DNA of 64,000 nucleotides from a virus, in IMG/VR virus record IMGVR_UViG_3300021373_000005; one strand, 5' to 3'. The position numbers and the translations under genes are program-made. The notes under the pieces are model-generated. The model was not told where the DNA came from, searched no databases, and worked only from the letters and a program-made list of their open reading frames with translations. Shown piece by piece: positions 1 to 64,000 of the stretch (positions are counted from its first letter, which is position 1; every line of letters begins with the position of its first letter).

Positions 1-1
1 A

Positions 2-604
2 TTTGAAATTCGTTCAGATGCAAGTACTGCATATAATACAGGACTTGTTCATATTGCTCCTGATGGAACTAAAACAACAGGTGCAAGTGCACAAGGTAAA
101 ACATCAGGTGTTTTATATTGGAAAGTACCTGGCGATATAAGTGGAACATATAAGTATATTTGTACTGTTCACGGTTCAATGATTGGTGATATTGAAATTG
201 CTGACCCATCAGCAAGTGGTGGTGGCGGTTCATTACCAACAAGAACAACAAAGACCACAGTAACAGGTGGTATGACCGCTGACCAAAATGCAAATATTAT
301 TATTGATGGTTTCAAATCATTTGCATTATTTAAAATTGAGACAACGCATGCAGCTTGGGTAAGGTTATATGTTGATACTGCTTCAAGAACAGCAGATGCT
401 TCAAGATTAGAAACAACAGATCCTGCTCCTGATGCAGGTGTGATTGCTGAAGTTATTACAACAGGTGCTGAAACTGTTAAGTTCGGTCCTGGTGTGATAG
501 GTTGGTTAGAATCAGGAAATTCAATTTCCGCGGCTGTTAAAAATAAGTCAGGCGCAACAAATAATGTTGGTGTAACTTTAACTCTTATGCAATTAGAGGC
601 TTAA
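2..604 (+). CDS. 5'-truncated virion/fibre-associated protein with a cupredoxin-like C-x2-H-x2-M motif
   Basis: Frame 2 is open from base 2 (FEIRSDASTAYNTGLVHIAPDG...GTYKYICTVHGSMIGDIEI) into the track ORF 179..604, so the real start lies upstream of the window. YKYICTVHGSMIG resembles the cupredoxin C-terminal ligand loop seen in marine T4-like fibre proteins. Confidence 0.7.
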   Translation, partial: FEIRSDASTAYNTGLVHIAPDGTKTTGASAQGKTSGVLYWKVPGDISGTYKYICTVHGSMIGDIEIADPSASGGGGSLPTRTTKTTVTGGMTADQNANIIIDGFKSFALFKIETTHAAWVRLYVDTASRTADASRLETTDPAPDAGVIAEVITTGAETVKFGPGVIGWLESGNSISAAVKNKSGATNNVGVTLTLMQLEA

Positions 605-608
605 TTAA

Positions 609-2300
609 ATGAAGGAATATATTGTCACTCTTCATAATAGAGAAGACTTAGAGGATTTCTATAATGATATGGAAACTCCAGGAGGTGACTTATACATTCC
701 TGATAGAGCAGTTGACTTACAGTTAAGAAGAGCAATAAGTCGTAATACTCATTACATGTTAACTTTTGAAGAAGCTGAACAATTAAAAGAAGATCCTAGA
801 GTATGGGACGTTACTTCAAAAGATTTATTAGATGCAATTGAATGGAAATCAGAAGGATATACAGAATCAGGAACTTGGAGAAGAGCTGGTCTGGCTGTTC
901 CTCAGGATAATGAAAATAATTGGGGTTTATATCGACATACACAAACTACTAACCCAGGCGGAAACTGGGGGTCAGATGACGTTGCAGATAAGACTGCTTC
1001 TTTTACAATTACAGCATCAGGAAAAAATGTTGATGTATTAATTGTGGATGGAAGTATTACAACAACTGCAGGTAATCATCCAGAGTTTGCCGTCAATCCT
1101 GACGGTACAGGTGGTACAAGAGTTCAATATTTTAATTGGTTCTCATTAACAAATCAATTAGGATTAGGATTTAACGGTACTTACGACTATAACACAATAG
1201 GTTCGGCTTCAGATACAAATCACGGCTGTCACGTCGCAGGAACAGTGGCAGGGAATACTTTAGGTTGGGCAAGAGATGCAAATATTTACAATATAGAATT
1301 TGATTATTTTGGCTCCGTAAACTATGGGCCTATGTCTATGAGTACTATGTGGGATTACATTCGCGAATGGCATAATACAAAACCAATTAATCCAGACACA
1401 GGCCGACGTAATCCTACAATAAGTAATCACAGTTATGGGTCTACTTTTACAAAAGATTCCTTAGTCACAAGTAATCCTAATTATGACGGTATAGGAGCAA
1501 TAAAATACCGCGGTGTTACTCTTGATGAATATAATACTAATGGAAACGATGTAAGTGATGCACAATTAGAAGCAAGAGGTGTTAATGTACCAGCTGACTC
1601 AAATTTTACAATTTCAGCTTACACTACAGATTATGTAGCAGATGTTCAAGATGCTATAAGTGACGGAATTATTATAGTGACCTCAGCTGGAAATCATTCT
1701 CAAAAAAATGTTTTATTTGGTGACCAAGATTATGATAACATATTGTATTTAAGAGAAGATAGTACTTATACTGCTATCGTTTATTCTAATAGGGGTGGCC
1801 AATCGGCTGGAAAAAATGTATCTCAAGCACTCGTAGTAGGGAGCCTTTACCACGACAGCGATGATAAAAAATCTCCTTCATCTGTTTGTGGTAATATTGT
1901 AGATGTATTCGCAGCAGGATATGGTATTATGAGTTCTGTATTAACTGGATCTCGTGCAGACTTAAGAGATAGCAATTTTTACTTATCTAAGTATGGCGGT
2001 TCAAGTATGGCAAGTCCACAGGTGGCAGGTGTATTGGCATTATTTGCTGAAAGTAATCCAAACTTAACAATGTCAGAAGCACACGACTTTATTACAAATA
2101 CAGCAACTCCAAATATAATGCAAGATACAGGAACTGATGATTGTACTGACTTTGAAAGTTTACAAGGAGCAGCAAACAAAATTTTATATTGGATAAACCA
2201 AAGACCTGAAACAGGTTTAAGTTTTCCAAAAATTAATGCAAAAGTAAGACCTAGCTCAGGAAGAACTTGGCCTAGACCAAGAATGAGAGTTAAAGGTTAG
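609..2300 (+). CDS. Subtilisin-like serine peptidase (S8 family) with N-terminal prodomain
   Basis: Catalytic triad motifs in subtilase order: LIVDGS (Asp codon 1047), HGCHVAGTVAG (His 1221), oxyanion SAGN, GSSMASPQVAG (Ser 2004). N-terminal KEYIVTL segment resembles an I9-like prodomain. Confidence 0.92.
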   Translation: MKEYIVTLHNREDLEDFYNDMETPGGDLYIPDRAVDLQLRRAISRNTHYMLTFEEAEQLKEDPRVWDVTSKDLLDAIEWKSEGYTESGTWRRAGLAVPQDNENNWGLYRHTQTTNPGGNWGSDDVADKTASFTITASGKNVDVLIVDGSITTTAGNHPEFAVNPDGTGGTRVQYFNWFSLTNQLGLGFNGTYDYNTIGSASDTNHGCHVAGTVAGNTLGWARDANIYNIEFDYFGSVNYGPMSMSTMWDYIREWHNTKPINPDTGRRNPTISNHSYGSTFTKDSLVTSNPNYDGIGAIKYRGVTLDEYNTNGNDVSDAQLEARGVNVPADSNFTISAYTTDYVADVQDAISDGIIIVTSAGNHSQKNVLFGDQDYDNILYLREDSTYTAIVYSNRGGQSAGKNVSQALVVGSLYHDSDDKKSPSSVCGNIVDVFAAGYGIMSSVLTGSRADLRDSNFYLSKYGGSSMASPQVAGVLALFAESNPNLTMSEAHDFITNTATPNIMQDTGTDDCTDFESLQGAANKILYWINQRPETGLSFPKINAKVRPSSGRTWPRPRMRVKG

Positions 2301-2307
2301 AAACTGG

Positions 2308-2316
2308 TAATAAATA
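2308..2316 (+). promoter_or_regulatory. Putative T4-type late promoter variant (TAATAAATA)
   Basis: Intergenic, just upstream of gp8; one mismatch to TATAAATA. The same variant recurs at 35300, 54882 and 61896. Confidence 0.55.
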
Positions 2317-2344
2317 AACAAAAATATAGAAGAGTTAACTCAAC

Positions 2345-4309
2345 ATGGCAGAAATCTTAACAAACAATTTTAAGAGTGATGTAAATAAAATTTTCATCGC
2401 CGACGCAAAAGCGAACGACAATTATTATATGTTTGTTTCGAGCATTGGAACATTCAACCCAGTTGACTCTGCTGTTTCGCAAAACGAGTTCTTAGAGAAT
2501 ACACTCTTCGCAAAACGAATTGATAATGCAGATATTAATTTTATGATAAAGTATTATCCTTGGCAAAGAGGTGTAGTATATACACAATATGATGATACTG
2601 TTGATTTAGCTGGAACAAACTTTTATGCAGTTGTTGGACCTAATGATAATGACACAGGTGATTATCGAGTTTATAAATGTTTAAATAATGGCTCAGGTGC
2701 AACCGCAGAATCCCCACCAACTTTTGATACTGCTAACTTAAATCAAATATATGAAACTGCAGACGGTTATACATGGAAGTACATGTATCGTTTAACAACA
2801 TTACAGTTTGAAGGTTATAACGCTTTGGGTTATATTCCAATTGACCCAGCAGCAGTCATTGAACCAAATTCAGTTTATGGTGGTGGTATTTCTGATATAC
2901 AAGTTGCGAATCCAATTGCTAACCAAGGTTATCAAATTAAGTTTGGTGTTATGGATTATATCTTCGGTCGAGTAGGTGGTATTAATAATCACGGTGAAGT
3001 TTCAGTTAGTTTAGATCCTGTAAATAATGATTTTTCTTCAATTGACAACTACTATGTTGGTCAATATCTTTATATTACAAACCCAAGCTCAAGTGTTACG
3101 AATTTATTTAAAATAGATTATTATAAATTTAATACTTCTTCTGGTAAAGCAGAAATAAGAGTAGGACCTGAACTTTCAAATCCAAGCAGAGGAAATGTTG
3201 AAGGTGCAACTCAAGCTGACCCAGTTGTTATTACATCAGCAGGTCATAATCTTGTAGCAAGACAACCTATACGTTTTAGAAATGTTGGCGGTATGGTAGA
3301 ATTAAATGATGATGACGGTGACGGAAATCCAGTTTATTATGTTGTACCAATCGACGACGATACGTTTTCTCTTAGGACAAATACTTCACTATCAGAAAAC
3401 TTGGACGGTACCGCGTTTACTGCATTTACATCAGGCGGAACTTGGGAAGCTGATAAAGATTTAATCACTGCAGGAGTTAAAGTAAATGGTCCTGCTAACA
3501 TTATTCCTAGAATTGATATTAAAGGAGATGGTGTCGGAGCTGTAGCAATACCTAATTTAAATGACGATACAATAGAATCAGTCACTGTACTAAATAAAGG
3601 TTCAGGATATACAAATGTAACTGCTAATGTTGTTGACCCTATAGTCGACTTTAATCCTGATGACCCAACAACGACAGATGTAAGATGTGTAATTAAACCA
3701 GTCATTGAACCTAAAGGTGGACACGGATATAATTTAATTGATGAACTCAAATGTAAACATTTTGGAATGTATGCATATATTACTGCAGAAGATAATACAA
3801 AGATAGGTGATGTAAATACCTATGGATCTTTAGGTATTGTAAGAACTCCGTCCTTTAGGGATGTTGGTGCAGGTACATGGAGAAGCGGACAGGCAAATAC
3901 AGCAGTTATACCTGATGTGTTTGATAATAGGATAGCGGTCACAACAGATGATTATGGAAGCCTAACAGCAAATAGTATCGTAACACAAGTTGATGGAAGT
4001 AACGAAATTACATTTACTGCTCAAGTACATGAAATTGATGATACATCAAATACTGTTTTCTTAGCAGAATATATGGGTCCTAATCAAAATAATCTCTTAG
4101 TTGGGAATGGAGATACATCATTTAACCCTAATCTTCAAATTGTCTCAGATACAGGTCAGAGAATCACAATAAATAATCCAGTAGCAGATAATATTGTATA
4201 CTCAGATTATATACAAAGAACAGGTGAAGTATACTTCATGGAAGATTTCTTCCCATTAGCAAGAACCGACTTATCAAGAGAAGAATTTAAGTTTGTATTG
4301 GAATTTTAA
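2345..4309 (+). CDS. gp8: Baseplate wedge subunit, T4 gp8-like
   Basis: gp8 hallmark motifs YPWQRGVVYTQYDD, YRVYKCLNN, SPPT and TADGYTWKYMY; C-terminal YIQRTGEVYFMEDFFPLAR...EEFKFVLEF; position in the structural module. Confidence 0.85.
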   Translation: MAEILTNNFKSDVNKIFIADAKANDNYYMFVSSIGTFNPVDSAVSQNEFLENTLFAKRIDNADINFMIKYYPWQRGVVYTQYDDTVDLAGTNFYAVVGPNDNDTGDYRVYKCLNNGSGATAESPPTFDTANLNQIYETADGYTWKYMYRLTTLQFEGYNALGYIPIDPAAVIEPNSVYGGGISDIQVANPIANQGYQIKFGVMDYIFGRVGGINNHGEVSVSLDPVNNDFSSIDNYYVGQYLYITNPSSSVTNLFKIDYYKFNTSSGKAEIRVGPELSNPSRGNVEGATQADPVVITSAGHNLVARQPIRFRNVGGMVELNDDDGDGNPVYYVVPIDDDTFSLRTNTSLSENLDGTAFTAFTSGGTWEADKDLITAGVKVNGPANIIPRIDIKGDGVGAVAIPNLNDDTIESVTVLNKGSGYTNVTANVVDPIVDFNPDDPTTTDVRCVIKPVIEPKGGHGYNLIDELKCKHFGMYAYITAEDNTKIGDVNTYGSLGIVRTPSFRDVGAGTWRSGQANTAVIPDVFDNRIAVTTDDYGSLTANSIVTQVDGSNEITFTAQVHEIDDTSNTVFLAEYMGPNQNNLLVGNGDTSFNPNLQIVSDTGQRITINNPVADNIVYSDYIQRTGEVYFMEDFFPLARTDLSREEFKFVLEF

Positions 4310-4324
4310 GGAACATAAGCAAAG

Positions 4325-7300
4325 ATGCCTATTAATAAAAATTTAAACATTGCTCCATACTTCGATGACTACGATGTTGAGAAGCAATTTTACAGAGTCA
4401 TGTTCAAACCTGGGTATGCTATTCAGGCAAGAGAGCTTACTCAATTACAAACTATTCTCCAGGGTCAGGTTGAGGCATTTGGCGATAACATATTTAAAGA
4501 AGGTTCAGTTGTAAAAGGATGTAACTTTACTGAACTCGATGATCTTCAGTTTGTAAAAGTAAATGACGGTCCTTCAGGATTTAATGCAGAAGCATATATT
4601 AGTGGACCTGTAGTAGAAAGTATTCAAGGCCAAGATGTTGAACTTGATTATGTTTATGAAGTTGTTGGACAAACAACTGGATTGAGAGCAGAAATTGTTC
4701 AAGCTTCAGTAGGTTTCCAAACAAGACCACCAGATTTAAATACATTTTATATTAACTACTTAAATACAACTTCATTAGCAACTCAATTCCAAGCTGGTGA
4801 AAACCTTGTTATTAATCGACACAAATATTTAAGAGGAACAACAACAGGTACTTTAACAAGTGAAGCTGTTATTACTTCAGGACTTGCAGTAAGTGCAGGT
4901 ATATCAACACCACATGTTGGTAAGTCTTTCGGTATTGAATCTGCTCCTGGTATTATATTCCAAAAAGGTAATTTTATATTCGTTTCAGAACAAAGAATCG
5001 TTGTTGAGAAATATAATAACTTACCTGATGGAAAGTCTGTTGGTTATCAAGTAGATGAATCTTTAGTTAATGCGTTACAAGATGCAAGTCTTTATGATAA
5101 TGCAAACGGTTCTAGAAATGAAAATGCTCCAGGTGCCGACAGATTAAAATTAGTACCAAGATTGGTTGTTGTAGAAACCGCCACGAAAACTTCAGACTTC
5201 TTTACATTAGTTCGTTATCAAAATGGTAATGCAATTACTGTTCGTGACGTTTCACAATACAATGTATTAGGTGAAGAACTTGCTCGAAGAACATATGAAG
5301 AATCAGGAAACTATGTTTTAGAACAATTCCCATTAAGCACGGATGATCGTATTCCAGCAGGTGAAGCAAATACACAGGTTCAAGTTGTCATTGGACCAGG
5401 AACCGCATATGTAAAAGGTTATCGAGTAGAGAATTCTGCTGACCGAGCATTTACTGTTGACCAAATTACAGGCACAGAAGAAATTACAAACCAAAATGTT
5501 TCAATGGAATATGGAAACTATTTTGAAGTAACAGGTGGAGATGGTGGTTCAGGGTGGAATGGAAGATTAGATATTGATATATCAGACCCACCAGCAACTG
5601 CACAAACTTCAGCAGCAGCAACAGTAGGTAGTATCACAATACATAATATTACTCCTACTCGAGTATATGCTCATTCATCTGCATACACAGGTGCTGTAGC
5701 AATTACTGATATGGATAGAATTAATGATGGGAATGGTTATGTACAACTTCAACCTACATCAAGCGGTGCACCATTAATTAAAGAAACAAATAAAAAGGCA
5801 CTTGTATTTGACACAGGTGTAAATGGTTTATTTGGAACAAACAATACATTAGTTCCTGTAAGGGCTCAAGTGGCTGCTACGCATACAAACGGAACAATTA
5901 CTTTAACTGCTAACCCAGGTGAAGATTTTAATTGTCTTAACGATGATATGTTAGTTGTTGATAGTACTTCAGTTCAGCAACCTATCACAAGTTATTCAAC
6001 ATCACTAAATAATTCTCAGCTTGATATTCAAATTTCTAGTGGATCTGCTACTAACGTAACAGTTTATTATAATAAGAGATTAATTGGTTCGTCAGACGGA
6101 ATTGACCCATATAACAAAGTTGTAAGAAGTCCTTATATTAAATTCAATTATGCAGGTGGAACAACTAAGTATAGTTTAGGATTCCCTGATGTATTTGACA
6201 TTATCAGTATTGTAGATTCTTCAGGTGAAGATTATTCAAACAGCTTTAGATTAAAACCAAATCAAAAAGATACATATTACGATATATCTTATTTAGAATA
6301 TATTGAAGGAAGACCTGAACCAACAGGACAAATGACAGTTCAGTTAAAAGTATTTGAAGTAAATACCTCAACTGGTGAATACTTCTTTACAATTAACAGT
6401 TATCCTAATTCATTAGAAGGTTGGGAAATTCCTTCTTATGTATCTTCTTCAGGAACTGTTTATAATTTAAGAGATTGCTTTGACTTCAGAGCTTACAACG
6501 CAAAAGATACAAACGCAGATTATAATAATACATCTGCAGGTTCAGCACCTGTTATAACAGCAACAGTTGGAACTTATGGAATAGATTTTTCAACTTACGG
6601 TGCACCTTTAATTCCTGCAGCTCAACAATCTTTACAAACAGATTTAGAATATTACTTAACAAGAATAGATACACTTGCTTGCGATTCATACGGAAATATT
6701 AGTTTAATCAAAGGTGAAGAAGATAGAAATGCAGTTCCACCAAGATTAGGAACAGACAAGCTTGCGATTGCACATGTTGAAATTCCAACATACCCTGCAC
6801 TATCTAAGAAACAAGCTGAGGTTCTTCGTAAGTCTGATTACGCAATACGACCAAGAGCAACTGGTATTAAAGCTTACACAATGAAAGATATGCACAATCT
6901 TGAGAAGAAGATTGATAATATGGCGTATTATATTTCATTGAACCAATTGGAATCTGAAACTTCAAATTTAGTTATCAGAGACGAACAAGGTTTAAATAGA
7001 TTTAAGAACGGATTTATTGTTGACCCATTTAATGATTTAACATTATCTGAAATAACACACCCACAATTTAATGCTGCAGTACCATTTAATCAAAAGATTT
7101 TAACTCCGTCACTAAAAACATTCGCATTAGATTTAGTCTATGATTCTTCAACAGGTTCTTCTATATTCCCGAACTCTGATGAAGGACAGGTAGCAACAGT
7201 TGGAAGAAATTCTAATGTTTCTATTATTTCACAACCTTACGCTTCTAATTTTAGAAACTGTGTTTCTAATTTTTACAAGTATGTCGGTGATGGAATTATA

Positions 7301-9769
7301 TCTCCACCTTATGATGCTGCTTACGACACAACAGTTAACCCTGCTTCTATTGATATTGATTTAACTACTCCTTTCCAAGAGTTTGTTGATAGTATTCAAT
7401 CGTTCTTACCTATGACTGACACATCGGTGTCAACAGTATTTGAAAGAGACCCAGGTCGACGAGGCCGTCGTGGTGCAGGTACACAAACTCAAACAATCAC
7501 TACAAGAACAAGTGAAATTGTAATTGATAACAGTACAACAACAGAACAGTTTGTTGGAGAATTTGTTTCTGACTTTAGATTCCAACCGTTTATGGCGGCA
7601 AGAGATATTAAAGTGTATATGTCAGGATTAAGACCTAACCAAAGACATTACTTCTTCTTTGATGGAATTGATGTAAATGCTCATGTTATGCCAGGTTCAG
7701 TTACTGCTGATTCTGTAGGAGATGTTCAAAGATTTGGTGAAAAAGGTGCCGCAGTATCAACAGATGCAAATGGTGTATTAAGAGCGGTCTTTGCTTTACC
7801 ACCTGAAACATTCTATGTAGGTGATAGAGTATTAGAAATTGTCGACGTGAATCAATATGAAAGCATTGATTCTGGTTCAACCTCAAAAGGATTCGTTACC
7901 TACCGTGCATACAACTTCAGTGTTGAAAAGACAAGTTTAACAACATCTACAAGAGCACCAAACTTTGATGTAAATACAACAACGTCAGTACGAAATGTTG
8001 CTCGACGTATTCGAGGTCGTGATCCACTTGCACAAACATTCTTTGTTAAGAAAGGTATGGGACAAGGTTCAAATTCAGTTTACTTATCTGATGTTGATAT
8101 TTACTTTAAACGTAAGCCTTCTCAAACTGCAGCAGGTTCAAACGCAAATGCTGCATTGAATGGTGTTAGTGTTCAAATCCGAGAAGTAGTAAACGGTTAT
8201 CCAACAAATCAAATTTTACCTTTCGCAAATGTTCATAAGTTACCTGCTTCGGTATTTACTTCTGAAGATGCTTCGGTAGCAACCAAGTTTACATTTGATG
8301 CACCAGTTAGATTAGATATTGAAAAAGAATACGCAATTGTGATTCAGCCTGATGCATCAGATCCAAATTACTTAGTATATACTTCTAAGGTTGGTGGTAC
8401 TGATTTAACTCCAGGTGATACACAAGGTTCTGCGATTGTTCAGGATTGGGGTGACGGTGTTCTATTTACTTCAACAAATAACTCTGCTTGGAAATCTTAT
8501 CAAGATGAAGATATTAAGTTTACTGTAAATAGACATAACTTTAATTCTTCGGCAGGTACTGTAAAATTAACAAATAACAAAAACGAATTCTTTACAGTAA
8601 ATAATATCACCGGAAGATTTACGGCAGGTGAAACAATTTATCAAGCAAAAGGAACAAGTGCAACAGTTGGATTAACAAATAATAGTAAAACAGTTACAGG
8701 TACTGCCTTATCAAGTGTATACAATGAAGGTGACTTCATGATGATTGAAGGTGGTAATCCAGTTGTGAAAGGATTATATAAAGTTGTCACAATTGTTAAT
8801 GCTGATACATTAACTCTTGATAGACCTTGGCCAATTACAACAGGTTCAGCAAATGCAACTCCTGTCGTAACTGGTGATTTGTGTTTCTATGATTTACGAA
8901 ATCCTTTTGAAATGCATTTAGAAAATTCATCTATAAGTTCAGCAAGAGTATTTACGTTAAGTAATCCTTCTGATAATACTACAGCAATTTATGGTATTGA
9001 TAGTGGTTCATCTGCGGACATTGCATCAATTGATAATATCAACTTAAGTTATATTCAACCAATGATTATGAAAGCATCCGATGATGTTTCAAAGACTACA
9101 TTAAGCGGTGAGTTTGTATCTCCTTCTAATGTAAATACATCATACACAATGCCGATGAAGTTTAATGATAATAATTACTTCAGTAAAAATGGTGTTGTAA
9201 TATACAGTATGTCTAATGATCCTTCAAGAACAAAAGTATTTAATATAAATGTCGGTCTTGAAAATGGAAGTAATGTAACTTCTACACCTTTTGTTGATAT
9301 TGAAGCATCTAAGTTAATTGCATATCAACACAAGATTACTAACAGTGCTGATACAACGGCAAAATATATTAGTAAGACGATTGAGTTATCTGAAGATCTT
9401 GATGCTGAAGATTTCAATTTAATTCTTACAGCTTATCGACCAACAGGAACAGATATTAAAGTTTATATTAAAGCTCAGAATGCTTATGATAATGATGAGT
9501 TTGATAATTTAGCTTGGACTGAATTAGAATTATTTGAAGGAGTAGGTACTTATTCAACAATTACAAACTTACAAGATTACAGAGAACTTAAATTTAGAAT
9601 TAATAAAACAAATAAAACTGGAGGCCTTGCTGCTAATCCGTTTACTTATACTTCACAGGGTGGTGTATTTGAAGGATTTAAGAGATTCCAAATTCGTATA
9701 GATTTATTATCTCCTAACATTCATAATGCCCCAACATTAAAGGACTATCGCGGAATTGCGTTGACATAA
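4325..9769 (+). CDS. Large baseplate/tail structural protein, DUF4815 / VrlC-like
   Basis: N-terminus NLNIAPYFDDYD...FYRVMFKPGYAIQARELTQLQTILQ, plus NENAPGADRLK, ELARRTYEESGNY, RFKNGFIVDPF and DPLAQTF motifs typical of this marine T4-like family; follows gp8. Confidence 0.85.
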   Translation: MPINKNLNIAPYFDDYDVEKQFYRVMFKPGYAIQARELTQLQTILQGQVEAFGDNIFKEGSVVKGCNFTELDDLQFVKVNDGPSGFNAEAYISGPVVESIQGQDVELDYVYEVVGQTTGLRAEIVQASVGFQTRPPDLNTFYINYLNTTSLATQFQAGENLVINRHKYLRGTTTGTLTSEAVITSGLAVSAGISTPHVGKSFGIESAPGIIFQKGNFIFVSEQRIVVEKYNNLPDGKSVGYQVDESLVNALQDASLYDNANGSRNENAPGADRLKLVPRLVVVETATKTSDFFTLVRYQNGNAITVRDVSQYNVLGEELARRTYEESGNYVLEQFPLSTDDRIPAGEANTQVQVVIGPGTAYVKGYRVENSADRAFTVDQITGTEEITNQNVSMEYGNYFEVTGGDGGSGWNGRLDIDISDPPATAQTSAAATVGSITIHNITPTRVYAHSSAYTGAVAITDMDRINDGNGYVQLQPTSSGAPLIKETNKKALVFDTGVNGLFGTNNTLVPVRAQVAATHTNGTITLTANPGEDFNCLNDDMLVVDSTSVQQPITSYSTSLNNSQLDIQISSGSATNVTVYYNKRLIGSSDGIDPYNKVVRSPYIKFNYAGGTTKYSLGFPDVFDIISIVDSSGEDYSNSFRLKPNQKDTYYDISYLEYIEGRPEPTGQMTVQLKVFEVNTSTGEYFFTINSYPNSLEGWEIPSYVSSSGTVYNLRDCFDFRAYNAKDTNADYNNTSAGSAPVITATVGTYGIDFSTYGAPLIPAAQQSLQTDLEYYLTRIDTLACDSYGNISLIKGEEDRNAVPPRLGTDKLAIAHVEIPTYPALSKKQAEVLRKSDYAIRPRATGIKAYTMKDMHNLEKKIDNMAYYISLNQLESETSNLVIRDEQGLNRFKNGFIVDPFNDLTLSEITHPQFNAAVPFNQKILTPSLKTFALDLVYDSSTGSSIFPNSDEGQVATVGRNSNVSIISQPYASNFRNCVSNFYKYVGDGIISPPYDAAYDTTVNPASIDIDLTTPFQEFVDSIQSFLPMTDTSVSTVFERDPGRRGRRGAGTQTQTITTRTSEIVIDNSTTTEQFVGEFVSDFRFQPFMAARDIKVYMSGLRPNQRHYFFFDGIDVNAHVMPGSVTADSVGDVQRFGEKGAAVSTDANGVLRAVFALPPETFYVGDRVLEIVDVNQYESIDSGSTSKGFVTYRAYNFSVEKTSLTTSTRAPNFDVNTTTSVRNVARRIRGRDPLAQTFFVKKGMGQGSNSVYLSDVDIYFKRKPSQTAAGSNANAALNGVSVQIREVVNGYPTNQILPFANVHKLPASVFTSEDASVATKFTFDAPVRLDIEKEYAIVIQPDASDPNYLVYTSKVGGTDLTPGDTQGSAIVQDWGDGVLFTSTNNSAWKSYQDEDIKFTVNRHNFNSSAGTVKLTNNKNEFFTVNNITGRFTAGETIYQAKGTSATVGLTNNSKTVTGTALSSVYNEGDFMMIEGGNPVVKGLYKVVTIVNADTLTLDRPWPITTGSANATPVVTGDLCFYDLRNPFEMHLENSSISSARVFTLSNPSDNTTAIYGIDSGSSADIASIDNINLSYIQPMIMKASDDVSKTTLSGEFVSPSNVNTSYTMPMKFNDNNYFSKNGVVIYSMSNDPSRTKVFNINVGLENGSNVTSTPFVDIEASKLIAYQHKITNSADTTAKYISKTIELSEDLDAEDFNLILTAYRPTGTDIKVYIKAQNAYDNDEFDNLAWTELELFEGVGTYSTITNLQDYRELKFRINKTNKTGGLAANPFTYTSQGGVFEGFKRFQIRIDLLSPNIHNAPTLKDYRGIALT

Positions 9770-9770
9770 T

Positions 9771-9953
9771 ATGGATAATTTAAATAGAGATAAGACTGGT
9801 GCTGTATTAAATACCGACGCAGCTGCGCTGAATAAATATAAGGTAGAAAGGAATTTGTATCGTAAAGTCGATAGAATTCAACAGGACTTATGCGATATTA
9901 AAAAAAGCATAGTTGATATTTACGAAAGAATAGAAAAACTGGAAGAAAGATAA
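9771..9953 (+). CDS. Small coiled-coil hypothetical protein
   Basis: 60 aa, packed 1 nt from both neighbours. RDKTGAVLNTD followed by a heptad-like C-terminus, as in the small genes that follow VrlC-like genes in T4-like phages. Confidence 0.7.
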   Translation: MDNLNRDKTGAVLNTDAAALNKYKVERNLYRKVDRIQQDLCDIKKSIVDIYERIEKLEER

Positions 9954-9954
9954 G

Positions 9955-11202
9955 ATGGCTCGTAATATAGGCACAATTAATACAACACAAACCTTTCAGA
10001 ATTGGTTTGATAAGACCAATGATCTTGTTGAAGAATTACGAGATAACATTATTACGGCCTCTTCAGGTGGAGATACCACAACAGGGGATGCAACTTTAGT
10101 CGGTGATTTTACATCTACTAATTTAATCGCAAGTACTTTACTATCATCCGACCAAATAAGTTCTTCTTCGGGTGGTGTAATTAATTTCCAAGATCCAATA
10201 CAAATTACAGGTACATCTGCTACAACTGCTACTTTCCTTTTCGCAGGAACCGGTGGTCAGACAAGATATACAGACGGAAGTTTATCTTGGGACGTTGGAT
10301 TAGAAAGTTCAAATCCTGGTCATTTTATTATTGATACTGGAACAGGTCAAAATAAATTACAATTATCAGTCGCAGGTACATTAACCGTTCCTGATGCAGT
10401 CGTAACTGGTTCTTTAACTGTAGGAAGCTTGTCAATTGGTGCAGGTGGTGCCGGTTTAAATACAGATGATATTACTGAAGGTTCAACTAACTTATACTTT
10501 ACAAATGCAAGAGCAAGAGGTGCTTTCTCAGGCGGAGACGGTATTGCCATTTCTTCAGGTGGAGTAATATCATTTGATGGTGAAGGTAAATTAACCACTT
10601 ATGAAGGTAATGAATTTAGATTAGCAGGTTCTGTTGATGTAGGAAACAGTTTAAAATCTTATTTAACAGGTGCTCTAGCATTTGGTGTACCGCAAGGACA
10701 ATTAAAATCTGATTGGGCAGGTAATACTTATGAAGTGTTAACATGGTTCCCAGCCGGAGTTTCAGTTAATGGTTATGGTTATTTCACAGATGATATACGA
10801 ACAAACGGCGGAGACATTGTTGTTAAGACAGGTTCAACTATCAAAGCGTTTATGGACCAAGACGGCAATGGTTACTTTACAGGTGATGTAACGACAAACG
10901 GAAGCGCATCAGACGAAAGATTAAAAGAAAATATAATTCCTCTCGAGAAGGGATTAGAAACAGTAGAACAAATAAAAACTTATAAGTTTAATTATAAAGA
11001 CAGACCTGAGGATACACTACCAGGTGTTATTGCTCAGGAGATTGAAAAATTAATACCAGAAGTAGTTTATGATATTGAAATGGAAGATGATACTTACAAA
11101 GCTGTAAGATATCAACAAATTGTGCCAGTACTAATTAACGCAATTAAAGATTTGAGTTTGAAGGTAAAAGATTTAGAAAACCGTCTAAATAACGACGAGT
11201 AA
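9955..11202 (+). CDS. Tail fibre/spike protein with C-terminal S74 intramolecular chaperone
   Basis: N-terminal TFQNWFDKTN anchor-like motif. C-terminal SDERLKENI...GVIAQEIEKLIPEVV...VRYQQIVPVLINAIKDL is the autocleaving chaperone signature (Ser codon 10909). Confidence 0.85.
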   Translation: MARNIGTINTTQTFQNWFDKTNDLVEELRDNIITASSGGDTTTGDATLVGDFTSTNLIASTLLSSDQISSSSGGVINFQDPIQITGTSATTATFLFAGTGGQTRYTDGSLSWDVGLESSNPGHFIIDTGTGQNKLQLSVAGTLTVPDAVVTGSLTVGSLSIGAGGAGLNTDDITEGSTNLYFTNARARGAFSGGDGIAISSGGVISFDGEGKLTTYEGNEFRLAGSVDVGNSLKSYLTGALAFGVPQGQLKSDWAGNTYEVLTWFPAGVSVNGYGYFTDDIRTNGGDIVVKTGSTIKAFMDQDGNGYFTGDVTTNGSASDERLKENIIPLEKGLETVEQIKTYKFNYKDRPEDTLPGVIAQEIEKLIPEVVYDIEMEDDTYKAVRYQQIVPVLINAIKDLSLKVKDLENRLNNDE

Positions 11203-11216
11203 TTGAAGATTGGTCT

Positions 11217-11224
11217 TATAAATA
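11217..11224 (+). promoter_or_regulatory. T4 late promoter TATAAATA
   Basis: Exact consensus in the intergenic gap upstream of the 3518-aa gene. Confidence 0.75.
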
Positions 11225-11252
11225 ATAGGTAATACCAAAAGGGAAAGCATAA

Positions 11253-14200
11253 ATGGCAAAAATTTCAGAATTACCTCCGATTACCGGTGCCAATACCAGG
11301 CCTGAAGACCTGTTCGTAATCGTCAACCTTGTTCAAGGAGACGACGGCACAAGTAATATTACTAGGAAGGAATTAGTTGAAGCAATTCAATACGAAATCT
11401 TTTCTAGAATAAACATCACTGGTGGAACAATCTCCGGTGTGGTTATGTCTGACTCACGATTAAATAACGTTGAGATAGATAATTCTGAAATTGAAGATAC
11501 CGATTTTATTCGCGGTTCAATTGATGATACCGTAATCACAAACAGTACTGCCAATAATATTACAATGACTTATAGTAGTTTCCAATTTGGAACACTGCTT
11601 GATTCTTCTGCTAACAATTTAACAATTACTTCATCTGACTTTTCACAAGGCACAGGTAATAATAACGTACTCACAAATACTACACTACTTGATGGTAGTG
11701 CTAATAATTTTGTTATTACAGACTCAACTGCCAACAACATTATCATTACGAATTCAGAACTTAATGACAGTACAGCAAATAATGTTGCGATTACAGATTC
11801 AACAGTAAATAACACAATCATAACAAGTTCTGAGTTTAATGACGGAACTGCTAACAACGTAGCAATTACTCAATCTGATTTTTCTGACGGAACAATTAAT
11901 CAATCAGTTATTGAAACTTCCGAGTTTAATAATGGTACGATGGAGACAGTTACTGGTATTAATTTAGATATCAGCAACTCTGCATATGCTAACGGAACTG
12001 TTTCTGATTCTATATTAACAGATAATACTATCCTTAACGGTACAGCAAATAATATTGCGATTACAGATTCAACCGCTAATAATACTATTATAACAAATTC
12101 TGAATTTAATGATGGCACAGGCAACAATGTCACATTAACTAATTCAACAATTGATGATTCACTATTCAGTGATGGTACTATTTCTAATACCTCATTCACA
12201 GGTACAATGGATAGTGTTGTCGCAACCAACATACAAATCAGAAGTTCAACTGCTGATGGTTTAGGTGCAAACAATTCAACGTTTGAAAATGGTGGAATAT
12301 CAGGTTCAACCTTTGACGGTGGCGTAATTAATAAATCCAATCTTGTCGACTTCGACATGGATATTAATACAGAATTTGAAGCACCAATGGATGATGAATC
12401 CTATTTTGCTATTCGTAACGAAAAGACAGGTGATACAGAACAAATTAACTTCGGTCAATTATTCGACGAAGTATCTAAGAAAACAGCACAGGCATTAAAG
12501 GTACACGTTGACGCAGGATCTGGTGATGATAAGAACCCAGGTACTCAATTACAACCTGTTAGAACATTAGAAAAAGCATTTGAACTTTGTTTAGAAAAAG
12601 CAGGTGGCGAATTAAATCGTAACGCAATTAATAACTCTGTTCATATTTCAGTTGGGCCAGGAACATATTATACAAAAGGTAATCTGCAGTTACCTGATGA
12701 CTGTTCAATTACTTCCACATCAGGACAGTATGCGACAGTCATCGAATTAGAAAAAGGTTATGAAAATAATAATGGTATTCTTGTAGGTTCTGGTTGTTAT
12801 GCTCAAGGATTTGCATATCAGAATTTCCAAGTTGATAACTTTGATTTCCCAGAAGGCGGATTCGCGGTTGCGTATCGTCCTGGTGCTAAGTTATTGCGTT
12901 CACCGTACTTAAGAGATAGTTCACAGTTATCAAACTTCTTACGTGCTGATGTTGAACCACCTTTGAATCCTTACAACTCAAAAGGTACTCTTGCTGACTT
13001 AGGTAGAGAATTTACATTAAGTAATATTTCAGATCCTACCAAGTTTGCGATTGATGATGAAATAGAATTCTCATCAGGTGCAATCGGTTATGTATCTTAT
13101 ATTTCTGAAATTGCTTCAGATAGTAAAATACACGTTAGAAATTTAAAGAACAATCAAGGATTCGCTGTAGGAGATACAATTACTGCTGAATCTGGTGGTA
13201 CTGCTGTTATTCAAGAAATCGGAATTGACGACTTCCCTAACAGAGAGGTTGGTCGAGGCGGTGGTTGTGTACTTGCAGATAGAAGAGTACTTGATACCGA
13301 TTCATTATATACATATGTATTATGTTTTGGTTTCACACCTCGTTCACAAAACGGTATCGGTTATGTAGCAAGAGACGGTGCTGGTGTTAACGGTATTGGT
13401 TCATTGTCCATCTTTGTTCGTTGCGCATTCTATGCTCTGAATGGTGGTCAGATGACGCTGAACAACTCAGGTACTCAGTTCGGTGATATCTCAATGAGGG
13501 CAAAAGGTACTACTGAGTTCTTTGCTCCAAAATCAACAACAGCAACAATTATTGGTAATACTGCATTCGCTGATACGGTTGATAATGCTGCTGATGATAT
13601 CATTGATGATGTTGTTGAGTATTTAACTGCCAATACAGCAAATGGTGGATTAGGTTATCAAGCATACGATTCAGAAAAATGTTTAAGAGATTCAGGTATC
13701 GTACTTGATGGTACAGGATATGACGTTGCTCTTGATACGAACTATTGGGGAAGACTTGGTGGAATTACATATAGGTCTCCTATCAGTTATGTTGTACCAG
13801 GTGAACAGCTTGAAGAAACAAAAGGTGCATTAGAATACCTAAGAGATAGAACAAAAGAAATCTTTGTAACGGGTAATTCTGAAGTTAACGAACGTGTTGA
13901 AGCATCCTTTGGGGAACTTTTAAATGTCCTTGAATACGGTGAAGAAAATATCAACCCGATTATATGGCAAGATACTTCAGTACCTCGAACAGCTGCCAGA
14001 AACCTCATACAAGACAACCGAGAGTTTATTACTGGAGAGTTAATTGATTGGATAGAAAACAACGATGAATTCTATGCTTACGATAGTAAAGCTTGTCGAC
14101 GTGATGTATCTGACTATATTCTACCTGCTGTTAAAAACGATATGCAATTTGACACAAACTATAATGCTGTCACTGCAGGTCGTGCTTATTACATGGCTGC

Positions 14201-17200
14201 AGCTAAAACTGTTATTGAAAATCAGAATAACGAAACAGTTGAAGCATATCGCAGATTAAAGGACCAAACAAACGAATTACTTGATGGAGATTCATATACT
14301 GCTTCTGCGAAAACCGATGCAGCCTTTGATGAAATCTTATCTATCCTTGAAAATAAAGGAAAACAGTTTACACCTACTGCCGCTACTTATGACCCAGAAA
14401 CTGGGAAATCAGTTATCACACTCGGCACAGGCCACGGATTAACAGTTGGAAGATATGTACTTCTAAAAACTGGTGGACTCATATTTACTTGTGACCGAGA
14501 TAATCATACAACAAGAACAGGATATCCTCGAGCTTCTGACCCAGCTGCAGGTACTCCGGTTGAAATTATTGGTGCAAACGAAACCAAGATTACAGTTAAT
14601 GTTGGTAAGTCAGCAATTGTTGATGTACACAAATTTGTTGAAGCATTACCTAATTCTGTATCAGTTCTTGGTTCAGCAATTGCATGGAGTGATTCATCGT
14701 CTATTCCTGCTGATAAGAGAAACGCAAGAAAACAACTCGAAGCAAACAGAGAATTCTTACAAGACTTAGTATTAGGATATATTGATAATAACTATTTCAG
14801 ATATGATTCTAACAAGTGCCGTAGAGATATTCAAGATTATATTTTACCTGCGGTTGAAAGAGACATCCTAACAGGTTCAAACTATAATGCATATCAGACA
14901 GGTATTGCTTATCGTTCAGGTACTACTCTTGCGGACAATGTAATTAACGAACAGTTGGTAGAAACAACTGGAGCAATTAACGAATTAAAAACAAGAGTAA
15001 ATACTGATGAGATTGGTTCTCAATTTACTCCGACCAATGCTACTTACGACCCAGTAACTGGAAGATTTGAGGCAACTATTGGTATACATAGTTTACAACC
15101 AGGTGATTATGTAAGGTTCCTTGAAGATGGTATTACATTTAGTTGTGATACAGGAAGCGGACCTACAAACGATGCAGTTCCAAATCCAGGACATCCTTTC
15201 TATAATCATCCTTGCCCTGTTCACTCAGTTACACCTACAACTATTGTATGTTATGTAGGAACAGGCGGTACTAACGATCATACATTTGTATCAGCCCTAA
15301 CAAATGCAATTAGTCATGTGATTGGTATTTCTGATAAGGCATCAGAACATCGTTCAGATGAAGCATTTGATAAAATCATTGGTATTTTAAATAGTGCAAA
15401 TAAAACATACGATACATCTTCTGCTAATTATGACCCAGTGACAGGATTAACTGAAATTACAATCGGTGCTCACGATTTACAAGTCGGTGACGAAGTAATG
15501 ATTGCAGCTGACAGTATGACATTTACTTGTGCAACTGATGGTAATGCAACACAACATACTTACCCAACGACAACAATTACAAGCTTTACTCCAAGTACTG
15601 CTACTTATGTACCTGAAACTGGAGAATTTACTGCTAACATCGGACCTCATAAATTAAAAGTTGGAGATGAAATTGAATTTGCTCCAAGAGGTATTACATT
15701 TACTTGTGAACTTGATGGTAATGTTACTGAACATTCTGCTCCTGAACCACATCATCCTTTCTGGGACAAGAAAGTTAAATTAACTTCAGTTGAAGGAAAT
15801 GTAATTGGATGTAATGTTGGTGCAGTTGCTAACGGCGGTGGAGTACATACATTTGTATCTGCTATCACAAACGCAATCAAAGGTGAAAGACAACATCCTG
15901 CTTATAAGAAACCAGTTGTGGTCGCAGCAACAACAGCAACAACATTTACTGTTAATGTAGGTACCTCAACTGATACTTCTGTTCATACATTCGTATCTGC
16001 TACAGCAGGAAATATTAAAACTGCTAAACATATTTCAACATATACACCTTATGACGCAACATACGATCCTGCGACTGGAGTCTTTGTTGCTTCAATTGGA
16101 AAACACAATTTAGAAGCTGGTGATTATGTAATGATTAAACCTAATTCGGTTATCTTTACATGCGACTTGGACGGTAATGTTACTGAACATGCTGCTCCTC
16201 AATCACACCATCCTGCATACAGAACACCTGTTAAATTGGATTCAGTAACTACTGATACAATTACAATGAACATTGGAACAGGTACTGGAGGTGCTCATAC
16301 ATTTGTTAGAGCAACACAAGGTGCAATTGATTCTGATGCGTTAGTATTTACTGACCCAGCATCTTATGTATCTCATTATACTCCAACAACTGCTACATAC
16401 GATCCTGTCACAGGAATCAGTGTAATTACAATCCCAGGTCATGATTTAACAACAAATGATTATATTGAGTTTGCTCCATATTCATTTACTTATACTTGTG
16501 CTCAAGATAGTAACGCAACTGAACATTCATATCCAAGAAAAGGTGATAGTAATTACAGAACTCCAATGGCAATCACAAATGTTGCTGGTGATGATATTAC
16601 TGTTCAACTTGCTGCATCTTCAGGTGGAGCTCATACATTTGTATCAGTAATTAAGGATGCGGTATCTAAAGTTACTTACAATTCTCAAGGTCAATACGCA
16701 AGAGAACAATTACAGAAAAACAAAGAATTCTTGGCTAAGGAAGTTTCATCTTACTTAGAATCAAATTACTTTGTATTTGACGGAAACAAATGTTCAAGAG
16801 ATACAGGATATATTCTTGATGCCGTAAGACGTGATGTTGCTACAGGTTCTAATTATCATACTGTATTTACAGGACTAGGTTATCAAATAGGAACAAAAGG
16901 TTCTAACGAAGTTATAACAGAACAGTTAACTGAAACAGTTGCTGCTATCAATTATATGAAAGCAAAAGTTGCTGCTGATGTGAATGTCACAGGAACTGCA
17001 TTAACAAGAGCTAACGCTGCGTTTGATGAAATTATTGATATTATGCAAAATGGTTCAGGTAATGCTAATGTTCTAGGTTATGGTTCTGCTGCAGCCGTTC
17101 CTAATGGAGTTGATGCAACTGACGCTTTAATTACAAACAGAACATTCTTACAAAAAGAAGTTACAGCTTACATTGCTCAAAACTTCCCAACAGTATCATA

Positions 17201-20200
17201 CAATGTTGCTAAATGTGAAAGAGATACTGGTTATCTTGTAGATGCAATTGTATGGGATGTAAGATTTGGTTCTAATGCAGCTGCGATTAACTTCGCAAGA
17301 TTATATTACGAAAATGCAATCAGTGTATTACCTGAAGACCAAAAATTACCTACTGCTAAAACATGGGAACACCTCGCAGAAGTTTGTTATAAAATAGCAA
17401 GGCAAGAAACTGTAACTCCAACAACAGGAAACGGTGAAGTATTTACTGCTATCGCAAGTGATGCAGGAATTGAAATTGCGAATGCAATACGCAACGGTGT
17501 TAATGTCACAACGCAAATTATTAGAGATGATGATTTAAAATCATTACCTACATTGAACGAAGGTGAAGTTGAAACCGCAATGATTGCTGCAGTAAATGCA
17601 ATTGATGGTTTAACAGAAAATCTTCAAGAAAGTGTTATTAAATATCTTAAAGATGAACATAACGGATTACCATTCAGTAAAGCAGTTTGTGAAAGAGATG
17701 TTGGTATTATCATCGATGCAGTATCAAGAGATATTGAATACGGCGGTAATGAAAATACAGTTGAAGTATTTGAGTATTACTTCAAGAGATTCAATACAAC
17801 ATCGGCTGATTACGAACAACTACGTTCAACCAATGTTCTTCCAATCGAAGTCAAAGGTCAATTTAAAACATTATCCGATTACGAAGATACAGCAAATGTT
17901 TCAGGTTTAAGAGAAGCAATTAACGTATTACCTTACGAACAGCGTGAACCAACAAGAGAAGCATTTAATCATCTTGCTGATATGGCAGAAAAGATTGTTA
18001 AAGAAGTTGCTCATACTTCAACATATACAAGTTATACACCAACTAATGCTACTTATGACCCGGCAACTGGAGTCTTCGTGGCAACTATCGGTGCTCACAA
18101 TTTTGTAAAAGGTGATACGATATATCTGAAACCAAACGGAATTACATTTAGTTGTAATATGGGAAGTGGTGCTGCCAACCATACTTCACCACAACCACAT
18201 CATCCTTATTATCAGAAAGCAATAACACTTACTGATACTGATGCGACAACAATTACAATGAATGTAGGAACAGGTGGTTCTGGTCAATATCCTCATACAT
18301 TTGTATCTGCTCTTGCGGATTCAATTAGTGAAGGTCCATATCAGGATGTTGATGGAACTGCGGCCGATGCAACAACAGGTACTGCGGTACATGATTTAAT
18401 TGCGACTGTTGCTAACCTGATTGACGATACAAATATTGAAGATGATGAAATGCCTGTAATTACAAAGGCAAGCTTTGACCCTAACAGAACATTAGCAAGA
18501 AAACAATTACAAAGAAACAGAGACTTTATTATCGAAGAAGTCCAAGGTTATCTCAAAGATCGTTACTATGTATTTGACGGTGATAAGTGTAAAAGAGATA
18601 TCGGATTCCTTCTTGATGCTGTAGCAGTTGATGTATTGACTGGTTCAAACTATAATGCAGTATTTAACGGTGTTGCATATAGAATAGGAACAGTTGGTGC
18701 TGATGCGGTAATTAACGAACAGTTAACTGAAACAGTATCAGCAATTAAATATGCTCAAGGTTTAGCAGTTGCTGCTGTCACTGACAGCACAATGAAAACA
18801 AAAGTAAATGAAGCATTTGCTGAAATCATTGATGTTATGACAAATGGTAGAGCAGCCGCTGATACAATTGACTATACAAGTGTTGCACCAAGCTTTAACC
18901 GACTTAATGCAAGGTCTCAGTTACAAAATAACAGAACATTCCTTATTGCTGAAATGACAGCATGGCTTGCAGCAAATCGTCCATCATTAACTTATGATGT
19001 TGCTAAATGTGAAAGAGATACAGGATACTTAATTGATGCTGTTTCTCATGATGCTCAGTTCGGTGGAAACTTTGCTACTCTCAATGATGCAAAACTATAC
19101 TTTGAGAATGCGGTCATTCAATTACCTGAAGAACAAAGACAACCTACAGCAGATGCATTTAAACATTTAGGTGATTGTGCTGAGTTAATTTGTTTAGACC
19201 AAGACATCGGTGGATTAAAATCTGCAGGTAACGGTGAAACACAAGATAGGACAGCAGGTGGTGCAGGAGCAGGTATATCGGCTTCAATAGAAGGATTATT
19301 TGATATCGTAGCAGGTTCAATTGAGAACAATACTACTTTACTTAATCCTGCTCAAGAGTTACCTGATGCAACTTCATTTAACGCTGTAAATTCAACAGCG
19401 TTTGCTCAAGTACAAGGTGTTATCCCAACAGTTCAATCTGGTGTTCTAGGACATCTTGCTACATACTTTGAGATACTTCCATATAGTGAAACAAAATGTC
19501 GAAGAGATACAGGTTATATCATCGATGCAGTTGCACACGATATTCAATATGGTGGAAACGCAGCAACAGTTCAAACTGCAGGAATGTATTTTGAGAATGC
19601 TGTTAACACTGGATTACAAATTGAACAAAGAATGGGAACAAGAGATGCATTCTTACACATGGCAAAAATCATTGAACATGTCGTAGGTGCTAAATCTATT
19701 ACAACAACTTTATTCCCAAGAGTTAAGAAATATTACACAGGTGATATTTTAACTCAATACGATTATTGGAACGGAATACATTCTTATCAATCAGTTGAAG
19801 CTCAAGATATGGCAGTACATGGTGCAAACCCTGATACTTCTATCGCAGCAAGAAAACTTGTTGAAATTATTGCGAATGCGGTTGATGATAATGTTGAAGT
19901 TAGAAATACAATCCCAGATCGCATTGATGTTGACCAAACTTGGATGGGTGCTAACTATATTACTTCTAAGGAATTAGTTGAAAGTCAATCAGATGTATAT
20001 TCTGAAGCAGTTATTAGTTATCTTACAACAACACATAACGGTTTAAGTTTCAGAGATGCAAAATGTAGAAGAGATATCGGATACTTAATTGATTCCGCTA
20101 TGCACGATGTTCAACATGACACAAACTTTGCTATGCGTCAATCAGCAGGAATTTACTTCGAGAATGGAGTATCAGTACTTCCTGTAGATGCAAGAATAGC

Positions 20201-21809
20201 AACTGCTGACATTTATGAATTCTTAGGTGATGCTGCTAAGCAAGTTGTTGAAGGTGTTGCCGTAACGAACGCAAGTACATATACATTAATGCCTCAAGAT
20301 ACAACTACTCATACTGCAGCAACAACTGCTGAAGGTGATAGAGTTCATGAGTTAATTGAATATGTTGAAGATGTAATTAGAGCCAACGATGTTGATGAGT
20401 TACCTGGACCTGAGTTCACAGCTTCTTGGGTACCTGCAGAATTAACAACTGCTGCTCAAACTATTGTTGATAATACAGAAGAACTTGCTTCTGATGTAAC
20501 GAATCATATTAATACAAACTTCAACGTTCTTGATTACAGTAAAGCAAAATGTAGAAGAGATACAGGATACTTACTTGATGCATTCAGCTTCGACTTGAAC
20601 TTCGGTGGTAATACTGCTTCACGTTGGAACGCAGACTTCTACTTCTGGAATTCAGTATATCGTTTACCTGAAGACCAAAGAATACCTACTGCGAAAGCAT
20701 ATCGTCAATTAGGTAGAATTTGTAAAGATATCGTATTAGGTGAATATAAAGGACAAACAACAATTGGTGAAGTAGGAACTTCGGTTGAAAGTCTGAAAGT
20801 TGAAATGTTAGCAAATATCTTCTATAAGACACAACTATATAACGATACCAAGTACTTACCTGTTAAGGAAGAGCCTGATTATACATACAGTGATGCTGTA
20901 TTTACAAATGCACAAAATATTATTGAGCAAAGAAGAAAACAATTACAGAAAGATACTGTAAGATTTGTAAATGCTGCTTACGACTTCATTGATATTAATC
21001 TAACAAGACGTGATGCAAGAAACTTGTTAACCGCTCTTCAGAATGATTTCAAATATGAAGATCTTCAAGTACCTGTTCCAAGTTATACAACAAACGGTAA
21101 TCAGAATGCAGTAAGAACATATACCGCTTCATTCTTCAATTACGACGGAACTCATGTATTCCCAGTATTTAATCCTTCGGATCCAACATTAGGATTGAAG
21201 TATAAAGGTTCAGTTAATGATGTTGCTGATTTAGGAAGTCTTACAGGAATGAAACCAAACTGGGCATATATTGTTGCGACTGATTATGCAACTAATTACT
21301 ATGCCGGTGATATATATTATTGGAATGGTATTCAGTTCGTAAATGCAGGAGCAAACAATACTGACCTATTAGATGCATTTGTTGGATCATGGGACAGAAT
21401 GAGAACATACATTGTAAATAATCTATCTCCTGACTCAGACCACAGTCTGATGATTGAAGGATTATTTGACGATTGCTTGAAGGATAATATCTTGAGACCT
21501 AATACATTGGTATTCGGATCATTGGTTGAATCCATTGCTCACCAGTTTAACGGTGCATCGGCTGGTGTTAACAGAAATGCATTACCTCTAAACTTCAGAA
21601 ACTTAGGTGCTGCTATATCAGCGATTGCCTCGGTACTGAATGAAGATGGTGGTAGAATCCGATGGTCAGGTGCTGATGAATTGAATAACCAGTACTTCGC
21701 AAGAGGACTAAGAATTAACGGTAGAACAGGTCGTATTGAAGGCCGACCATTTACTTCCTCTGTAAGAAAGCTCGCAAGACGTGCTTCGAACAGTAGGGCA
21801 GTAGTTTAA
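11253..21809 (+). CDS. Giant (3518 aa) multi-repeat virion structural/appendage protein
   Basis: Contains, in order: MAKISELP anchor-like N-terminus; Asn/Thr/Ser-rich beta-solenoid repeats; pectin-lyase-like beta-helix entry motif (VHVDAGSGDDKNPG...PVRTLEKA); 11 helical C-x-R-D repeats; 7 beta-rich YDPxTG...TFTC...HxFVSA repeats; conserved-looking C-terminus GGRIRWSGADE...INGRTGRIEGRPF. Confidence 0.85.
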   Translation: MAKISELPPITGANTRPEDLFVIVNLVQGDDGTSNITRKELVEAIQYEIFSRINITGGTISGVVMSDSRLNNVEIDNSEIEDTDFIRGSIDDTVITNSTANNITMTYSSFQFGTLLDSSANNLTITSSDFSQGTGNNNVLTNTTLLDGSANNFVITDSTANNIIITNSELNDSTANNVAITDSTVNNTIITSSEFNDGTANNVAITQSDFSDGTINQSVIETSEFNNGTMETVTGINLDISNSAYANGTVSDSILTDNTILNGTANNIAITDSTANNTIITNSEFNDGTGNNVTLTNSTIDDSLFSDGTISNTSFTGTMDSVVATNIQIRSSTADGLGANNSTFENGGISGSTFDGGVINKSNLVDFDMDINTEFEAPMDDESYFAIRNEKTGDTEQINFGQLFDEVSKKTAQALKVHVDAGSGDDKNPGTQLQPVRTLEKAFELCLEKAGGELNRNAINNSVHISVGPGTYYTKGNLQLPDDCSITSTSGQYATVIELEKGYENNNGILVGSGCYAQGFAYQNFQVDNFDFPEGGFAVAYRPGAKLLRSPYLRDSSQLSNFLRADVEPPLNPYNSKGTLADLGREFTLSNISDPTKFAIDDEIEFSSGAIGYVSYISEIASDSKIHVRNLKNNQGFAVGDTITAESGGTAVIQEIGIDDFPNREVGRGGGCVLADRRVLDTDSLYTYVLCFGFTPRSQNGIGYVARDGAGVNGIGSLSIFVRCAFYALNGGQMTLNNSGTQFGDISMRAKGTTEFFAPKSTTATIIGNTAFADTVDNAADDIIDDVVEYLTANTANGGLGYQAYDSEKCLRDSGIVLDGTGYDVALDTNYWGRLGGITYRSPISYVVPGEQLEETKGALEYLRDRTKEIFVTGNSEVNERVEASFGELLNVLEYGEENINPIIWQDTSVPRTAARNLIQDNREFITGELIDWIENNDEFYAYDSKACRRDVSDYILPAVKNDMQFDTNYNAVTAGRAYYMAAAKTVIENQNNETVEAYRRLKDQTNELLDGDSYTASAKTDAAFDEILSILENKGKQFTPTAATYDPETGKSVITLGTGHGLTVGRYVLLKTGGLIFTCDRDNHTTRTGYPRASDPAAGTPVEIIGANETKITVNVGKSAIVDVHKFVEALPNSVSVLGSAIAWSDSSSIPADKRNARKQLEANREFLQDLVLGYIDNNYFRYDSNKCRRDIQDYILPAVERDILTGSNYNAYQTGIAYRSGTTLADNVINEQLVETTGAINELKTRVNTDEIGSQFTPTNATYDPVTGRFEATIGIHSLQPGDYVRFLEDGITFSCDTGSGPTNDAVPNPGHPFYNHPCPVHSVTPTTIVCYVGTGGTNDHTFVSALTNAISHVIGISDKASEHRSDEAFDKIIGILNSANKTYDTSSANYDPVTGLTEITIGAHDLQVGDEVMIAADSMTFTCATDGNATQHTYPTTTITSFTPSTATYVPETGEFTANIGPHKLKVGDEIEFAPRGITFTCELDGNVTEHSAPEPHHPFWDKKVKLTSVEGNVIGCNVGAVANGGGVHTFVSAITNAIKGERQHPAYKKPVVVAATTATTFTVNVGTSTDTSVHTFVSATAGNIKTAKHISTYTPYDATYDPATGVFVASIGKHNLEAGDYVMIKPNSVIFTCDLDGNVTEHAAPQSHHPAYRTPVKLDSVTTDTITMNIGTGTGGAHTFVRATQGAIDSDALVFTDPASYVSHYTPTTATYDPVTGISVITIPGHDLTTNDYIEFAPYSFTYTCAQDSNATEHSYPRKGDSNYRTPMAITNVAGDDITVQLAASSGGAHTFVSVIKDAVSKVTYNSQGQYAREQLQKNKEFLAKEVSSYLESNYFVFDGNKCSRDTGYILDAVRRDVATGSNYHTVFTGLGYQIGTKGSNEVITEQLTETVAAINYMKAKVAADVNVTGTALTRANAAFDEIIDIMQNGSGNANVLGYGSAAAVPNGVDATDALITNRTFLQKEVTAYIAQNFPTVSYNVAKCERDTGYLVDAIVWDVRFGSNAAAINFARLYYENAISVLPEDQKLPTAKTWEHLAEVCYKIARQETVTPTTGNGEVFTAIASDAGIEIANAIRNGVNVTTQIIRDDDLKSLPTLNEGEVETAMIAAVNAIDGLTENLQESVIKYLKDEHNGLPFSKAVCERDVGIIIDAVSRDIEYGGNENTVEVFEYYFKRFNTTSADYEQLRSTNVLPIEVKGQFKTLSDYEDTANVSGLREAINVLPYEQREPTREAFNHLADMAEKIVKEVAHTSTYTSYTPTNATYDPATGVFVATIGAHNFVKGDTIYLKPNGITFSCNMGSGAANHTSPQPHHPYYQKAITLTDTDATTITMNVGTGGSGQYPHTFVSALADSISEGPYQDVDGTAADATTGTAVHDLIATVANLIDDTNIEDDEMPVITKASFDPNRTLARKQLQRNRDFIIEEVQGYLKDRYYVFDGDKCKRDIGFLLDAVAVDVLTGSNYNAVFNGVAYRIGTVGADAVINEQLTETVSAIKYAQGLAVAAVTDSTMKTKVNEAFAEIIDVMTNGRAAADTIDYTSVAPSFNRLNARSQLQNNRTFLIAEMTAWLAANRPSLTYDVAKCERDTGYLIDAVSHDAQFGGNFATLNDAKLYFENAVIQLPEEQRQPTADAFKHLGDCAELICLDQDIGGLKSAGNGETQDRTAGGAGAGISASIEGLFDIVAGSIENNTTLLNPAQELPDATSFNAVNSTAFAQVQGVIPTVQSGVLGHLATYFEILPYSETKCRRDTGYIIDAVAHDIQYGGNAATVQTAGMYFENAVNTGLQIEQRMGTRDAFLHMAKIIEHVVGAKSITTTLFPRVKKYYTGDILTQYDYWNGIHSYQSVEAQDMAVHGANPDTSIAARKLVEIIANAVDDNVEVRNTIPDRIDVDQTWMGANYITSKELVESQSDVYSEAVISYLTTTHNGLSFRDAKCRRDIGYLIDSAMHDVQHDTNFAMRQSAGIYFENGVSVLPVDARIATADIYEFLGDAAKQVVEGVAVTNASTYTLMPQDTTTHTAATTAEGDRVHELIEYVEDVIRANDVDELPGPEFTASWVPAELTTAAQTIVDNTEELASDVTNHINTNFNVLDYSKAKCRRDTGYLLDAFSFDLNFGGNTASRWNADFYFWNSVYRLPEDQRIPTAKAYRQLGRICKDIVLGEYKGQTTIGEVGTSVESLKVEMLANIFYKTQLYNDTKYLPVKEEPDYTYSDAVFTNAQNIIEQRRKQLQKDTVRFVNAAYDFIDINLTRRDARNLLTALQNDFKYEDLQVPVPSYTTNGNQNAVRTYTASFFNYDGTHVFPVFNPSDPTLGLKYKGSVNDVADLGSLTGMKPNWAYIVATDYATNYYAGDIYYWNGIQFVNAGANNTDLLDAFVGSWDRMRTYIVNNLSPDSDHSLMIEGLFDDCLKDNILRPNTLVFGSLVESIAHQFNGASAGVNRNALPLNFRNLGAAISAIASVLNEDGGRIRWSGADELNNQYFARGLRINGRTGRIEGRPFTSSVRKLARRASNSRAVV
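11430..12360 (+). repeat. Asn/Thr/Ser-rich ~5-residue-period protein repeat (ITDSTANN / ITNSEFNDGT)
   Basis: Repeated ITDSTANNIIITNSE(F/L)NDGTANN-type units in the translation. Confidence 0.75.
13620..20800 (+). repeat. Eleven dispersed helical domains with invariant C-x-R-D motif
   Basis: In-frame Cys codons at 13680, 14094, 14817, 16791, 17214, 17688, 18588, 19008, 19497, 20064 and 20550, each followed by x-R-D. A degenerate copy (TRRDARNLL) lies near 21000. Confidence 0.9.
14370..18333 (+). repeat. Seven ~100-aa beta-rich repeats (TPTxATYDPxTG...HxLxxGD...TFTC...HxFVSA)
   Basis: Copies start at about 14370, 15027, 15411, 15588, 16044, 16380 and 18036. Confidence 0.85.
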
Positions 21810-21831
21810 CATAAGATAGGAATAAAATAAA

Positions 21832-22257
21832 ATGCCAATTACAACTATACAAACTTCTCAGGCACCTGACGCAAAACCAGTTGCCAAGAATCTTGTCCTA
21901 TCGACTAACTGGCAGGAAATCATAAACGTACCAAATTATGAAGTTCCTGAACTAGTATTCGGTGGGTCTACAACTGTTGAGCCAGGTGTGGGTGAAGTTA
22001 TTTCACCTTTAGTATTATGTAATACAACAGCATCGACAGTGAGATGCGATGTACAGGTATATCGTTACGATGAAAATGTTACTTATTACATTATTCGTAA
22101 TTTACCAGTACCTGCATATGACACAATCCCAATTCCTCTGAATGGACAGTTTTTAAAGTCAGGTGATATACTTGAGGCGAAAGCCGATGCTGATTTAGCA
22201 ATACATAGTACATTATCATTTACTTTAGGTCAATCAGAAGAAGACGATGTTGTTTAA
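21832..22257 (+). CDS. Hypothetical small virion protein (beta-sandwich-like)
   Basis: 141 aa with normal codon usage, directly downstream of the giant gene. VISPLVLCN...PLNGQFLKSGDILEAKAD resembles small proteins that accompany such genes. Confidence 0.7.
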   Translation: MPITTIQTSQAPDAKPVAKNLVLSTNWQEIINVPNYEVPELVFGGSTTVEPGVGEVISPLVLCNTTASTVRCDVQVYRYDENVTYYIIRNLPVPAYDTIPIPLNGQFLKSGDILEAKADADLAIHSTLSFTLGQSEEDDVV

Positions 22258-22261
22258 TACA

Positions 22262-22269
22262 TATAAATA
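22262..22269 (+). promoter_or_regulatory. T4 late promoter TATAAATA
   Basis: Exact consensus, intergenic, upstream of the collagen-like fibre gene. Confidence 0.75.
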
Positions 22270-22307
22270 TATTATTAATAAAACTGATTTTTAAGGAAAT
22301 AAACTAG

Positions 22308-25300
22308 ATGGCCAGCAGATTTGGAACATTATCAGGAAAAGGGCAGGTAGTCGGTCACGGCGTACCTCAAACTTTTCCGGTTCAGCTTGACCCAGTACCT
22401 TTTGAAGGTGCGGTAATTTATGCTGATAACGGGGAGTTAAGATACTCCGACGGTACTGCTTGGCTGCCACTCGGCACAGGACCACAAGGTACGCAAGGAA
22501 CAACTGGTATTCAAGGAAACCAAGGTGTTCAAGGTGATTACGGTCCAGGATTTACAATCATTGGTTCTATTGTAGGACCAGGTGACCAATCTAGTTTAAA
22601 TACAGCATTCCCATCAGCAAACATCGGTGAAGGTGTAATTGACCAATCTGATGATACTCTATGGATTTACGATGGCACCAATTGGGTTAATATTGGCGGC
22701 TTCCGTGGTGTTCAAGGTTTCCAAGGAGTTCAAGGTGTTCAGGGTGTTCAAGGAACAATAGGTAACGAAGGTATTCAGGGTGAAAGAGGATTCCGTGGTT
22801 TCCAAGGTGAACGCGGTGTTCAAGGTTTCCAAGGTGTTCAAGGTCTATTAGGTTTCCAAGGTATTCAAGGAAGACGCGGACCACAAGGTGTTCAGGGTAC
22901 GACAGGTATTCAAGGTGATGTCGGTATTCAAGGAACACAAGGACGTGCAGGACCTCAAGGTGTTCAAGGCACAACAGGTATTCAAGGTGATGTCGGTATT
23001 CAAGGATTTAGTGGTTCATACGGCGGAGTATCATTTGAGTTTGATTTTGATACTGGAGTTGTTGCTTCTAACCCAGGTGCAAATACTTTTGAAATCAATA
23101 ATGCAAACGAAACATCAGCATCAGCTTTATTCATAAACAATATTGCCAAGAATGGTGCAAACATAGAAGCACTATATGATTCTATTAACGAGGTCACAGG
23201 ACCTGTAAAAGGATTCATACAAATTACAAACATTGCTGATAATCAAAAGTTTATCACATATGAAATAACAAATATTACAGACAACACAGGTTGGCATACG
23301 CTCTTTATTAACTATGTCACGTCAACCGCTACCGTTTCAGATTTAACTGCAAGTCCTGCTTGTATCATTTCATTTACAAGGGCAGGCGATTTAGGTACTC
23401 AAGGAATACAAGGTGTTAATGGTATTCAAGGCTTCACAGGTATTCAGGGTAGTTTAGGTCCTCAAGGTATTCAAGGTTTACAAGGTCCTCAAGGAACGCA
23501 GGGTCTTCAAGGTTTACAAGGCCCACAAGGTGTTCAAGGATTACAAGGCGAAATAGGTTTACAGGGATTACAAGGTAACGATGGTCTTCAAGGATATATC
23601 GGTTTCAGTGGTGGATTAACATTTGACTGGGATTATAATTCTTCAACGACTGAAGGGTTCCCAGGATTAAATCAATGGTTATTAAATAACGCAGATGTAA
23701 CATCAGCGGATAAACTTTATATTGATGATCTTACAAATACAGGAAGAAGAGTAGATGGTTTATTTGACTTCTTGGATGGTTTAACATCTCAACCAAAAGG
23801 TCAAATTTTTGTAAGAACATATAAAGATACAACTTCAGATGATTACGAATTCTTAATTTATAACTTTACAAATTGGACTTGGTCGGCAACAGGAACAGGA
23901 AAAGATTGGGGTCATTTTGACATTACCTTTGTTGGTGCTTCTAATTTAGGTGGAACCGATGCAGCTCCTGGTACGAGTTGGACGAACGGTGTTGTACCTA
24001 CTTATGGTAATACAACTATCATCAACTTTATTCCTAACGGTCAACAAGGTATTCAAGGTATACAAGGATCACAAGGTCTTCAAGGTGACTTTGGTCCACA
24101 AGGTACGCAAGGTGTTCAAGGACAGCAGGGTACGACAGGTATTCAAGGTCTTCAAGGTTTGCAGGGTATACAAGGCGAATCTATTCAAGGTTCCCAAGGT
24201 ATTCAAGGATTACAAGGTCTTCAAGGTTTACAGGGTCTACAAGGTTTACAAGGTCCTATAGGGACTACTGGTATTCAAGGTACGCAAGGTACAACTGGTT
24301 TACAAGGTCTTCAAGGTTTACAAGGTGAACAAGGTCAATACGGTGGCTTAACATGGATATGGAACTTCACAAATAATATTGTTGGAGGTACAGACCCAGG
24401 TACAAATAATTGGAAACTTAATAATGCCAACCCAGCAAGTGCTACATTAATTACACTTGATGATATTCCTGCTGACCAATATACACAAGAGATTGATGCT
24501 TTCTTAGATTTCATCGATGCTCAACCAGGTGCAGTCAAAGGTTATCTAAAAATACAAGAAGGTAATTACGACGATGGAAATGGTCCTGCTGGTCACCATT
24601 GGATGGTTTATGAAATTACAGATTGGACTTGGGATTCTGGTGCTAAGAATTACGGTTTCTTTGATGTTAACTATGTTGACGGTAATGTATCAAGTTGGCA
24701 AACACAAGTTAACGCAGTACACGGTCCTGCTACATTAATTACATTTATTCCAAGAGGTCCTGCTGGTATTCAAGGAGCAACAGGTCTTCAAGGGTTCCAA
24801 GGATTACAAGGTTTAATAGGTGCTGGTGTACAAGGTCCTCAAGGTACTCAAGGTACATTAGGTTTACAAGGTGCTGAAGGTTCATTTGGTGGAATTACAT
24901 TTGATTACACTTTTGACTCAAGTACTTTAAATAACGATCCTGGTGGTAACGGTTGGATTAAATTAAATAACGGTACTTATTCTTCAGCTACATCAATGTA
25001 CATTGATGACAGAGATGATAACTTTATTGATATTCAACCTTTCTTAAGAACGATTGATGACTCTACAAGTCCTCTTAAAGGTCATTTCAAAATTACAAAG
25101 AAATCACAACCAGAGATATTTGTAATTTTCTCAATATCGGCTCTTGCAGAGTTAAGTGGATATTTCAATGTTACTTGTGCTTATGTAAGTGGTAATGGTA
25201 CATTCGCTGACGGCGAAGATATTACAATTACATTCGCAAGAACTGGTGATGCAGGTGCAACAGGTGCAACTGGTCCACAGGGTGTTCAAGGCACAACAGG

Positions 25301-27428
25301 TATTCAAGGTTTACAAGGTTTACAAGGTCAAACTGGCGCGGGTGCTCAGGGTGCTACAGGCGGTCCTGGTATTCAAGGTCCTCAAGGTCCTCAAGGACTA
25401 CAAGGTAATGATGGTAATGCAGGGGCTCAGGGACCCCAAGGTGCTGTCGGACTTCAAGGTGACTTAGGTTTCCAAGGACCTGGTGGTTCTGGAGCACAGG
25501 GTATTCAAGGTATTCAGGGTAATGACGGTGCTCAAGGTATCGCAGGTGCCGGAGGAATTGGAGGTCAAGGTACTCAAGGACCTCAAGGACCACAAGGAGC
25601 GGACGGTGGAGAAGGTCTTCAAGGACCTGGCGGTCTAGACGGTCAGCCTGGTCCTACTGGTCCTCAAGGTACTCAAGGTACTGATGGTTCCGGTTCGCAA
25701 GGACTTCAAGGTATTCAAGGACCTCAGGGTGCTGATGGAACTGGTACACAAGGTATGCAAGGTATCCAGGGTATTTCAGGTATCACAGGAGCAGGTACTC
25801 AAGGTTTCCAAGGACCACAAGGTACTGATGGTTTCCAAGGTATTCAAGGATTTGATGGAAGTGGTATTCAGGGTCCTGCTGGTTTCCAAGGTACTCAAGG
25901 TTTCCAAGGTGTTCCTGGGACAGGTGGTCAAGGAGCTCAAGGTGATACTGGTTTCCAAGGTATTCAAGGACTTATTGGTATTCAAGGACAATCCGCACCT
26001 GGTACTCAAGGCTTACAAGGTGTTCAAGGTTTCCAAGGTGTTCAAGGACCTCCGGGAACAGGTGCTCCTGGTATTCAAGGACCTCAAGGTATTCAAGGTA
26101 TTCAAGGTGGCCCAGGAGACCCAGGTGGAGAAGGTGTCCAAGGTACTCAAGGATATTCAGGTTATCAAGGTGTCCAAGGTAATGATGGAGCTGGAGAGCA
26201 AGGTGCTCAAGGTCCTATCGGTCCACAAGGTTTCCAAGGACCAAGTGGTGACGGTGGTGGTCAAGGTACTCAAGGTATTATAGGTCCACAGGGTACTACA
26301 GGTGAAGATGGAATACAAGGTCCTGTAGGTGCTGGTTCAGATGGTGCTCAAGGTCCTGCCGGTCCACAAGGTGAGGCGGGATTAGGTGGTTCTGCAGGTG
26401 CTCAAGGTTCAACAGGCCCAACTGGACCACAAGGTACAATAGGTGATGACGGTGGTCCTGGCCCAGAAGGTCCTCAAGGTCCGGCGGGTGCAGGTGCTCA
26501 AGGTACAACAGGTTCTCCTGGTGCTCAGGGTGCAGATGGTTTCCAAGGTCCTCAAGGTCCATTTGGTCCACAAGGTATTTCAGGTATTACAGGTTCTGGG
26601 TTACAAGGTATTCAAGGTATTCAAGGACCTATAGGTATATCCGTTCAAGGTACACAGGGTCCATCAGGTAGTGCTGCTTCTGTAGATGTTGCTTCAATCC
26701 ATACAACTGGATTACAAGGTACAGCAATGTTTGTCACAATGGTTCAAGGTGGCTCAGGTGCAAGACCTTTATATGGAACTACATCTCCTAACCCAGGTGG
26801 TGAACAGAACTTCTTCTATATTGCAGATGACGATGAGTTAACTCTTGAGAACTTGAACATTGATGGTTCAGTAACACTTAATGGTTCAACAATTACAACA
26901 TGGCCGACAGGCGGTGGAGGTTCGTTTGACGGAACTGCTACTAATACTGTATCATCAGGTAAGTTGGTCTTCCAAGATGGCACAAATGGCGGCGGCGGTT
27001 CGGCATACTTTGGAACAGGAGAAGATGTTCAGTTTTATGATAATGGAACTGCAATGTATATTGACTTTGACGCATCCCATGATTTATATATGCGTGAAGG
27101 TACAACCACAAGGTTTACATTTGATACAGGAACAGGTGATTTTACAGCAACAGGTAATGTCACAACAAACTCTGACTCAAGACTAAAAGAAAATGTTAAC
27201 ACAATAACAAACGCCCTTGATAAGGTTGATAATTTGAGAGGCGTAACTTATAATAAGATTGACAATGACAGAAAGGAAATTGGTTTAATTGCACAGGAAG
27301 TTGAAGAATTCTTACCTGAGGTAGTAATTGATGGAGAATACAAATCAATCTCATACGGAAATATTACAGCTGTTCTGATTGAAGCAATCAAAGAACTTAA
27401 AGCTGAGATTGAACAACTGAAGAAATAA
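22308..27428 (+). CDS. Collagen-like tail fibre with four repeated globular domains and C-terminal S74 chaperone
   Basis: Extensive Gly-X-Y runs dominated by G-x-Q (GIQGLQG, GPQGTQG). Four GG[VLI]T[FW]x[FYW]x[FY]...PG...NN... domains start near 23019, 23610, 24339 and 24885. C-terminus SDSRLKENV...IGLIAQEVEEFLPEVV...ISYGNITAVLIEAIKEL (Ser codon 27171). Confidence 0.9.
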   Translation: MASRFGTLSGKGQVVGHGVPQTFPVQLDPVPFEGAVIYADNGELRYSDGTAWLPLGTGPQGTQGTTGIQGNQGVQGDYGPGFTIIGSIVGPGDQSSLNTAFPSANIGEGVIDQSDDTLWIYDGTNWVNIGGFRGVQGFQGVQGVQGVQGTIGNEGIQGERGFRGFQGERGVQGFQGVQGLLGFQGIQGRRGPQGVQGTTGIQGDVGIQGTQGRAGPQGVQGTTGIQGDVGIQGFSGSYGGVSFEFDFDTGVVASNPGANTFEINNANETSASALFINNIAKNGANIEALYDSINEVTGPVKGFIQITNIADNQKFITYEITNITDNTGWHTLFINYVTSTATVSDLTASPACIISFTRAGDLGTQGIQGVNGIQGFTGIQGSLGPQGIQGLQGPQGTQGLQGLQGPQGVQGLQGEIGLQGLQGNDGLQGYIGFSGGLTFDWDYNSSTTEGFPGLNQWLLNNADVTSADKLYIDDLTNTGRRVDGLFDFLDGLTSQPKGQIFVRTYKDTTSDDYEFLIYNFTNWTWSATGTGKDWGHFDITFVGASNLGGTDAAPGTSWTNGVVPTYGNTTIINFIPNGQQGIQGIQGSQGLQGDFGPQGTQGVQGQQGTTGIQGLQGLQGIQGESIQGSQGIQGLQGLQGLQGLQGLQGPIGTTGIQGTQGTTGLQGLQGLQGEQGQYGGLTWIWNFTNNIVGGTDPGTNNWKLNNANPASATLITLDDIPADQYTQEIDAFLDFIDAQPGAVKGYLKIQEGNYDDGNGPAGHHWMVYEITDWTWDSGAKNYGFFDVNYVDGNVSSWQTQVNAVHGPATLITFIPRGPAGIQGATGLQGFQGLQGLIGAGVQGPQGTQGTLGLQGAEGSFGGITFDYTFDSSTLNNDPGGNGWIKLNNGTYSSATSMYIDDRDDNFIDIQPFLRTIDDSTSPLKGHFKITKKSQPEIFVIFSISALAELSGYFNVTCAYVSGNGTFADGEDITITFARTGDAGATGATGPQGVQGTTGIQGLQGLQGQTGAGAQGATGGPGIQGPQGPQGLQGNDGNAGAQGPQGAVGLQGDLGFQGPGGSGAQGIQGIQGNDGAQGIAGAGGIGGQGTQGPQGPQGADGGEGLQGPGGLDGQPGPTGPQGTQGTDGSGSQGLQGIQGPQGADGTGTQGMQGIQGISGITGAGTQGFQGPQGTDGFQGIQGFDGSGIQGPAGFQGTQGFQGVPGTGGQGAQGDTGFQGIQGLIGIQGQSAPGTQGLQGVQGFQGVQGPPGTGAPGIQGPQGIQGIQGGPGDPGGEGVQGTQGYSGYQGVQGNDGAGEQGAQGPIGPQGFQGPSGDGGGQGTQGIIGPQGTTGEDGIQGPVGAGSDGAQGPAGPQGEAGLGGSAGAQGSTGPTGPQGTIGDDGGPGPEGPQGPAGAGAQGTTGSPGAQGADGFQGPQGPFGPQGISGITGSGLQGIQGIQGPIGISVQGTQGPSGSAASVDVASIHTTGLQGTAMFVTMVQGGSGARPLYGTTSPNPGGEQNFFYIADDDELTLENLNIDGSVTLNGSTITTWPTGGGGSFDGTATNTVSSGKLVFQDGTNGGGGSAYFGTGEDVQFYDNGTAMYIDFDASHDLYMREGTTTRFTFDTGTGDFTATGNVTTNSDSRLKENVNTITNALDKVDNLRGVTYNKIDNDRKEIGLIAQEVEEFLPEVVIDGEYKSISYGNITAVLIEAIKELKAEIEQLKK

Positions 27429-27476
27429 TATATTATGGAGTATAATTTGCTCTAGATCATTTCAAAATTGATTAAC

Positions 27477-27507
27477 AAAAAGGGCATTTTTATACAATGT
27501 CCTTTTT
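27477..27507 (+). terminator. Rho-independent terminator (possibly bidirectional)
   Basis: AAAAAGGGCATT-tttatac-AATGTCCTTTTT stem-loop with flanking A and T tracts, 49 nt after the stop of the collagen fibre gene. Confidence 0.75.
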
Positions 27508-27526
27508 CATTTGAGTAGCCATATCT

Positions 27527-27534
27527 TATAAATA
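27527..27534 (+). promoter_or_regulatory. T4 late promoter TATAAATA
   Basis: Exact consensus immediately after the terminator and upstream of ORF 27574. Confidence 0.78.
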
Positions 27535-27573
27535 AGGTAATAATAGAAAAATTTAAAAAAAGGTTTCATCACC

Positions 27574-27912
27574 ATGGCATCAAGAGCTAACATATACATC
27601 GATAAAGGAATGGACTTCAGGACCGAGCTGAACCTGTTTAATGACGAGGGTGTCGAATATGATGACGCAACTATTTCTGTTTATAATTTCTATAGCAGCA
27701 TAAGAAAAGTATATTCGTCCACAGCAGCAGTCAACTTTAATATTGAAGTCGCAAACAATGACATCACCTTGGTACTTACTGACCAACAAACTGATTCACT
27801 AGCACCTGGGAAATATCAATATGATGTTGTAATGGAAAAACAAACAGGAGAACGAACCAAAATAGTTGAAGGTCTAGCAATCGTAGTCGAAACTATTACG
27901 GAGGTTTCGTGA
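27574..27912 (+). CDS. Small Ig-like/baseplate-adaptor-like structural protein
   Basis: ANIYIDKGMDF...GKYQYDVVM...TKIVEG pattern typical of small T4-like marine phage virion proteins; overlaps the next gene (GTGA). Confidence 0.7.
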   Translation: MASRANIYIDKGMDFRTELNLFNDEGVEYDDATISVYNFYSSIRKVYSSTAAVNFNIEVANNDITLVLTDQQTDSLAPGKYQYDVVMEKQTGERTKIVEGLAIVVETITEVS

Positions 27913-30900
27913 GCATAAAGGTCAAAATCGGTGGCGGCCGCTCGATTAAGGCTGTACCGAAACAGGGTCAATCCACTCCTATTGTAGCTCCAGCAGAACG
28001 AAAACCACAAATCGTTCCGGATAGTGTTGTCCTTGGAATTGACACTATTGGTGAATACGTTGTTTCCGTCGCGAACACGGTCGGTATTACAGTATCACAA
28101 ACAGTTTACGACCAAGGCGCTAATGTTGTCATTGGTCATGCTGATACATCAAACGCAGTCAGCACAACAAATCCAAATTTATCGTATCCTAAAAATATCT
28201 CAATTGATACATTTGGTCATATTACAGATTTTGAAAATGTAAGTTTTAATCCATTAAACTTTACTGCCAATTCCACAGTTATTTCTTCTGCCGATATTAC
28301 TCTCGGTACAACTTCACTTACATTAGGCGAAACAACTCCAGTTATTGAAGGTCTTACTGACTTAACAATATCAAATTTATTCACTGCAGAAAATGGTGCA
28401 TTCTTAAATGGAATTGATGTTACTGGGCAGGCAGAAGTTGGTTCATTAAATGTTGAAGATTTAACACCAGGTCGTATTGTATATGCAGGAGCTGATGGAG
28501 AATTAATTGATTCACCTGGACTTACATTTAACGGCACAAGTATTATCGCAACAGGCGGGGTGTTCTTAGATGACTTATCCGTTCCTGGGCAAGCAACATT
28601 AGGAAGTGTTAATATTACTGACCTCAATGAAGGTCGTATTATGTATGCCGGGGCAAACGGCGAATTAATTGATTCTGCTAACCTATCTTTTGATGGTGTT
28701 TCCATTACAGCAACAGGTGGTGTATTTTTAGATATACTTAGAGTACCTGGTCAAACAGAATTAGGTTCAGTTAATGTTACTGATTTAACATCAGGCAGAG
28801 TTGTATTCTCAGGTGTTGACGGAGAACTTGTTGATAGTGATAAGTTAACATTTAACGGAACAACATTTACAGTAGATGGTGACACGGATATTACAGGTAA
28901 TGTCACTATAGGCGGTAATTTAACATTAGGTGATAATCAAGTTGATACCATTAATGTTGTTGCTGACTTTACATCGGACTTGATTCCTGATGTATCAGAT
29001 ACATACAGTTTAGGTACGCCTACTAAAGAATGGCGTAGAATATTTACTCCGACACTTAAGAGTTCTTCAGGTGTCGTAACGATTGATGAAACCGGCGCTC
29101 TTACACTACCTGTAGGTGGAACCTCAGACCGACCAACCGCTGCTATAGGTATGGTTCGTTATAATACTTCGGATAGTAGATTTGAAGGTTATGATGGAAC
29201 TAATTGGTCTGAATTAGCAGGTAGTGTTAAGGACGTTGATAAAGATACATTCATCCGAGCTGAAACTGGGCCAGGCGCTGATGGTGATGATCTTGACTTC
29301 TTTACCGCTGGTGTTCAGAGATTACAAATTAACCAAGATGGTGATTTAAAATACGGTCCTAACGATGAAATAGAATTTGACTTTTCAACAGGTGGAGCAA
29401 CATTTGGTTCAGTTTCTGTTTCTGCGATCGCACCAGGTTCTGTTGTATATACCTCGGCAGGAGGAAGATTAGAAGGACAAGCAAACCTTGCCTGGGACGG
29501 AACAAATTTAACAATCGTTGGTGGTATTACAGTTGATGGTGACTTTAGTACATCAGGTGGTTTATCTGGTGATAGTTTATCAGTAGGTAACTTACAAGCG
29601 AACACAATGATGTTCGTATCAGACACTGGTGCATTATCTTCAAACAATAATATCCAGTTTGACGGTTCGCATATGAACGTGAACGCAACTTCTGCGTTCT
29701 TTGTTGCACCAACAATTGAAACGGTTTCAGAAGGTCAAGTATTTGTTGCTGGAGCAAACGGTGCTTTACTTGGTGATGCAGGTTTAACATACGACGTTGA
29801 TACTAATGAATTATCGGTTGGTTCTCTTACAGATAATCGTGTTGTTGTCGCAGGACCAAGTGGCTTATTATCCGACGATGCGAATTTTACTTGGGACGGA
29901 ACAACATTAGCAGTTACAGGTTCAGGTACATTTACAGGTGATCTTGATGTTGATGGTGATGTTACTATCGCAGGTAATCTAACATTAGGTGACCAAGTAC
30001 AAGATACAATTAATGTTGTTGCTGACTTTACATCAGACTTATTACCTAAAGACGATGCTACTTACGACCTTGGTGCAACAGGATCGCAATGGGATAAGTT
30101 ATTCGTAACAACAATTGACAGTGATAATGAAGTATTAGTTATTGATACGACAGGAGCAATCACAGTTCCTGTTGGTACTACTGCGGATAGACCATCTTCA
30201 TTAACGGCCGGTATGGTTCGTTTCAATACAAGTGATGGAGTATTTGAAGGTTATAGTGGAAATGCTTGGGCATCACTAGGTGGTGTTAAAGACGTTGACC
30301 AAGATACATTTATTGAAGCAGAATCAAGTCCTGGTGCAGATAATGATGAATTAAGATTTGTCACTGCAGGTATTACTGCATTTACAGTTGACAACCAACA
30401 ACGAATTACAACCCCTGCCGCAACTGACCTTGTATTTAATGTCACTGGTAATATCGATGTAAGCAATACAATTATAACAGGTTTAGCAGAGCCTGTCAAC
30501 AATTCCGATGCAGTTACCAAGTTTTATGTAGAAAATACTTTTGATAGAGATTTCCATATAACGAAAGGTGCTAATACGTATGTATTGGATTTATTTAATA
30601 CAACGAATACACCAAGTTTTGAAATTGGAACCGCATTAACAATTGAAACATATGATTCTGGAAATAATGTTGTTCAAGTTGGATTAGACCCAGTATGGCA
30701 ATCATTCTCAGGATTAAGAGAAGCTGGTGTTGAAGGCACGGTTCCAAACTTTGAGTTTGACGTTTATGGTCGTGTTCGTTCTCTTGTAAATATTCCATTA
30801 TCTGTATCGTCCAACGCGGTTGTTGACTTCGTTCCATCTATTTTTGGTGTTGTTGAAGATGCTGTTAGAAATGGTAATATCGAACGCGGTTTAACTGTTA

Positions 30901-31859
30901 CGGCAAACAACGTGTCACAGAAAGTAAACTTTGAAACTGATAACTTTGATATTACATTAACAGGTGCAGTTACTGGTACAGATACAGTTGTTCATAACTC
31001 AAATGTTTCAATCGCAACATCGTTTGATTATGTAACACTTGACGCAAGATATATTAATGCTGAAGGTGGTGATACATCAAATGGTGATTTGCGAGCAACG
31101 AAGTTTGTAAGTAAAGACGATTTAAATTATTATGCCGACCCACAGGGTACTTCAAGATTTGCTGATTTATGGGTAGGTTATAATAAACCAAGTACAACAC
31201 TTACTTTCGGTACTGGTACTGGAAATATGTATATGTATGCTCAAGGATCCAAACTTGGTTTCCTAAGTAGTACATTCAATTTCGGTACATACTTTGATAC
31301 AATAAATAATAGTTGGTACGTTGAAGATGGTTCCGTATTTTCAAGGAACTTCATTGATAGTCAGGATACTAATTATAGAATTAACCCTGCGGGTGGAAAC
31401 TCCAGACTATTAGGCTTAAATATAGATACGCAAATGTTGTTAGGAAGTAATTTCCTATTTGCGAATTCTGCTATTTCCACCACTTCAGGTGATATTACAA
31501 TCAATCCTGCTTCTGGTGTATTTAGCGTTGATAACTCTATTATAACAAATGTTAGCGATCCTGTCAATAGTTTAGATGCAGTAAATAAGCAATCTTTAGA
31601 TACTGCTATCAACAGCTTGACAATTGGCGGTATTTCTATCGGAGCAGAAACAGGCACTGTAGATACAGTTGCTCTTGGTGAGACAATCACTTTTGCTGCG
31701 GGAGAAGGTATTGACACAACGGTCGCGAATAATCAAATAACAATTGCTGGTGAAATAGCAACAGATACCAATATTGGTGTTGCGAAATTCAACGCAGCGA
31801 ATTTTACAGTGACAGGCGGAGATGTAACCGTCACAACACTAGATGGAGGAACCTTTTAA
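27909..31859 (+). CDS. Tail fibre-like protein with internal duplications
   Basis: GTG start coupled to the upstream stop. Three 54-aa repeats at 162-nt spacing (28461, 28623, 28785). Duplicated LPVG(G/T)TxDRP...G(M)VR(Y/F)NT...FEGY.G..W and VKDVDxDTFI modules. C-terminal ITFAAGEGIDT...LDGGTF. Confidence 0.8.
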   Translation: MSIKVKIGGGRSIKAVPKQGQSTPIVAPAERKPQIVPDSVVLGIDTIGEYVVSVANTVGITVSQTVYDQGANVVIGHADTSNAVSTTNPNLSYPKNISIDTFGHITDFENVSFNPLNFTANSTVISSADITLGTTSLTLGETTPVIEGLTDLTISNLFTAENGAFLNGIDVTGQAEVGSLNVEDLTPGRIVYAGADGELIDSPGLTFNGTSIIATGGVFLDDLSVPGQATLGSVNITDLNEGRIMYAGANGELIDSANLSFDGVSITATGGVFLDILRVPGQTELGSVNVTDLTSGRVVFSGVDGELVDSDKLTFNGTTFTVDGDTDITGNVTIGGNLTLGDNQVDTINVVADFTSDLIPDVSDTYSLGTPTKEWRRIFTPTLKSSSGVVTIDETGALTLPVGGTSDRPTAAIGMVRYNTSDSRFEGYDGTNWSELAGSVKDVDKDTFIRAETGPGADGDDLDFFTAGVQRLQINQDGDLKYGPNDEIEFDFSTGGATFGSVSVSAIAPGSVVYTSAGGRLEGQANLAWDGTNLTIVGGITVDGDFSTSGGLSGDSLSVGNLQANTMMFVSDTGALSSNNNIQFDGSHMNVNATSAFFVAPTIETVSEGQVFVAGANGALLGDAGLTYDVDTNELSVGSLTDNRVVVAGPSGLLSDDANFTWDGTTLAVTGSGTFTGDLDVDGDVTIAGNLTLGDQVQDTINVVADFTSDLLPKDDATYDLGATGSQWDKLFVTTIDSDNEVLVIDTTGAITVPVGTTADRPSSLTAGMVRFNTSDGVFEGYSGNAWASLGGVKDVDQDTFIEAESSPGADNDELRFVTAGITAFTVDNQQRITTPAATDLVFNVTGNIDVSNTIITGLAEPVNNSDAVTKFYVENTFDRDFHITKGANTYVLDLFNTTNTPSFEIGTALTIETYDSGNNVVQVGLDPVWQSFSGLREAGVEGTVPNFEFDVYGRVRSLVNIPLSVSSNAVVDFVPSIFGVVEDAVRNGNIERGLTVTANNVSQKVNFETDNFDITLTGAVTGTDTVVHNSNVSIATSFDYVTLDARYINAEGGDTSNGDLRATKFVSKDDLNYYADPQGTSRFADLWVGYNKPSTTLTFGTGTGNMYMYAQGSKLGFLSSTFNFGTYFDTINNSWYVEDGSVFSRNFIDSQDTNYRINPAGGNSRLLGLNIDTQMLLGSNFLFANSAISTTSGDITINPASGVFSVDNSIITNVSDPVNSLDAVNKQSLDTAINSLTIGGISIGAETGTVDTVALGETITFAAGEGIDTTVANNQITIAGEIATDTNIGVAKFNAANFTVTGGDVTVTTLDGGTF

Positions 31860-31865
31860 TTTTGC

Positions 31866-31872
31866 CTAAATA
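31866..31872 (+). promoter_or_regulatory. Possible late promoter variant CTAAATA
   Basis: In the short intergenic gap before ORF 31899; weaker match to the consensus. Confidence 0.35.
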
Positions 31873-31898
31873 GGTATATGATATAGAAGGACATATAT

Positions 31899-34800
31899 AT
31901 GTCAACATTAATTAAATTAAGAAGAAGTGCCGTACCTGGTCGCGCGCCAACGACAGCTCAGCTGGAGTTAGGTGAACTTGCGATTAACACAGCTGACGGC
32001 AAAATCTACATTAAACAAGATGTCAGTGGAGTAGAATCCATTGTTGAGTTTAGTGCCGATCCAAATGACTTACTTACGTTAATTAAAACAGTTGACGGAA
32101 CAGGCTCAGGTCTTGATGCTGACTTATTGGATGGTTTAGATTCAACACAATATTTAAGATCTGATGTTGATGATACTTTTGCAGCGAACCTAACAATTAC
32201 AGGTAACCTTACTGTATCAGGAAATACTACATATGTCAATACGGAAACAATTCAGTTATCCGATAATATTATTACTCTTAATGCTAACCATACAGGTTCA
32301 GCAACTCAAGATGCTGGTCTCGAAGTTGAAAGAGGTTCAGATACAAATGTAGTTCTACAATGGAATGAAGCAAACGATTATTGGGAAATTGCTTCGGGTG
32401 GAACAATTGGAAGAATCATTACCACTGGTGATGAAGGCGCAGGGAATGGATTTGACGCCGACTTGTTGGACGGACAAGAAGGTACGTATTACGTAGATTT
32501 TACAAATGCGACCAATAAACCCGACCCAACAATAGATGTAAACCTAACAGGGAAGACAACAGGGTCAGGGACGACCACTTTAACGGATCTTGGTAATGGA
32601 ACAATTAACATTACTACAGAACTTGCGAATACTGCTGTCACTGCAGGTTCATACGGTTCTGCTTCTCAAATTCCAACATTTACTGTTGATGAAGATGGTC
32701 GATTAACTGCAGCACAGAATGTTGCTGTCGCAGGTGTATCTGATACTGATTGGTACATCGCAAATAATACATTCCAAATTTCTACTGTTGATGGCAGTGT
32801 ATTTAATACAGTCATTGATGAATTTACAGGTTTAACAGTCACAGGTGATATAGTAGTCACAGGTACAGTTGATGGCCGGGATATATTAGCAGACGGACAA
32901 AAGCTTGACACAATTGAAACAGGCGCTCGTAACCTTTCAAATACTGAAATCCTTAATATCGTATTAACTAATGATGGAGAAAATTCAACATTAGATGCTG
33001 ATTTGCTTGATGGAGCAAATAGTGATTTCTATCTCGACTTTACAAATGCAACAAACAAACCTGACCCAACAATTACTTTATCAGGAGATGTCACAGGTTC
33101 AGTTACTTTAACTGATTTAGCAGATGGAACAATCACAACAGACATTGCTGCTTCAGGAGTTACTGCTGCTCAATATGGTGGTGCAACAGAAATTCCTATC
33201 ATTACAATCGCAGCCGACGGTCGTATCACTGCAGCTGCTACTGCTTCGGTCGCAGGTATTAGTTCAACAGCTTGGTTAACAGCAAATAATACTTATCAGA
33301 TTATTACAGGTGATGGTTCTCAATACGACGCTAATATTTCTCAGTTTGATGCAAATGTTGATTTCGGTGCAGGTATTGATATTACTGGTGATATCACAGT
33401 CACAGGTAATGTTGACGGACGAGACGTTTCGGTTGATGGTGCTAAACTTGATGGTATAGAGGCAGGAGCAACCGCCGACCAAACAGCAGCCGAAATATTA
33501 ACAGCAATTAAAACAGTAGACGGTTCAGGTTCAGGTCTTGATGCTGATACTCTTGATGGAATTGATAGTACAGGATTCATTCAAACCGGTACTGCGTTAG
33601 ATGCAGATACTCTTGATGGTCAAGATGGAACTTACTATCTCGATTTTACAAACTTTACAAATTTACCAGACCCAGATATTGATGTAACACTGACTGGTAA
33701 GGTCACTGGTACAGGTTCTACAACACTTACAGACCTAGGTAATGGTTCTATAAGTATAACAACCGCTCTTGAAGATACAGGAGTTACAGCGGCTCAGTAT
33801 GGTTCAGCAACAGCAATTCCTGTTATAACTGTTGACGATGATGGTCGTATTACTGCTGCAAGTACAGCTGCTATTAAAGGTATTGAATCTCTTACTTGGC
33901 ACAACGCAAATACAACATTAAATTTAGAAGCAGGAGATGGTACTCACTTCCTTGCGAATATACATGAATTTGGTGAACTTGATATTACTGGTGATATCAC
34001 AATCTCAGGAACTGTTGATGGACGTGATGTTTCAGCAGACGGTACTAAACTTGACGGTATTGAAGCAGGTGCTACTGCTGACCAAACTGCTTCCGAAATA
34101 TTAACAGCAATTAAGACAGTTGATGGAACAGGTTCTGGGTTAGATGCTGATTTACTTGATGGTCAACACGCTGCTGATATTATTGCTACCGCCCAATCAC
34201 AAGCAGCCGCAAATGTACATGACGCAACGATTACTATTGATGCGGGAGATGCAATTGATGGTGGTGGAACATTTACAGTTAACCAACTTGCTAACTCTAC
34301 AATTACAATACATCACGCAGATACAAGTTCACAAGCAAGTGTATTAGGAAGTGGCGGTCAAGTAATTCAAGATGTTGTACTTGATACTTATGGTCACGTT
34401 ACAGGTCTTGACCAAGTTGATTTTGACAATCGTTATTATACACAAGCATTACTTGATGCAGGTCAACTTGATAACAGATATTATACTGAAGTCGAACTTG
34501 ATGCAGGTCAACTTGATAACAGATATTATACAGAAACAGAATTAGATAACGGGCAGCTTGATAACAGATATTATACTGAAGCTGAACTCGATGCAGGTCA
34601 ATTAGATAATCGTTATTATACAGAAACCGAAACCGAAACATTATTCCTTAAAGCGGCTGATAGGTCAGTTACTGGTGCAGACGGTGTTACGGGTGGTGGA
34701 CCATTAACCGCTAACGTTGTTCTTACTCACGCTGATACATCAGACGTTGCGAATACAGGCGTTCTTGATTTACCTAACGCTGAAGTTATCGAGAGTATGA

Positions 34801-35297
34801 ACTTTGATAAGTTCGGTCACGTCGTAGGATACACAACAAATAACCTCGCAGTATTAACACAAAACATTGCTGATGCAAGATATGTAAATGTGACTGGCGA
34901 TACAATGACTGGAAACTTATTTGTTCCAACCATGACAGCCACAGGAAATATTAACGTTGATGGTAATCTTAATTTAGAGCACGCAAGAATTACAAGTAAA
35001 GAAATAACTACAACGTCAACATCAGCAGCAACTTTAGACTCAAACATACAAGGATTCTTTAAAAGTATTGAATATATCATTACAGCAAAGTCCGGGTCAA
35101 ATGTTGATGTGACAAAGATTTTAGCAGTTGATGATGGAAGCAATATATACGCAACAGAGTTTGCTCGTATTGCACCAAATGGAGAACTTGCTACGTATGA
35201 AGTCGATACGAACTTTGGATTCTCAAGACTACAATGTACTCCATCTTCTGCTACGAGCACAGTATTTACAGTTATTATAACAGGTACTGAGTCTTAA
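31899..35297 (+). CDS. Tail fibre protein with Mtd_N-like N-terminus and DADLLDG repeats
   Basis: N-terminus IKLRRSAVPGRAPTTAQLELGELAINTADGKIYIK (major tropism determinant N-terminal-like). Six (G/T/A)(L/F)DAD(L/T)LDG motifs, triplicated AGSYGSAxxIPxxTVDxDGRxTAA modules and a C-terminal beta domain. Confidence 0.82.
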   Translation: MSTLIKLRRSAVPGRAPTTAQLELGELAINTADGKIYIKQDVSGVESIVEFSADPNDLLTLIKTVDGTGSGLDADLLDGLDSTQYLRSDVDDTFAANLTITGNLTVSGNTTYVNTETIQLSDNIITLNANHTGSATQDAGLEVERGSDTNVVLQWNEANDYWEIASGGTIGRIITTGDEGAGNGFDADLLDGQEGTYYVDFTNATNKPDPTIDVNLTGKTTGSGTTTLTDLGNGTINITTELANTAVTAGSYGSASQIPTFTVDEDGRLTAAQNVAVAGVSDTDWYIANNTFQISTVDGSVFNTVIDEFTGLTVTGDIVVTGTVDGRDILADGQKLDTIETGARNLSNTEILNIVLTNDGENSTLDADLLDGANSDFYLDFTNATNKPDPTITLSGDVTGSVTLTDLADGTITTDIAASGVTAAQYGGATEIPIITIAADGRITAAATASVAGISSTAWLTANNTYQIITGDGSQYDANISQFDANVDFGAGIDITGDITVTGNVDGRDVSVDGAKLDGIEAGATADQTAAEILTAIKTVDGSGSGLDADTLDGIDSTGFIQTGTALDADTLDGQDGTYYLDFTNFTNLPDPDIDVTLTGKVTGTGSTTLTDLGNGSISITTALEDTGVTAAQYGSATAIPVITVDDDGRITAASTAAIKGIESLTWHNANTTLNLEAGDGTHFLANIHEFGELDITGDITISGTVDGRDVSADGTKLDGIEAGATADQTASEILTAIKTVDGTGSGLDADLLDGQHAADIIATAQSQAAANVHDATITIDAGDAIDGGGTFTVNQLANSTITIHHADTSSQASVLGSGGQVIQDVVLDTYGHVTGLDQVDFDNRYYTQALLDAGQLDNRYYTEVELDAGQLDNRYYTETELDNGQLDNRYYTEAELDAGQLDNRYYTETETETLFLKAADRSVTGADGVTGGGPLTANVVLTHADTSDVANTGVLDLPNAEVIESMNFDKFGHVVGYTTNNLAVLTQNIADARYVNVTGDTMTGNLFVPTMTATGNINVDGNLNLEHARITSKEITTTSTSAATLDSNIQGFFKSIEYIITAKSGSNVDVTKILAVDDGSNIYATEFARIAPNGELATYEVDTNFGFSRLQCTPSSATSTVFTVIITGTES
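34425..34625 (+). repeat. 45-nt (15-aa) tandem repeat, 5 copies of DNRYYT(E/Q)xxLDAGQL
   Basis: First DNRYY codon at 34425 and fifth at 34605, i.e. 4 x 45 nt apart. Confidence 0.9.
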
Positions 35298-35299
35298 CA

Positions 35300-35308
35300 T
35301 AATAAATA
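35300..35308 (+). promoter_or_regulatory. Putative late promoter variant TAATAAATA
   Basis: Intergenic, upstream of the 3.7k-aa fibre gene; GGGGAGAG Shine-Dalgarno-like sequence at 35343. Confidence 0.55.
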
Positions 35309-35358
35309 AAGGTATACATTGAACAATTTAAACCGCCTATCTGGGGAGAGTGAACCGA

Positions 35359-38300
35359 ATGGCAAATGATAAGAAATTTATAGTCAAGAATGGTCTCTTG
35401 ACACCGGAAAATGCTGTCATCGGCAGCAATACGGATACTGGTGAAAAACTCCAGGTCACCGGTGACACAGTCCTAACCCAAGGTACGCAAGGTACTCCGA
35501 CTTTAAAAGTTACTAATTCAGGTGGAGCTTCCGCTTCTACAATCGTTGCCCAATTTGAAGGTGATTCTGATTCACTCCAGATTCGCAATATTGGGACAGG
35601 CGATTATTCAATCACAAATCCTCAGCAAGGAAATAGTATTGAATTTTATGACGGTACCGCAGGTATTGTTATTAAATATGCAGGCTCAAATAAATTAGCA
35701 TTCACAAGTACAGGAACTGATTTTACAGGTCTTTCTAATACAACGATTGAAGGTAATCGTATTCTTACAACTGCAGATGAAGGTGCAGGTAATGGATTAG
35801 ATGCTGATACAGTTGATGGATTACAAGCAAGTCAATTCTTAAGATCCGATGTTGATGATACTGCCGCAGGTAATATAAACTTTTCACAAGATATTGATGT
35901 CGCAGGTTCTGCTCAAGTTGATGTTAACTTAACAGTTGATGGTCAAGCAGTTATTAAAGCTTTACTTGATGCACAAGCAAATGCTCAAGTCGCTGGTAAT
36001 TTAACGGTTAGTGGAGATCTTTTAGTTTCAGGTAATACGACAACTGTTAATACCGAAGAAATTCTACTTGCTGATAATATTATTACTCTTAATAGTAATT
36101 ACACAGGCTCAACTCCATCAGAAGATAGCGGTATTGAAATTGAGCGTGGTACATTAGCAAATCCAAAACTTGTTTGGAATGAATCTCAGGACTATTGGGA
36201 ACTACAAGTTAATGGTTCAGTACTTGGTCGAATTATTACAACAGCAGATGAAGGTTCAGGAAATGGATTTGATGCTGATACTGTTGACGGTTTAGAGGCA
36301 GAGCAATTCTTACGTAGTGATGCTGATGATACTGCTACAGGTAATATTACAATTGAAGGTGATCTTACAATTGGAGATGATTCAGGTCCTGCTCAAATTA
36401 TCTTTGACGGTAATGGAGTTAATCGTACTTTATATTCAGCAACAGGTGAAATTGGATTTTTAAACAATGCTGCTAACTGGGCGGCAAGATCTAATGCAAA
36501 TGGTGATTGGATTGTTGAACGAGATGTTTCAGCAGGTAGAGATGTAATTGCTACGAATGATGTTACAGCAACAAGTGGTGATGTAACTGCTGGTGATAGT
36601 ATTACAGCACAAAATAATATTACAGCAACGACAGGTAATATTGCTGCTTCAGCAGGAAGTGTAACAGCACAAACAAACGTAACAGCAGTTACAGGTAATG
36701 TTTCAGCAACAGCTGGTGACGTAACTGCAGGTGATGATGTCATTGCACAAAATGATGTCACAGCAACAACTGGTGATGTTTCGGCCACAGCAGGTAATGT
36801 AACTGCTGGCGACAGCATGACAGCTCAAAATGATATTACAGCTACAACGGGTGATATTACAGCTTCTGCTGGTGACGTCCAAGCAACAGTAGGAAATGTT
36901 AGAGCTGGTGAAGATGTATACGGTAAGAAATTTATCGATGTCAACGATGGAACCTATATTGTAAATCCAAATTCAAGCTCAACAATGCATGAAATTGGAA
37001 TTGATGATAATCTTTTCCATAACGGCGATACAGATACAAGATTAAGATTTGAAACTGACAATATACAATTAAGAACAGGCGGTTCCGATAGATTAGATAT
37101 TAATAATTCAAGAGTCCAATCTAACCTCGACATATATGCACCCAATGTTCGTATAAATGATTCACTTATTCATAACGGTGATACAGATACAAAAATTACT
37201 TTTGCTACTGACACTGTAGATATTGACACAGGCGGTTCAACAAGATTAACCGCGAATAACTCAGGAGTCACAATTGAAGGTGATCTTGATGTTAATGGAG
37301 ATATTACAGCAGTTAATGGTACATTCACAGGTGACCTTGCTGCTTCAAGATTTTTAGATGCTGATAACAATAACTATTATGCGGACCCTAACTCAACATC
37401 AGTAATGAATCGTATCGGCATTGACGATTACATTCAACATAACGGCGATACAAATACTTACTTTGGATTTAATGCTAACGATAATATTCAATTCTTTACT
37501 GATGCAACACAAAGAGTTGAAATCAATGGCACAAACTTTACAAGTACCGTTGATGGTATATTCCCTAATTTATATGCAGGAAGATATTACGATTTAAATA
37601 ACGCAACTTATTATTTAGACCCAGCAAGTAATTCAAGACTGAATGGTATTGCTCTTGTCGGAACAATTTACCACGACGGTGATACTGATACATATTTAAA
37701 CTTTAACGGTGCAAATAGTTTTGAAGTTGTCACAGGAAACGCTCAAAGATTATTAGTTAACAATACTTATGTGTTAGCAAATAACCAAATGCGTTCACCT
37801 ATTTACTACGATAACAATAATACAAATTATTATGGTAACTTTGCTTCTACATCGCAAATGTCTCAAATTGACATTGATTCGTATATTCGTCATCGCGGTG
37901 ATACAAATACTTATCTTGGATTTGATGCAAATGATAGTATTACATTCGTAACGGGTGGTGCTGAAAGAGTTAATATTACCGATGCAAATACAACATTCTT
38001 CCAACCTGTTATTGTTCAAGGTGATATTCAAGCAGACAGATTTGTTGATAGACAAAACACAGGTTATTATTTAAACCCTGCTGATACATCCATAGCTGCT
38101 ACATTAAACGGTAGAGTATTAATCGGTAATGTAACTGATTCCGCAAGATGGGATGATAATTCAGGAAACGGTGGTATTTCATTAATGCCACATGGTTCAT
38201 ATGCAGGAACACAAAATACTACAGTAGGAATTAGTGGTAACGTTTCTGGTGGTTATTCATTAATGTATTTGAATCTTATTGATTCTTCTTCTAACCCAAC

Positions 38301-41300
38301 AGGAAACGGTCAAAGATATATTCATTTCTATCATGATGGAACAGACGGTGGTTCTATTCGTGGTGATAGTTCAGGTAACTTATATCAAGTATTAAAGTCA
38401 GGAACCAATTGGGGATTCTGGACATCAGGATTTAGTGAAGCATTAATTGTTGATGATAGTGGTAATGTAATGGTTGCTTCCGGTACTTCACCTACTTATA
38501 CAGACGGTGGTGATAATACGGCTCTTACCACAACTCCTTCGACACCTAAACTACATGTTGGCGGTTCAATTTATCTAAATGGAAATAACGACGGTATTAT
38601 CTTTGGTCGTGGTACAGCATCCTTCCTGAAAGACGAAGAACTTGCCTTTGGTTGGGGTGGCGGTTGGTATATGCAAGATGGCACATACCTAAGAGTCAGA
38701 AATAATAAAACAATTTATTCTACAGGTGATGCTCACCTTAACAGATATTATGCATATCAGAATACAGCTTATTACCTTGACCCAGATGGTGACTCACAAT
38801 TAAATACAGTTGACATTGATGATTACATTCGTCATCGTGGTGATACAAATACTTTAATTGGTTTCTCAGGTAATGATACATTACTTTTCCAAACAAATGG
38901 TGTTAATCGTTTACAAATTAATAACGGTGCATTTAGGTCAAGAAATAATACAGTACAATTCTACTCAAGTGGAATTGAAATACAAAAACAAAGTAATGGC
39001 GGTGGTGTAGGACTTACAGTATCAGACCAAAACAGTGGAGAGCAACCAGGATTAAGTGGATTACAGCAAGGTTCTATTACATTCTGGCATGCTGATGGAG
39101 CTGTCACAACAGGCTCTAATGCCGCTTGGTATTTTAATTCTTCCGAAGCAATTACTCATTACGTATTTGGAACAAACAGCGGAGCAGCTGGTGGTAATCT
39201 TGTCCCAGTCGTTAACAACTCTGGTAGTTTAGGTAATTCAAGTTATCGTTGGGGTTCAATATACGCAGGAACAGGTGATTTCTCAGGTAATGTAACTGGT
39301 AATAATGCTTACTTCTATCGTTACTATGATAGGAATGATTCCACATATTACGCTGACCCAGCAAGTACTTCTTATCAACAGTTTATGAATATTAATGTTG
39401 GTAACGAAAACACAGGCGGTGCAAACTCAAGTACTAACGGATTGATGATGAGAGGTAATTACAATAGTAATACCTGGGCTCATAAATTCCATAAGTTTGA
39501 CCACGGTGGCGGAGTACCGATTTACTTATCAGAAACAATTGGTACAGCTGCTTGGAATCCAGTACAAAGATGGGGAACATATACAGGAAATGGATTTAAG
39601 TCGCAAATATTTGGTACTCTAAAAGTTGATACAAATATTCATACACCAATATTGTATGATTCAGATAACTCTGGATATTATGTAGATCCTGCCGGATCAT
39701 CAAGAATGAATACAATTACTCTTGATGGCAATGCAGTTGTATTAAGAGAACCTACAGGAACATTTGGTTCACTTGCTATTGATGGCGGCGGAAGAAATGG
39801 TTGGGAAGGATTCTCAATCGGTGACCGCATGGTATTCATGCATGATAATGCAAATAGAGTAGGTGTTTACAATGATGTAGAAAATGAATGGATTTGGTAC
39901 GCAGATAGAAATGCTCAGATGCGATTAATGTATAATGGCGCTGAACAAGCAAGAACAGAAAACGGATACTTCCTAGCACCTAACCAAATGCGTGCACCTA
40001 TTTACTACGATTCAAATAATACAGGCTATTACGTAGATGGTAATAATACGTCAAGATTCAATGCAGTTCAAGCATTAAGATATTACTTTAACCACGCAAC
40101 TACATACTACGCTGATGCAGCATCAGGTGATTATGGTTCAATGGAAGTTGGTGGTCAAAAGAATGGTTGGGCTGGTTATTCTATCGCAGGTCAATGGGTC
40201 TTAATGTCTCCAGGTGTTGACCGTGTTGGTATATACAATGATACTGATAACAAATGGCAGCAGCAGTGGTATAGAAACGCTGGTACATTGATGTACTATA
40301 ATGCTGTAGTCCAGGCAGAAACAAGAAGCGGTTACTTCCTCGCAAATAACCAAATGCGAGCACCAATCTATTATGATTCAAATGATTCAACATATTACTT
40401 AAACCCAGCAGCAGGTAATACAAACCGTGCATTAATGATTAACGGTAGAATATACCGTCAAGGTTTTGCTGGTGGTGATGGAAATAATAACAAACTATTA
40501 GAAACTCAAGACTATTCACATTGGATTTGGAACACTGCTACTGATTGGGGTATTTTCTGGGCAGGTAATGATAATCCATATCGTTCACACTTCAGTACAT
40601 CTAATCCTAATGAAATTGTATTCATAGGTAATGGAAACTTAAGAGCAAGTATTGACCTTGATAATGGTAATGCTCACTTTGTTGGTACTGTATCTGCTGG
40701 TAGTTTTGCACTTAATGGTGGAAATGAAAATATTGAAATTATTAAGTCATACGGTTCAGGTGGAGCTGACTTAGTACTATTTGATGGAACAGAATATTTT
40801 GATAAGCGTGTCATTAAAGCAATGGCACCTAACGAAAGTCCACTTACTACAACTACTTCAGAATATGTAAGAACAACAGACGGTCCTTTCGCAGGTTCTT
40901 ATGTATTACAAACATCTTCTTATAGAACATTCTATTCAGATTACATTCCTGTTGCTCCTGGTGAAGAATTATACGGTGAAATTTCTGTTAAGCGTATTTC
41001 AGGTTCAGGCGGTTTGGTTTATTATGGTATTGAAAGATTTGATAGTCAGAAGAGACCTATTGCTGGAAACACAGGTACAACATACTTCGTTGTAGGTGGA
41101 GCAAACTATACAGGTACATCTTGGAATACATATAGAAACCATACAACAATTCCAACATCTCATACTCCATATAATGGGTCTGACGGCGGAGGTGTTTATT
41201 ATGTAAGAATTCGTATCTTAATGAACTACAACTCTGGTGGTGCTTTAAGACAGTTTGCCGGAATCATGCTCAAACGTCGTAATGCTGAATCTAATTTATT

Positions 41301-44300
41301 AGTTGATGATTTACAAGTACTTGATGATGTGACAATCGGCGGAGATGCAACCATAACAGGTGACTTAACTGTCGATGATATTACGGCTGACGTTATTGAT
41401 GCAAGAAGATTTAGAGATAGAGATAATACTGGATATTATATCGACCCTAAAGATGGAAGTAATGTTGTAGGATCTTGGAACTGGAATAACGGTTCAATTG
41501 AAAATCTAAACAACCTTTCATTCAATGACCCAGGCCCTCAAGAAGGTATTCGTTGGAAAGGTGGTAATGAATGGAAGATTTATGAATCACCAGATAACTT
41601 AAGTTCTAACTCAGGCGGTAATTTACAATTCACATCAGGTAATGGCGCAGGTACTTATCAGATGAGATTGAATACGAGCGGTCGAATGGACGTTCGTGGG
41701 CAAATCAGAACACCTATTGTATATGACTTAAACGATACAGCCTGGTATGTAGATCCTCACTCAGGTTCAAGGTTCAAAGATTTAGAAATACAAGATACAA
41801 GAAGTTCAGATATCTTAACAGTATATAGAACAGGTTCAGCGCCAGGAAACTATACTGCAGCAAGGACAATTAACCAATACGGTAATCACTCTTGGGGTAT
41901 TGTTCATGAATTCAGAATTGGTGATAGGAGCTCACAAAGTGTACCTAGTGGTACTGACCGACCTTCTATTTTATTCTCAACTGGATATAATACAACAACT
42001 TGGTCAGTTGGTTTCGGTTATGTAGATAACGATTTTAGAATCAAACAAAATCACGGTCATATAAATCAATCTTGGGGTACTGAGAGATTTAGAATTAATA
42101 CAAGCGGTGAAGTATTCATTGGAAATAGCTTATGGGGTGCTAACGCATACTTCAACCGTTATTATGACAGAAACAATACTGGATATTATGCTGACCCAGC
42201 AAGTACATCTGTATTTAACGCAATGGTATTTAATGGCGACGTTGATTTCAACGGTGGTGCTAATGCGATTAATATTACAAGTTCTGATATTCGTTCAGAC
42301 GGTAATTCAACTTGGACAGGAAACCCAGGTGCAGGTGTAGGTAAGATTCAAATGCACTCTAACCGTTGGTACATTGTATCTAACGGAAACTCAAATAGAA
42401 TTGTTCAGTTTAGACAAAATGGTTCTGATAGGTCTTATATTGCGAATGATGGTAGATTAATCGGTGTTGGTGGTACAGCTTCTCAGGATTTCAGAGCTCC
42501 AATCTTCTACGATACAAATGATACTAGTTATTATGCAAACCCAGCAAGTGATTCAAGATTTAGTACATTAACACTTCGTGGTAATAGATTAGGATTTGTT
42601 AATACAGCGTTTGATGCAGAGATACGAGTAACTGATAATAACCCAGACGGTACAGGTGCAACATTTGTATTCTGGGGTGACCAAGTAGAATATAATGCTG
42701 AAGTAGCAACCGAAGTATTCAGAGCAACACGACATATGCGTGCTCCTGTATATTATGATTTAAATAATGCTTCATACTACGGTGACTTTGGTGGTACATC
42801 TTACATGAACGATGTAAGAGCTAATATTGTTTACGATAGAAACAACACTGCTTACTATGTACATAATTCGAGCGGTGATGCTCGAATGAGAAATGTTAGA
42901 ACAAATAACATTCAAGTTGAAAACGGCGCAACAATCACATCTGTAAATAATAATGGTAGAATTTATCTTGGTGGTAATTTACATATTGATGCTCAAAATG
43001 GTTTAGACATTTATATGAACTATTACTCGGGTAGAAGGTTCAGATCTTTCTCACCTGGTCAATACGAATCATTCAGAGTTGATACTGACCGTATTACATA
43101 CGCATTTGCTCAATTCAGAACTCCATTAATTTACGATTATAATAATACTGGTTACTATCTTGATATGAATAACAACTCAAGGTTTAACGACCTTATGTTG
43201 AGAGGATTATACGTAACCACGCGTTATCATTCAGGTTCTGACTTTGTTAATGGTACTCTTGTAAGAACAAGTATTCCTGCGACCGCAACTAACGGAGCTT
43301 CATTCGTACTTGAAGCAACAGGTAAATCTTATTCAGGTGATCCACCGTTTATGTTTACCGCACAAGGTTACTTATATGCTAATACTATTATTAATCATTC
43401 TGGTCAACATATTGGTAAGGCCGGATTTAGTACAATGCGTATATTTGAAAACGGTGGAGTATTATGTTTCTGGTGGCCTCGCGTATCTTATTGGAACTCC
43501 TTCTCTGTTCATGTAAGAAATGCAAACGGTGATGATAGAAACTTAGTCACAAGCGTTTCAAATTCATCTTTACCAGGATACTCGAAAGGTGTGACAACAA
43601 CAATGCGTACTACCGCAATGTACAATGTTAACATTGGTACAGGTGATATGTATGCACAACGTTACTACGATAGCAACAATACATTCTATTACGGAGACTT
43701 TGCCTCTAGTTCTAGGATGAACGAAGTAAACATTTACGGAAGTTTAAGAAATCAAGGTGGAACTCCGCATTACTTCTATACAGGTGCTGGAAACTTAAGA
43801 GGTTATATACGAGCCACAGATTCTAATGATTCTCACTTTGAATTTGCTACATCAGGTGGAGAGGACTTCATCTTCCGTGATGGTGGATTTGGAGGTTCTT
43901 GGAATCAGATTATTAGAGGTAATGGTCATGTATTAGTAGCATCAAGATTTGATACTCCTATTATGTATGATAGGAATAATACAGGTTATTATTCTGACCC
44001 AGCAAGTACTTCGCGTTTCAACACAATGCGAACAAACAGAATTTATCCTGCTTATGATAACGCAGGAGATATGTATTTAGATTGGCCTTCAGGTAATTAC
44101 GGTTCAATCCAAACAAACGGTGGCGGTAAAGGCGGCTGGGAAGGTTATTCAATCAATGGTCGTTATGTATTCATGTCGTCAAATAACAACGAATGTGGTA
44201 TTTACAACGACATTGATAATGAATGGATGACAATCTGGCGTCGTAACGGCAGAACTGAAATATTCCATAACGGTACTTGGGAAGAATACGCTCAGCCCGG

Positions 44301-46449
44301 TTATATGCAGGCTCGTGGTTCTTACCGTGCTCCAGTCTTCTATGATTCAAATGATACTGGATATTATTACGATCCTAACAGTACAAGTAATGCGGCAGGA
44401 AGACAAAGAGGTGGTACATTATACGGACCTAACACATCTTGGGGTAGATATCTCGCAGTTGGTACTAATGGTCGATATAGTAACGAAGCTTCGGTTGCTG
44501 CTACAAATGGTAACTTACACCTTGACGCAAGGTCAGGATTTGGAACATATATTAACTGGTATGTAGGTGGTACTACTTACATTAACGGTACACTGCAAGT
44601 TAACTTTATTTACGATAGAGATAATAATTCATATTACTGGAATGGCGCAAGCACATCTCATATGAATGACCTTCGTGTCAATATTCTATATGATCGTAAT
44701 GATACTGCTTATTACTTTGGTTCAAGCTCAGGTGATGCAAGAGCAAGAACAATGCGTGCTTGGAACTTCTACGCTGATGATTGGTTCCGAAACTATAACT
44801 CAGGTGAAGGTTTGTATAACCAAGCAACAGCGATGCATTGGTATTCAGATTCATCTTCAAGATTTAGATTGTATTCTACATCAAGTACTTCACAAATCTT
44901 ATTTACAACTTCAGGTAATAACGCTCGTGGTTATGCATATGCTGATAACAGTAATAATATCGGTTTCCTCAATGCAGGCGGTGGTTGGGCATTAAGAACA
45001 AACTACGGTACGACTGAAGTATACGGTAATGCATATGCAAATGATATGCGTGCTTATATATTCTATGACCGTGCAAATACAGGTTATTTCTGTGACCCAG
45101 CAGGAAGAAGTAGATTATCAAGTATTGACTACGGTAATGGTTCTTATTACTTCAGAAGTGGTTCTTGGGGATGGAGACATCAGACTCCTTCAGGATATAT
45201 TGAATTTGGACCTGCTAACGGTTCACACGCTCATATCTATACTGATAGGTCTAACTTCTATTATAATGTTAATGATTCATATCTTAACGGTAGAAGAATA
45301 TTACACGAAAATCGTTGGATAAGTAATAAGTACTTCAGTAGTGATGGTACAATTTATGGAACCATCTTTAGAGATGCAAACAACGGTGGTTATTACGGAG
45401 ACTTTGCGTCAACATCAAGATTCAATCAAATGGAAATGATTGGGCGAATGGTTGTTGGTGGTAGATTTGATTATAATGCATATAACTCAACATCATCAAC
45501 AAGATTACATTTCGGTGGTGGTAATAGTGATGCAAATGGTAATTATTACATAGGTACAAACAGAGAGAACTATAACGGTAACTATAATAAACTTGATTTA
45601 AGGTGGCATACAGGTATTCGTATAGGTGCTCAACAAGTTTATGGTGGTGTCAGATTCTATAATAATGAAGACCTAAGTTCACTCAGAGTTCATATTGAAG
45701 CAGGTTCTGGTTATACAAGATTAAATACTTGGACTGAAATCGGCGGTGGCGGTGTAGGTATCTACGATGGATATAACGGCGCGCATTGGTTCCCAAATAA
45801 CCAAACATCTTATGGTTCATGGGCTTCATACGGAAACAGAAGTGGATGGTATGGTACTGCTTATCCTCAAGCAGGATACGATCCACATGACATGTGGGAT
45901 GGTTCAGGTAATGGTGGTTGGTACTTACAAGGTCTAGGACGTTGGGTACTTTATCATAACCGTAGTAGAAACTGTATGGGTGTTGCTTCATCAAGTACTG
46001 TGTCCGGTTATCGTATGAGAGTTAACGGTTCACTTTACTGTAATGGTAACGTGGTTGCTTACTCTGACCGTCGTAATAAAGAAAATATCATCACAATTGA
46101 TAATGCTCTTGATAAAGTATTACAATTGCGTGGTGTTTATTATAACAGAAAACAATCAAAAATTGATGACCGTGACGATCTTTACAAAGGACGTCAATTA
46201 GGTATGATTGCTCAGGAAGTTCAAGAAATTGTTCCTGAGGTTGTATCTTATGCTGAAGAAATTGACCAATACGGACTTGATTATCCGAAGATGGTTGGTT
46301 TACTTGTTGAAGGTATTAAGGACCAACATGCAATTGTAGAGAGTCAAAAAGAAACAATAAATAATATGCAGAAAGATATTGACATGTTGAAAGAAATGGT
46401 ATATAATATGCAATCAATAATGGAGAATAGTAAGAATGGCACTAATTAA
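35359..46449 (+). CDS. Very long (~3696 aa) tail fibre with C-terminal S74 chaperone
   Basis: Likely start is ATG 35359 (MANDKKFIVKNGL, SD spacing fits); the track uses GTG 35350. About 25 linker repeats (R(A/T)PIxYDxNxxxYYxDPxSxS). C-terminus SDRRNKENI...LGMIAQEVQEIVPEVV...LDYPKMVGLLVEGIKD (Ser codon 46063). Confidence 0.88.
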   Translation: MANDKKFIVKNGLLTPENAVIGSNTDTGEKLQVTGDTVLTQGTQGTPTLKVTNSGGASASTIVAQFEGDSDSLQIRNIGTGDYSITNPQQGNSIEFYDGTAGIVIKYAGSNKLAFTSTGTDFTGLSNTTIEGNRILTTADEGAGNGLDADTVDGLQASQFLRSDVDDTAAGNINFSQDIDVAGSAQVDVNLTVDGQAVIKALLDAQANAQVAGNLTVSGDLLVSGNTTTVNTEEILLADNIITLNSNYTGSTPSEDSGIEIERGTLANPKLVWNESQDYWELQVNGSVLGRIITTADEGSGNGFDADTVDGLEAEQFLRSDADDTATGNITIEGDLTIGDDSGPAQIIFDGNGVNRTLYSATGEIGFLNNAANWAARSNANGDWIVERDVSAGRDVIATNDVTATSGDVTAGDSITAQNNITATTGNIAASAGSVTAQTNVTAVTGNVSATAGDVTAGDDVIAQNDVTATTGDVSATAGNVTAGDSMTAQNDITATTGDITASAGDVQATVGNVRAGEDVYGKKFIDVNDGTYIVNPNSSSTMHEIGIDDNLFHNGDTDTRLRFETDNIQLRTGGSDRLDINNSRVQSNLDIYAPNVRINDSLIHNGDTDTKITFATDTVDIDTGGSTRLTANNSGVTIEGDLDVNGDITAVNGTFTGDLAASRFLDADNNNYYADPNSTSVMNRIGIDDYIQHNGDTNTYFGFNANDNIQFFTDATQRVEINGTNFTSTVDGIFPNLYAGRYYDLNNATYYLDPASNSRLNGIALVGTIYHDGDTDTYLNFNGANSFEVVTGNAQRLLVNNTYVLANNQMRSPIYYDNNNTNYYGNFASTSQMSQIDIDSYIRHRGDTNTYLGFDANDSITFVTGGAERVNITDANTTFFQPVIVQGDIQADRFVDRQNTGYYLNPADTSIAATLNGRVLIGNVTDSARWDDNSGNGGISLMPHGSYAGTQNTTVGISGNVSGGYSLMYLNLIDSSSNPTGNGQRYIHFYHDGTDGGSIRGDSSGNLYQVLKSGTNWGFWTSGFSEALIVDDSGNVMVASGTSPTYTDGGDNTALTTTPSTPKLHVGGSIYLNGNNDGIIFGRGTASFLKDEELAFGWGGGWYMQDGTYLRVRNNKTIYSTGDAHLNRYYAYQNTAYYLDPDGDSQLNTVDIDDYIRHRGDTNTLIGFSGNDTLLFQTNGVNRLQINNGAFRSRNNTVQFYSSGIEIQKQSNGGGVGLTVSDQNSGEQPGLSGLQQGSITFWHADGAVTTGSNAAWYFNSSEAITHYVFGTNSGAAGGNLVPVVNNSGSLGNSSYRWGSIYAGTGDFSGNVTGNNAYFYRYYDRNDSTYYADPASTSYQQFMNINVGNENTGGANSSTNGLMMRGNYNSNTWAHKFHKFDHGGGVPIYLSETIGTAAWNPVQRWGTYTGNGFKSQIFGTLKVDTNIHTPILYDSDNSGYYVDPAGSSRMNTITLDGNAVVLREPTGTFGSLAIDGGGRNGWEGFSIGDRMVFMHDNANRVGVYNDVENEWIWYADRNAQMRLMYNGAEQARTENGYFLAPNQMRAPIYYDSNNTGYYVDGNNTSRFNAVQALRYYFNHATTYYADAASGDYGSMEVGGQKNGWAGYSIAGQWVLMSPGVDRVGIYNDTDNKWQQQWYRNAGTLMYYNAVVQAETRSGYFLANNQMRAPIYYDSNDSTYYLNPAAGNTNRALMINGRIYRQGFAGGDGNNNKLLETQDYSHWIWNTATDWGIFWAGNDNPYRSHFSTSNPNEIVFIGNGNLRASIDLDNGNAHFVGTVSAGSFALNGGNENIEIIKSYGSGGADLVLFDGTEYFDKRVIKAMAPNESPLTTTTSEYVRTTDGPFAGSYVLQTSSYRTFYSDYIPVAPGEELYGEISVKRISGSGGLVYYGIERFDSQKRPIAGNTGTTYFVVGGANYTGTSWNTYRNHTTIPTSHTPYNGSDGGGVYYVRIRILMNYNSGGALRQFAGIMLKRRNAESNLLVDDLQVLDDVTIGGDATITGDLTVDDITADVIDARRFRDRDNTGYYIDPKDGSNVVGSWNWNNGSIENLNNLSFNDPGPQEGIRWKGGNEWKIYESPDNLSSNSGGNLQFTSGNGAGTYQMRLNTSGRMDVRGQIRTPIVYDLNDTAWYVDPHSGSRFKDLEIQDTRSSDILTVYRTGSAPGNYTAARTINQYGNHSWGIVHEFRIGDRSSQSVPSGTDRPSILFSTGYNTTTWSVGFGYVDNDFRIKQNHGHINQSWGTERFRINTSGEVFIGNSLWGANAYFNRYYDRNNTGYYADPASTSVFNAMVFNGDVDFNGGANAINITSSDIRSDGNSTWTGNPGAGVGKIQMHSNRWYIVSNGNSNRIVQFRQNGSDRSYIANDGRLIGVGGTASQDFRAPIFYDTNDTSYYANPASDSRFSTLTLRGNRLGFVNTAFDAEIRVTDNNPDGTGATFVFWGDQVEYNAEVATEVFRATRHMRAPVYYDLNNASYYGDFGGTSYMNDVRANIVYDRNNTAYYVHNSSGDARMRNVRTNNIQVENGATITSVNNNGRIYLGGNLHIDAQNGLDIYMNYYSGRRFRSFSPGQYESFRVDTDRITYAFAQFRTPLIYDYNNTGYYLDMNNNSRFNDLMLRGLYVTTRYHSGSDFVNGTLVRTSIPATATNGASFVLEATGKSYSGDPPFMFTAQGYLYANTIINHSGQHIGKAGFSTMRIFENGGVLCFWWPRVSYWNSFSVHVRNANGDDRNLVTSVSNSSLPGYSKGVTTTMRTTAMYNVNIGTGDMYAQRYYDSNNTFYYGDFASSSRMNEVNIYGSLRNQGGTPHYFYTGAGNLRGYIRATDSNDSHFEFATSGGEDFIFRDGGFGGSWNQIIRGNGHVLVASRFDTPIMYDRNNTGYYSDPASTSRFNTMRTNRIYPAYDNAGDMYLDWPSGNYGSIQTNGGGKGGWEGYSINGRYVFMSSNNNECGIYNDIDNEWMTIWRRNGRTEIFHNGTWEEYAQPGYMQARGSYRAPVFYDSNDTGYYYDPNSTSNAAGRQRGGTLYGPNTSWGRYLAVGTNGRYSNEASVAATNGNLHLDARSGFGTYINWYVGGTTYINGTLQVNFIYDRDNNSYYWNGASTSHMNDLRVNILYDRNDTAYYFGSSSGDARARTMRAWNFYADDWFRNYNSGEGLYNQATAMHWYSDSSSRFRLYSTSSTSQILFTTSGNNARGYAYADNSNNIGFLNAGGGWALRTNYGTTEVYGNAYANDMRAYIFYDRANTGYFCDPAGRSRLSSIDYGNGSYYFRSGSWGWRHQTPSGYIEFGPANGSHAHIYTDRSNFYYNVNDSYLNGRRILHENRWISNKYFSSDGTIYGTIFRDANNGGYYGDFASTSRFNQMEMIGRMVVGGRFDYNAYNSTSSTRLHFGGGNSDANGNYYIGTNRENYNGNYNKLDLRWHTGIRIGAQQVYGGVRFYNNEDLSSLRVHIEAGSGYTRLNTWTEIGGGGVGIYDGYNGAHWFPNNQTSYGSWASYGNRSGWYGTAYPQAGYDPHDMWDGSGNGGWYLQGLGRWVLYHNRSRNCMGVASSSTVSGYRMRVNGSLYCNGNVVAYSDRRNKENIITIDNALDKVLQLRGVYYNRKQSKIDDRDDLYKGRQLGMIAQEVQEIVPEVVSYAEEIDQYGLDYPKMVGLLVEGIKDQHAIVESQKETINNMQKDIDMLKEMVYNMQSIMENSKNGTN

Positions 46450-46867
46450 AGATTATGAAATCGCAGGTACAGGAGTTGTAGTGCCTGACGCATATCATGT
46501 TATAACTGACTTAAAGGTACACAAGAGAGTTAATGATATTAAACCTCCAAAAGATGAATCTACTGAGTCAGGATATACAAACGAATGGTGGGAAGAAGGA
46601 ACAGAATTATTCTGGAAAAAAGGATATGTCTGTAGAGTTTTTGTCACTATTTGGAAAGACAAGCAGGCAAGAGAAGATGATGTCAAACCCATAGGTGTAG
46701 CAGGTTTAAATACTACAGATATGGAAGCTGACATTAGGATTGGTACTGAAGGTCTTGATGAAAGATGCGAATTTATGTTAGACATGGATTCAGCGGACAG
46801 TGATTTAGTACAAGCGTATAATCATCTTAAGTCATTAGATTTTTATGCTGGTTGTACTGAAGATTAA
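46436..46867 (+). CDS. Hypothetical protein, probably tail-fibre associated
   Basis: 143 aa, overlaps the fibre gene end; GVVVPDAYHVI...QAYNHLKSL resembles small genes downstream of phage fibres. Confidence 0.7.
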   Translation: MALIKDYEIAGTGVVVPDAYHVITDLKVHKRVNDIKPPKDESTESGYTNEWWEEGTELFWKKGYVCRVFVTIWKDKQAREDDVKPIGVAGLNTTDMEADIRIGTEGLDERCEFMLDMDSADSDLVQAYNHLKSLDFYAGCTED

Positions 46868-46868
46868 T

Positions 46869-46876
46869 TATAAATA
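46869..46876 (+). promoter_or_regulatory. T4 late promoter TATAAATA
   Basis: Exact consensus, intergenic; GGAG SD at about 46905 before ATG 46916. Confidence 0.75.
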
Positions 46877-46915
46877 GAACTATAACTTAAAGTTATTAAA
46901 TAACGGAGAAATAAA

Positions 46916-47353
46916 ATGGCACTTAGCACAGATTATACATGGACCTGGGAAGTAACTGGTTTGAAAAAACAAGACCAAGTTAACTCTGAAGGTGCAAACT
47001 TAGCTGGAGCAGTTGTTCAAACATATTGGAAATTGACTGGTGTAGACGGTAGTGGTAATGAAGGAGAGTTCGCAGGAGCAACTCCTTTTAACGCAACCAA
47101 TGTACCAGCAGGTTCTTTTGTGGCTTTTGAAGATTTGACAGAAGAAACAGTTTTAGGCTGGATTAAAAATGTAGTTGAAACTGACCAAGGATATGCTGAC
47201 CATATCTCAAGCAGAGTTAAATTACAAATTGACGATGCAACTATTGAAGAAGCTTCTATGCCTTGGGCACCTGAAGAGGAAGTAGTTGACCCAGTCATTG
47301 AAGCTGAAGCACCAGCTGAAGGCGAAAGCGATCCAGAACCAGCAGCTGAATAA
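46916..47353 (+). CDS. Hypothetical fibre-associated protein (paralogue 1; DUF7936-like)
   Basis: YTWTWEVTGL...VVQTYWKLTGVD...FVAFEDLTEETVLGW; strong SD. Confidence 0.75.
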   Translation: MALSTDYTWTWEVTGLKKQDQVNSEGANLAGAVVQTYWKLTGVDGSGNEGEFAGATPFNATNVPAGSFVAFEDLTEETVLGWIKNVVETDQGYADHISSRVKLQIDDATIEEASMPWAPEEEVVDPVIEAEAPAEGESDPEPAAE

Positions 47354-47367
47354 TCCTGGAGTAATAA

Positions 47368-47700
47368 ATGAATTACTCATGGGAAATAATTAAGCTTCAT
47401 ACAAGAGAGCAGACCAACGCAGATGGTGTTGCGTTGGCTGATGCTGTTGTGAAAATTAAATGGAGAAGAACTGGAGTCGATACAGACGGCAATTCTGCTA
47501 AAGTTGTAGGATATACAATTTTATCAGCAGAAGATATTGCTGAAGGTGACTTTACTTCATTTGCTGATTTAACGGAAGAAAAGGTTGTAGGTTGGTTAAA
47601 CTCAACAATCTCTTCATCTGAAATTGAAGCTTACAACCTAAAGATACAAGAGTCGATAAATAAATTGGTAACGACAGAACGCGCAGTTCCTTGGTCTTAA
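47368..47700 (+). CDS. Hypothetical fibre-associated protein (paralogue 2)
   Basis: YSWEIIKL...VVKIKWRRTGVD...FTSFADLTEEKVVGW, clearly homologous to 46916..47353; GGAG SD. Confidence 0.75.
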   Translation: MNYSWEIIKLHTREQTNADGVALADAVVKIKWRRTGVDTDGNSAKVVGYTILSAEDIAEGDFTSFADLTEEKVVGWLNSTISSSEIEAYNLKIQESINKLVTTERAVPWS

Positions 47701-47732
47701 TATAACAATTTGATTTACATTATGGAGTCTAT

Positions 47733-48767
47733 ATGCATGATTTACGTCATCACGGATTAGTGCACTATGCATTAAAACGTGGCGGAAGCATCCACCCAAT
47801 CACACTACCCAAAGAGTTAACTGGCGAAACAGGAATAATGAATCCTTCTATCTTTATACATGATGGAAGGATTCTACTCAATATTCGTCATGTTAATTAT
47901 ACGCTTTATCATTCAGAAGGTAAACGTTTTCCTCATACTTGGGGTCCTCTTCAATATCTACATCCTGAAAACGATATTAGTTTAACGACATATAATATTA
48001 TGACGGAGTTAGATAGCGAACTTAATATTCTAAATGCAGGACGTATTAATACATCAGAACTTGATACCGAACCAACATGGAATTTTATCGGACTTGAAGA
48101 TGGTCGTTTATTCTGTTGGGAAGATCGTCTCTTTCTTTGTGGTGTTCGTCGAGATTGTTATGATGATAAAGGAAAGGGTAGAATGGAACTTCAAGAAATA
48201 GAATTTATTGAAGGAGAATGGAAAGAGGTTGCTCGTTTCCCAATACCAGCTCCAGGTGATGATTCAACTTATTGTGAAAAGAATTGGATGCCAATTATTG
48301 ATATGCCTTGGCATTTTGTGAAATGGTGTAATCCTACTGAGGTTGTTAAATTTGATATTGAAAATGGTACAACAGAAACAATACACCACGAAAGAGAAAG
48401 TTATACTGAAATGGTAAGAGACCTCAGAGGAGGTACTCAAGTATATCCTATTGGTGATGGTAAGAGAATTACATTTACTCATGAAGTCGATTTAACAAGA
48501 GATACATTCTCAAGAAAAGATGGACATTATAATCATAGAATAGTTGTATGGGATGAAGATTGGAATCTTATTCATAAGACTCGCGATTTTCATTTTATGG
48601 GTACGCAGATTGACCCAACAACAGGATATGAATATAATATTGAGTTTGCGACAGGAATGACATTCTTGGATGGTAACATTATTATTGCTTTTGGATATCA
48701 AGACAACGGAACGTTTTTATTAAAAATGCCTGAAGATGTATTTTTTGACTTTGTGAGTAGGGGATAG
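47733..48767 (+). CDS. Putative five-bladed beta-propeller glycosidase/phosphorylase (GH130-like superfamily)
   Basis: MNPSIF, GLEDGRLF, EKNWMP and IEFATGM motifs parallel the NP, EDPR, KNW and F..G blades of GH130/GH43-type propellers. Confidence 0.6.
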   Translation: MHDLRHHGLVHYALKRGGSIHPITLPKELTGETGIMNPSIFIHDGRILLNIRHVNYTLYHSEGKRFPHTWGPLQYLHPENDISLTTYNIMTELDSELNILNAGRINTSELDTEPTWNFIGLEDGRLFCWEDRLFLCGVRRDCYDDKGKGRMELQEIEFIEGEWKEVARFPIPAPGDDSTYCEKNWMPIIDMPWHFVKWCNPTEVVKFDIENGTTETIHHERESYTEMVRDLRGGTQVYPIGDGKRITFTHEVDLTRDTFSRKDGHYNHRIVVWDEDWNLIHKTRDFHFMGTQIDPTTGYEYNIEFATGMTFLDGNIIIAFGYQDNGTFLLKMPEDVFFDFVSRG

Positions 48768-48770
48768 ATT

Positions 48771-49994
48771 ATGTTACAACAATTATTAGAAGATCATATA
48801 TTAGACGGAAAGAATCCTCATAAGTGCTATCTTTTAGCAAAAGAATATGACAGGTTAGAGCAAGGAGCTATGGCGGTATCCTTATACTTAAAGGCTGCTG
48901 ATTTGGCTTCATCTGAATTTGTTGATGATAAAGAACTTCAATACAAATGTATGATAGGTATTGGTCGATGTTACGAAAGAAAAAAGGATAGAGGATTTAC
49001 AGTAGAAGGTGCATTCCTTGATGCAGTTGCATTATTACCTACAAGACCTGAAGCTCATTATCATTTATGTAAACATTACGAAGGTAAATCTTTATGGAAA
49101 CATTGTTTAAGTCATGCAGAAATTGCACTCGATGATCCTCACATTGAAGAGAATTGCGAACTGGGTTTTCCTGGATACGAAAACTTATTATATTATCAAG
49201 CGTTAGCAAACTGGTATATTTCAGGGCAACAAAATGCCAAGCAATTATTCTTCAGTTTAAAATACAGACATAAATTGAAACCATCTTTGAGTGAAAGAGT
49301 TGAAAGGATTGTAAATAATATTTGGTATCCTGATGTTATTCCATACACCACAGAAGACTTTGAAAGAATTAAGTTCATATTTCCAAATTTAGAAAGAATT
49401 ATTAGAAATCACTCAAAACATTTTCAAGATATATTTGTTCTATCTGCCTTTCAAGGTAAAAGAAACGGTTCTTATTTAGAAATTGGTTCAGGCGATCCTT
49501 TTGTTCATAATAATACTGCATTACTTGAAACTGAATTTAATTGGAAAGGTATTTCTATTGACAATTCTGAAGCTTTATGTTATAAGTTTAAAGAGATGAG
49601 AAATAATACTGTCATATGTTCAGATGCAACCGCCATTCCTTTTGAAAATATGTTAAATGCTCATTGCATGGATCCTATCATTGATTATTTACAAGTGGAT
49701 TGTGATGAAGTGTCAATTGATATATTACAGAAAATACCATTTAATAGATTTAAGTTTGGAGTTATAACCTTTGAGCACGATTCATATCGTTTAGGTAATG
49801 AAAGAAGAGATACAGCAAGAAAATTATTAAAAGAACAAGGATATGAATTAGTAGTTCCTAATGTTGCTTTTGCTCCAGGACATCCTTATGAAGATTGGTA
49901 TATACACCCCGATGTTGTAGATTTTCCTAAAGAAATGAGAACAGAAAAAGATGTTAATTTTATATGGGATTATTTTATGGAGCCATTAGAATGA
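48771..49994 (+). CDS. TPR domain fused to FkbM-like SAM-dependent methyltransferase
   Basis: N-terminal helical repeats (AVALLPTRPEAHYHLCKHY). C-terminal QDIFVL...GSYLEIGSGDP...NNTALLE...WKGISID...IDYLQVDCD...FGVITFEHD...EDWY, typical of the FkbM/Methyltransf_21 family. Confidence 0.75.
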   Translation: MLQQLLEDHILDGKNPHKCYLLAKEYDRLEQGAMAVSLYLKAADLASSEFVDDKELQYKCMIGIGRCYERKKDRGFTVEGAFLDAVALLPTRPEAHYHLCKHYEGKSLWKHCLSHAEIALDDPHIEENCELGFPGYENLLYYQALANWYISGQQNAKQLFFSLKYRHKLKPSLSERVERIVNNIWYPDVIPYTTEDFERIKFIFPNLERIIRNHSKHFQDIFVLSAFQGKRNGSYLEIGSGDPFVHNNTALLETEFNWKGISIDNSEALCYKFKEMRNNTVICSDATAIPFENMLNAHCMDPIIDYLQVDCDEVSIDILQKIPFNRFKFGVITFEHDSYRLGNERRDTARKLLKEQGYELVVPNVAFAPGHPYEDWYIHPDVVDFPKEMRTEKDVNFIWDYFMEPLE

Positions 49995-50743
49995 TAACTG
50001 TAGTTGCCACTGGTGGATTTGACCCAATACATTCAGGACACATTGAATATTTAAAGGAAGCAAGTTTATGTGGCACTCAATTAGTTGTAGGTGTTAATTC
50101 TGATGCTTGGTTAAAAAGAAAGAAAGGTAGATACTTTATGCCTTTTGAAGAACGAGCAGCAATTGTTAAAGCACTAAGTTGTGTTGATGAAGTCTTATCA
50201 TTTGACGATAAAGATGGAAGCGCCATACACTGTCTAGAACAAGTTAAACTATTATACCCTAATGATACCATTGTATTTGTAAATGGTGGTGATAGAACAT
50301 CAGACAACATACCTGAGATGGCAGTTGAAGGAATTGAATTTCAATTTGGGATTGGTGGAGAAAATAAAAAGAATTCCTCAAGTTGGATATTAAAAGAATG
50401 GTCACAACCTACAGTTAACCGACAATGGGGATCTTATACTGTATTACATACAAACGGTAAATGGCAAGTAAAAGAATTATCTTTTGACCCAGGCAATTCT
50501 TTAAGTGACCAAAGACATGAACATAGGTCAGAACATTGGCACGTGGTTGATGGTGCTATACTTATGGAATTAGATTACGGTATGAGAAAGAAAGAATCTC
50601 GAGTATACTGGGCAGGACAAAGTATTGATATTCCAAAAGGTGTTTGGCACAAAGCAACAAACGTAGGAACAGAACCTGCTAAAGTAATCGAAGTATGGCT
50701 TGGAGATATTTTATCAGAAGACGACATCGAACGCAGAGACTAA
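49991..50743 (+). CDS. Cytidylyl/nucleotidyltransferase (HIGH family) fused to mannose-6-phosphate-isomerase-type cupin
   Basis: Likely start is ATG 49991, overlapping the upstream TGA (the track starts at 49964). TGGFDPIHSGH, LVVGVNSD, ER..IV..L..VDEV and NGGDR motifs; C-terminal RQWGSY...VKEL...PG.SLS.Q.H.HRSEHW.VV.G cupin. Confidence 0.88.
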   Translation: MITVVATGGFDPIHSGHIEYLKEASLCGTQLVVGVNSDAWLKRKKGRYFMPFEERAAIVKALSCVDEVLSFDDKDGSAIHCLEQVKLLYPNDTIVFVNGGDRTSDNIPEMAVEGIEFQFGIGGENKKNSSSWILKEWSQPTVNRQWGSYTVLHTNGKWQVKELSFDPGNSLSDQRHEHRSEHWHVVDGAILMELDYGMRKKESRVYWAGQSIDIPKGVWHKATNVGTEPAKVIEVWLGDILSEDDIERRD

Positions 50744-50745
50744 TG

Positions 50746-50753
50746 TATAAATA
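50746..50753 (+). promoter_or_regulatory. T4 late promoter TATAAATA
   Basis: Exact consensus, intergenic, upstream of the paralogous gene cluster. Confidence 0.75.
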
Positions 50754-50795
50754 AAACTATAATTTAGAATAACTGCTAATAGTCCGGAGACGAAG

Positions 50796-51758
50796 ATGGC
50801 AATCAAAGTAGGCGGTGTATCCGTCATCAATAACAGTTTTGGTCTTGAAAATTTAGAAGGTGCAGATGGTACCTATAATAATTGGCATCCAGACGAAACC
50901 GTATTAACCTCAGCATCAACTTTAAACATCAATTTATTATTACCACACCAAAAGCTTGTGATGGCAAGTAATGTTGCTTTTACTGCTACAAATAAATCAT
51001 TTGGTCGTAATTGTGTTTTAATCTTAGATACTTCAGCAACACCTTACACTCCATCTTTTGATTCTCTTGTAGAATTTCCTGGAGGAGAACCTACATGGAC
51101 CGATCACAGATATTGGAACATTTCCTTTATGTGTTGGAATTCTTCTAATGTAAGAGCAACTGCTCTAGGCTTTGATGCACCAGGAGCAGCATCAGGTTTA
51201 CCTAGCACATTTTCAGAGCACCCATCCTTTACACCAAGAGAAGATGTATGGTCTAGTACTAGTGCTGAATGTTGGGTATCAGTATCTTTTGAACACGAGT
51301 CATCAAATAATAGAATTAAAGTTGGATGGTGGAATGGGAATTCAACCGCTGCAAGTGCTACAGATTATACTTACGTTACTTACACTGGTTTAACTAACAT
51401 TACTTCAGTTCAATATCAATATAATGTAGATTCTCAGTCTACTACCGGTAAAACAACAGGCTATTCCCAAGGGCCAACTCCAGTTGGAGATGGTTTTAAC
51501 CCTGCTACATATTACCCAGCGAATGGTAATGGATCATTTACAAGATTTTGGTGGTATGCAATTGCTGATAATATTAATTCGACAACAACTACGGCCGCAA
51601 ACCTTTCATCTGGGTCAGATCCAGATTTCAGAATAAAAATTGTATGCGACCAAGGAACTCTTTATTCAACTTGTGACATTGACCTTTCTGGTGCAGAAGG
51701 TCCAGGAGTTTTGGGCATTTTCTGTAGAGCACAATACGGAACACAGAAGAGTATATAA
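50796..51758 (+). CDS. Putative adhesin/fibre-tip protein, paralogue A
   Basis: Shares the N-terminal ~125 aa pattern (MAIKV...GxY..(W/F)H....GRxxxLxLDT....PxF...W....EPxW..(R/Q)xW.I...RA.A.G) with 51773 and 53279; its C-terminus is unique. Confidence 0.7.
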   Translation: MAIKVGGVSVINNSFGLENLEGADGTYNNWHPDETVLTSASTLNINLLLPHQKLVMASNVAFTATNKSFGRNCVLILDTSATPYTPSFDSLVEFPGGEPTWTDHRYWNISFMCWNSSNVRATALGFDAPGAASGLPSTFSEHPSFTPREDVWSSTSAECWVSVSFEHESSNNRIKVGWWNGNSTAASATDYTYVTYTGLTNITSVQYQYNVDSQSTTGKTTGYSQGPTPVGDGFNPATYYPANGNGSFTRFWWYAIADNINSTTTTAANLSSGSDPDFRIKIVCDQGTLYSTCDIDLSGAEGPGVLGIFCRAQYGTQKSI

Positions 51759-51772
51759 AGGAGTTATAATCA

Positions 51773-53083
51773 ATGGCAATTAAAACAGGCACAACAACAG
51801 TAATAACAGATGCAAGAGAATTAACAAACATTACGAGTGCATCTGGTGTTTACGATTCATTTCATCCTTTAGCTGAAACTATAACCACTGTTGTAGATAT
51901 GGATAAACCTGTTATGACAGTTGCTTTATCTCAAAATACATCTTTTACAGCAAGTAACTTGGCAACAGGAAGAACATCAGTACTTCTTTTGGACACAGGA
52001 TCTGCTGGTTATACTCCAAGCTTTTCTTCAGCATTTAAATGGCCTAATGATACTGAACCTTCTTGGTCAGGAACAAGATATTGGCAAATTGGTCTTACTG
52101 CTTGGGATAATGCAACAATAAGAGTAATAGCAACTGGTTATGCAGGTGTTGGATCTTTATCTTCATTAGCAGGAACTACAACGACTGAAATAGTTCGTAG
52201 TCCTGATGATCTTGGTAGTAGTGATTTAACAGGACTTGCTACAGGCGGTCTTGCTTCTAATTATGCAACAAATTCTGTAACTTGTGATTGTCATGTAGAA
52301 TATAAAGTATATTTAAGTGGAACTAAAGCTATAACACTCACTGCATCAGATGAAGGCACAGATATGACTGGCAATCTTGCTGGCAATACTTTCGCATATT
52401 GCACCGCTTACCCGCCAGGTTGGACGAGCGGCTCAGCAAATCAGTGGGAGAATAATACTGACACAGTAACAAACGATTACTCAGCTGGAGTTACTGAATG
52501 GCATGAAAGTTGGGATAGTCCGGATGGTGAAGGAGTATATTTTGTAACTTATACAATTAAAAGAGGTGGAGCTACAATATACTCTAGTATTTTATACCCT
52601 GGCAATCCTTATGTTTCCTCAAGTGGATATTCATATCTTAGAGGTACTCTAGTATCGTCATCAGGAAGCATTCAAGGTAATGGAGCCGGTACTGCAACTT
52701 ATCGTTTAACATATACGCCGGCTCCGACAGTAATGTATAAATTTACTGCTACAAATAATGTAACGGGAATCAGAGCAGTTTGGAATTGCACTACCGCGAA
52801 CGATGCATCCGGAGAAGTAGTAGCTTTAAGAACTTTTGACGGTGGTGCGTTTGGTACAGGTACTACTGATTCTGGCTGGAAAACTACATCGGGTGATATG
52901 AGTACTGGCATTACGCTTACTATAAATCATCCAGGGCCAACTGCTTATGATGAGGAGACTCATGTATATCTGACAGTTGGTACATTAAGCATATATGGTA
53001 GGGATGCTAGTTCAACAGATACGTTACTTAAAGAAGTAAAAATACAAAACTATACATCAGCAGCAAGTACGGGGTCACCATAA
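51773..53083 (+). CDS. Putative adhesin/fibre-tip protein, paralogue B
   Basis: Same conserved N-terminal module; longer, Thr/Ser/Gly-rich, divergent C-terminus. Confidence 0.7.
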   Translation: MAIKTGTTTVITDARELTNITSASGVYDSFHPLAETITTVVDMDKPVMTVALSQNTSFTASNLATGRTSVLLLDTGSAGYTPSFSSAFKWPNDTEPSWSGTRYWQIGLTAWDNATIRVIATGYAGVGSLSSLAGTTTTEIVRSPDDLGSSDLTGLATGGLASNYATNSVTCDCHVEYKVYLSGTKAITLTASDEGTDMTGNLAGNTFAYCTAYPPGWTSGSANQWENNTDTVTNDYSAGVTEWHESWDSPDGEGVYFVTYTIKRGGATIYSSILYPGNPYVSSSGYSYLRGTLVSSSGSIQGNGAGTATYRLTYTPAPTVMYKFTATNNVTGIRAVWNCTTANDASGEVVALRTFDGGAFGTGTTDSGWKTTSGDMSTGITLTINHPGPTAYDEETHVYLTVGTLSIYGRDASSTDTLLKEVKIQNYTSAASTGSP

Positions 53084-53289
53084 TGGGAAAGGAAATACGA
53101 GGAACATATTCTCAACCACATAAAGATATCATTGACGGTGATACTATTGTTTATAATATCATTACTAAAGATTCTGAAGGGGAAACTGTATCGGTATGGG
53201 TTCCGAGAACATATTACGCAAATACAGAATTAGACGCTGCGGAGTTAACTGCCGCAAGAAATAGTATAGGAATAACAGATGGCGATTAA
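53083..53289 (+). CDS. Small hypothetical protein
   Basis: 68 aa, start overlaps the upstream stop (TAATG) and the end overlaps the next start. Confidence 0.5.
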   Translation: MGKEIRGTYSQPHKDIIDGDTIVYNIITKDSEGETVSVWVPRTYYANTELDAAELTAARNSIGITDGD

Positions 53290-54106
53290 AGTAAATAATA
53301 CAGTAATGATTAGTGATGGTCAAGAATTAGCAAACGTTACTGGGTGTTCAGGATTGTATGGAAGTTTTCATGGCCAAGCTACAGTAACAACTAGTAACAT
53401 TAACTTTACAACTCCTCTTATGACATGTACAATGTCAGCAGCACAATCGTTTACAGAATCAGGTGGAGCGTCAGGTAGAACATGTACATTACTTTTAGAT
53501 ACATCATCAAACAAATATGCTCCAACATTTTCTTCAAACATAAATTGGGAAGGTGGGTCTGAACCAACTTGGAGCGGATATCAGCATTGGCAAATTACTT
53601 TTACATATGTTGCTTCTAATGATATTCGAGCATCTGCGGTAGGTTATACTGCATCTGCTCCAACAGAATCAGTTGGATTACATGGAACTTCAGGATCTCC
53701 TAATAGCACTGCAACAACATTTGGTTCAGCTACTGACCTTATATGTGGAATGAGATTTACAAGTGGCGGAGATGTTCAAAAATATACTACAGGTGTTGCG
53801 CAAGGTTCAAATACTGGTCTTTGGACTTATAGTACTTCACAATGGAATAACATTGTACCTTCGCAAACGTATTATATAAGAGCTACGAGTCATTCTGGAA
53901 CATCTTTAAATTCAACTTATAGTTCATCAATTAACACTTGGAACGCATTATCATCTAGTCATTATTTTAGATATTTTATTAGCGGCCCAAGTAATAATGT
54001 AGGCTCATTAACTGGAGTTATGAAAATAGAAATTGCATCCGACTCAATCGGTTCAAATATACTTGCTACTGGTTATTACGAATGGGATATGAACGGGACA
54101 GCATAA
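53279..54106 (+). CDS. Putative adhesin/fibre-tip protein, paralogue C
   Basis: Same conserved N-terminal module; C-terminal ~130-aa beta domain (GMRFTSGGDV...YYIRAT...IEIASDSIGSNILATGYY). Confidence 0.7.
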   Translation: MAIKVNNTVMISDGQELANVTGCSGLYGSFHGQATVTTSNINFTTPLMTCTMSAAQSFTESGGASGRTCTLLLDTSSNKYAPTFSSNINWEGGSEPTWSGYQHWQITFTYVASNDIRASAVGYTASAPTESVGLHGTSGSPNSTATTFGSATDLICGMRFTSGGDVQKYTTGVAQGSNTGLWTYSTSQWNNIVPSQTYYIRATSHSGTSLNSTYSSSINTWNALSSSHYFRYFISGPSNNVGSLTGVMKIEIASDSIGSNILATGYYEWDMNGTA

Positions 54107-54116
54107 GAGGATAAAA

Positions 54117-54884
54117 ATGGCATTACCACATACACTTAATGTAATCGCAGGCGGAAAAATAGCCGCAGGCACTGGCGGAGTTGGAGGAAATGAGTACCCA
54201 ACTTCTGGAGAAAATGTATACGACAGAGAAAATCCAAACGATACAGTTGAAGTTGTTATGTTTGCTCTTGGAACAGACGGTGATGCCGCGTCCGCTGATG
54301 CTGACTTGTATTTTGACTTTTTTTATGATACTCTCTTTGGAGGCTTTGTAGTAAGAACAACTGATAATAGTTCAGGTGCTAGCGGAACTAGTAACGCTAC
54401 AGAATCAGAAGAATTTGATTATTTTACAACAGGAGGTACTAGAACTGATATGTTAGGAGGTTCTCGTATTCATTACGCAAACGATTCGGCAGTATCAGGA
54501 GAATCTTATCCTGGCCCAGTTGACTCACTCAGATGGGTTCATTCAGTAACAGATGTTCAAGATATAGGTACCAACACTGAAACATTTACTTTAAGTAGGT
54601 ATCATTTTCAAGGTACAGGAGCTCCTGCGACTATAGGTAGTTATACAGAAGGTTCTTGGTTTAGTGTACATAATGTTGGTGGACAGTCAGGACTTGATGT
54701 TCCAACGGATGGTATAGGACTTAGAGCAAGAATTAGACATGAAGCATCAACATCTGGTAATGCTACTTCAAGATTACACAAAAGACACGTTTTTGAATGT
54801 TGGGCAAGATTATCAGGAAAGGACGACACAAAAGTATTTGAAGCAAAGATAGATATAGCCGCAAGATCTGACTCGACCTTCTAA
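54117..54884 (+). CDS. Hypothetical beta-rich protein
   Basis: 255 aa with GAGGA SD; lacks the shared N-terminal module of its neighbours. Confidence 0.7.
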   Translation: MALPHTLNVIAGGKIAAGTGGVGGNEYPTSGENVYDRENPNDTVEVVMFALGTDGDAASADADLYFDFFYDTLFGGFVVRTTDNSSGASGTSNATESEEFDYFTTGGTRTDMLGGSRIHYANDSAVSGESYPGPVDSLRWVHSVTDVQDIGTNTETFTLSRYHFQGTGAPATIGSYTEGSWFSVHNVGGQSGLDVPTDGIGLRARIRHEASTSGNATSRLHKRHVFECWARLSGKDDTKVFEAKIDIAARSDSTF

Positions 54885-54890
54885 TAAATA
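54882..54890 (+). promoter_or_regulatory. Putative late promoter variant TAATAAATA
   Basis: Overlaps the stop of ORF 54117, upstream of gp13. Confidence 0.55.
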
Positions 54891-54913
54891 ATAAAAATAA
54901 AGAGTAAATTAAA

Positions 54914-55657
54914 ATGGCACAACCAACAACAAGACAAGAATTCAAGGACTGGGTACTTCGCAAGCTCGGAGCTCCTGTCATTGATATTAATGTGTCAGAT
55001 GAACAAGTTGATGATCGTATTGATGAAGCTGTAGATTATTGGAGAGATTATCATTATAATGGAAGTCAGCTTGTTTATATGAAACATCAAATTACTCAAG
55101 AGAATAAAGACAACGGTTATATAGATTTGCCTACAGGGATACTTGGTATTTCTGGAATCTTTAATATGCAGTCAAGTATTTCAACTGGTTCAGGTATCTT
55201 TAATGTTCAGTACCAATTTGTTTTAAACAATCTTGAAGACATCACTGGATATAATATCACAAACTATTATATGTCCATGTCTCATTTAGAGTTCTTACAA
55301 GAAATGCTTGTAGGTAAACCAATGATTCGTTATAATAAACATGTAAATAAATTATTCCTTGACACTGACCCAGGATTACTTGTAGTTGGAGAATATATTA
55401 TTATTGAAGCTTACGATGTAATTGACCCAGCTACATATTCCGATGTTTGGGGAGATCGTTGGTTACAAAATTATGCAACTGCATTAGTTAAAGAACAATG
55501 GGGTGCAAACCTAACTAAGTTTACAGGTATGCAACTTGTAGGCGGTGTAACATTCAATGGAGAACAAATACTTTCCGATGCAAGGGAAGAGAGGAGATTA
55601 ATGGAAGAAGAAGCAGTGAATAATTTACAACCTCTCAGTTACAATTATATTGGATAA
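54914..55657 (+). CDS. gp13: Neck protein, T4 gp13-like
   Basis: LRKLGAPVIDINVSDEQVDDRIDEA, DRWLQNYATALVKEQWGANLTKF and GGVTFNGEQI motifs. Confidence 0.93.
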   Translation: MAQPTTRQEFKDWVLRKLGAPVIDINVSDEQVDDRIDEAVDYWRDYHYNGSQLVYMKHQITQENKDNGYIDLPTGILGISGIFNMQSSISTGSGIFNVQYQFVLNNLEDITGYNITNYYMSMSHLEFLQEMLVGKPMIRYNKHVNKLFLDTDPGLLVVGEYIIIEAYDVIDPATYSDVWGDRWLQNYATALVKEQWGANLTKFTGMQLVGGVTFNGEQILSDAREERRLMEEEAVNNLQPLSYNYIG

Positions 55658-55660
55658 GTA

Positions 55661-56350
55661 ATGGCAACGAACGTATTTTTCAACAATTACTCTAGACTTT
55701 CAGAGCAAGAACTGATTGATGATTTAGTTATTGAATCTATCAGGCAGTATGGTGTTGATGTCATTTATATTAGCAGAGCATTTAAAGGTCGTGATGTAAT
55801 ATTTAATGAAGACGATTTTCCTGAATATAACGAAACTTTTGAGTTCGAGGTTTACGTTAAAAATAACGAAGGATTTGAAGGAGAAGGTGATTTCTTATCC
55901 AAGTTTGGTTTACAAATAAGAGACCAACTAACTCTTACAGTTGCTAATAGAACATTTGAAAGACATGTGACTCGAGAAGTTGTTGAATTGCTTCGTCCGA
56001 GAGAAGGCGATTTAATTTATTTTCCACTCAACGAAAAGATTTTTGAAATTAAGTTTGTTGAACATGAAAGTGTATTTTATCAAACAGGTAAGACACAAGT
56101 ATTTGATATGACATGTGAATTGATAGAATACAGCAATCAAAGGTTTAACACAGGACGAACAGAAATTGACAATTACTTTGCTGATTATAATACCGACATA
56201 ATTGTTGATGCAAATAATGCAACATTAACCGCACTTGCACAAACTGATGATAATGCAGGAAATCTAAACTTTGAATTAGAAGCTGATGGAATTATTGACT
56301 TCTCTGAAGTGGATCCTTTTAGCGAAAACATACAAATAAGTGACTCATAA
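55661..56350 (+). CDS. gp14: Neck/head-completion protein, T4 gp14-like
   Basis: EQELIDDLVIESIRQYGVDVIYISR, GFEGEGDFLSKFGLQIRD, RPREGDLIYFPL and FEIKFVEHE motifs. Confidence 0.93.
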   Translation: MATNVFFNNYSRLSEQELIDDLVIESIRQYGVDVIYISRAFKGRDVIFNEDDFPEYNETFEFEVYVKNNEGFEGEGDFLSKFGLQIRDQLTLTVANRTFERHVTREVVELLRPREGDLIYFPLNEKIFEIKFVEHESVFYQTGKTQVFDMTCELIEYSNQRFNTGRTEIDNYFADYNTDIIVDANNATLTALAQTDDNAGNLNFELEADGIIDFSEVDPFSENIQISDS

Positions 56351-57207
56351 TGGCAATAGCAAATTACTTTTACAATTCGACGATTCGTAAATATGTTGCC
56401 TTATTTGGTACATACTTTAATCAATTAGAAGTTCGTAGAACAAGCACTGATGGTAATTTAAATCAGAGACAGATTGTACCTATCTCTTATGGACCATATC
56501 AAAAGATTTTAGCAAGACTTGACCAAGATCCTGCTATATTAGGTGGTGCAAGTTTTGATGCAAACGGTAATCCAATCGCAGGACAACCTTATGCTATGAC
56601 ACTACCTCGTATGGCTTTTGAGTTAACAAGTTTTACATACGACACCGAAAGAAAAGTTGCACCGACAAGAAAATTAAGAAAGACTGCTGTTGACGAAGAC
56701 AACGGCAATAGAAGATTTGTATATTCTGGGACTCCATATAATATGGGATTCAGTTTATACATAATGGCAAAATATAACGAAGATGCTGTTAAAATATTAG
56801 AACAGATTTTACCGTTCTTTAATCCAGAATTTACAAGCACTGTGAATTTAATTGATGGATTAGAACCGATGGATATACCACTTATATTAAGTGATGTTAC
56901 ATCAGAAGATGTTTACGAAGCAGAATTTACGCAAAGAAGAAGTATACTATATACACTAAACTTTACAATGAAAGGTTGGTTCTTTGGTCCGGAAAGAGAT
57001 AAAGGAACAATCAGATTCGTTGATGTTCGTTATGCAACTGATATAACAGCGAATTCTCCATTTGAAGAATTCCAAACAGGACAACCTGGAATGTTGGCAA
57101 ATAATTCGCCGACTGATGACATTACACAAACCGTTGATTATAGCTTAATTGAATTTGACGACGACTGGGAATATATCGGAACGATATCTGATACAGAACC
57201 TAGTTAA
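56350..57207 (+). CDS. gp15: Tail sheath stabiliser/tail terminator, T4 gp15-like
   Basis: YFYNSTIRKYVALFGTYFN, VPISYGPYQK, LPRMAFE, QILEQILPFFNP-like and YTLNFTMKGWFFGP motifs. Confidence 0.93.
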   Translation: MAIANYFYNSTIRKYVALFGTYFNQLEVRRTSTDGNLNQRQIVPISYGPYQKILARLDQDPAILGGASFDANGNPIAGQPYAMTLPRMAFELTSFTYDTERKVAPTRKLRKTAVDEDNGNRRFVYSGTPYNMGFSLYIMAKYNEDAVKILEQILPFFNPEFTSTVNLIDGLEPMDIPLILSDVTSEDVYEAEFTQRRSILYTLNFTMKGWFFGPERDKGTIRFVDVRYATDITANSPFEEFQTGQPGMLANNSPTDDITQTVDYSLIEFDDDWEYIGTISDTEPS

Positions 57208-57221
57208 GAAGGAATAATATT

Positions 57222-57668
57222 ATGAAAATTGGATTTACTTGTAGTAGCTTTGACTTACTTCATGCAGGACATGTTCAGATGCTAAGAGATGCAAAAGAGC
57301 AATGTGATTATTTAATTGTAGGATTACAAATGAACCCTGCAGCCGACCGACCAAAAGAAAAGAACCCTCCTATTCAAAGTATCGTTGAAAGATATACTCA
57401 ATTAAAAGCAGTAAGCTATGTTGATGAAATCATTCCTTATTCAACCGAAAGAGATCTTGAAGATATATTAGAATTATATACAATTCATGTTCGTATCTTG
57501 GGTGAAGAATATAGAGATAAAGAATTTACAGGAAAAGATATTTGTCGTAAACGAGATGTTGAACTATTTTTCAATAAAAGAGATCATAGATTTAGTACAT
57601 CAGGATTAAGAAAGAATTGTGCTTGGACAAATAAGGACGGTGATTGGAAGATGACCGCCGAGGGATAA
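57222..57668 (+). CDS. Glycerol-3-phosphate cytidylyltransferase-like (TagD-type HIGH nucleotidyltransferase)
   Basis: GFTCSSFDLLHAGH, CDYLIVGLQ, QSIVERYTQL.AV.YVDEIIPY and RDHRFSTS motifs. Confidence 0.88.
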   Translation: MKIGFTCSSFDLLHAGHVQMLRDAKEQCDYLIVGLQMNPAADRPKEKNPPIQSIVERYTQLKAVSYVDEIIPYSTERDLEDILELYTIHVRILGEEYRDKEFTGKDICRKRDVELFFNKRDHRFSTSGLRKNCAWTNKDGDWKMTAEG

Positions 57669-58216
57669 ATAATACTATGAAAGATAAAGATGATAAAATA
57701 GCACAGGCATTGAATATGAGATCTTTACAAGAAGCTGAAGATGAAAAGCAAGAAGCCTTAGATAGATTAAATCCAGAGAAACTGCCTGACATTCCAACGA
57801 ATTCTTTTTCAACCAATGAAGAAGCTGAACTTGCAGAAAGTGTAGATTCTGTGAAGAATTTACCGCAAGAAAGTGTAGTTCAACCTCCTGCAGTTATAAG
57901 TAAAGAAGCAGAAGAAAATTTAAAAGACATTGAATTAGCAAAAGCAAACATTGAGAATATTATTAATCTTGGTGATGATTCTGTTAAAGAAATGGTTGAA
58001 ATCGCAAAGCAATCTGAATCTCCTCGAGCCTTTGAGGTTGTATCTACTTTAATGAAAACATTACTTGATGCAAACAAAGATTATGTTGAAATGTCAACAA
58101 AGAAAAGATACGCTAAGGAAGAAGAATCTCCATCTACTCAAGTTACGAATAATAATTTAATTGTCTCAACCGCAGATTTATTAAAAATGATAAAGGGTGA
58201 TAACGAGGATGGATAG
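57644..58216 (+). CDS. gp16: Terminase small subunit, T4 gp16-like (start could be 57677)
   Basis: D(I)ELAKANIENII...EIAKQSESPRAFEVVSTLMK and NNLIVSTADLLKM motifs; directly upstream of the large terminase. Confidence 0.85.
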   Translation: MEDDRRGINNTMKDKDDKIAQALNMRSLQEAEDEKQEALDRLNPEKLPDIPTNSFSTNEEAELAESVDSVKNLPQESVVQPPAVISKEAEENLKDIELAKANIENIINLGDDSVKEMVEIAKQSESPRAFEVVSTLMKTLLDANKDYVEMSTKKRYAKEEESPSTQVTNNNLIVSTADLLKMIKGDNEDG

Positions 58217-59822
58217 AGGATACCTCGGCAATTCATATCTTAAAAAGATTGGAGAACAAATAGAATTTACTCCTGAAATGCTTAAAGAGTATATGAAGTG
58301 TGCTGAAGATCCAGTTTACTTTGCTGAGAATTATATTAAAATTGTACATGTTGATAAAGGATTAATTCCAATGAATATGTATGATTACCAAAAAGATATT
58401 ACAAGAAAGATTACAGATTCAAGGCGTGTTGCTGTATTAACATCAAGACAAGCAGGAAAGACTACAACAGCAGTAGCAGTTATATTACACTACATCTTGT
58501 TTAATGAATTCAAGACTGTTGCCATATTGGCAAACAAAGGAGATGCGGCAAGAGAGGTATTAGGAAGGATACAGCTTGCTTATGAAGCATTACCTAAGTG
58601 GATGCAGCAAGGTATTGAAGAATGGAATAAAGGTAATATAACATTAGAGAATGGTTGTAAGATTTATGCAGGAACAACAACGAGTTCAGCAATTCGTGGT
58701 AAATCTATTTCATTCCTATATCTTGATGAGGTTGCGTTTATTGAAGGCTTTAATGAATTCTTTGCTTCTGTATATCCAACAATTTCATCAGGTCAAAGTA
58801 CAAAATTATTAATGACTTCAACACCTAATGGATTAAACCATTTTTGGAAAACTTGTAAAGGTGCCAGAGAAGGAACAAATGGATATGAGTTTGTTGAAGT
58901 AATGTGGTATGATGTTCCTGGGAGAGATGAAAATTGGAAAGATGAAACTCTCGAAGCTTTAGATTTTGACCAAGAAAAGTTTGAGCAGGAATATTGTTGT
59001 CAGTTCTTAGGTAGTTCAGGTACACTAATAAGTGGTGCCAAACTCAAAGAACTTGCTCCTTCTGTGCCAATACATGAGGCTGAAGGTATTACACAATATG
59101 AAGCAGTAATCCCAGAACGTTCATATGTTATGATAGTTGATGTATCGAGAGGTAAAGGTCTTGATTATTCGGCGTTCACTATACTTGACGCAACAGAAAT
59201 GCCATACAAGCAAGTATGTGTCTTTAAGGATAATACGATAAGTCCAGTAGACTTTGCTTCTGTTATATATAGAATAGGGCTGATGTACAATGAGAGTGCA
59301 GTTTTAATTGAAATTAATGATATCGGTGAACAAGTTGCAGATATACTCTTTATGGATTACGGCTATGAAAATCTTCTCTTTACTGAAAACCACGGGAGAG
59401 CCGGGAAGCAAGTATCAAATTTTGGAGGGAAGAGAGCAGATCATGGAATACGAACAACAAGAAGTGTAAAATCAAAAGGTTGTTCTATATTGAAACTATT
59501 AATTGAACAAAATCAGTTAATAATACAGGATTATAACACAATACAGGAGTTATCACGTTTTAGTAAAAAAGGTAATTCTTATGAAGCAGAGTCAGGTTTT
59601 AATGATGATCTCGTAATGACCTTAGTACTGTTTGCATGGTTATCTGACCAACGGTTCTTTAGAGAACTTACAGATATTAATACCTTAGCAGCGTTGAAAG
59701 AAAAAACAGAACAACAGCTTGATGAAGAATTATTACCTTTCGGATTTATAGATACAGGAGATCCTACGCCAGACGAGCAAGGATGGATTGAATATAGACC
59801 AGAAAGAACATTTGAGATATAA
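58197..59822 (+). CDS. gp17: Terminase large subunit, T4 gp17-like (start could be 58209)
   Basis: YLGNSYLKK, Walker A SRQAGKTT, Walker B FLYLDEVAF, STPNGLNHF, nuclease DVSRGKGLDYS and DDLVM motifs. Confidence 0.96.
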   Translation: MITRMDRGYLGNSYLKKIGEQIEFTPEMLKEYMKCAEDPVYFAENYIKIVHVDKGLIPMNMYDYQKDITRKITDSRRVAVLTSRQAGKTTTAVAVILHYILFNEFKTVAILANKGDAAREVLGRIQLAYEALPKWMQQGIEEWNKGNITLENGCKIYAGTTTSSAIRGKSISFLYLDEVAFIEGFNEFFASVYPTISSGQSTKLLMTSTPNGLNHFWKTCKGAREGTNGYEFVEVMWYDVPGRDENWKDETLEALDFDQEKFEQEYCCQFLGSSGTLISGAKLKELAPSVPIHEAEGITQYEAVIPERSYVMIVDVSRGKGLDYSAFTILDATEMPYKQVCVFKDNTISPVDFASVIYRIGLMYNESAVLIEINDIGEQVADILFMDYGYENLLFTENHGRAGKQVSNFGGKRADHGIRTTRSVKSKGCSILKLLIEQNQLIIQDYNTIQELSRFSKKGNSYEAESGFNDDLVMTLVLFAWLSDQRFFRELTDINTLAALKEKTEQQLDEELLPFGFIDTGDPTPDEQGWIEYRPERTFEI

Positions 59823-59833
59823 ATTTCAATTAT

Positions 59834-59841
59834 TATAAATA
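59834..59841 (+). promoter_or_regulatory. T4 late promoter TATAAATA
   Basis: Exact consensus upstream of gp18; AAGGAG SD at about 59891. Confidence 0.78.
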
Positions 59842-59903
59842 AAACTGTGATAACTATAAAATAGTAAATAGATTTAAAATAGATAATATTAAAGGAGAAT
59901 AAT

Positions 59904-61898
59904 ATGGCTTTTTCCGTAAGTCCTTCCGTAATTGTTCGAGAGGTGGACGCATCAGCATCGGTTCCTGCCATCGCAACACCACCTGCAGCAATGGCTGGTG
60001 TGTTTAGATGGGGTCCTGTAGGTGAAGCAATTCTTGTTTCTTCAGAGAATGAATTAGTACAACGTTTTGGTGAACCCAATGACGATAACTATGAAACATT
60101 CTTTGTAGCTGCAGACTATCTTTCATACGCAAACGCATTATGGGTTGCCCGTGCAGACAATGGAGCAGTTACTGCTTCCTCAAGTTCTGTTTCTTACCAT
60201 GCAAATGGTGACATTAACGTCACAACATCTGGTTCATTTGATGCATTATATCCAGGATCCTTGGGTAATTCATTAGAAGTTGCATATGTTAAAGATACAA
60301 ACTTTTCAACAGATATAATTGCTGCAGCAGAAATTCCAACTACACGAATCACAGGTGCAAACTCTGAGGTTATAGCAACCGCGCAAACAATTACATTTAA
60401 CAGTAACACAATTTCATTTGAGGTAATTCCATCAAACGCAATTGATTTAGCAAATACTGAACCGGTTGTAGCAGGTGATATACTTGTTATTGGTAACGAT
60501 TCAGTTGGCTATCAAGAAATTGTCCTTGACAGTATTACTGAAACTACAAGAGCTGCCGATGGTCAAGAAACTGCAAACACTGCATTAATTACTTCGCATG
60601 CTTATGACATAACTTTAGCAAGTCCTTACAGATTAACTGAAACATCTTTAAATAAGTTAAAAATCAGTAGAAAGTGGGCATACTCAAAATCATTTATAAC
60701 TGCTCCAAGTACAGGTAATTATCATATCGCAGTTATTGACGAAGATGGTTTAATTAGTGGAGATGCTGGAACATTATTAGAAATATATTCTGATGTATCA
60801 ACATCCTCAACTGCAAAACTTCCTGATGGTCGTACCAACTACTATAAAGAAGTTATTGAACAACAATCAGCTTGGGTTAAAGTTGCTAATACAACTCATT
60901 TTGAAGCTCAAACAGCGCAATATGAATCATTAGGTGTTAACGTAGGCGGTCTAACCGGCGACTTAGCTGATAACAGCGCAAACGTTGGTACAGATGGTAG
61001 AACAGAATCTACAGCAACACTTGCTGACTTAGCATCTGCTTATGATTTATTCAAATCTTCAAACGAAATTGATATATCATTCGTATTAGGTGGTAAATCA
61101 GACGATGCAGGTAATCTTGCTACATACTTGATTTCAAATATTGCTGATTACAGAAAAGATGCAGTTGCATTTGTTTCCCCTTCTAAAGCAGACGTTGTTG
61201 ATGAATCAAAATCAGAAACTAAATTAGCAAACATTATTGCATTTAAGAACAGCCTCCCAGCTTCTTCTTACTATGTAATGGATTCTGGTTACAAGTATAG
61301 ATACGATAGATATAACGATGTATATAGATATACTCCACTTAACGGTGATATCGCAGGTCTTTCTTCAAGAGTTGAACCTTTTGAATCTCCTGCCGGTTTC
61401 CGTAAGGGTGTAATCAAGAATGTTGTTAAGCTTGCTTTCAATCCTAACAAAGCTCAAAGAGACCAATTGTATAGTTCAAATATTAATCCAGTTATGGCTC
61501 AGGTAGGACGAGGAATTGTTCTATTCGGTGATAAAACAGGATTAGGTGCTAACTCTGCATTTGATAGTATTAATGTTAGAAGATTGTTTATAGCGGTTGA
61601 AAAGGCAATTGCCAATGCAGCCGAAGGATTCTTATTTGAATTGAACGATGAGTTTACTCAATCACAATTCAAAGGAATCGTTGAACCATTCTTAAGAGAC
61701 ATTCAAGGTAAAAGAGGAATTGTTGATTTTAGAGTAGTTTCTGACACAACTGTTAATACACCTTCGGTTATTGACCAAGGTAAGTTCAGAGCTAATATCT
61801 TTATTAAACCTGCACGTTCAATTAATGTTATCGAATTAACTTTCGTGGCAACAAGAAGCGGTGTAGAGTTTGATGAAATCGTTGGGTCACTAACATAA
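59904..61898 (+). CDS. gp18: Tail sheath protein, T4 gp18-like
   Basis: SPSVIVREVD, FRWGP, SPAGFRKG, RDQLYSSNINPV, GDKT, INVRRLF, FELNDEFT and IKPARSINVIELTFVATRSGVEFDE motifs. Confidence 0.96.
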   Translation: MAFSVSPSVIVREVDASASVPAIATPPAAMAGVFRWGPVGEAILVSSENELVQRFGEPNDDNYETFFVAADYLSYANALWVARADNGAVTASSSSVSYHANGDINVTTSGSFDALYPGSLGNSLEVAYVKDTNFSTDIIAAAEIPTTRITGANSEVIATAQTITFNSNTISFEVIPSNAIDLANTEPVVAGDILVIGNDSVGYQEIVLDSITETTRAADGQETANTALITSHAYDITLASPYRLTETSLNKLKISRKWAYSKSFITAPSTGNYHIAVIDEDGLISGDAGTLLEIYSDVSTSSTAKLPDGRTNYYKEVIEQQSAWVKVANTTHFEAQTAQYESLGVNVGGLTGDLADNSANVGTDGRTESTATLADLASAYDLFKSSNEIDISFVLGGKSDDAGNLATYLISNIADYRKDAVAFVSPSKADVVDESKSETKLANIIAFKNSLPASSYYVMDSGYKYRYDRYNDVYRYTPLNGDIAGLSSRVEPFESPAGFRKGVIKNVVKLAFNPNKAQRDQLYSSNINPVMAQVGRGIVLFGDKTGLGANSAFDSINVRRLFIAVEKAIANAAEGFLFELNDEFTQSQFKGIVEPFLRDIQGKRGIVDFRVVSDTTVNTPSVIDQGKFRANIFIKPARSINVIELTFVATRSGVEFDEIVGSLT

Positions 61899-61904
61899 TA
61901 AATA
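61896..61904 (+). promoter_or_regulatory. Putative late promoter variant TAATAAATA
   Basis: At the gp18 stop, upstream of gp19 with AAAGGAG SD. Confidence 0.5.
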
Positions 61905-61928
61905 ATTATTAAATAAAGGAGAATAAGA

Positions 61929-62462
61929 ATGGCGTTTAATATTAATGAGTTCAAATCCCAGTTAACTGGCGGTGGTGCTCGAGCTAATCTTTTCCAAGTG
62001 CAAATTCTAAACCCTGTTGACCCGGTGGCTGATTTCAAAATTCCATTCATGGTTAAAGGTGCAAACATTCCTGCTTCCGATATCGCTTCTTACAAAGTGA
62101 ATTATTTCGGAAGACAGGTTGCATATGCAGGTGATAGAACATTCGCTACTTGGGAAGTGACAGTTATTAATGATGAGGATTATCAAATTCGCAATTCTAT
62201 GGAAGCGTGGATGAATTCTATTAATTCACACCAAGGAAATATTTCTGGTTTACCCCAGGATTATAAAACTGATGCATTAATTACGCATTTCAGTAAAAAT
62301 GGAGATCCTCTTAGAACATATAAATTTGAGGGATTATTCCCAACAACCGTTAGCTCAATGGCAATGGGATGGGATACCGCAGCAGGTATTCAGGAATTTA
62401 CAGTAAGCTTCGACTACGACTTATGGACAGTCGAAGGAAATACTGGTATTCCAACTACATAA
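61929..62462 (+). CDS. gp19: Tail tube protein, T4 gp19-like
   Basis: GGGARANLFQV, YFGRQV..AGDRTF..WEVTVINDEDY and FPT.VS....WD....IQEFTV.F.YD motifs. Confidence 0.95.
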   Translation: MAFNINEFKSQLTGGGARANLFQVQILNPVDPVADFKIPFMVKGANIPASDIASYKVNYFGRQVAYAGDRTFATWEVTVINDEDYQIRNSMEAWMNSINSHQGNISGLPQDYKTDALITHFSKNGDPLRTYKFEGLFPTTVSSMAMGWDTAAGIQEFTVSFDYDLWTVEGNTGIPTT

Positions 62463-62481
62463 TTAAATAATAGGTGATATT

Positions 62482-64000
62482 TTGAAAATTTTTGGCTTTG
62501 ATATAAAGAGGGCAGAGGAGGAGACCACTTTACCGGTTTCTTTTGCCGAACCCTCTAATGATGATGGAGCGATTACGGTTGGTAATGCTCTAGGTGGTTT
62601 TTATAATACGATACTTGATATGGAAGGTTCCGCTAAAACGGAATCTGAGTTAATTACAAGATATCGTCACATGTCAATGCAGCCTGAGGTTTCTCAGGCA
62701 ATTGATGACATTGTGAATGAGGCAATTAGTGTTGATACAAATGATAGAGTTGTTGAAATCTCTTTAGGAGAAACAGTTTTATCAGATAAAGTAAAGAAGT
62801 CGGTTATTAAAGAATTTGATAACATACTTGCATTATTTGATTTTACAAACAATGCATATGATATGTTTTTCAAGTTCTACGTTGACGGAAGATTAAATTA
62901 TCATATTATTATTGACCCTGAGGATGTAAAGAAAGGTGTTTTAGAATTAAGATATGTTGACCCTCGTAAACTAAAATTGATACGAGAAGTAGACAAGAAG
63001 AGTAAAGATAAGCATTCAGGAATACCTGTTAAGAAAGTTAAAAATGAGTATTATATGTATTCTGAAAACGGGTTTCAGAATGCGGGTACAGGAGCCGGTG
63101 GTACTTCAAGTACAACAGGTGTAAAGATTGCGAAGGACTCTATAGCAAGAGTAACTTCAGGATTGATGAATGAGAATAACAGTTTAGTATTATCTCATTT
63201 ACATCCAGCAGGTAAAGCTTTAAATCAGCTGAGAATGTTGGAAGATGCTGTTGTAATATACACGTTAACAAGAGCACCAGAAAGAAGAATTTTTTATATT
63301 GATGTAGGTAACTTGCCAAAGAATAAGGCAGAGCAATATCTTAGAGATATGATGGCTCGACATAAGAACAAGTTACAGTACAATTCAGAATCAGGACAGA
63401 TTACTGATTCTCGTAAGATGCTAACAATGACTGAGGACTTTTGGTTCCCTCGTCGTGGTGGAGAAAGGTCAACTGAAGTTGATACCCTCGCAGGAGGTAA
63501 TGCACCAGGATTGAGTGGTAACGAAAACTTAGAGTATTTTCAACGCAAATTATATAAAGCGTTGAAAGTACCTTTATCGCGTTTAGAACCAGAGGCAATG
63601 GCAACCTTCGGTAGAACATCAGAGATTACTCGAGATGAACTGAAGTTTGGTAAATTTATTAGAAGAATTCGTGCACGTTTCTCATGGATATTCAATATGG
63701 TATTAGAGAAACAATTAATTCTAAAAGGAATTTTAACACCTGAGGAATTTAACGAAATCCGTAATGACATACGTTATGATTTTGTTAAAGATAATTATTT
63801 TGAGGAATTAAAGGAAGCTGAGATTCTGAGAGAAAGATTGAATACTTTAAGGGATATATCCGATTACACAGGAAAGTATTTCTCTCATCAGTGGATTACT
63901 CAAAACATTCTGCAAATGTCTGAAGAAGATGCACAGAAAATGGAAGATGAAATTGCAGATGAAAAGGCTCAAGGTGGACATGCAGAAGATGATGCATATT
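62482..64000 (+). CDS. gp20: Portal vertex protein, T4 gp20-like (TTG start; runs off the window end)
   Basis: AGGTGA SD then TTG AAA ATT TTT GGC (MKIFGFDIKR). Translation gives ELITRYRHMSMQPEVSQAIDDIVNEAI, FYVDGR, LRMLEDAVVIYTLTRAPERRIFYIDVGNLPK, EDFWFPRRGGERSTEVDTL and ITRDELKF; open to base 64000. Missing from the supplied ORF track. Confidence 0.95.
   Translation, partial: MKIFGFDIKRAEEETTLPVSFAEPSNDDGAITVGNALGGFYNTILDMEGSAKTESELITRYRHMSMQPEVSQAIDDIVNEAISVDTNDRVVEISLGETVLSDKVKKSVIKEFDNILALFDFTNNAYDMFFKFYVDGRLNYHIIIDPEDVKKGVLELRYVDPRKLKLIREVDKKSKDKHSGIPVKKVKNEYYMYSENGFQNAGTGAGGTSSTTGVKIAKDSIARVTSGLMNENNSLVLSHLHPAGKALNQLRMLEDAVVIYTLTRAPERRIFYIDVGNLPKNKAEQYLRDMMARHKNKLQYNSESGQITDSRKMLTMTEDFWFPRRGGERSTEVDTLAGGNAPGLSGNENLEYFQRKLYKALKVPLSRLEPEAMATFGRTSEITRDELKFGKFIRRIRARFSWIFNMVLEKQLILKGILTPEEFNEIRNDIRYDFVKDNYFEELKEAEILRERLNTLRDISDYTGKYFSHQWITQNILQMSEEDAQKMEDEIADEKAQGGHAEDDAY

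Follow-up and report, generated by a model that had tools for sequence, protein, structure and literature searches.

Phycobiliprotein-like domains predicted in a giant fibre or baseplate protein of an apparently T4-like marine phage

Background

The purpose of hemO and pcyX genes in phages of apparently non-photosynthetic hosts has been stated as unknown (PMC11480375). The locus described here raises the question of whether a phage could carry bilins on its own particle. It lies in a stretch of viral DNA of 64,000 nucleotides (IMGVR_UViG_3300021373_000005), hereafter the window, for which the initial annotation had proposed tandem phycobiliprotein-like, globin-fold domains in a phage structural protein, each with a C-x-R-D motif as a bilin attachment site. 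CXRD is the attachment motif of phycobiliproteins, and those bilin biosynthesis-associated globins (BBAGs; Rockwell, Martin, Lagarias 2023) that bear it attach bilins to themselves without lyases; BBAGs are non-photosynthetic phycobiliprotein paralogues from heterotrophic bacteria (PMC10151467). In the literature on phycobiliprotein-like or globin domains in phages, no published description of such domains was found.

A giant putative virion protein and its repeats

All eleven Cys codons listed for the array (13680, 14094, 14817, 16791, 17214, 17688, 18588, 19008, 19497, 20064 and 20550) begin a C-x-R-D, and the peptides and flanking helices that had been quoted were found as given. The array had been placed at 13620-20800, where it indeed lies, with a true span that is slightly wider (13524-20849). 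It lies as a whole in a single ORF at 11253-21809 (+ strand, as are all domains and repeats below) encoding 3518 aa. Residue composition predicts 0.09 occurrences of C-x-R-D in this protein and 12 were observed, the twelfth being a CDRD at 14490 inside a different, beta-barrel type of repeat; the motif is absent from all the other 30 ORFs of the window.

The protein matches PHROG families of tail fibres, short tail fibres and virion structural proteins (E 1e-117 to 1e-43). Next to its gene are a baseplate wedge gene and further fibre genes, and the neighbourhood also includes an S74 chaperone fibre, neck, gp15, terminase, sheath, tube and portal. This location and the fibre matches bear out the assignment to a phage structural protein, of tail-fibre or baseplate type, and on sequence and gene context its gene belongs to a T4-like baseplate and tail-fibre module. 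The source looks like a T4-like myovirus, uncultured and marine, that probably infects something other than a cyanobacterium. An N-terminal pentapeptide-like repeat region (about aa 60-370; 11430-12362) is visible in the translation and narrowly misses the cut-off of 38 bits for Pfam Pentapeptide_4 (E 4.5e-9, 36.7 bits).

The C-x-R-D repeats align as a helical domain of ~150 aa (alignment A1), and the HMM envelopes and motifs delimit eleven phycobiliprotein-like copies. Domain 1 (aa 758-913, Cys810) lies at 13524-13991, with CLRD at 13680, followed by domain 2 (aa 906-1054, Cys948) at 13968-14414 and domain 3 (aa 1142-1299, Cys1189) at 14676-15149. Domains 4 (aa 1801-1958, Cys1847) and 5 (aa 1941-2088, Cys1988) occupy 16653-17126 and 17073-17516. 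Domain 6 (aa 2096-2302, Cys2146; 17538-18158) carries in the alignment an insertion of ~45 aa after its third helix. Then come domain 7 (aa 2397-2547, Cys2446) at 18441-18893, domain 8 (aa 2536-2696, Cys2586), the modelled copy, at 18858-19340, domain 9 (aa 2699-2862, Cys2749) at 19347-19838, domain 10 (aa 2888-3040, Cys2938) at 19914-20372 and domain 11 (aa 3050-3199, Cys3100) at 20400-20849. A degenerate twelfth half-domain at 20862-21062 (aa 3204-3270), in which T-R-R-D replaces C-x-R-D, gives a weak HMM match (E 0.002 to profile positions 6-68), and the same Cys-less copy is found in orthologues.

Beyond the motif, D at Cys+14, N at +20, Y at +30 and T at +46 are invariant in the domain. 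Each of 60 full-length orthologues, the most distant at about 37% identity, has all eleven copies. Among 842 copies (80 loci and the window), the motif D is kept in 100%, R in 99%, D+14 in 99% and Y+30 in 99%. The domain was found in 1432 cluster representatives, nearly all of them giant proteins that repeat it 5-37 times, as is usual for a building block of fibres. This abundance favours a reading in which the globin-like domains serve to lengthen the fibre as stiff helical beads and bear no chromophore. The Cys, Arg and Asp would then hold the fold or the trimer together, by disulfides between chains or by a buried network of salt bridges and hydrogen bonds with D+14, N+20 and Y+30. We regard such a structural module as possible, though less likely than not. 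As each domain has a single conserved Cys, a disulfide within the domain is ruled out, and the retention of this lone Cys in 660/660 copies (60 full-length orthologues with 11 each) of an extracellular protein argues against a structural module.

Predicted fold of the C-x-R-D domain

Domain 8 (161 residues) was modelled by AlphaFold2 without templates as six helices, with pLDDT 93.1 and pTM 0.88. When this model was searched against the PDB with Foldseek, the top 50 matches were all phycobiliproteins (154-161 alignment columns, TM 0.57-0.67, E 3e-3 to 2e-2). VIA-align placed allophycocyanin (Z 14.8), phycoerythrin (14.6) and the ApcE bilin-binding domain (13.5) highest, although according to the tool's own note helical models may score Z ~14 against unrelated chains; the top 7 all belong to the phycobiliproteins, with photocobilin (Z 12.0) and sensor globins (11.6 or less) below them. 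With a confident model and phycobiliproteins first in two independent searches, the earlier proposal of a globin fold held up, and the domain very probably adopts a phycobiliprotein-type globin fold, as modelled. The predicted fold, from helix A/B to H, is common to the phage domain and to phycocyanin, phycoerythrin, allophycocyanin and the PB domain of ApcE (PF00502).

In the domain 8 model, two helices only (13-24 and 26-40) precede the Cys-bearing one, and Cys-x-Arg-Asp sits near the start of this third helix, the counterpart of phycobiliprotein helix E. The N-terminal X-Y helical hairpin, which phycobiliproteins use to build alpha-beta units, is missing: structural alignments begin at phycobiliprotein residue 18-36 and hhalign at about 33. 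This absence adds weight to the idea of a purely structural module.

A chance resemblance, meaning an unrelated helical bundle with a fortuitous C-x-R-D, could draw on the modest Foldseek E-values and on the high Z that helical models often get with unrelated chains. Yet one family accounts for all top 50 Foldseek and top 7 VIA matches, and with the alignments described below we consider coincidence very improbable.

The structure search also returned heme-binding sensor globins (Z 11-11.6), which would suit a site for a non-bilin ligand or chemistry (metal, heme, a host surface molecule or a Cys for covalent adhesion) on a globin scaffold that was inherited or converged on. Also in favour of such a site, conserved polar residues occupy one face of the Cys helix (C51, D54, A61 and D65, at i, i+3, i+10 and i+14), along with N71, Y81, Q93 and T97. 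The invariant D+14 and N+20 have no counterpart in phycobiliproteins, which could mean another ligand or role, and these extra polar residues agree equally with a structural module. However, phycobiliproteins rank above heme globins in both structure searches and the motif is the bilin site residue for residue, so that we hold a non-bilin site to be improbable. A heme-binding globin was rejected because the domain has no conserved His for heme ligation. The globin domains of photoglobin and photocobilin (8j2w, 8j2y) share the bilin-binding globin fold and scored Z 12.0 and 10.7, below the phycobiliproteins; their site is of the CXQD type and they occur in fusion with B12-binding domains (PMC10151467), whereas the phage domain has C-x-R-D.

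Sequence relationship to phycobiliproteins

An alignment of 136 domain sequences compared by hhalign with 18 phycobiliproteins gave P 1.1e-4 over 114 columns. In this register phage C51-x-R53-D54 falls on phycobiliprotein Cys81-x-Arg-Asp and the phage Y on the Tyr of RETY, followed by L-P or V-P; the phycobiliprotein Cys-x-Arg-Asp near the start of helix E, the RETY Tyr and (L/V)-P are thus matched in the phage domain. Taken by orthologue group, 11/11 gave the same register at P 7.6e-5 to 0.033, with 0.056-0.84 in the reversed control, and the best HH probability was no higher than 56-62%. HMMER alignments to ApcF-like, APC beta and CpcA chains also pair the phage C-x-R-D with the chromophore site, so the claimed correspondence with the chromophore Cys-x-Arg-Asp was recovered by both methods. 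The single register in which all eleven groups beat the reversed control, and the presence of motif, RETY Tyr and the following L-P or V-P in one alignment, argue against chance, and the precise match of the phage Cys, in homologous position, to the chromophore Cys argues against a merely structural role.

Searches of profiles against sequences were weaker. PF00502 matched the 3518-aa protein with 17.2 bits against a cut-off of 22.2 bits (E 0.005), pairing aa 1844-1930, from domain 4, with profile positions 73-154; against single repeats it matched 2/11, at best with E 0.0023. When a profile of the eleven copies was run against PDB sequences the three best matches were all phycobiliproteins; the larger profile A2 returned coiled-coil-like noise and no phycobiliprotein from PDB sequences, and profile A1 did not recover the phycobiliprotein genes of five cyanobacterial genomes. 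That HMM-to-sequence searches are not significant is the remaining point in favour of chance. The domains likely share ancestry with the bilin-binding globins (phycobiliproteins and BBAGs) as distant relatives, and we speak of homology as likely rather than proven because these sequence-to-profile searches are sub-threshold.

The setting differs as well. Phycobiliproteins are free subunits of ~165 aa, whereas the phage domain occurs as eleven copies inside a predicted virion protein of 3518 aa, in a phage without photosynthesis genes. Some BBAGs, compared here by their published description, have CXRD like the phage domain and are linked to heme oxygenase and ferredoxin-dependent bilin reductase (FDBR) genes, but they stand alone and are encoded beside the FDBR gene.

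Bilin genes in the window and in related phages

There are no bilin genes within the 64-kb window. A relative of 170 kb (G002) encodes an orthologous protein, 53% identical over the C-terminal 815 aa, and carries adjacent hemO and FDBR genes, the latter closest to PcyX (5owg, E 2e-40, versus 6e-14 for PcyA); the search for bilin genes in a homologue-bearing genome, as had been suggested, thus found hemO with a PcyX-type reductase. In G002, hemO-pcyX lies at 37.9-39.2 kb and the fibre gene near 100-110 kb, so that about 60 kb separate them, and by synteny any cassette of the window phage would fall about 60 kb upstream of its fibre gene, beyond the window. An ORF of 159 aa directly downstream of the G002 pcyX was considered as a free globin and rejected, having no Pfam family and no hhalign signal.

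A relative of 156 kb (73% complete) has no bilin genes, and five further PcyX-bearing contigs, which are only 21-42% complete, are without the domain. The domain is absent from a complete relative of 149.5 kb (43% sheath identity), which has no CpeT and no psbA, and the CpeT lyase was not found in five related records of this lineage. Most carriers of the domain show no bilin genes, which again would suit a structural module, while the hemO-pcyX link and the cpeT neighbourhood described next count against it.

Cyanomyovirus homologues and light

The same domain, in 1-11 copies with the Cys mostly kept, occurs in giant cyanomyovirus proteins annotated as "short tail fiber" (T4-like GC 734) and in gp7-like baseplate wedge proteins (S-PM2, Syn1, S-RSM4, P-HM2). 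Like the window protein, these carriers are encoded in the baseplate and fibre module; they are about 25% identical to it and have fewer copies. Many cyanophage copies have C-E-D-D or C-K-T-D in place of C-x-R-D, and this tolerated loss of the Arg is a further point for a structural module. These phages infect phycobilisome-bearing hosts and often have cpeT.

Among 17 cyanomyoviruses examined, 14 carry the domain, including all of those with CpeT (12/12), and the 3 without the domain are also without CpeT; this association rests on 17 related genomes and weakens to p 0.05 if a weak match in P-SSM4 is discounted. In S-PM2, Syn1 and S-RSM4, the giant gene with the domain is preceded, at 0.7-1.5 kb and on the same strand, by cpeT. 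In the same 17 genomes the presence of the domain does not follow that of heme oxygenase or FDBR genes. The proposal that these domains are the missing acceptor of phage-made bilins fared unevenly: hemO-pcyX in G002 and the tracking of cpeT in cyanophages speak for it, and the lack of bilin genes in the window and in the 156-kb relative, together with the lack of tracking of heme oxygenase and FDBR, speaks against it.

Some cyanophages need light to adsorb, irrespective of host photosynthesis, and P-HM1, P-HM2 and S-PM2 are among those that adsorb in light alone (PMC6628666). The domain is present in these three and absent from the dark-adsorbing P-SSM2, a match over four phages of which two are near-identical.

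A possible bilin-binding fibre

That each C-x-R-D domain binds a bilin chromophore through its Cys is a real possibility, short of probable, which we draw from the aligned site and from the gene associations. The core of the protein is a chain of eleven predicted globin-type domains of ~150 aa and one decayed half-copy, interleaved with beta-barrels, in which the chromophore site is kept in an equivalent place, with Cys-x-Arg-Asp and the Tyr aligned with that of RETY. During folding in the infected cell, each domain would take up a linear tetrapyrrole and bind it via the Cys. In phages with hemO-pcyX this pigment would be phycoerythrobilin, in the others a bilin of the host, and attachment may be self-catalysed as in BBAGs or aided by CpeT in cyanophages. 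The fibre would thus leave the cell already pigmented, and its most likely use would be in light-dependent adsorption or baseplate triggering; light sensing, photoprotection and mimicry had been suggested initially as conceivable roles. It seems unlikely, on present evidence, that the virion itself is a biliprotein with about eleven covalent bilins on a fibre or baseplate protein, a phage-borne photoreceptor permitting adsorption or baseplate triggering only in light; no reports of pigmented phage particles were found in the literature.

If the virion were a biliprotein, this would provide a target for hemO-pcyX of phages with non-photosynthetic hosts and for cyanophage CpeT, and would account for why S-PM2, P-HM1 and P-HM2 need light to adsorb. 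One protein would make three puzzles testable: phage phycoerythrobilin, the role of CpeT in cyanophages and light-only adsorption. Virions that carry pigment would represent a novel way for a virus to interact with its environment, and the bilin-binding globins, for which a non-cyanobacterial origin is a recent proposal (PMC10151467), would gain a phage branch. Even without any ligand, the domains would be a clear reuse of a light-harvesting fold as a fibre building block.

Interleaved beta-barrel repeats

Domain 3 is interleaved with a block of small beta-barrel repeats at 14358-16688, and one more copy lies at 18024-18350. Of the seven copies, one is interrupted by another that is nested inside it; the repeats share the signature "T-Y-D-P-x-T-G ... 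F-T-C ... H-T-F-V". The repeat is modelled by AlphaFold2 with pLDDT 93.1 as eight strands, and its structure matches are generic beta-barrels only. Over 415 copies, G16, C44, P56 and H89/90 are invariant and H25 is near-invariant.

The giant protein and its C-x-R-D domains

The giant tail-fibre/baseplate-type protein is encoded by a single very long ORF (11253-21809, + strand, 3518 aa), and the initial annotation was right that each of its eleven listed Cys codons opens a C-x-R-D in this ORF. Twelve such motifs are seen in the protein against 0.09 expected from its residue composition, and none in the window's other 30 ORFs; the twelfth, CDRD at 14490, is part of a different repeat type. When 160 residues around each Cys were aligned, a genuine repeat family of 20-40% identity was obtained, with C, R, D, D(+14), N(+20), Y(+30) and T(+46) invariant within the giant protein. 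According to HMM envelopes the eleven domains span 13524-20849, and a decayed twelfth half-copy, in which T-R-R-D replaces C-x-R-D, lies at 20862-21062.

A translated search of IMG/VR returned 80 loci with 37-99% identity. Eleven copies are kept in each of 60 full-length orthologues, the Cys is present in 660/660 of these copies and the Arg is lost in only six, all of domain 7. Across the 842 copies of the 80 loci and the window, conservation reaches 99% for C, 99% for R, 100% for D, 99% for D+14, 95% for N+20 and 99% for Y+30; the few copies without the Cys are either the decayed twelfth half-copy or fragments truncated at a contig end. Searching 1.84 billion representative proteins with a profile gave 1432 matches at E <= 0.001, and the best 150 of these were all large proteins (844-6382 aa) with 5-37 domain copies. 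One related IMG/VR protein (locus L077, 1559-14104) carries 20 copies rather than 11, and representatives elsewhere carry up to 37.

Probable relationship to phycobiliproteins

Domain 8 was modelled with AlphaFold2 from an alignment of 136 orthologous and paralogous copies, templates not being used; the model has six helices, a mean pLDDT of 93.1 and a pTM of 0.88. In Foldseek against the PDB the first 50 ranks were all phycobiliproteins, matched over 154-161 alignment columns (the model has 161 residues) at TM 0.57-0.67 and E 3e-3 to 2e-2. The independent VIA-align search placed far-red allophycocyanin (Z 14.8), phycoerythrin (14.6), the ApcE bilin-binding domain (13.5) and further phycobiliproteins on top, followed by photocobilin (Z 12.0) and heme sensor globins (11.6 or less); since unrelated chains can give helical models a Z near 14, as the tool itself notes, what counts as structural evidence is that the top matches are so uniform, not the score alone. 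Only two helices precede the Cys-bearing helix of the model and the structural alignments start at phycobiliprotein residue 18-36, therefore the X-Y hairpin, which phycobiliproteins possess, is absent. The structural part of the earlier interpretation, that these repeats are phycobiliprotein-like, is well supported, and the fold of the phage domains is very probably of the phycobiliprotein type.

Sequence-to-profile evidence for this relationship is weak. The Pfam phycobiliprotein family PF00502 matched the giant protein (aa 1844-1930 on profile positions 73-154) with 17.2 bits, under the 22.2-bit cut-off, at E 0.005. The three best PDB sequences for a profile of the protein's own eleven copies were phycobiliproteins, at E 0.2-1.1; the larger profile of 136 sequences matched no phycobiliprotein among PDB sequences, and the 11-copy profile matched none in five cyanobacterial genomes. 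Alignment of the domains by hhalign to 18 phycobiliprotein genes from three cyanobacterial genomes gave P 1.1e-4 over 114 columns, in a register that places the phage Cys on Cys81, the invariant Tyr on the Tyr of RETY and the subsequent L-P on the phycobiliprotein V-P. Taken singly, the eleven orthologue groups gave P 7.6e-5 to 0.033 in a common register, against 0.056-0.84 for a reversed phycobiliprotein control. The phage domains probably share a common ancestor with bilin-binding globins.

CXRD is the attachment motif of phycobiliproteins, where the bilin is held by a thioether to the Cys and by hydrogen bonds from the Arg and Asp (PMC10151467). Because bilin biosynthesis-associated globins with CXRD, from heterotrophic bacteria, become attached to bilins in E. 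coli even when no lyase is present (PMC10151467), a missing lyase gene is no obstacle in principle. Covalent bilin binding by the phage domains is possible, if somewhat doubtful. Literature searches on phycobiliprotein-like or globin domains in phage fibres or virions found no published description of these phage domains.

Bilin genes in related phages

A functional reading, in which the domains would bind bilins, have a light-related role and accept phage-made bilins, is plausible and has circumstantial genomic support. Bilin genes were looked for in the window and in five long related records: a heme oxygenase gene adjoins a ferredoxin-dependent bilin reductase gene in one record (G002, 170 kb, 77% complete), and no bilin genes were found within the 64-kb window or in a 156-kb relative (73% complete). 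The G002 reductase is far nearer the solved phage enzyme PcyX (5owg, E 2e-40) than PcyA (6e-14), and the orthologous giant protein of that genome shows 53% identity across the C-terminal 815 aa. About 60 kb separate the hemO-pcyX cassette from the fibre gene, and a cassette in the syntenic place would fall outside the window. The domain was not found on five other contigs with PcyX, which are too short (21-42% complete) for a judgement; within the window's lineage, the domain and bilin genes occur together in one genome, G002. Why such phages carry hemO-pcyX is, according to PMC11480375, not known. Beside the cassette there is a divergent class 3 lipase gene (Pfam Lipase_3, E 2e-25; L082 2015-2812, G002 39277-40074).

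Cyanophage copies, CpeT and light-dependent adsorption

By tblastn the domain was found in 220 phage records, every one a cyanophage, and structure matches in BFVD were cyanophage "tail", "structural" and "tail fiber-like" proteins, none annotated as phycobiliprotein-like. Cyanophage copies mostly keep the Cys and the fourth-position Asp, many reading C-E-D-D or C-K-T-D and not C-x-R-D. Among 17 complete cyanomyoviruses, 14 have the domain and 12 have CpeT, the domain being present in 12/12 of the latter; P-SSM2, S-SM2 and S-SSM7 lack both, and S-ShM2 and P-SSM7 have the domain and no CpeT. This association has a one-sided Fisher p of 0.015 with kinship ignored, rising to 0.05 if a weak P-SSM4 match is discounted; no association with heme oxygenase or bilin reductase genes was found in the same 17.

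In three cyanophage genera, cpeT lies 0.7-1.5 kb upstream, on the same strand, of a domain-bearing giant "short tail fiber" gene (S-PM2, NC_006820 163952-177267; Syn1, NC_015288 19938-33236; S-RSM4, NC_013085 162121-177047). The order in S-PM2 and Syn1 is GC730, cpeT, a 2OG-Fe(II) oxygenase gene (GC104) and the fibre gene (GC734), with a small ORF or tRNA also in the interval, which in S-RSM4 holds an HNH endonuclease and five tRNA genes. Where annotation shows it, gp12 comes after the giant gene; the P-HM2 protein with the domain carries the annotation gp7 (baseplate wedge). In RefSeq NC_006820, 15 tRNA features that share the tag S-PM2t009 fall at 168556-170625, within the CDS of the 3779-aa "short tail fiber" protein of S-PM2, which suggests a fault in the annotation or the coordinates.

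P-HM1, P-HM2 and S-PM2 were reported to require light for adsorption, irrespective of host photosynthesis, and P-SSM2 to adsorb in the dark, for which light-sensitive receptors or tail fibres were suggested (PMC6628666). Canonical C-x-R-D copies occur in the first three phages and the domain is absent from P-SSM2; the match covers four phages, two nearly identical to each other, and amounts to a lead, not evidence.

Other regions of the protein and its neighbourhood

The N-terminal 300 residues consist of pentapeptide-like repeats, and a Cys-rich region (12500-13500, aa ~420-750) lies between them and domain 1; its opening segment, G-S-G-D-D-K-N-P-G-T ... P-V-R-T-L, may resemble right-handed beta-helix (DUF1565-type) starts. 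Seven repeats of ~105 aa (14358-16688 and 18024-18350), predicted as small beta-barrels, follow the pattern T-Y-D-P-x-T-G ... F-T-C ... H-T-F-V with an invariant Cys and His. Over 415 copies Gly16, Cys44, Pro56 and His89/90 are invariant and His25 nearly so, and together these positions may make up a site for a metal. A complete copy (aa 1442-1547) is nested within another, which it splits into aa 1383-1445 and 1544-1595. Structure matches were generic only (phi92 endosialidase barrel, TM 0.57; VIA Z < 8).

The giant gene sits in a T4-like structural module with a baseplate wedge subunit, several giant fibre-type proteins, neck protein, gp15, small and large terminase, sheath, tube and portal. 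Directly upstream, a 415-aa fibre protein (9955-11202) has a C-terminal intramolecular chaperone domain of the Peptidase_S74 type (E 2.6e-13). At 40-43% aa identity, the nearest relatives of the sheath come from phages of Stenotrophomonas, Sinorhizobium, Caulobacter and Pelagibacter, not from cyanophages, and neither psbA/psbD nor CpeT was found in five related records, the 156-kb and 170-kb contigs included; the host is likely non-cyanobacterial. Two cytidylyltransferase-like genes within the module (49964-50743 and 57222-57668), one fused to a mannose-6-phosphate isomerase/cupin domain, may reflect sugar-nucleotide metabolism or virion glycosylation, and two adjoining DUF7936 paralogues (46916-47353 and 47368-47700) come after a 3699-aa ORF (35350-46449).
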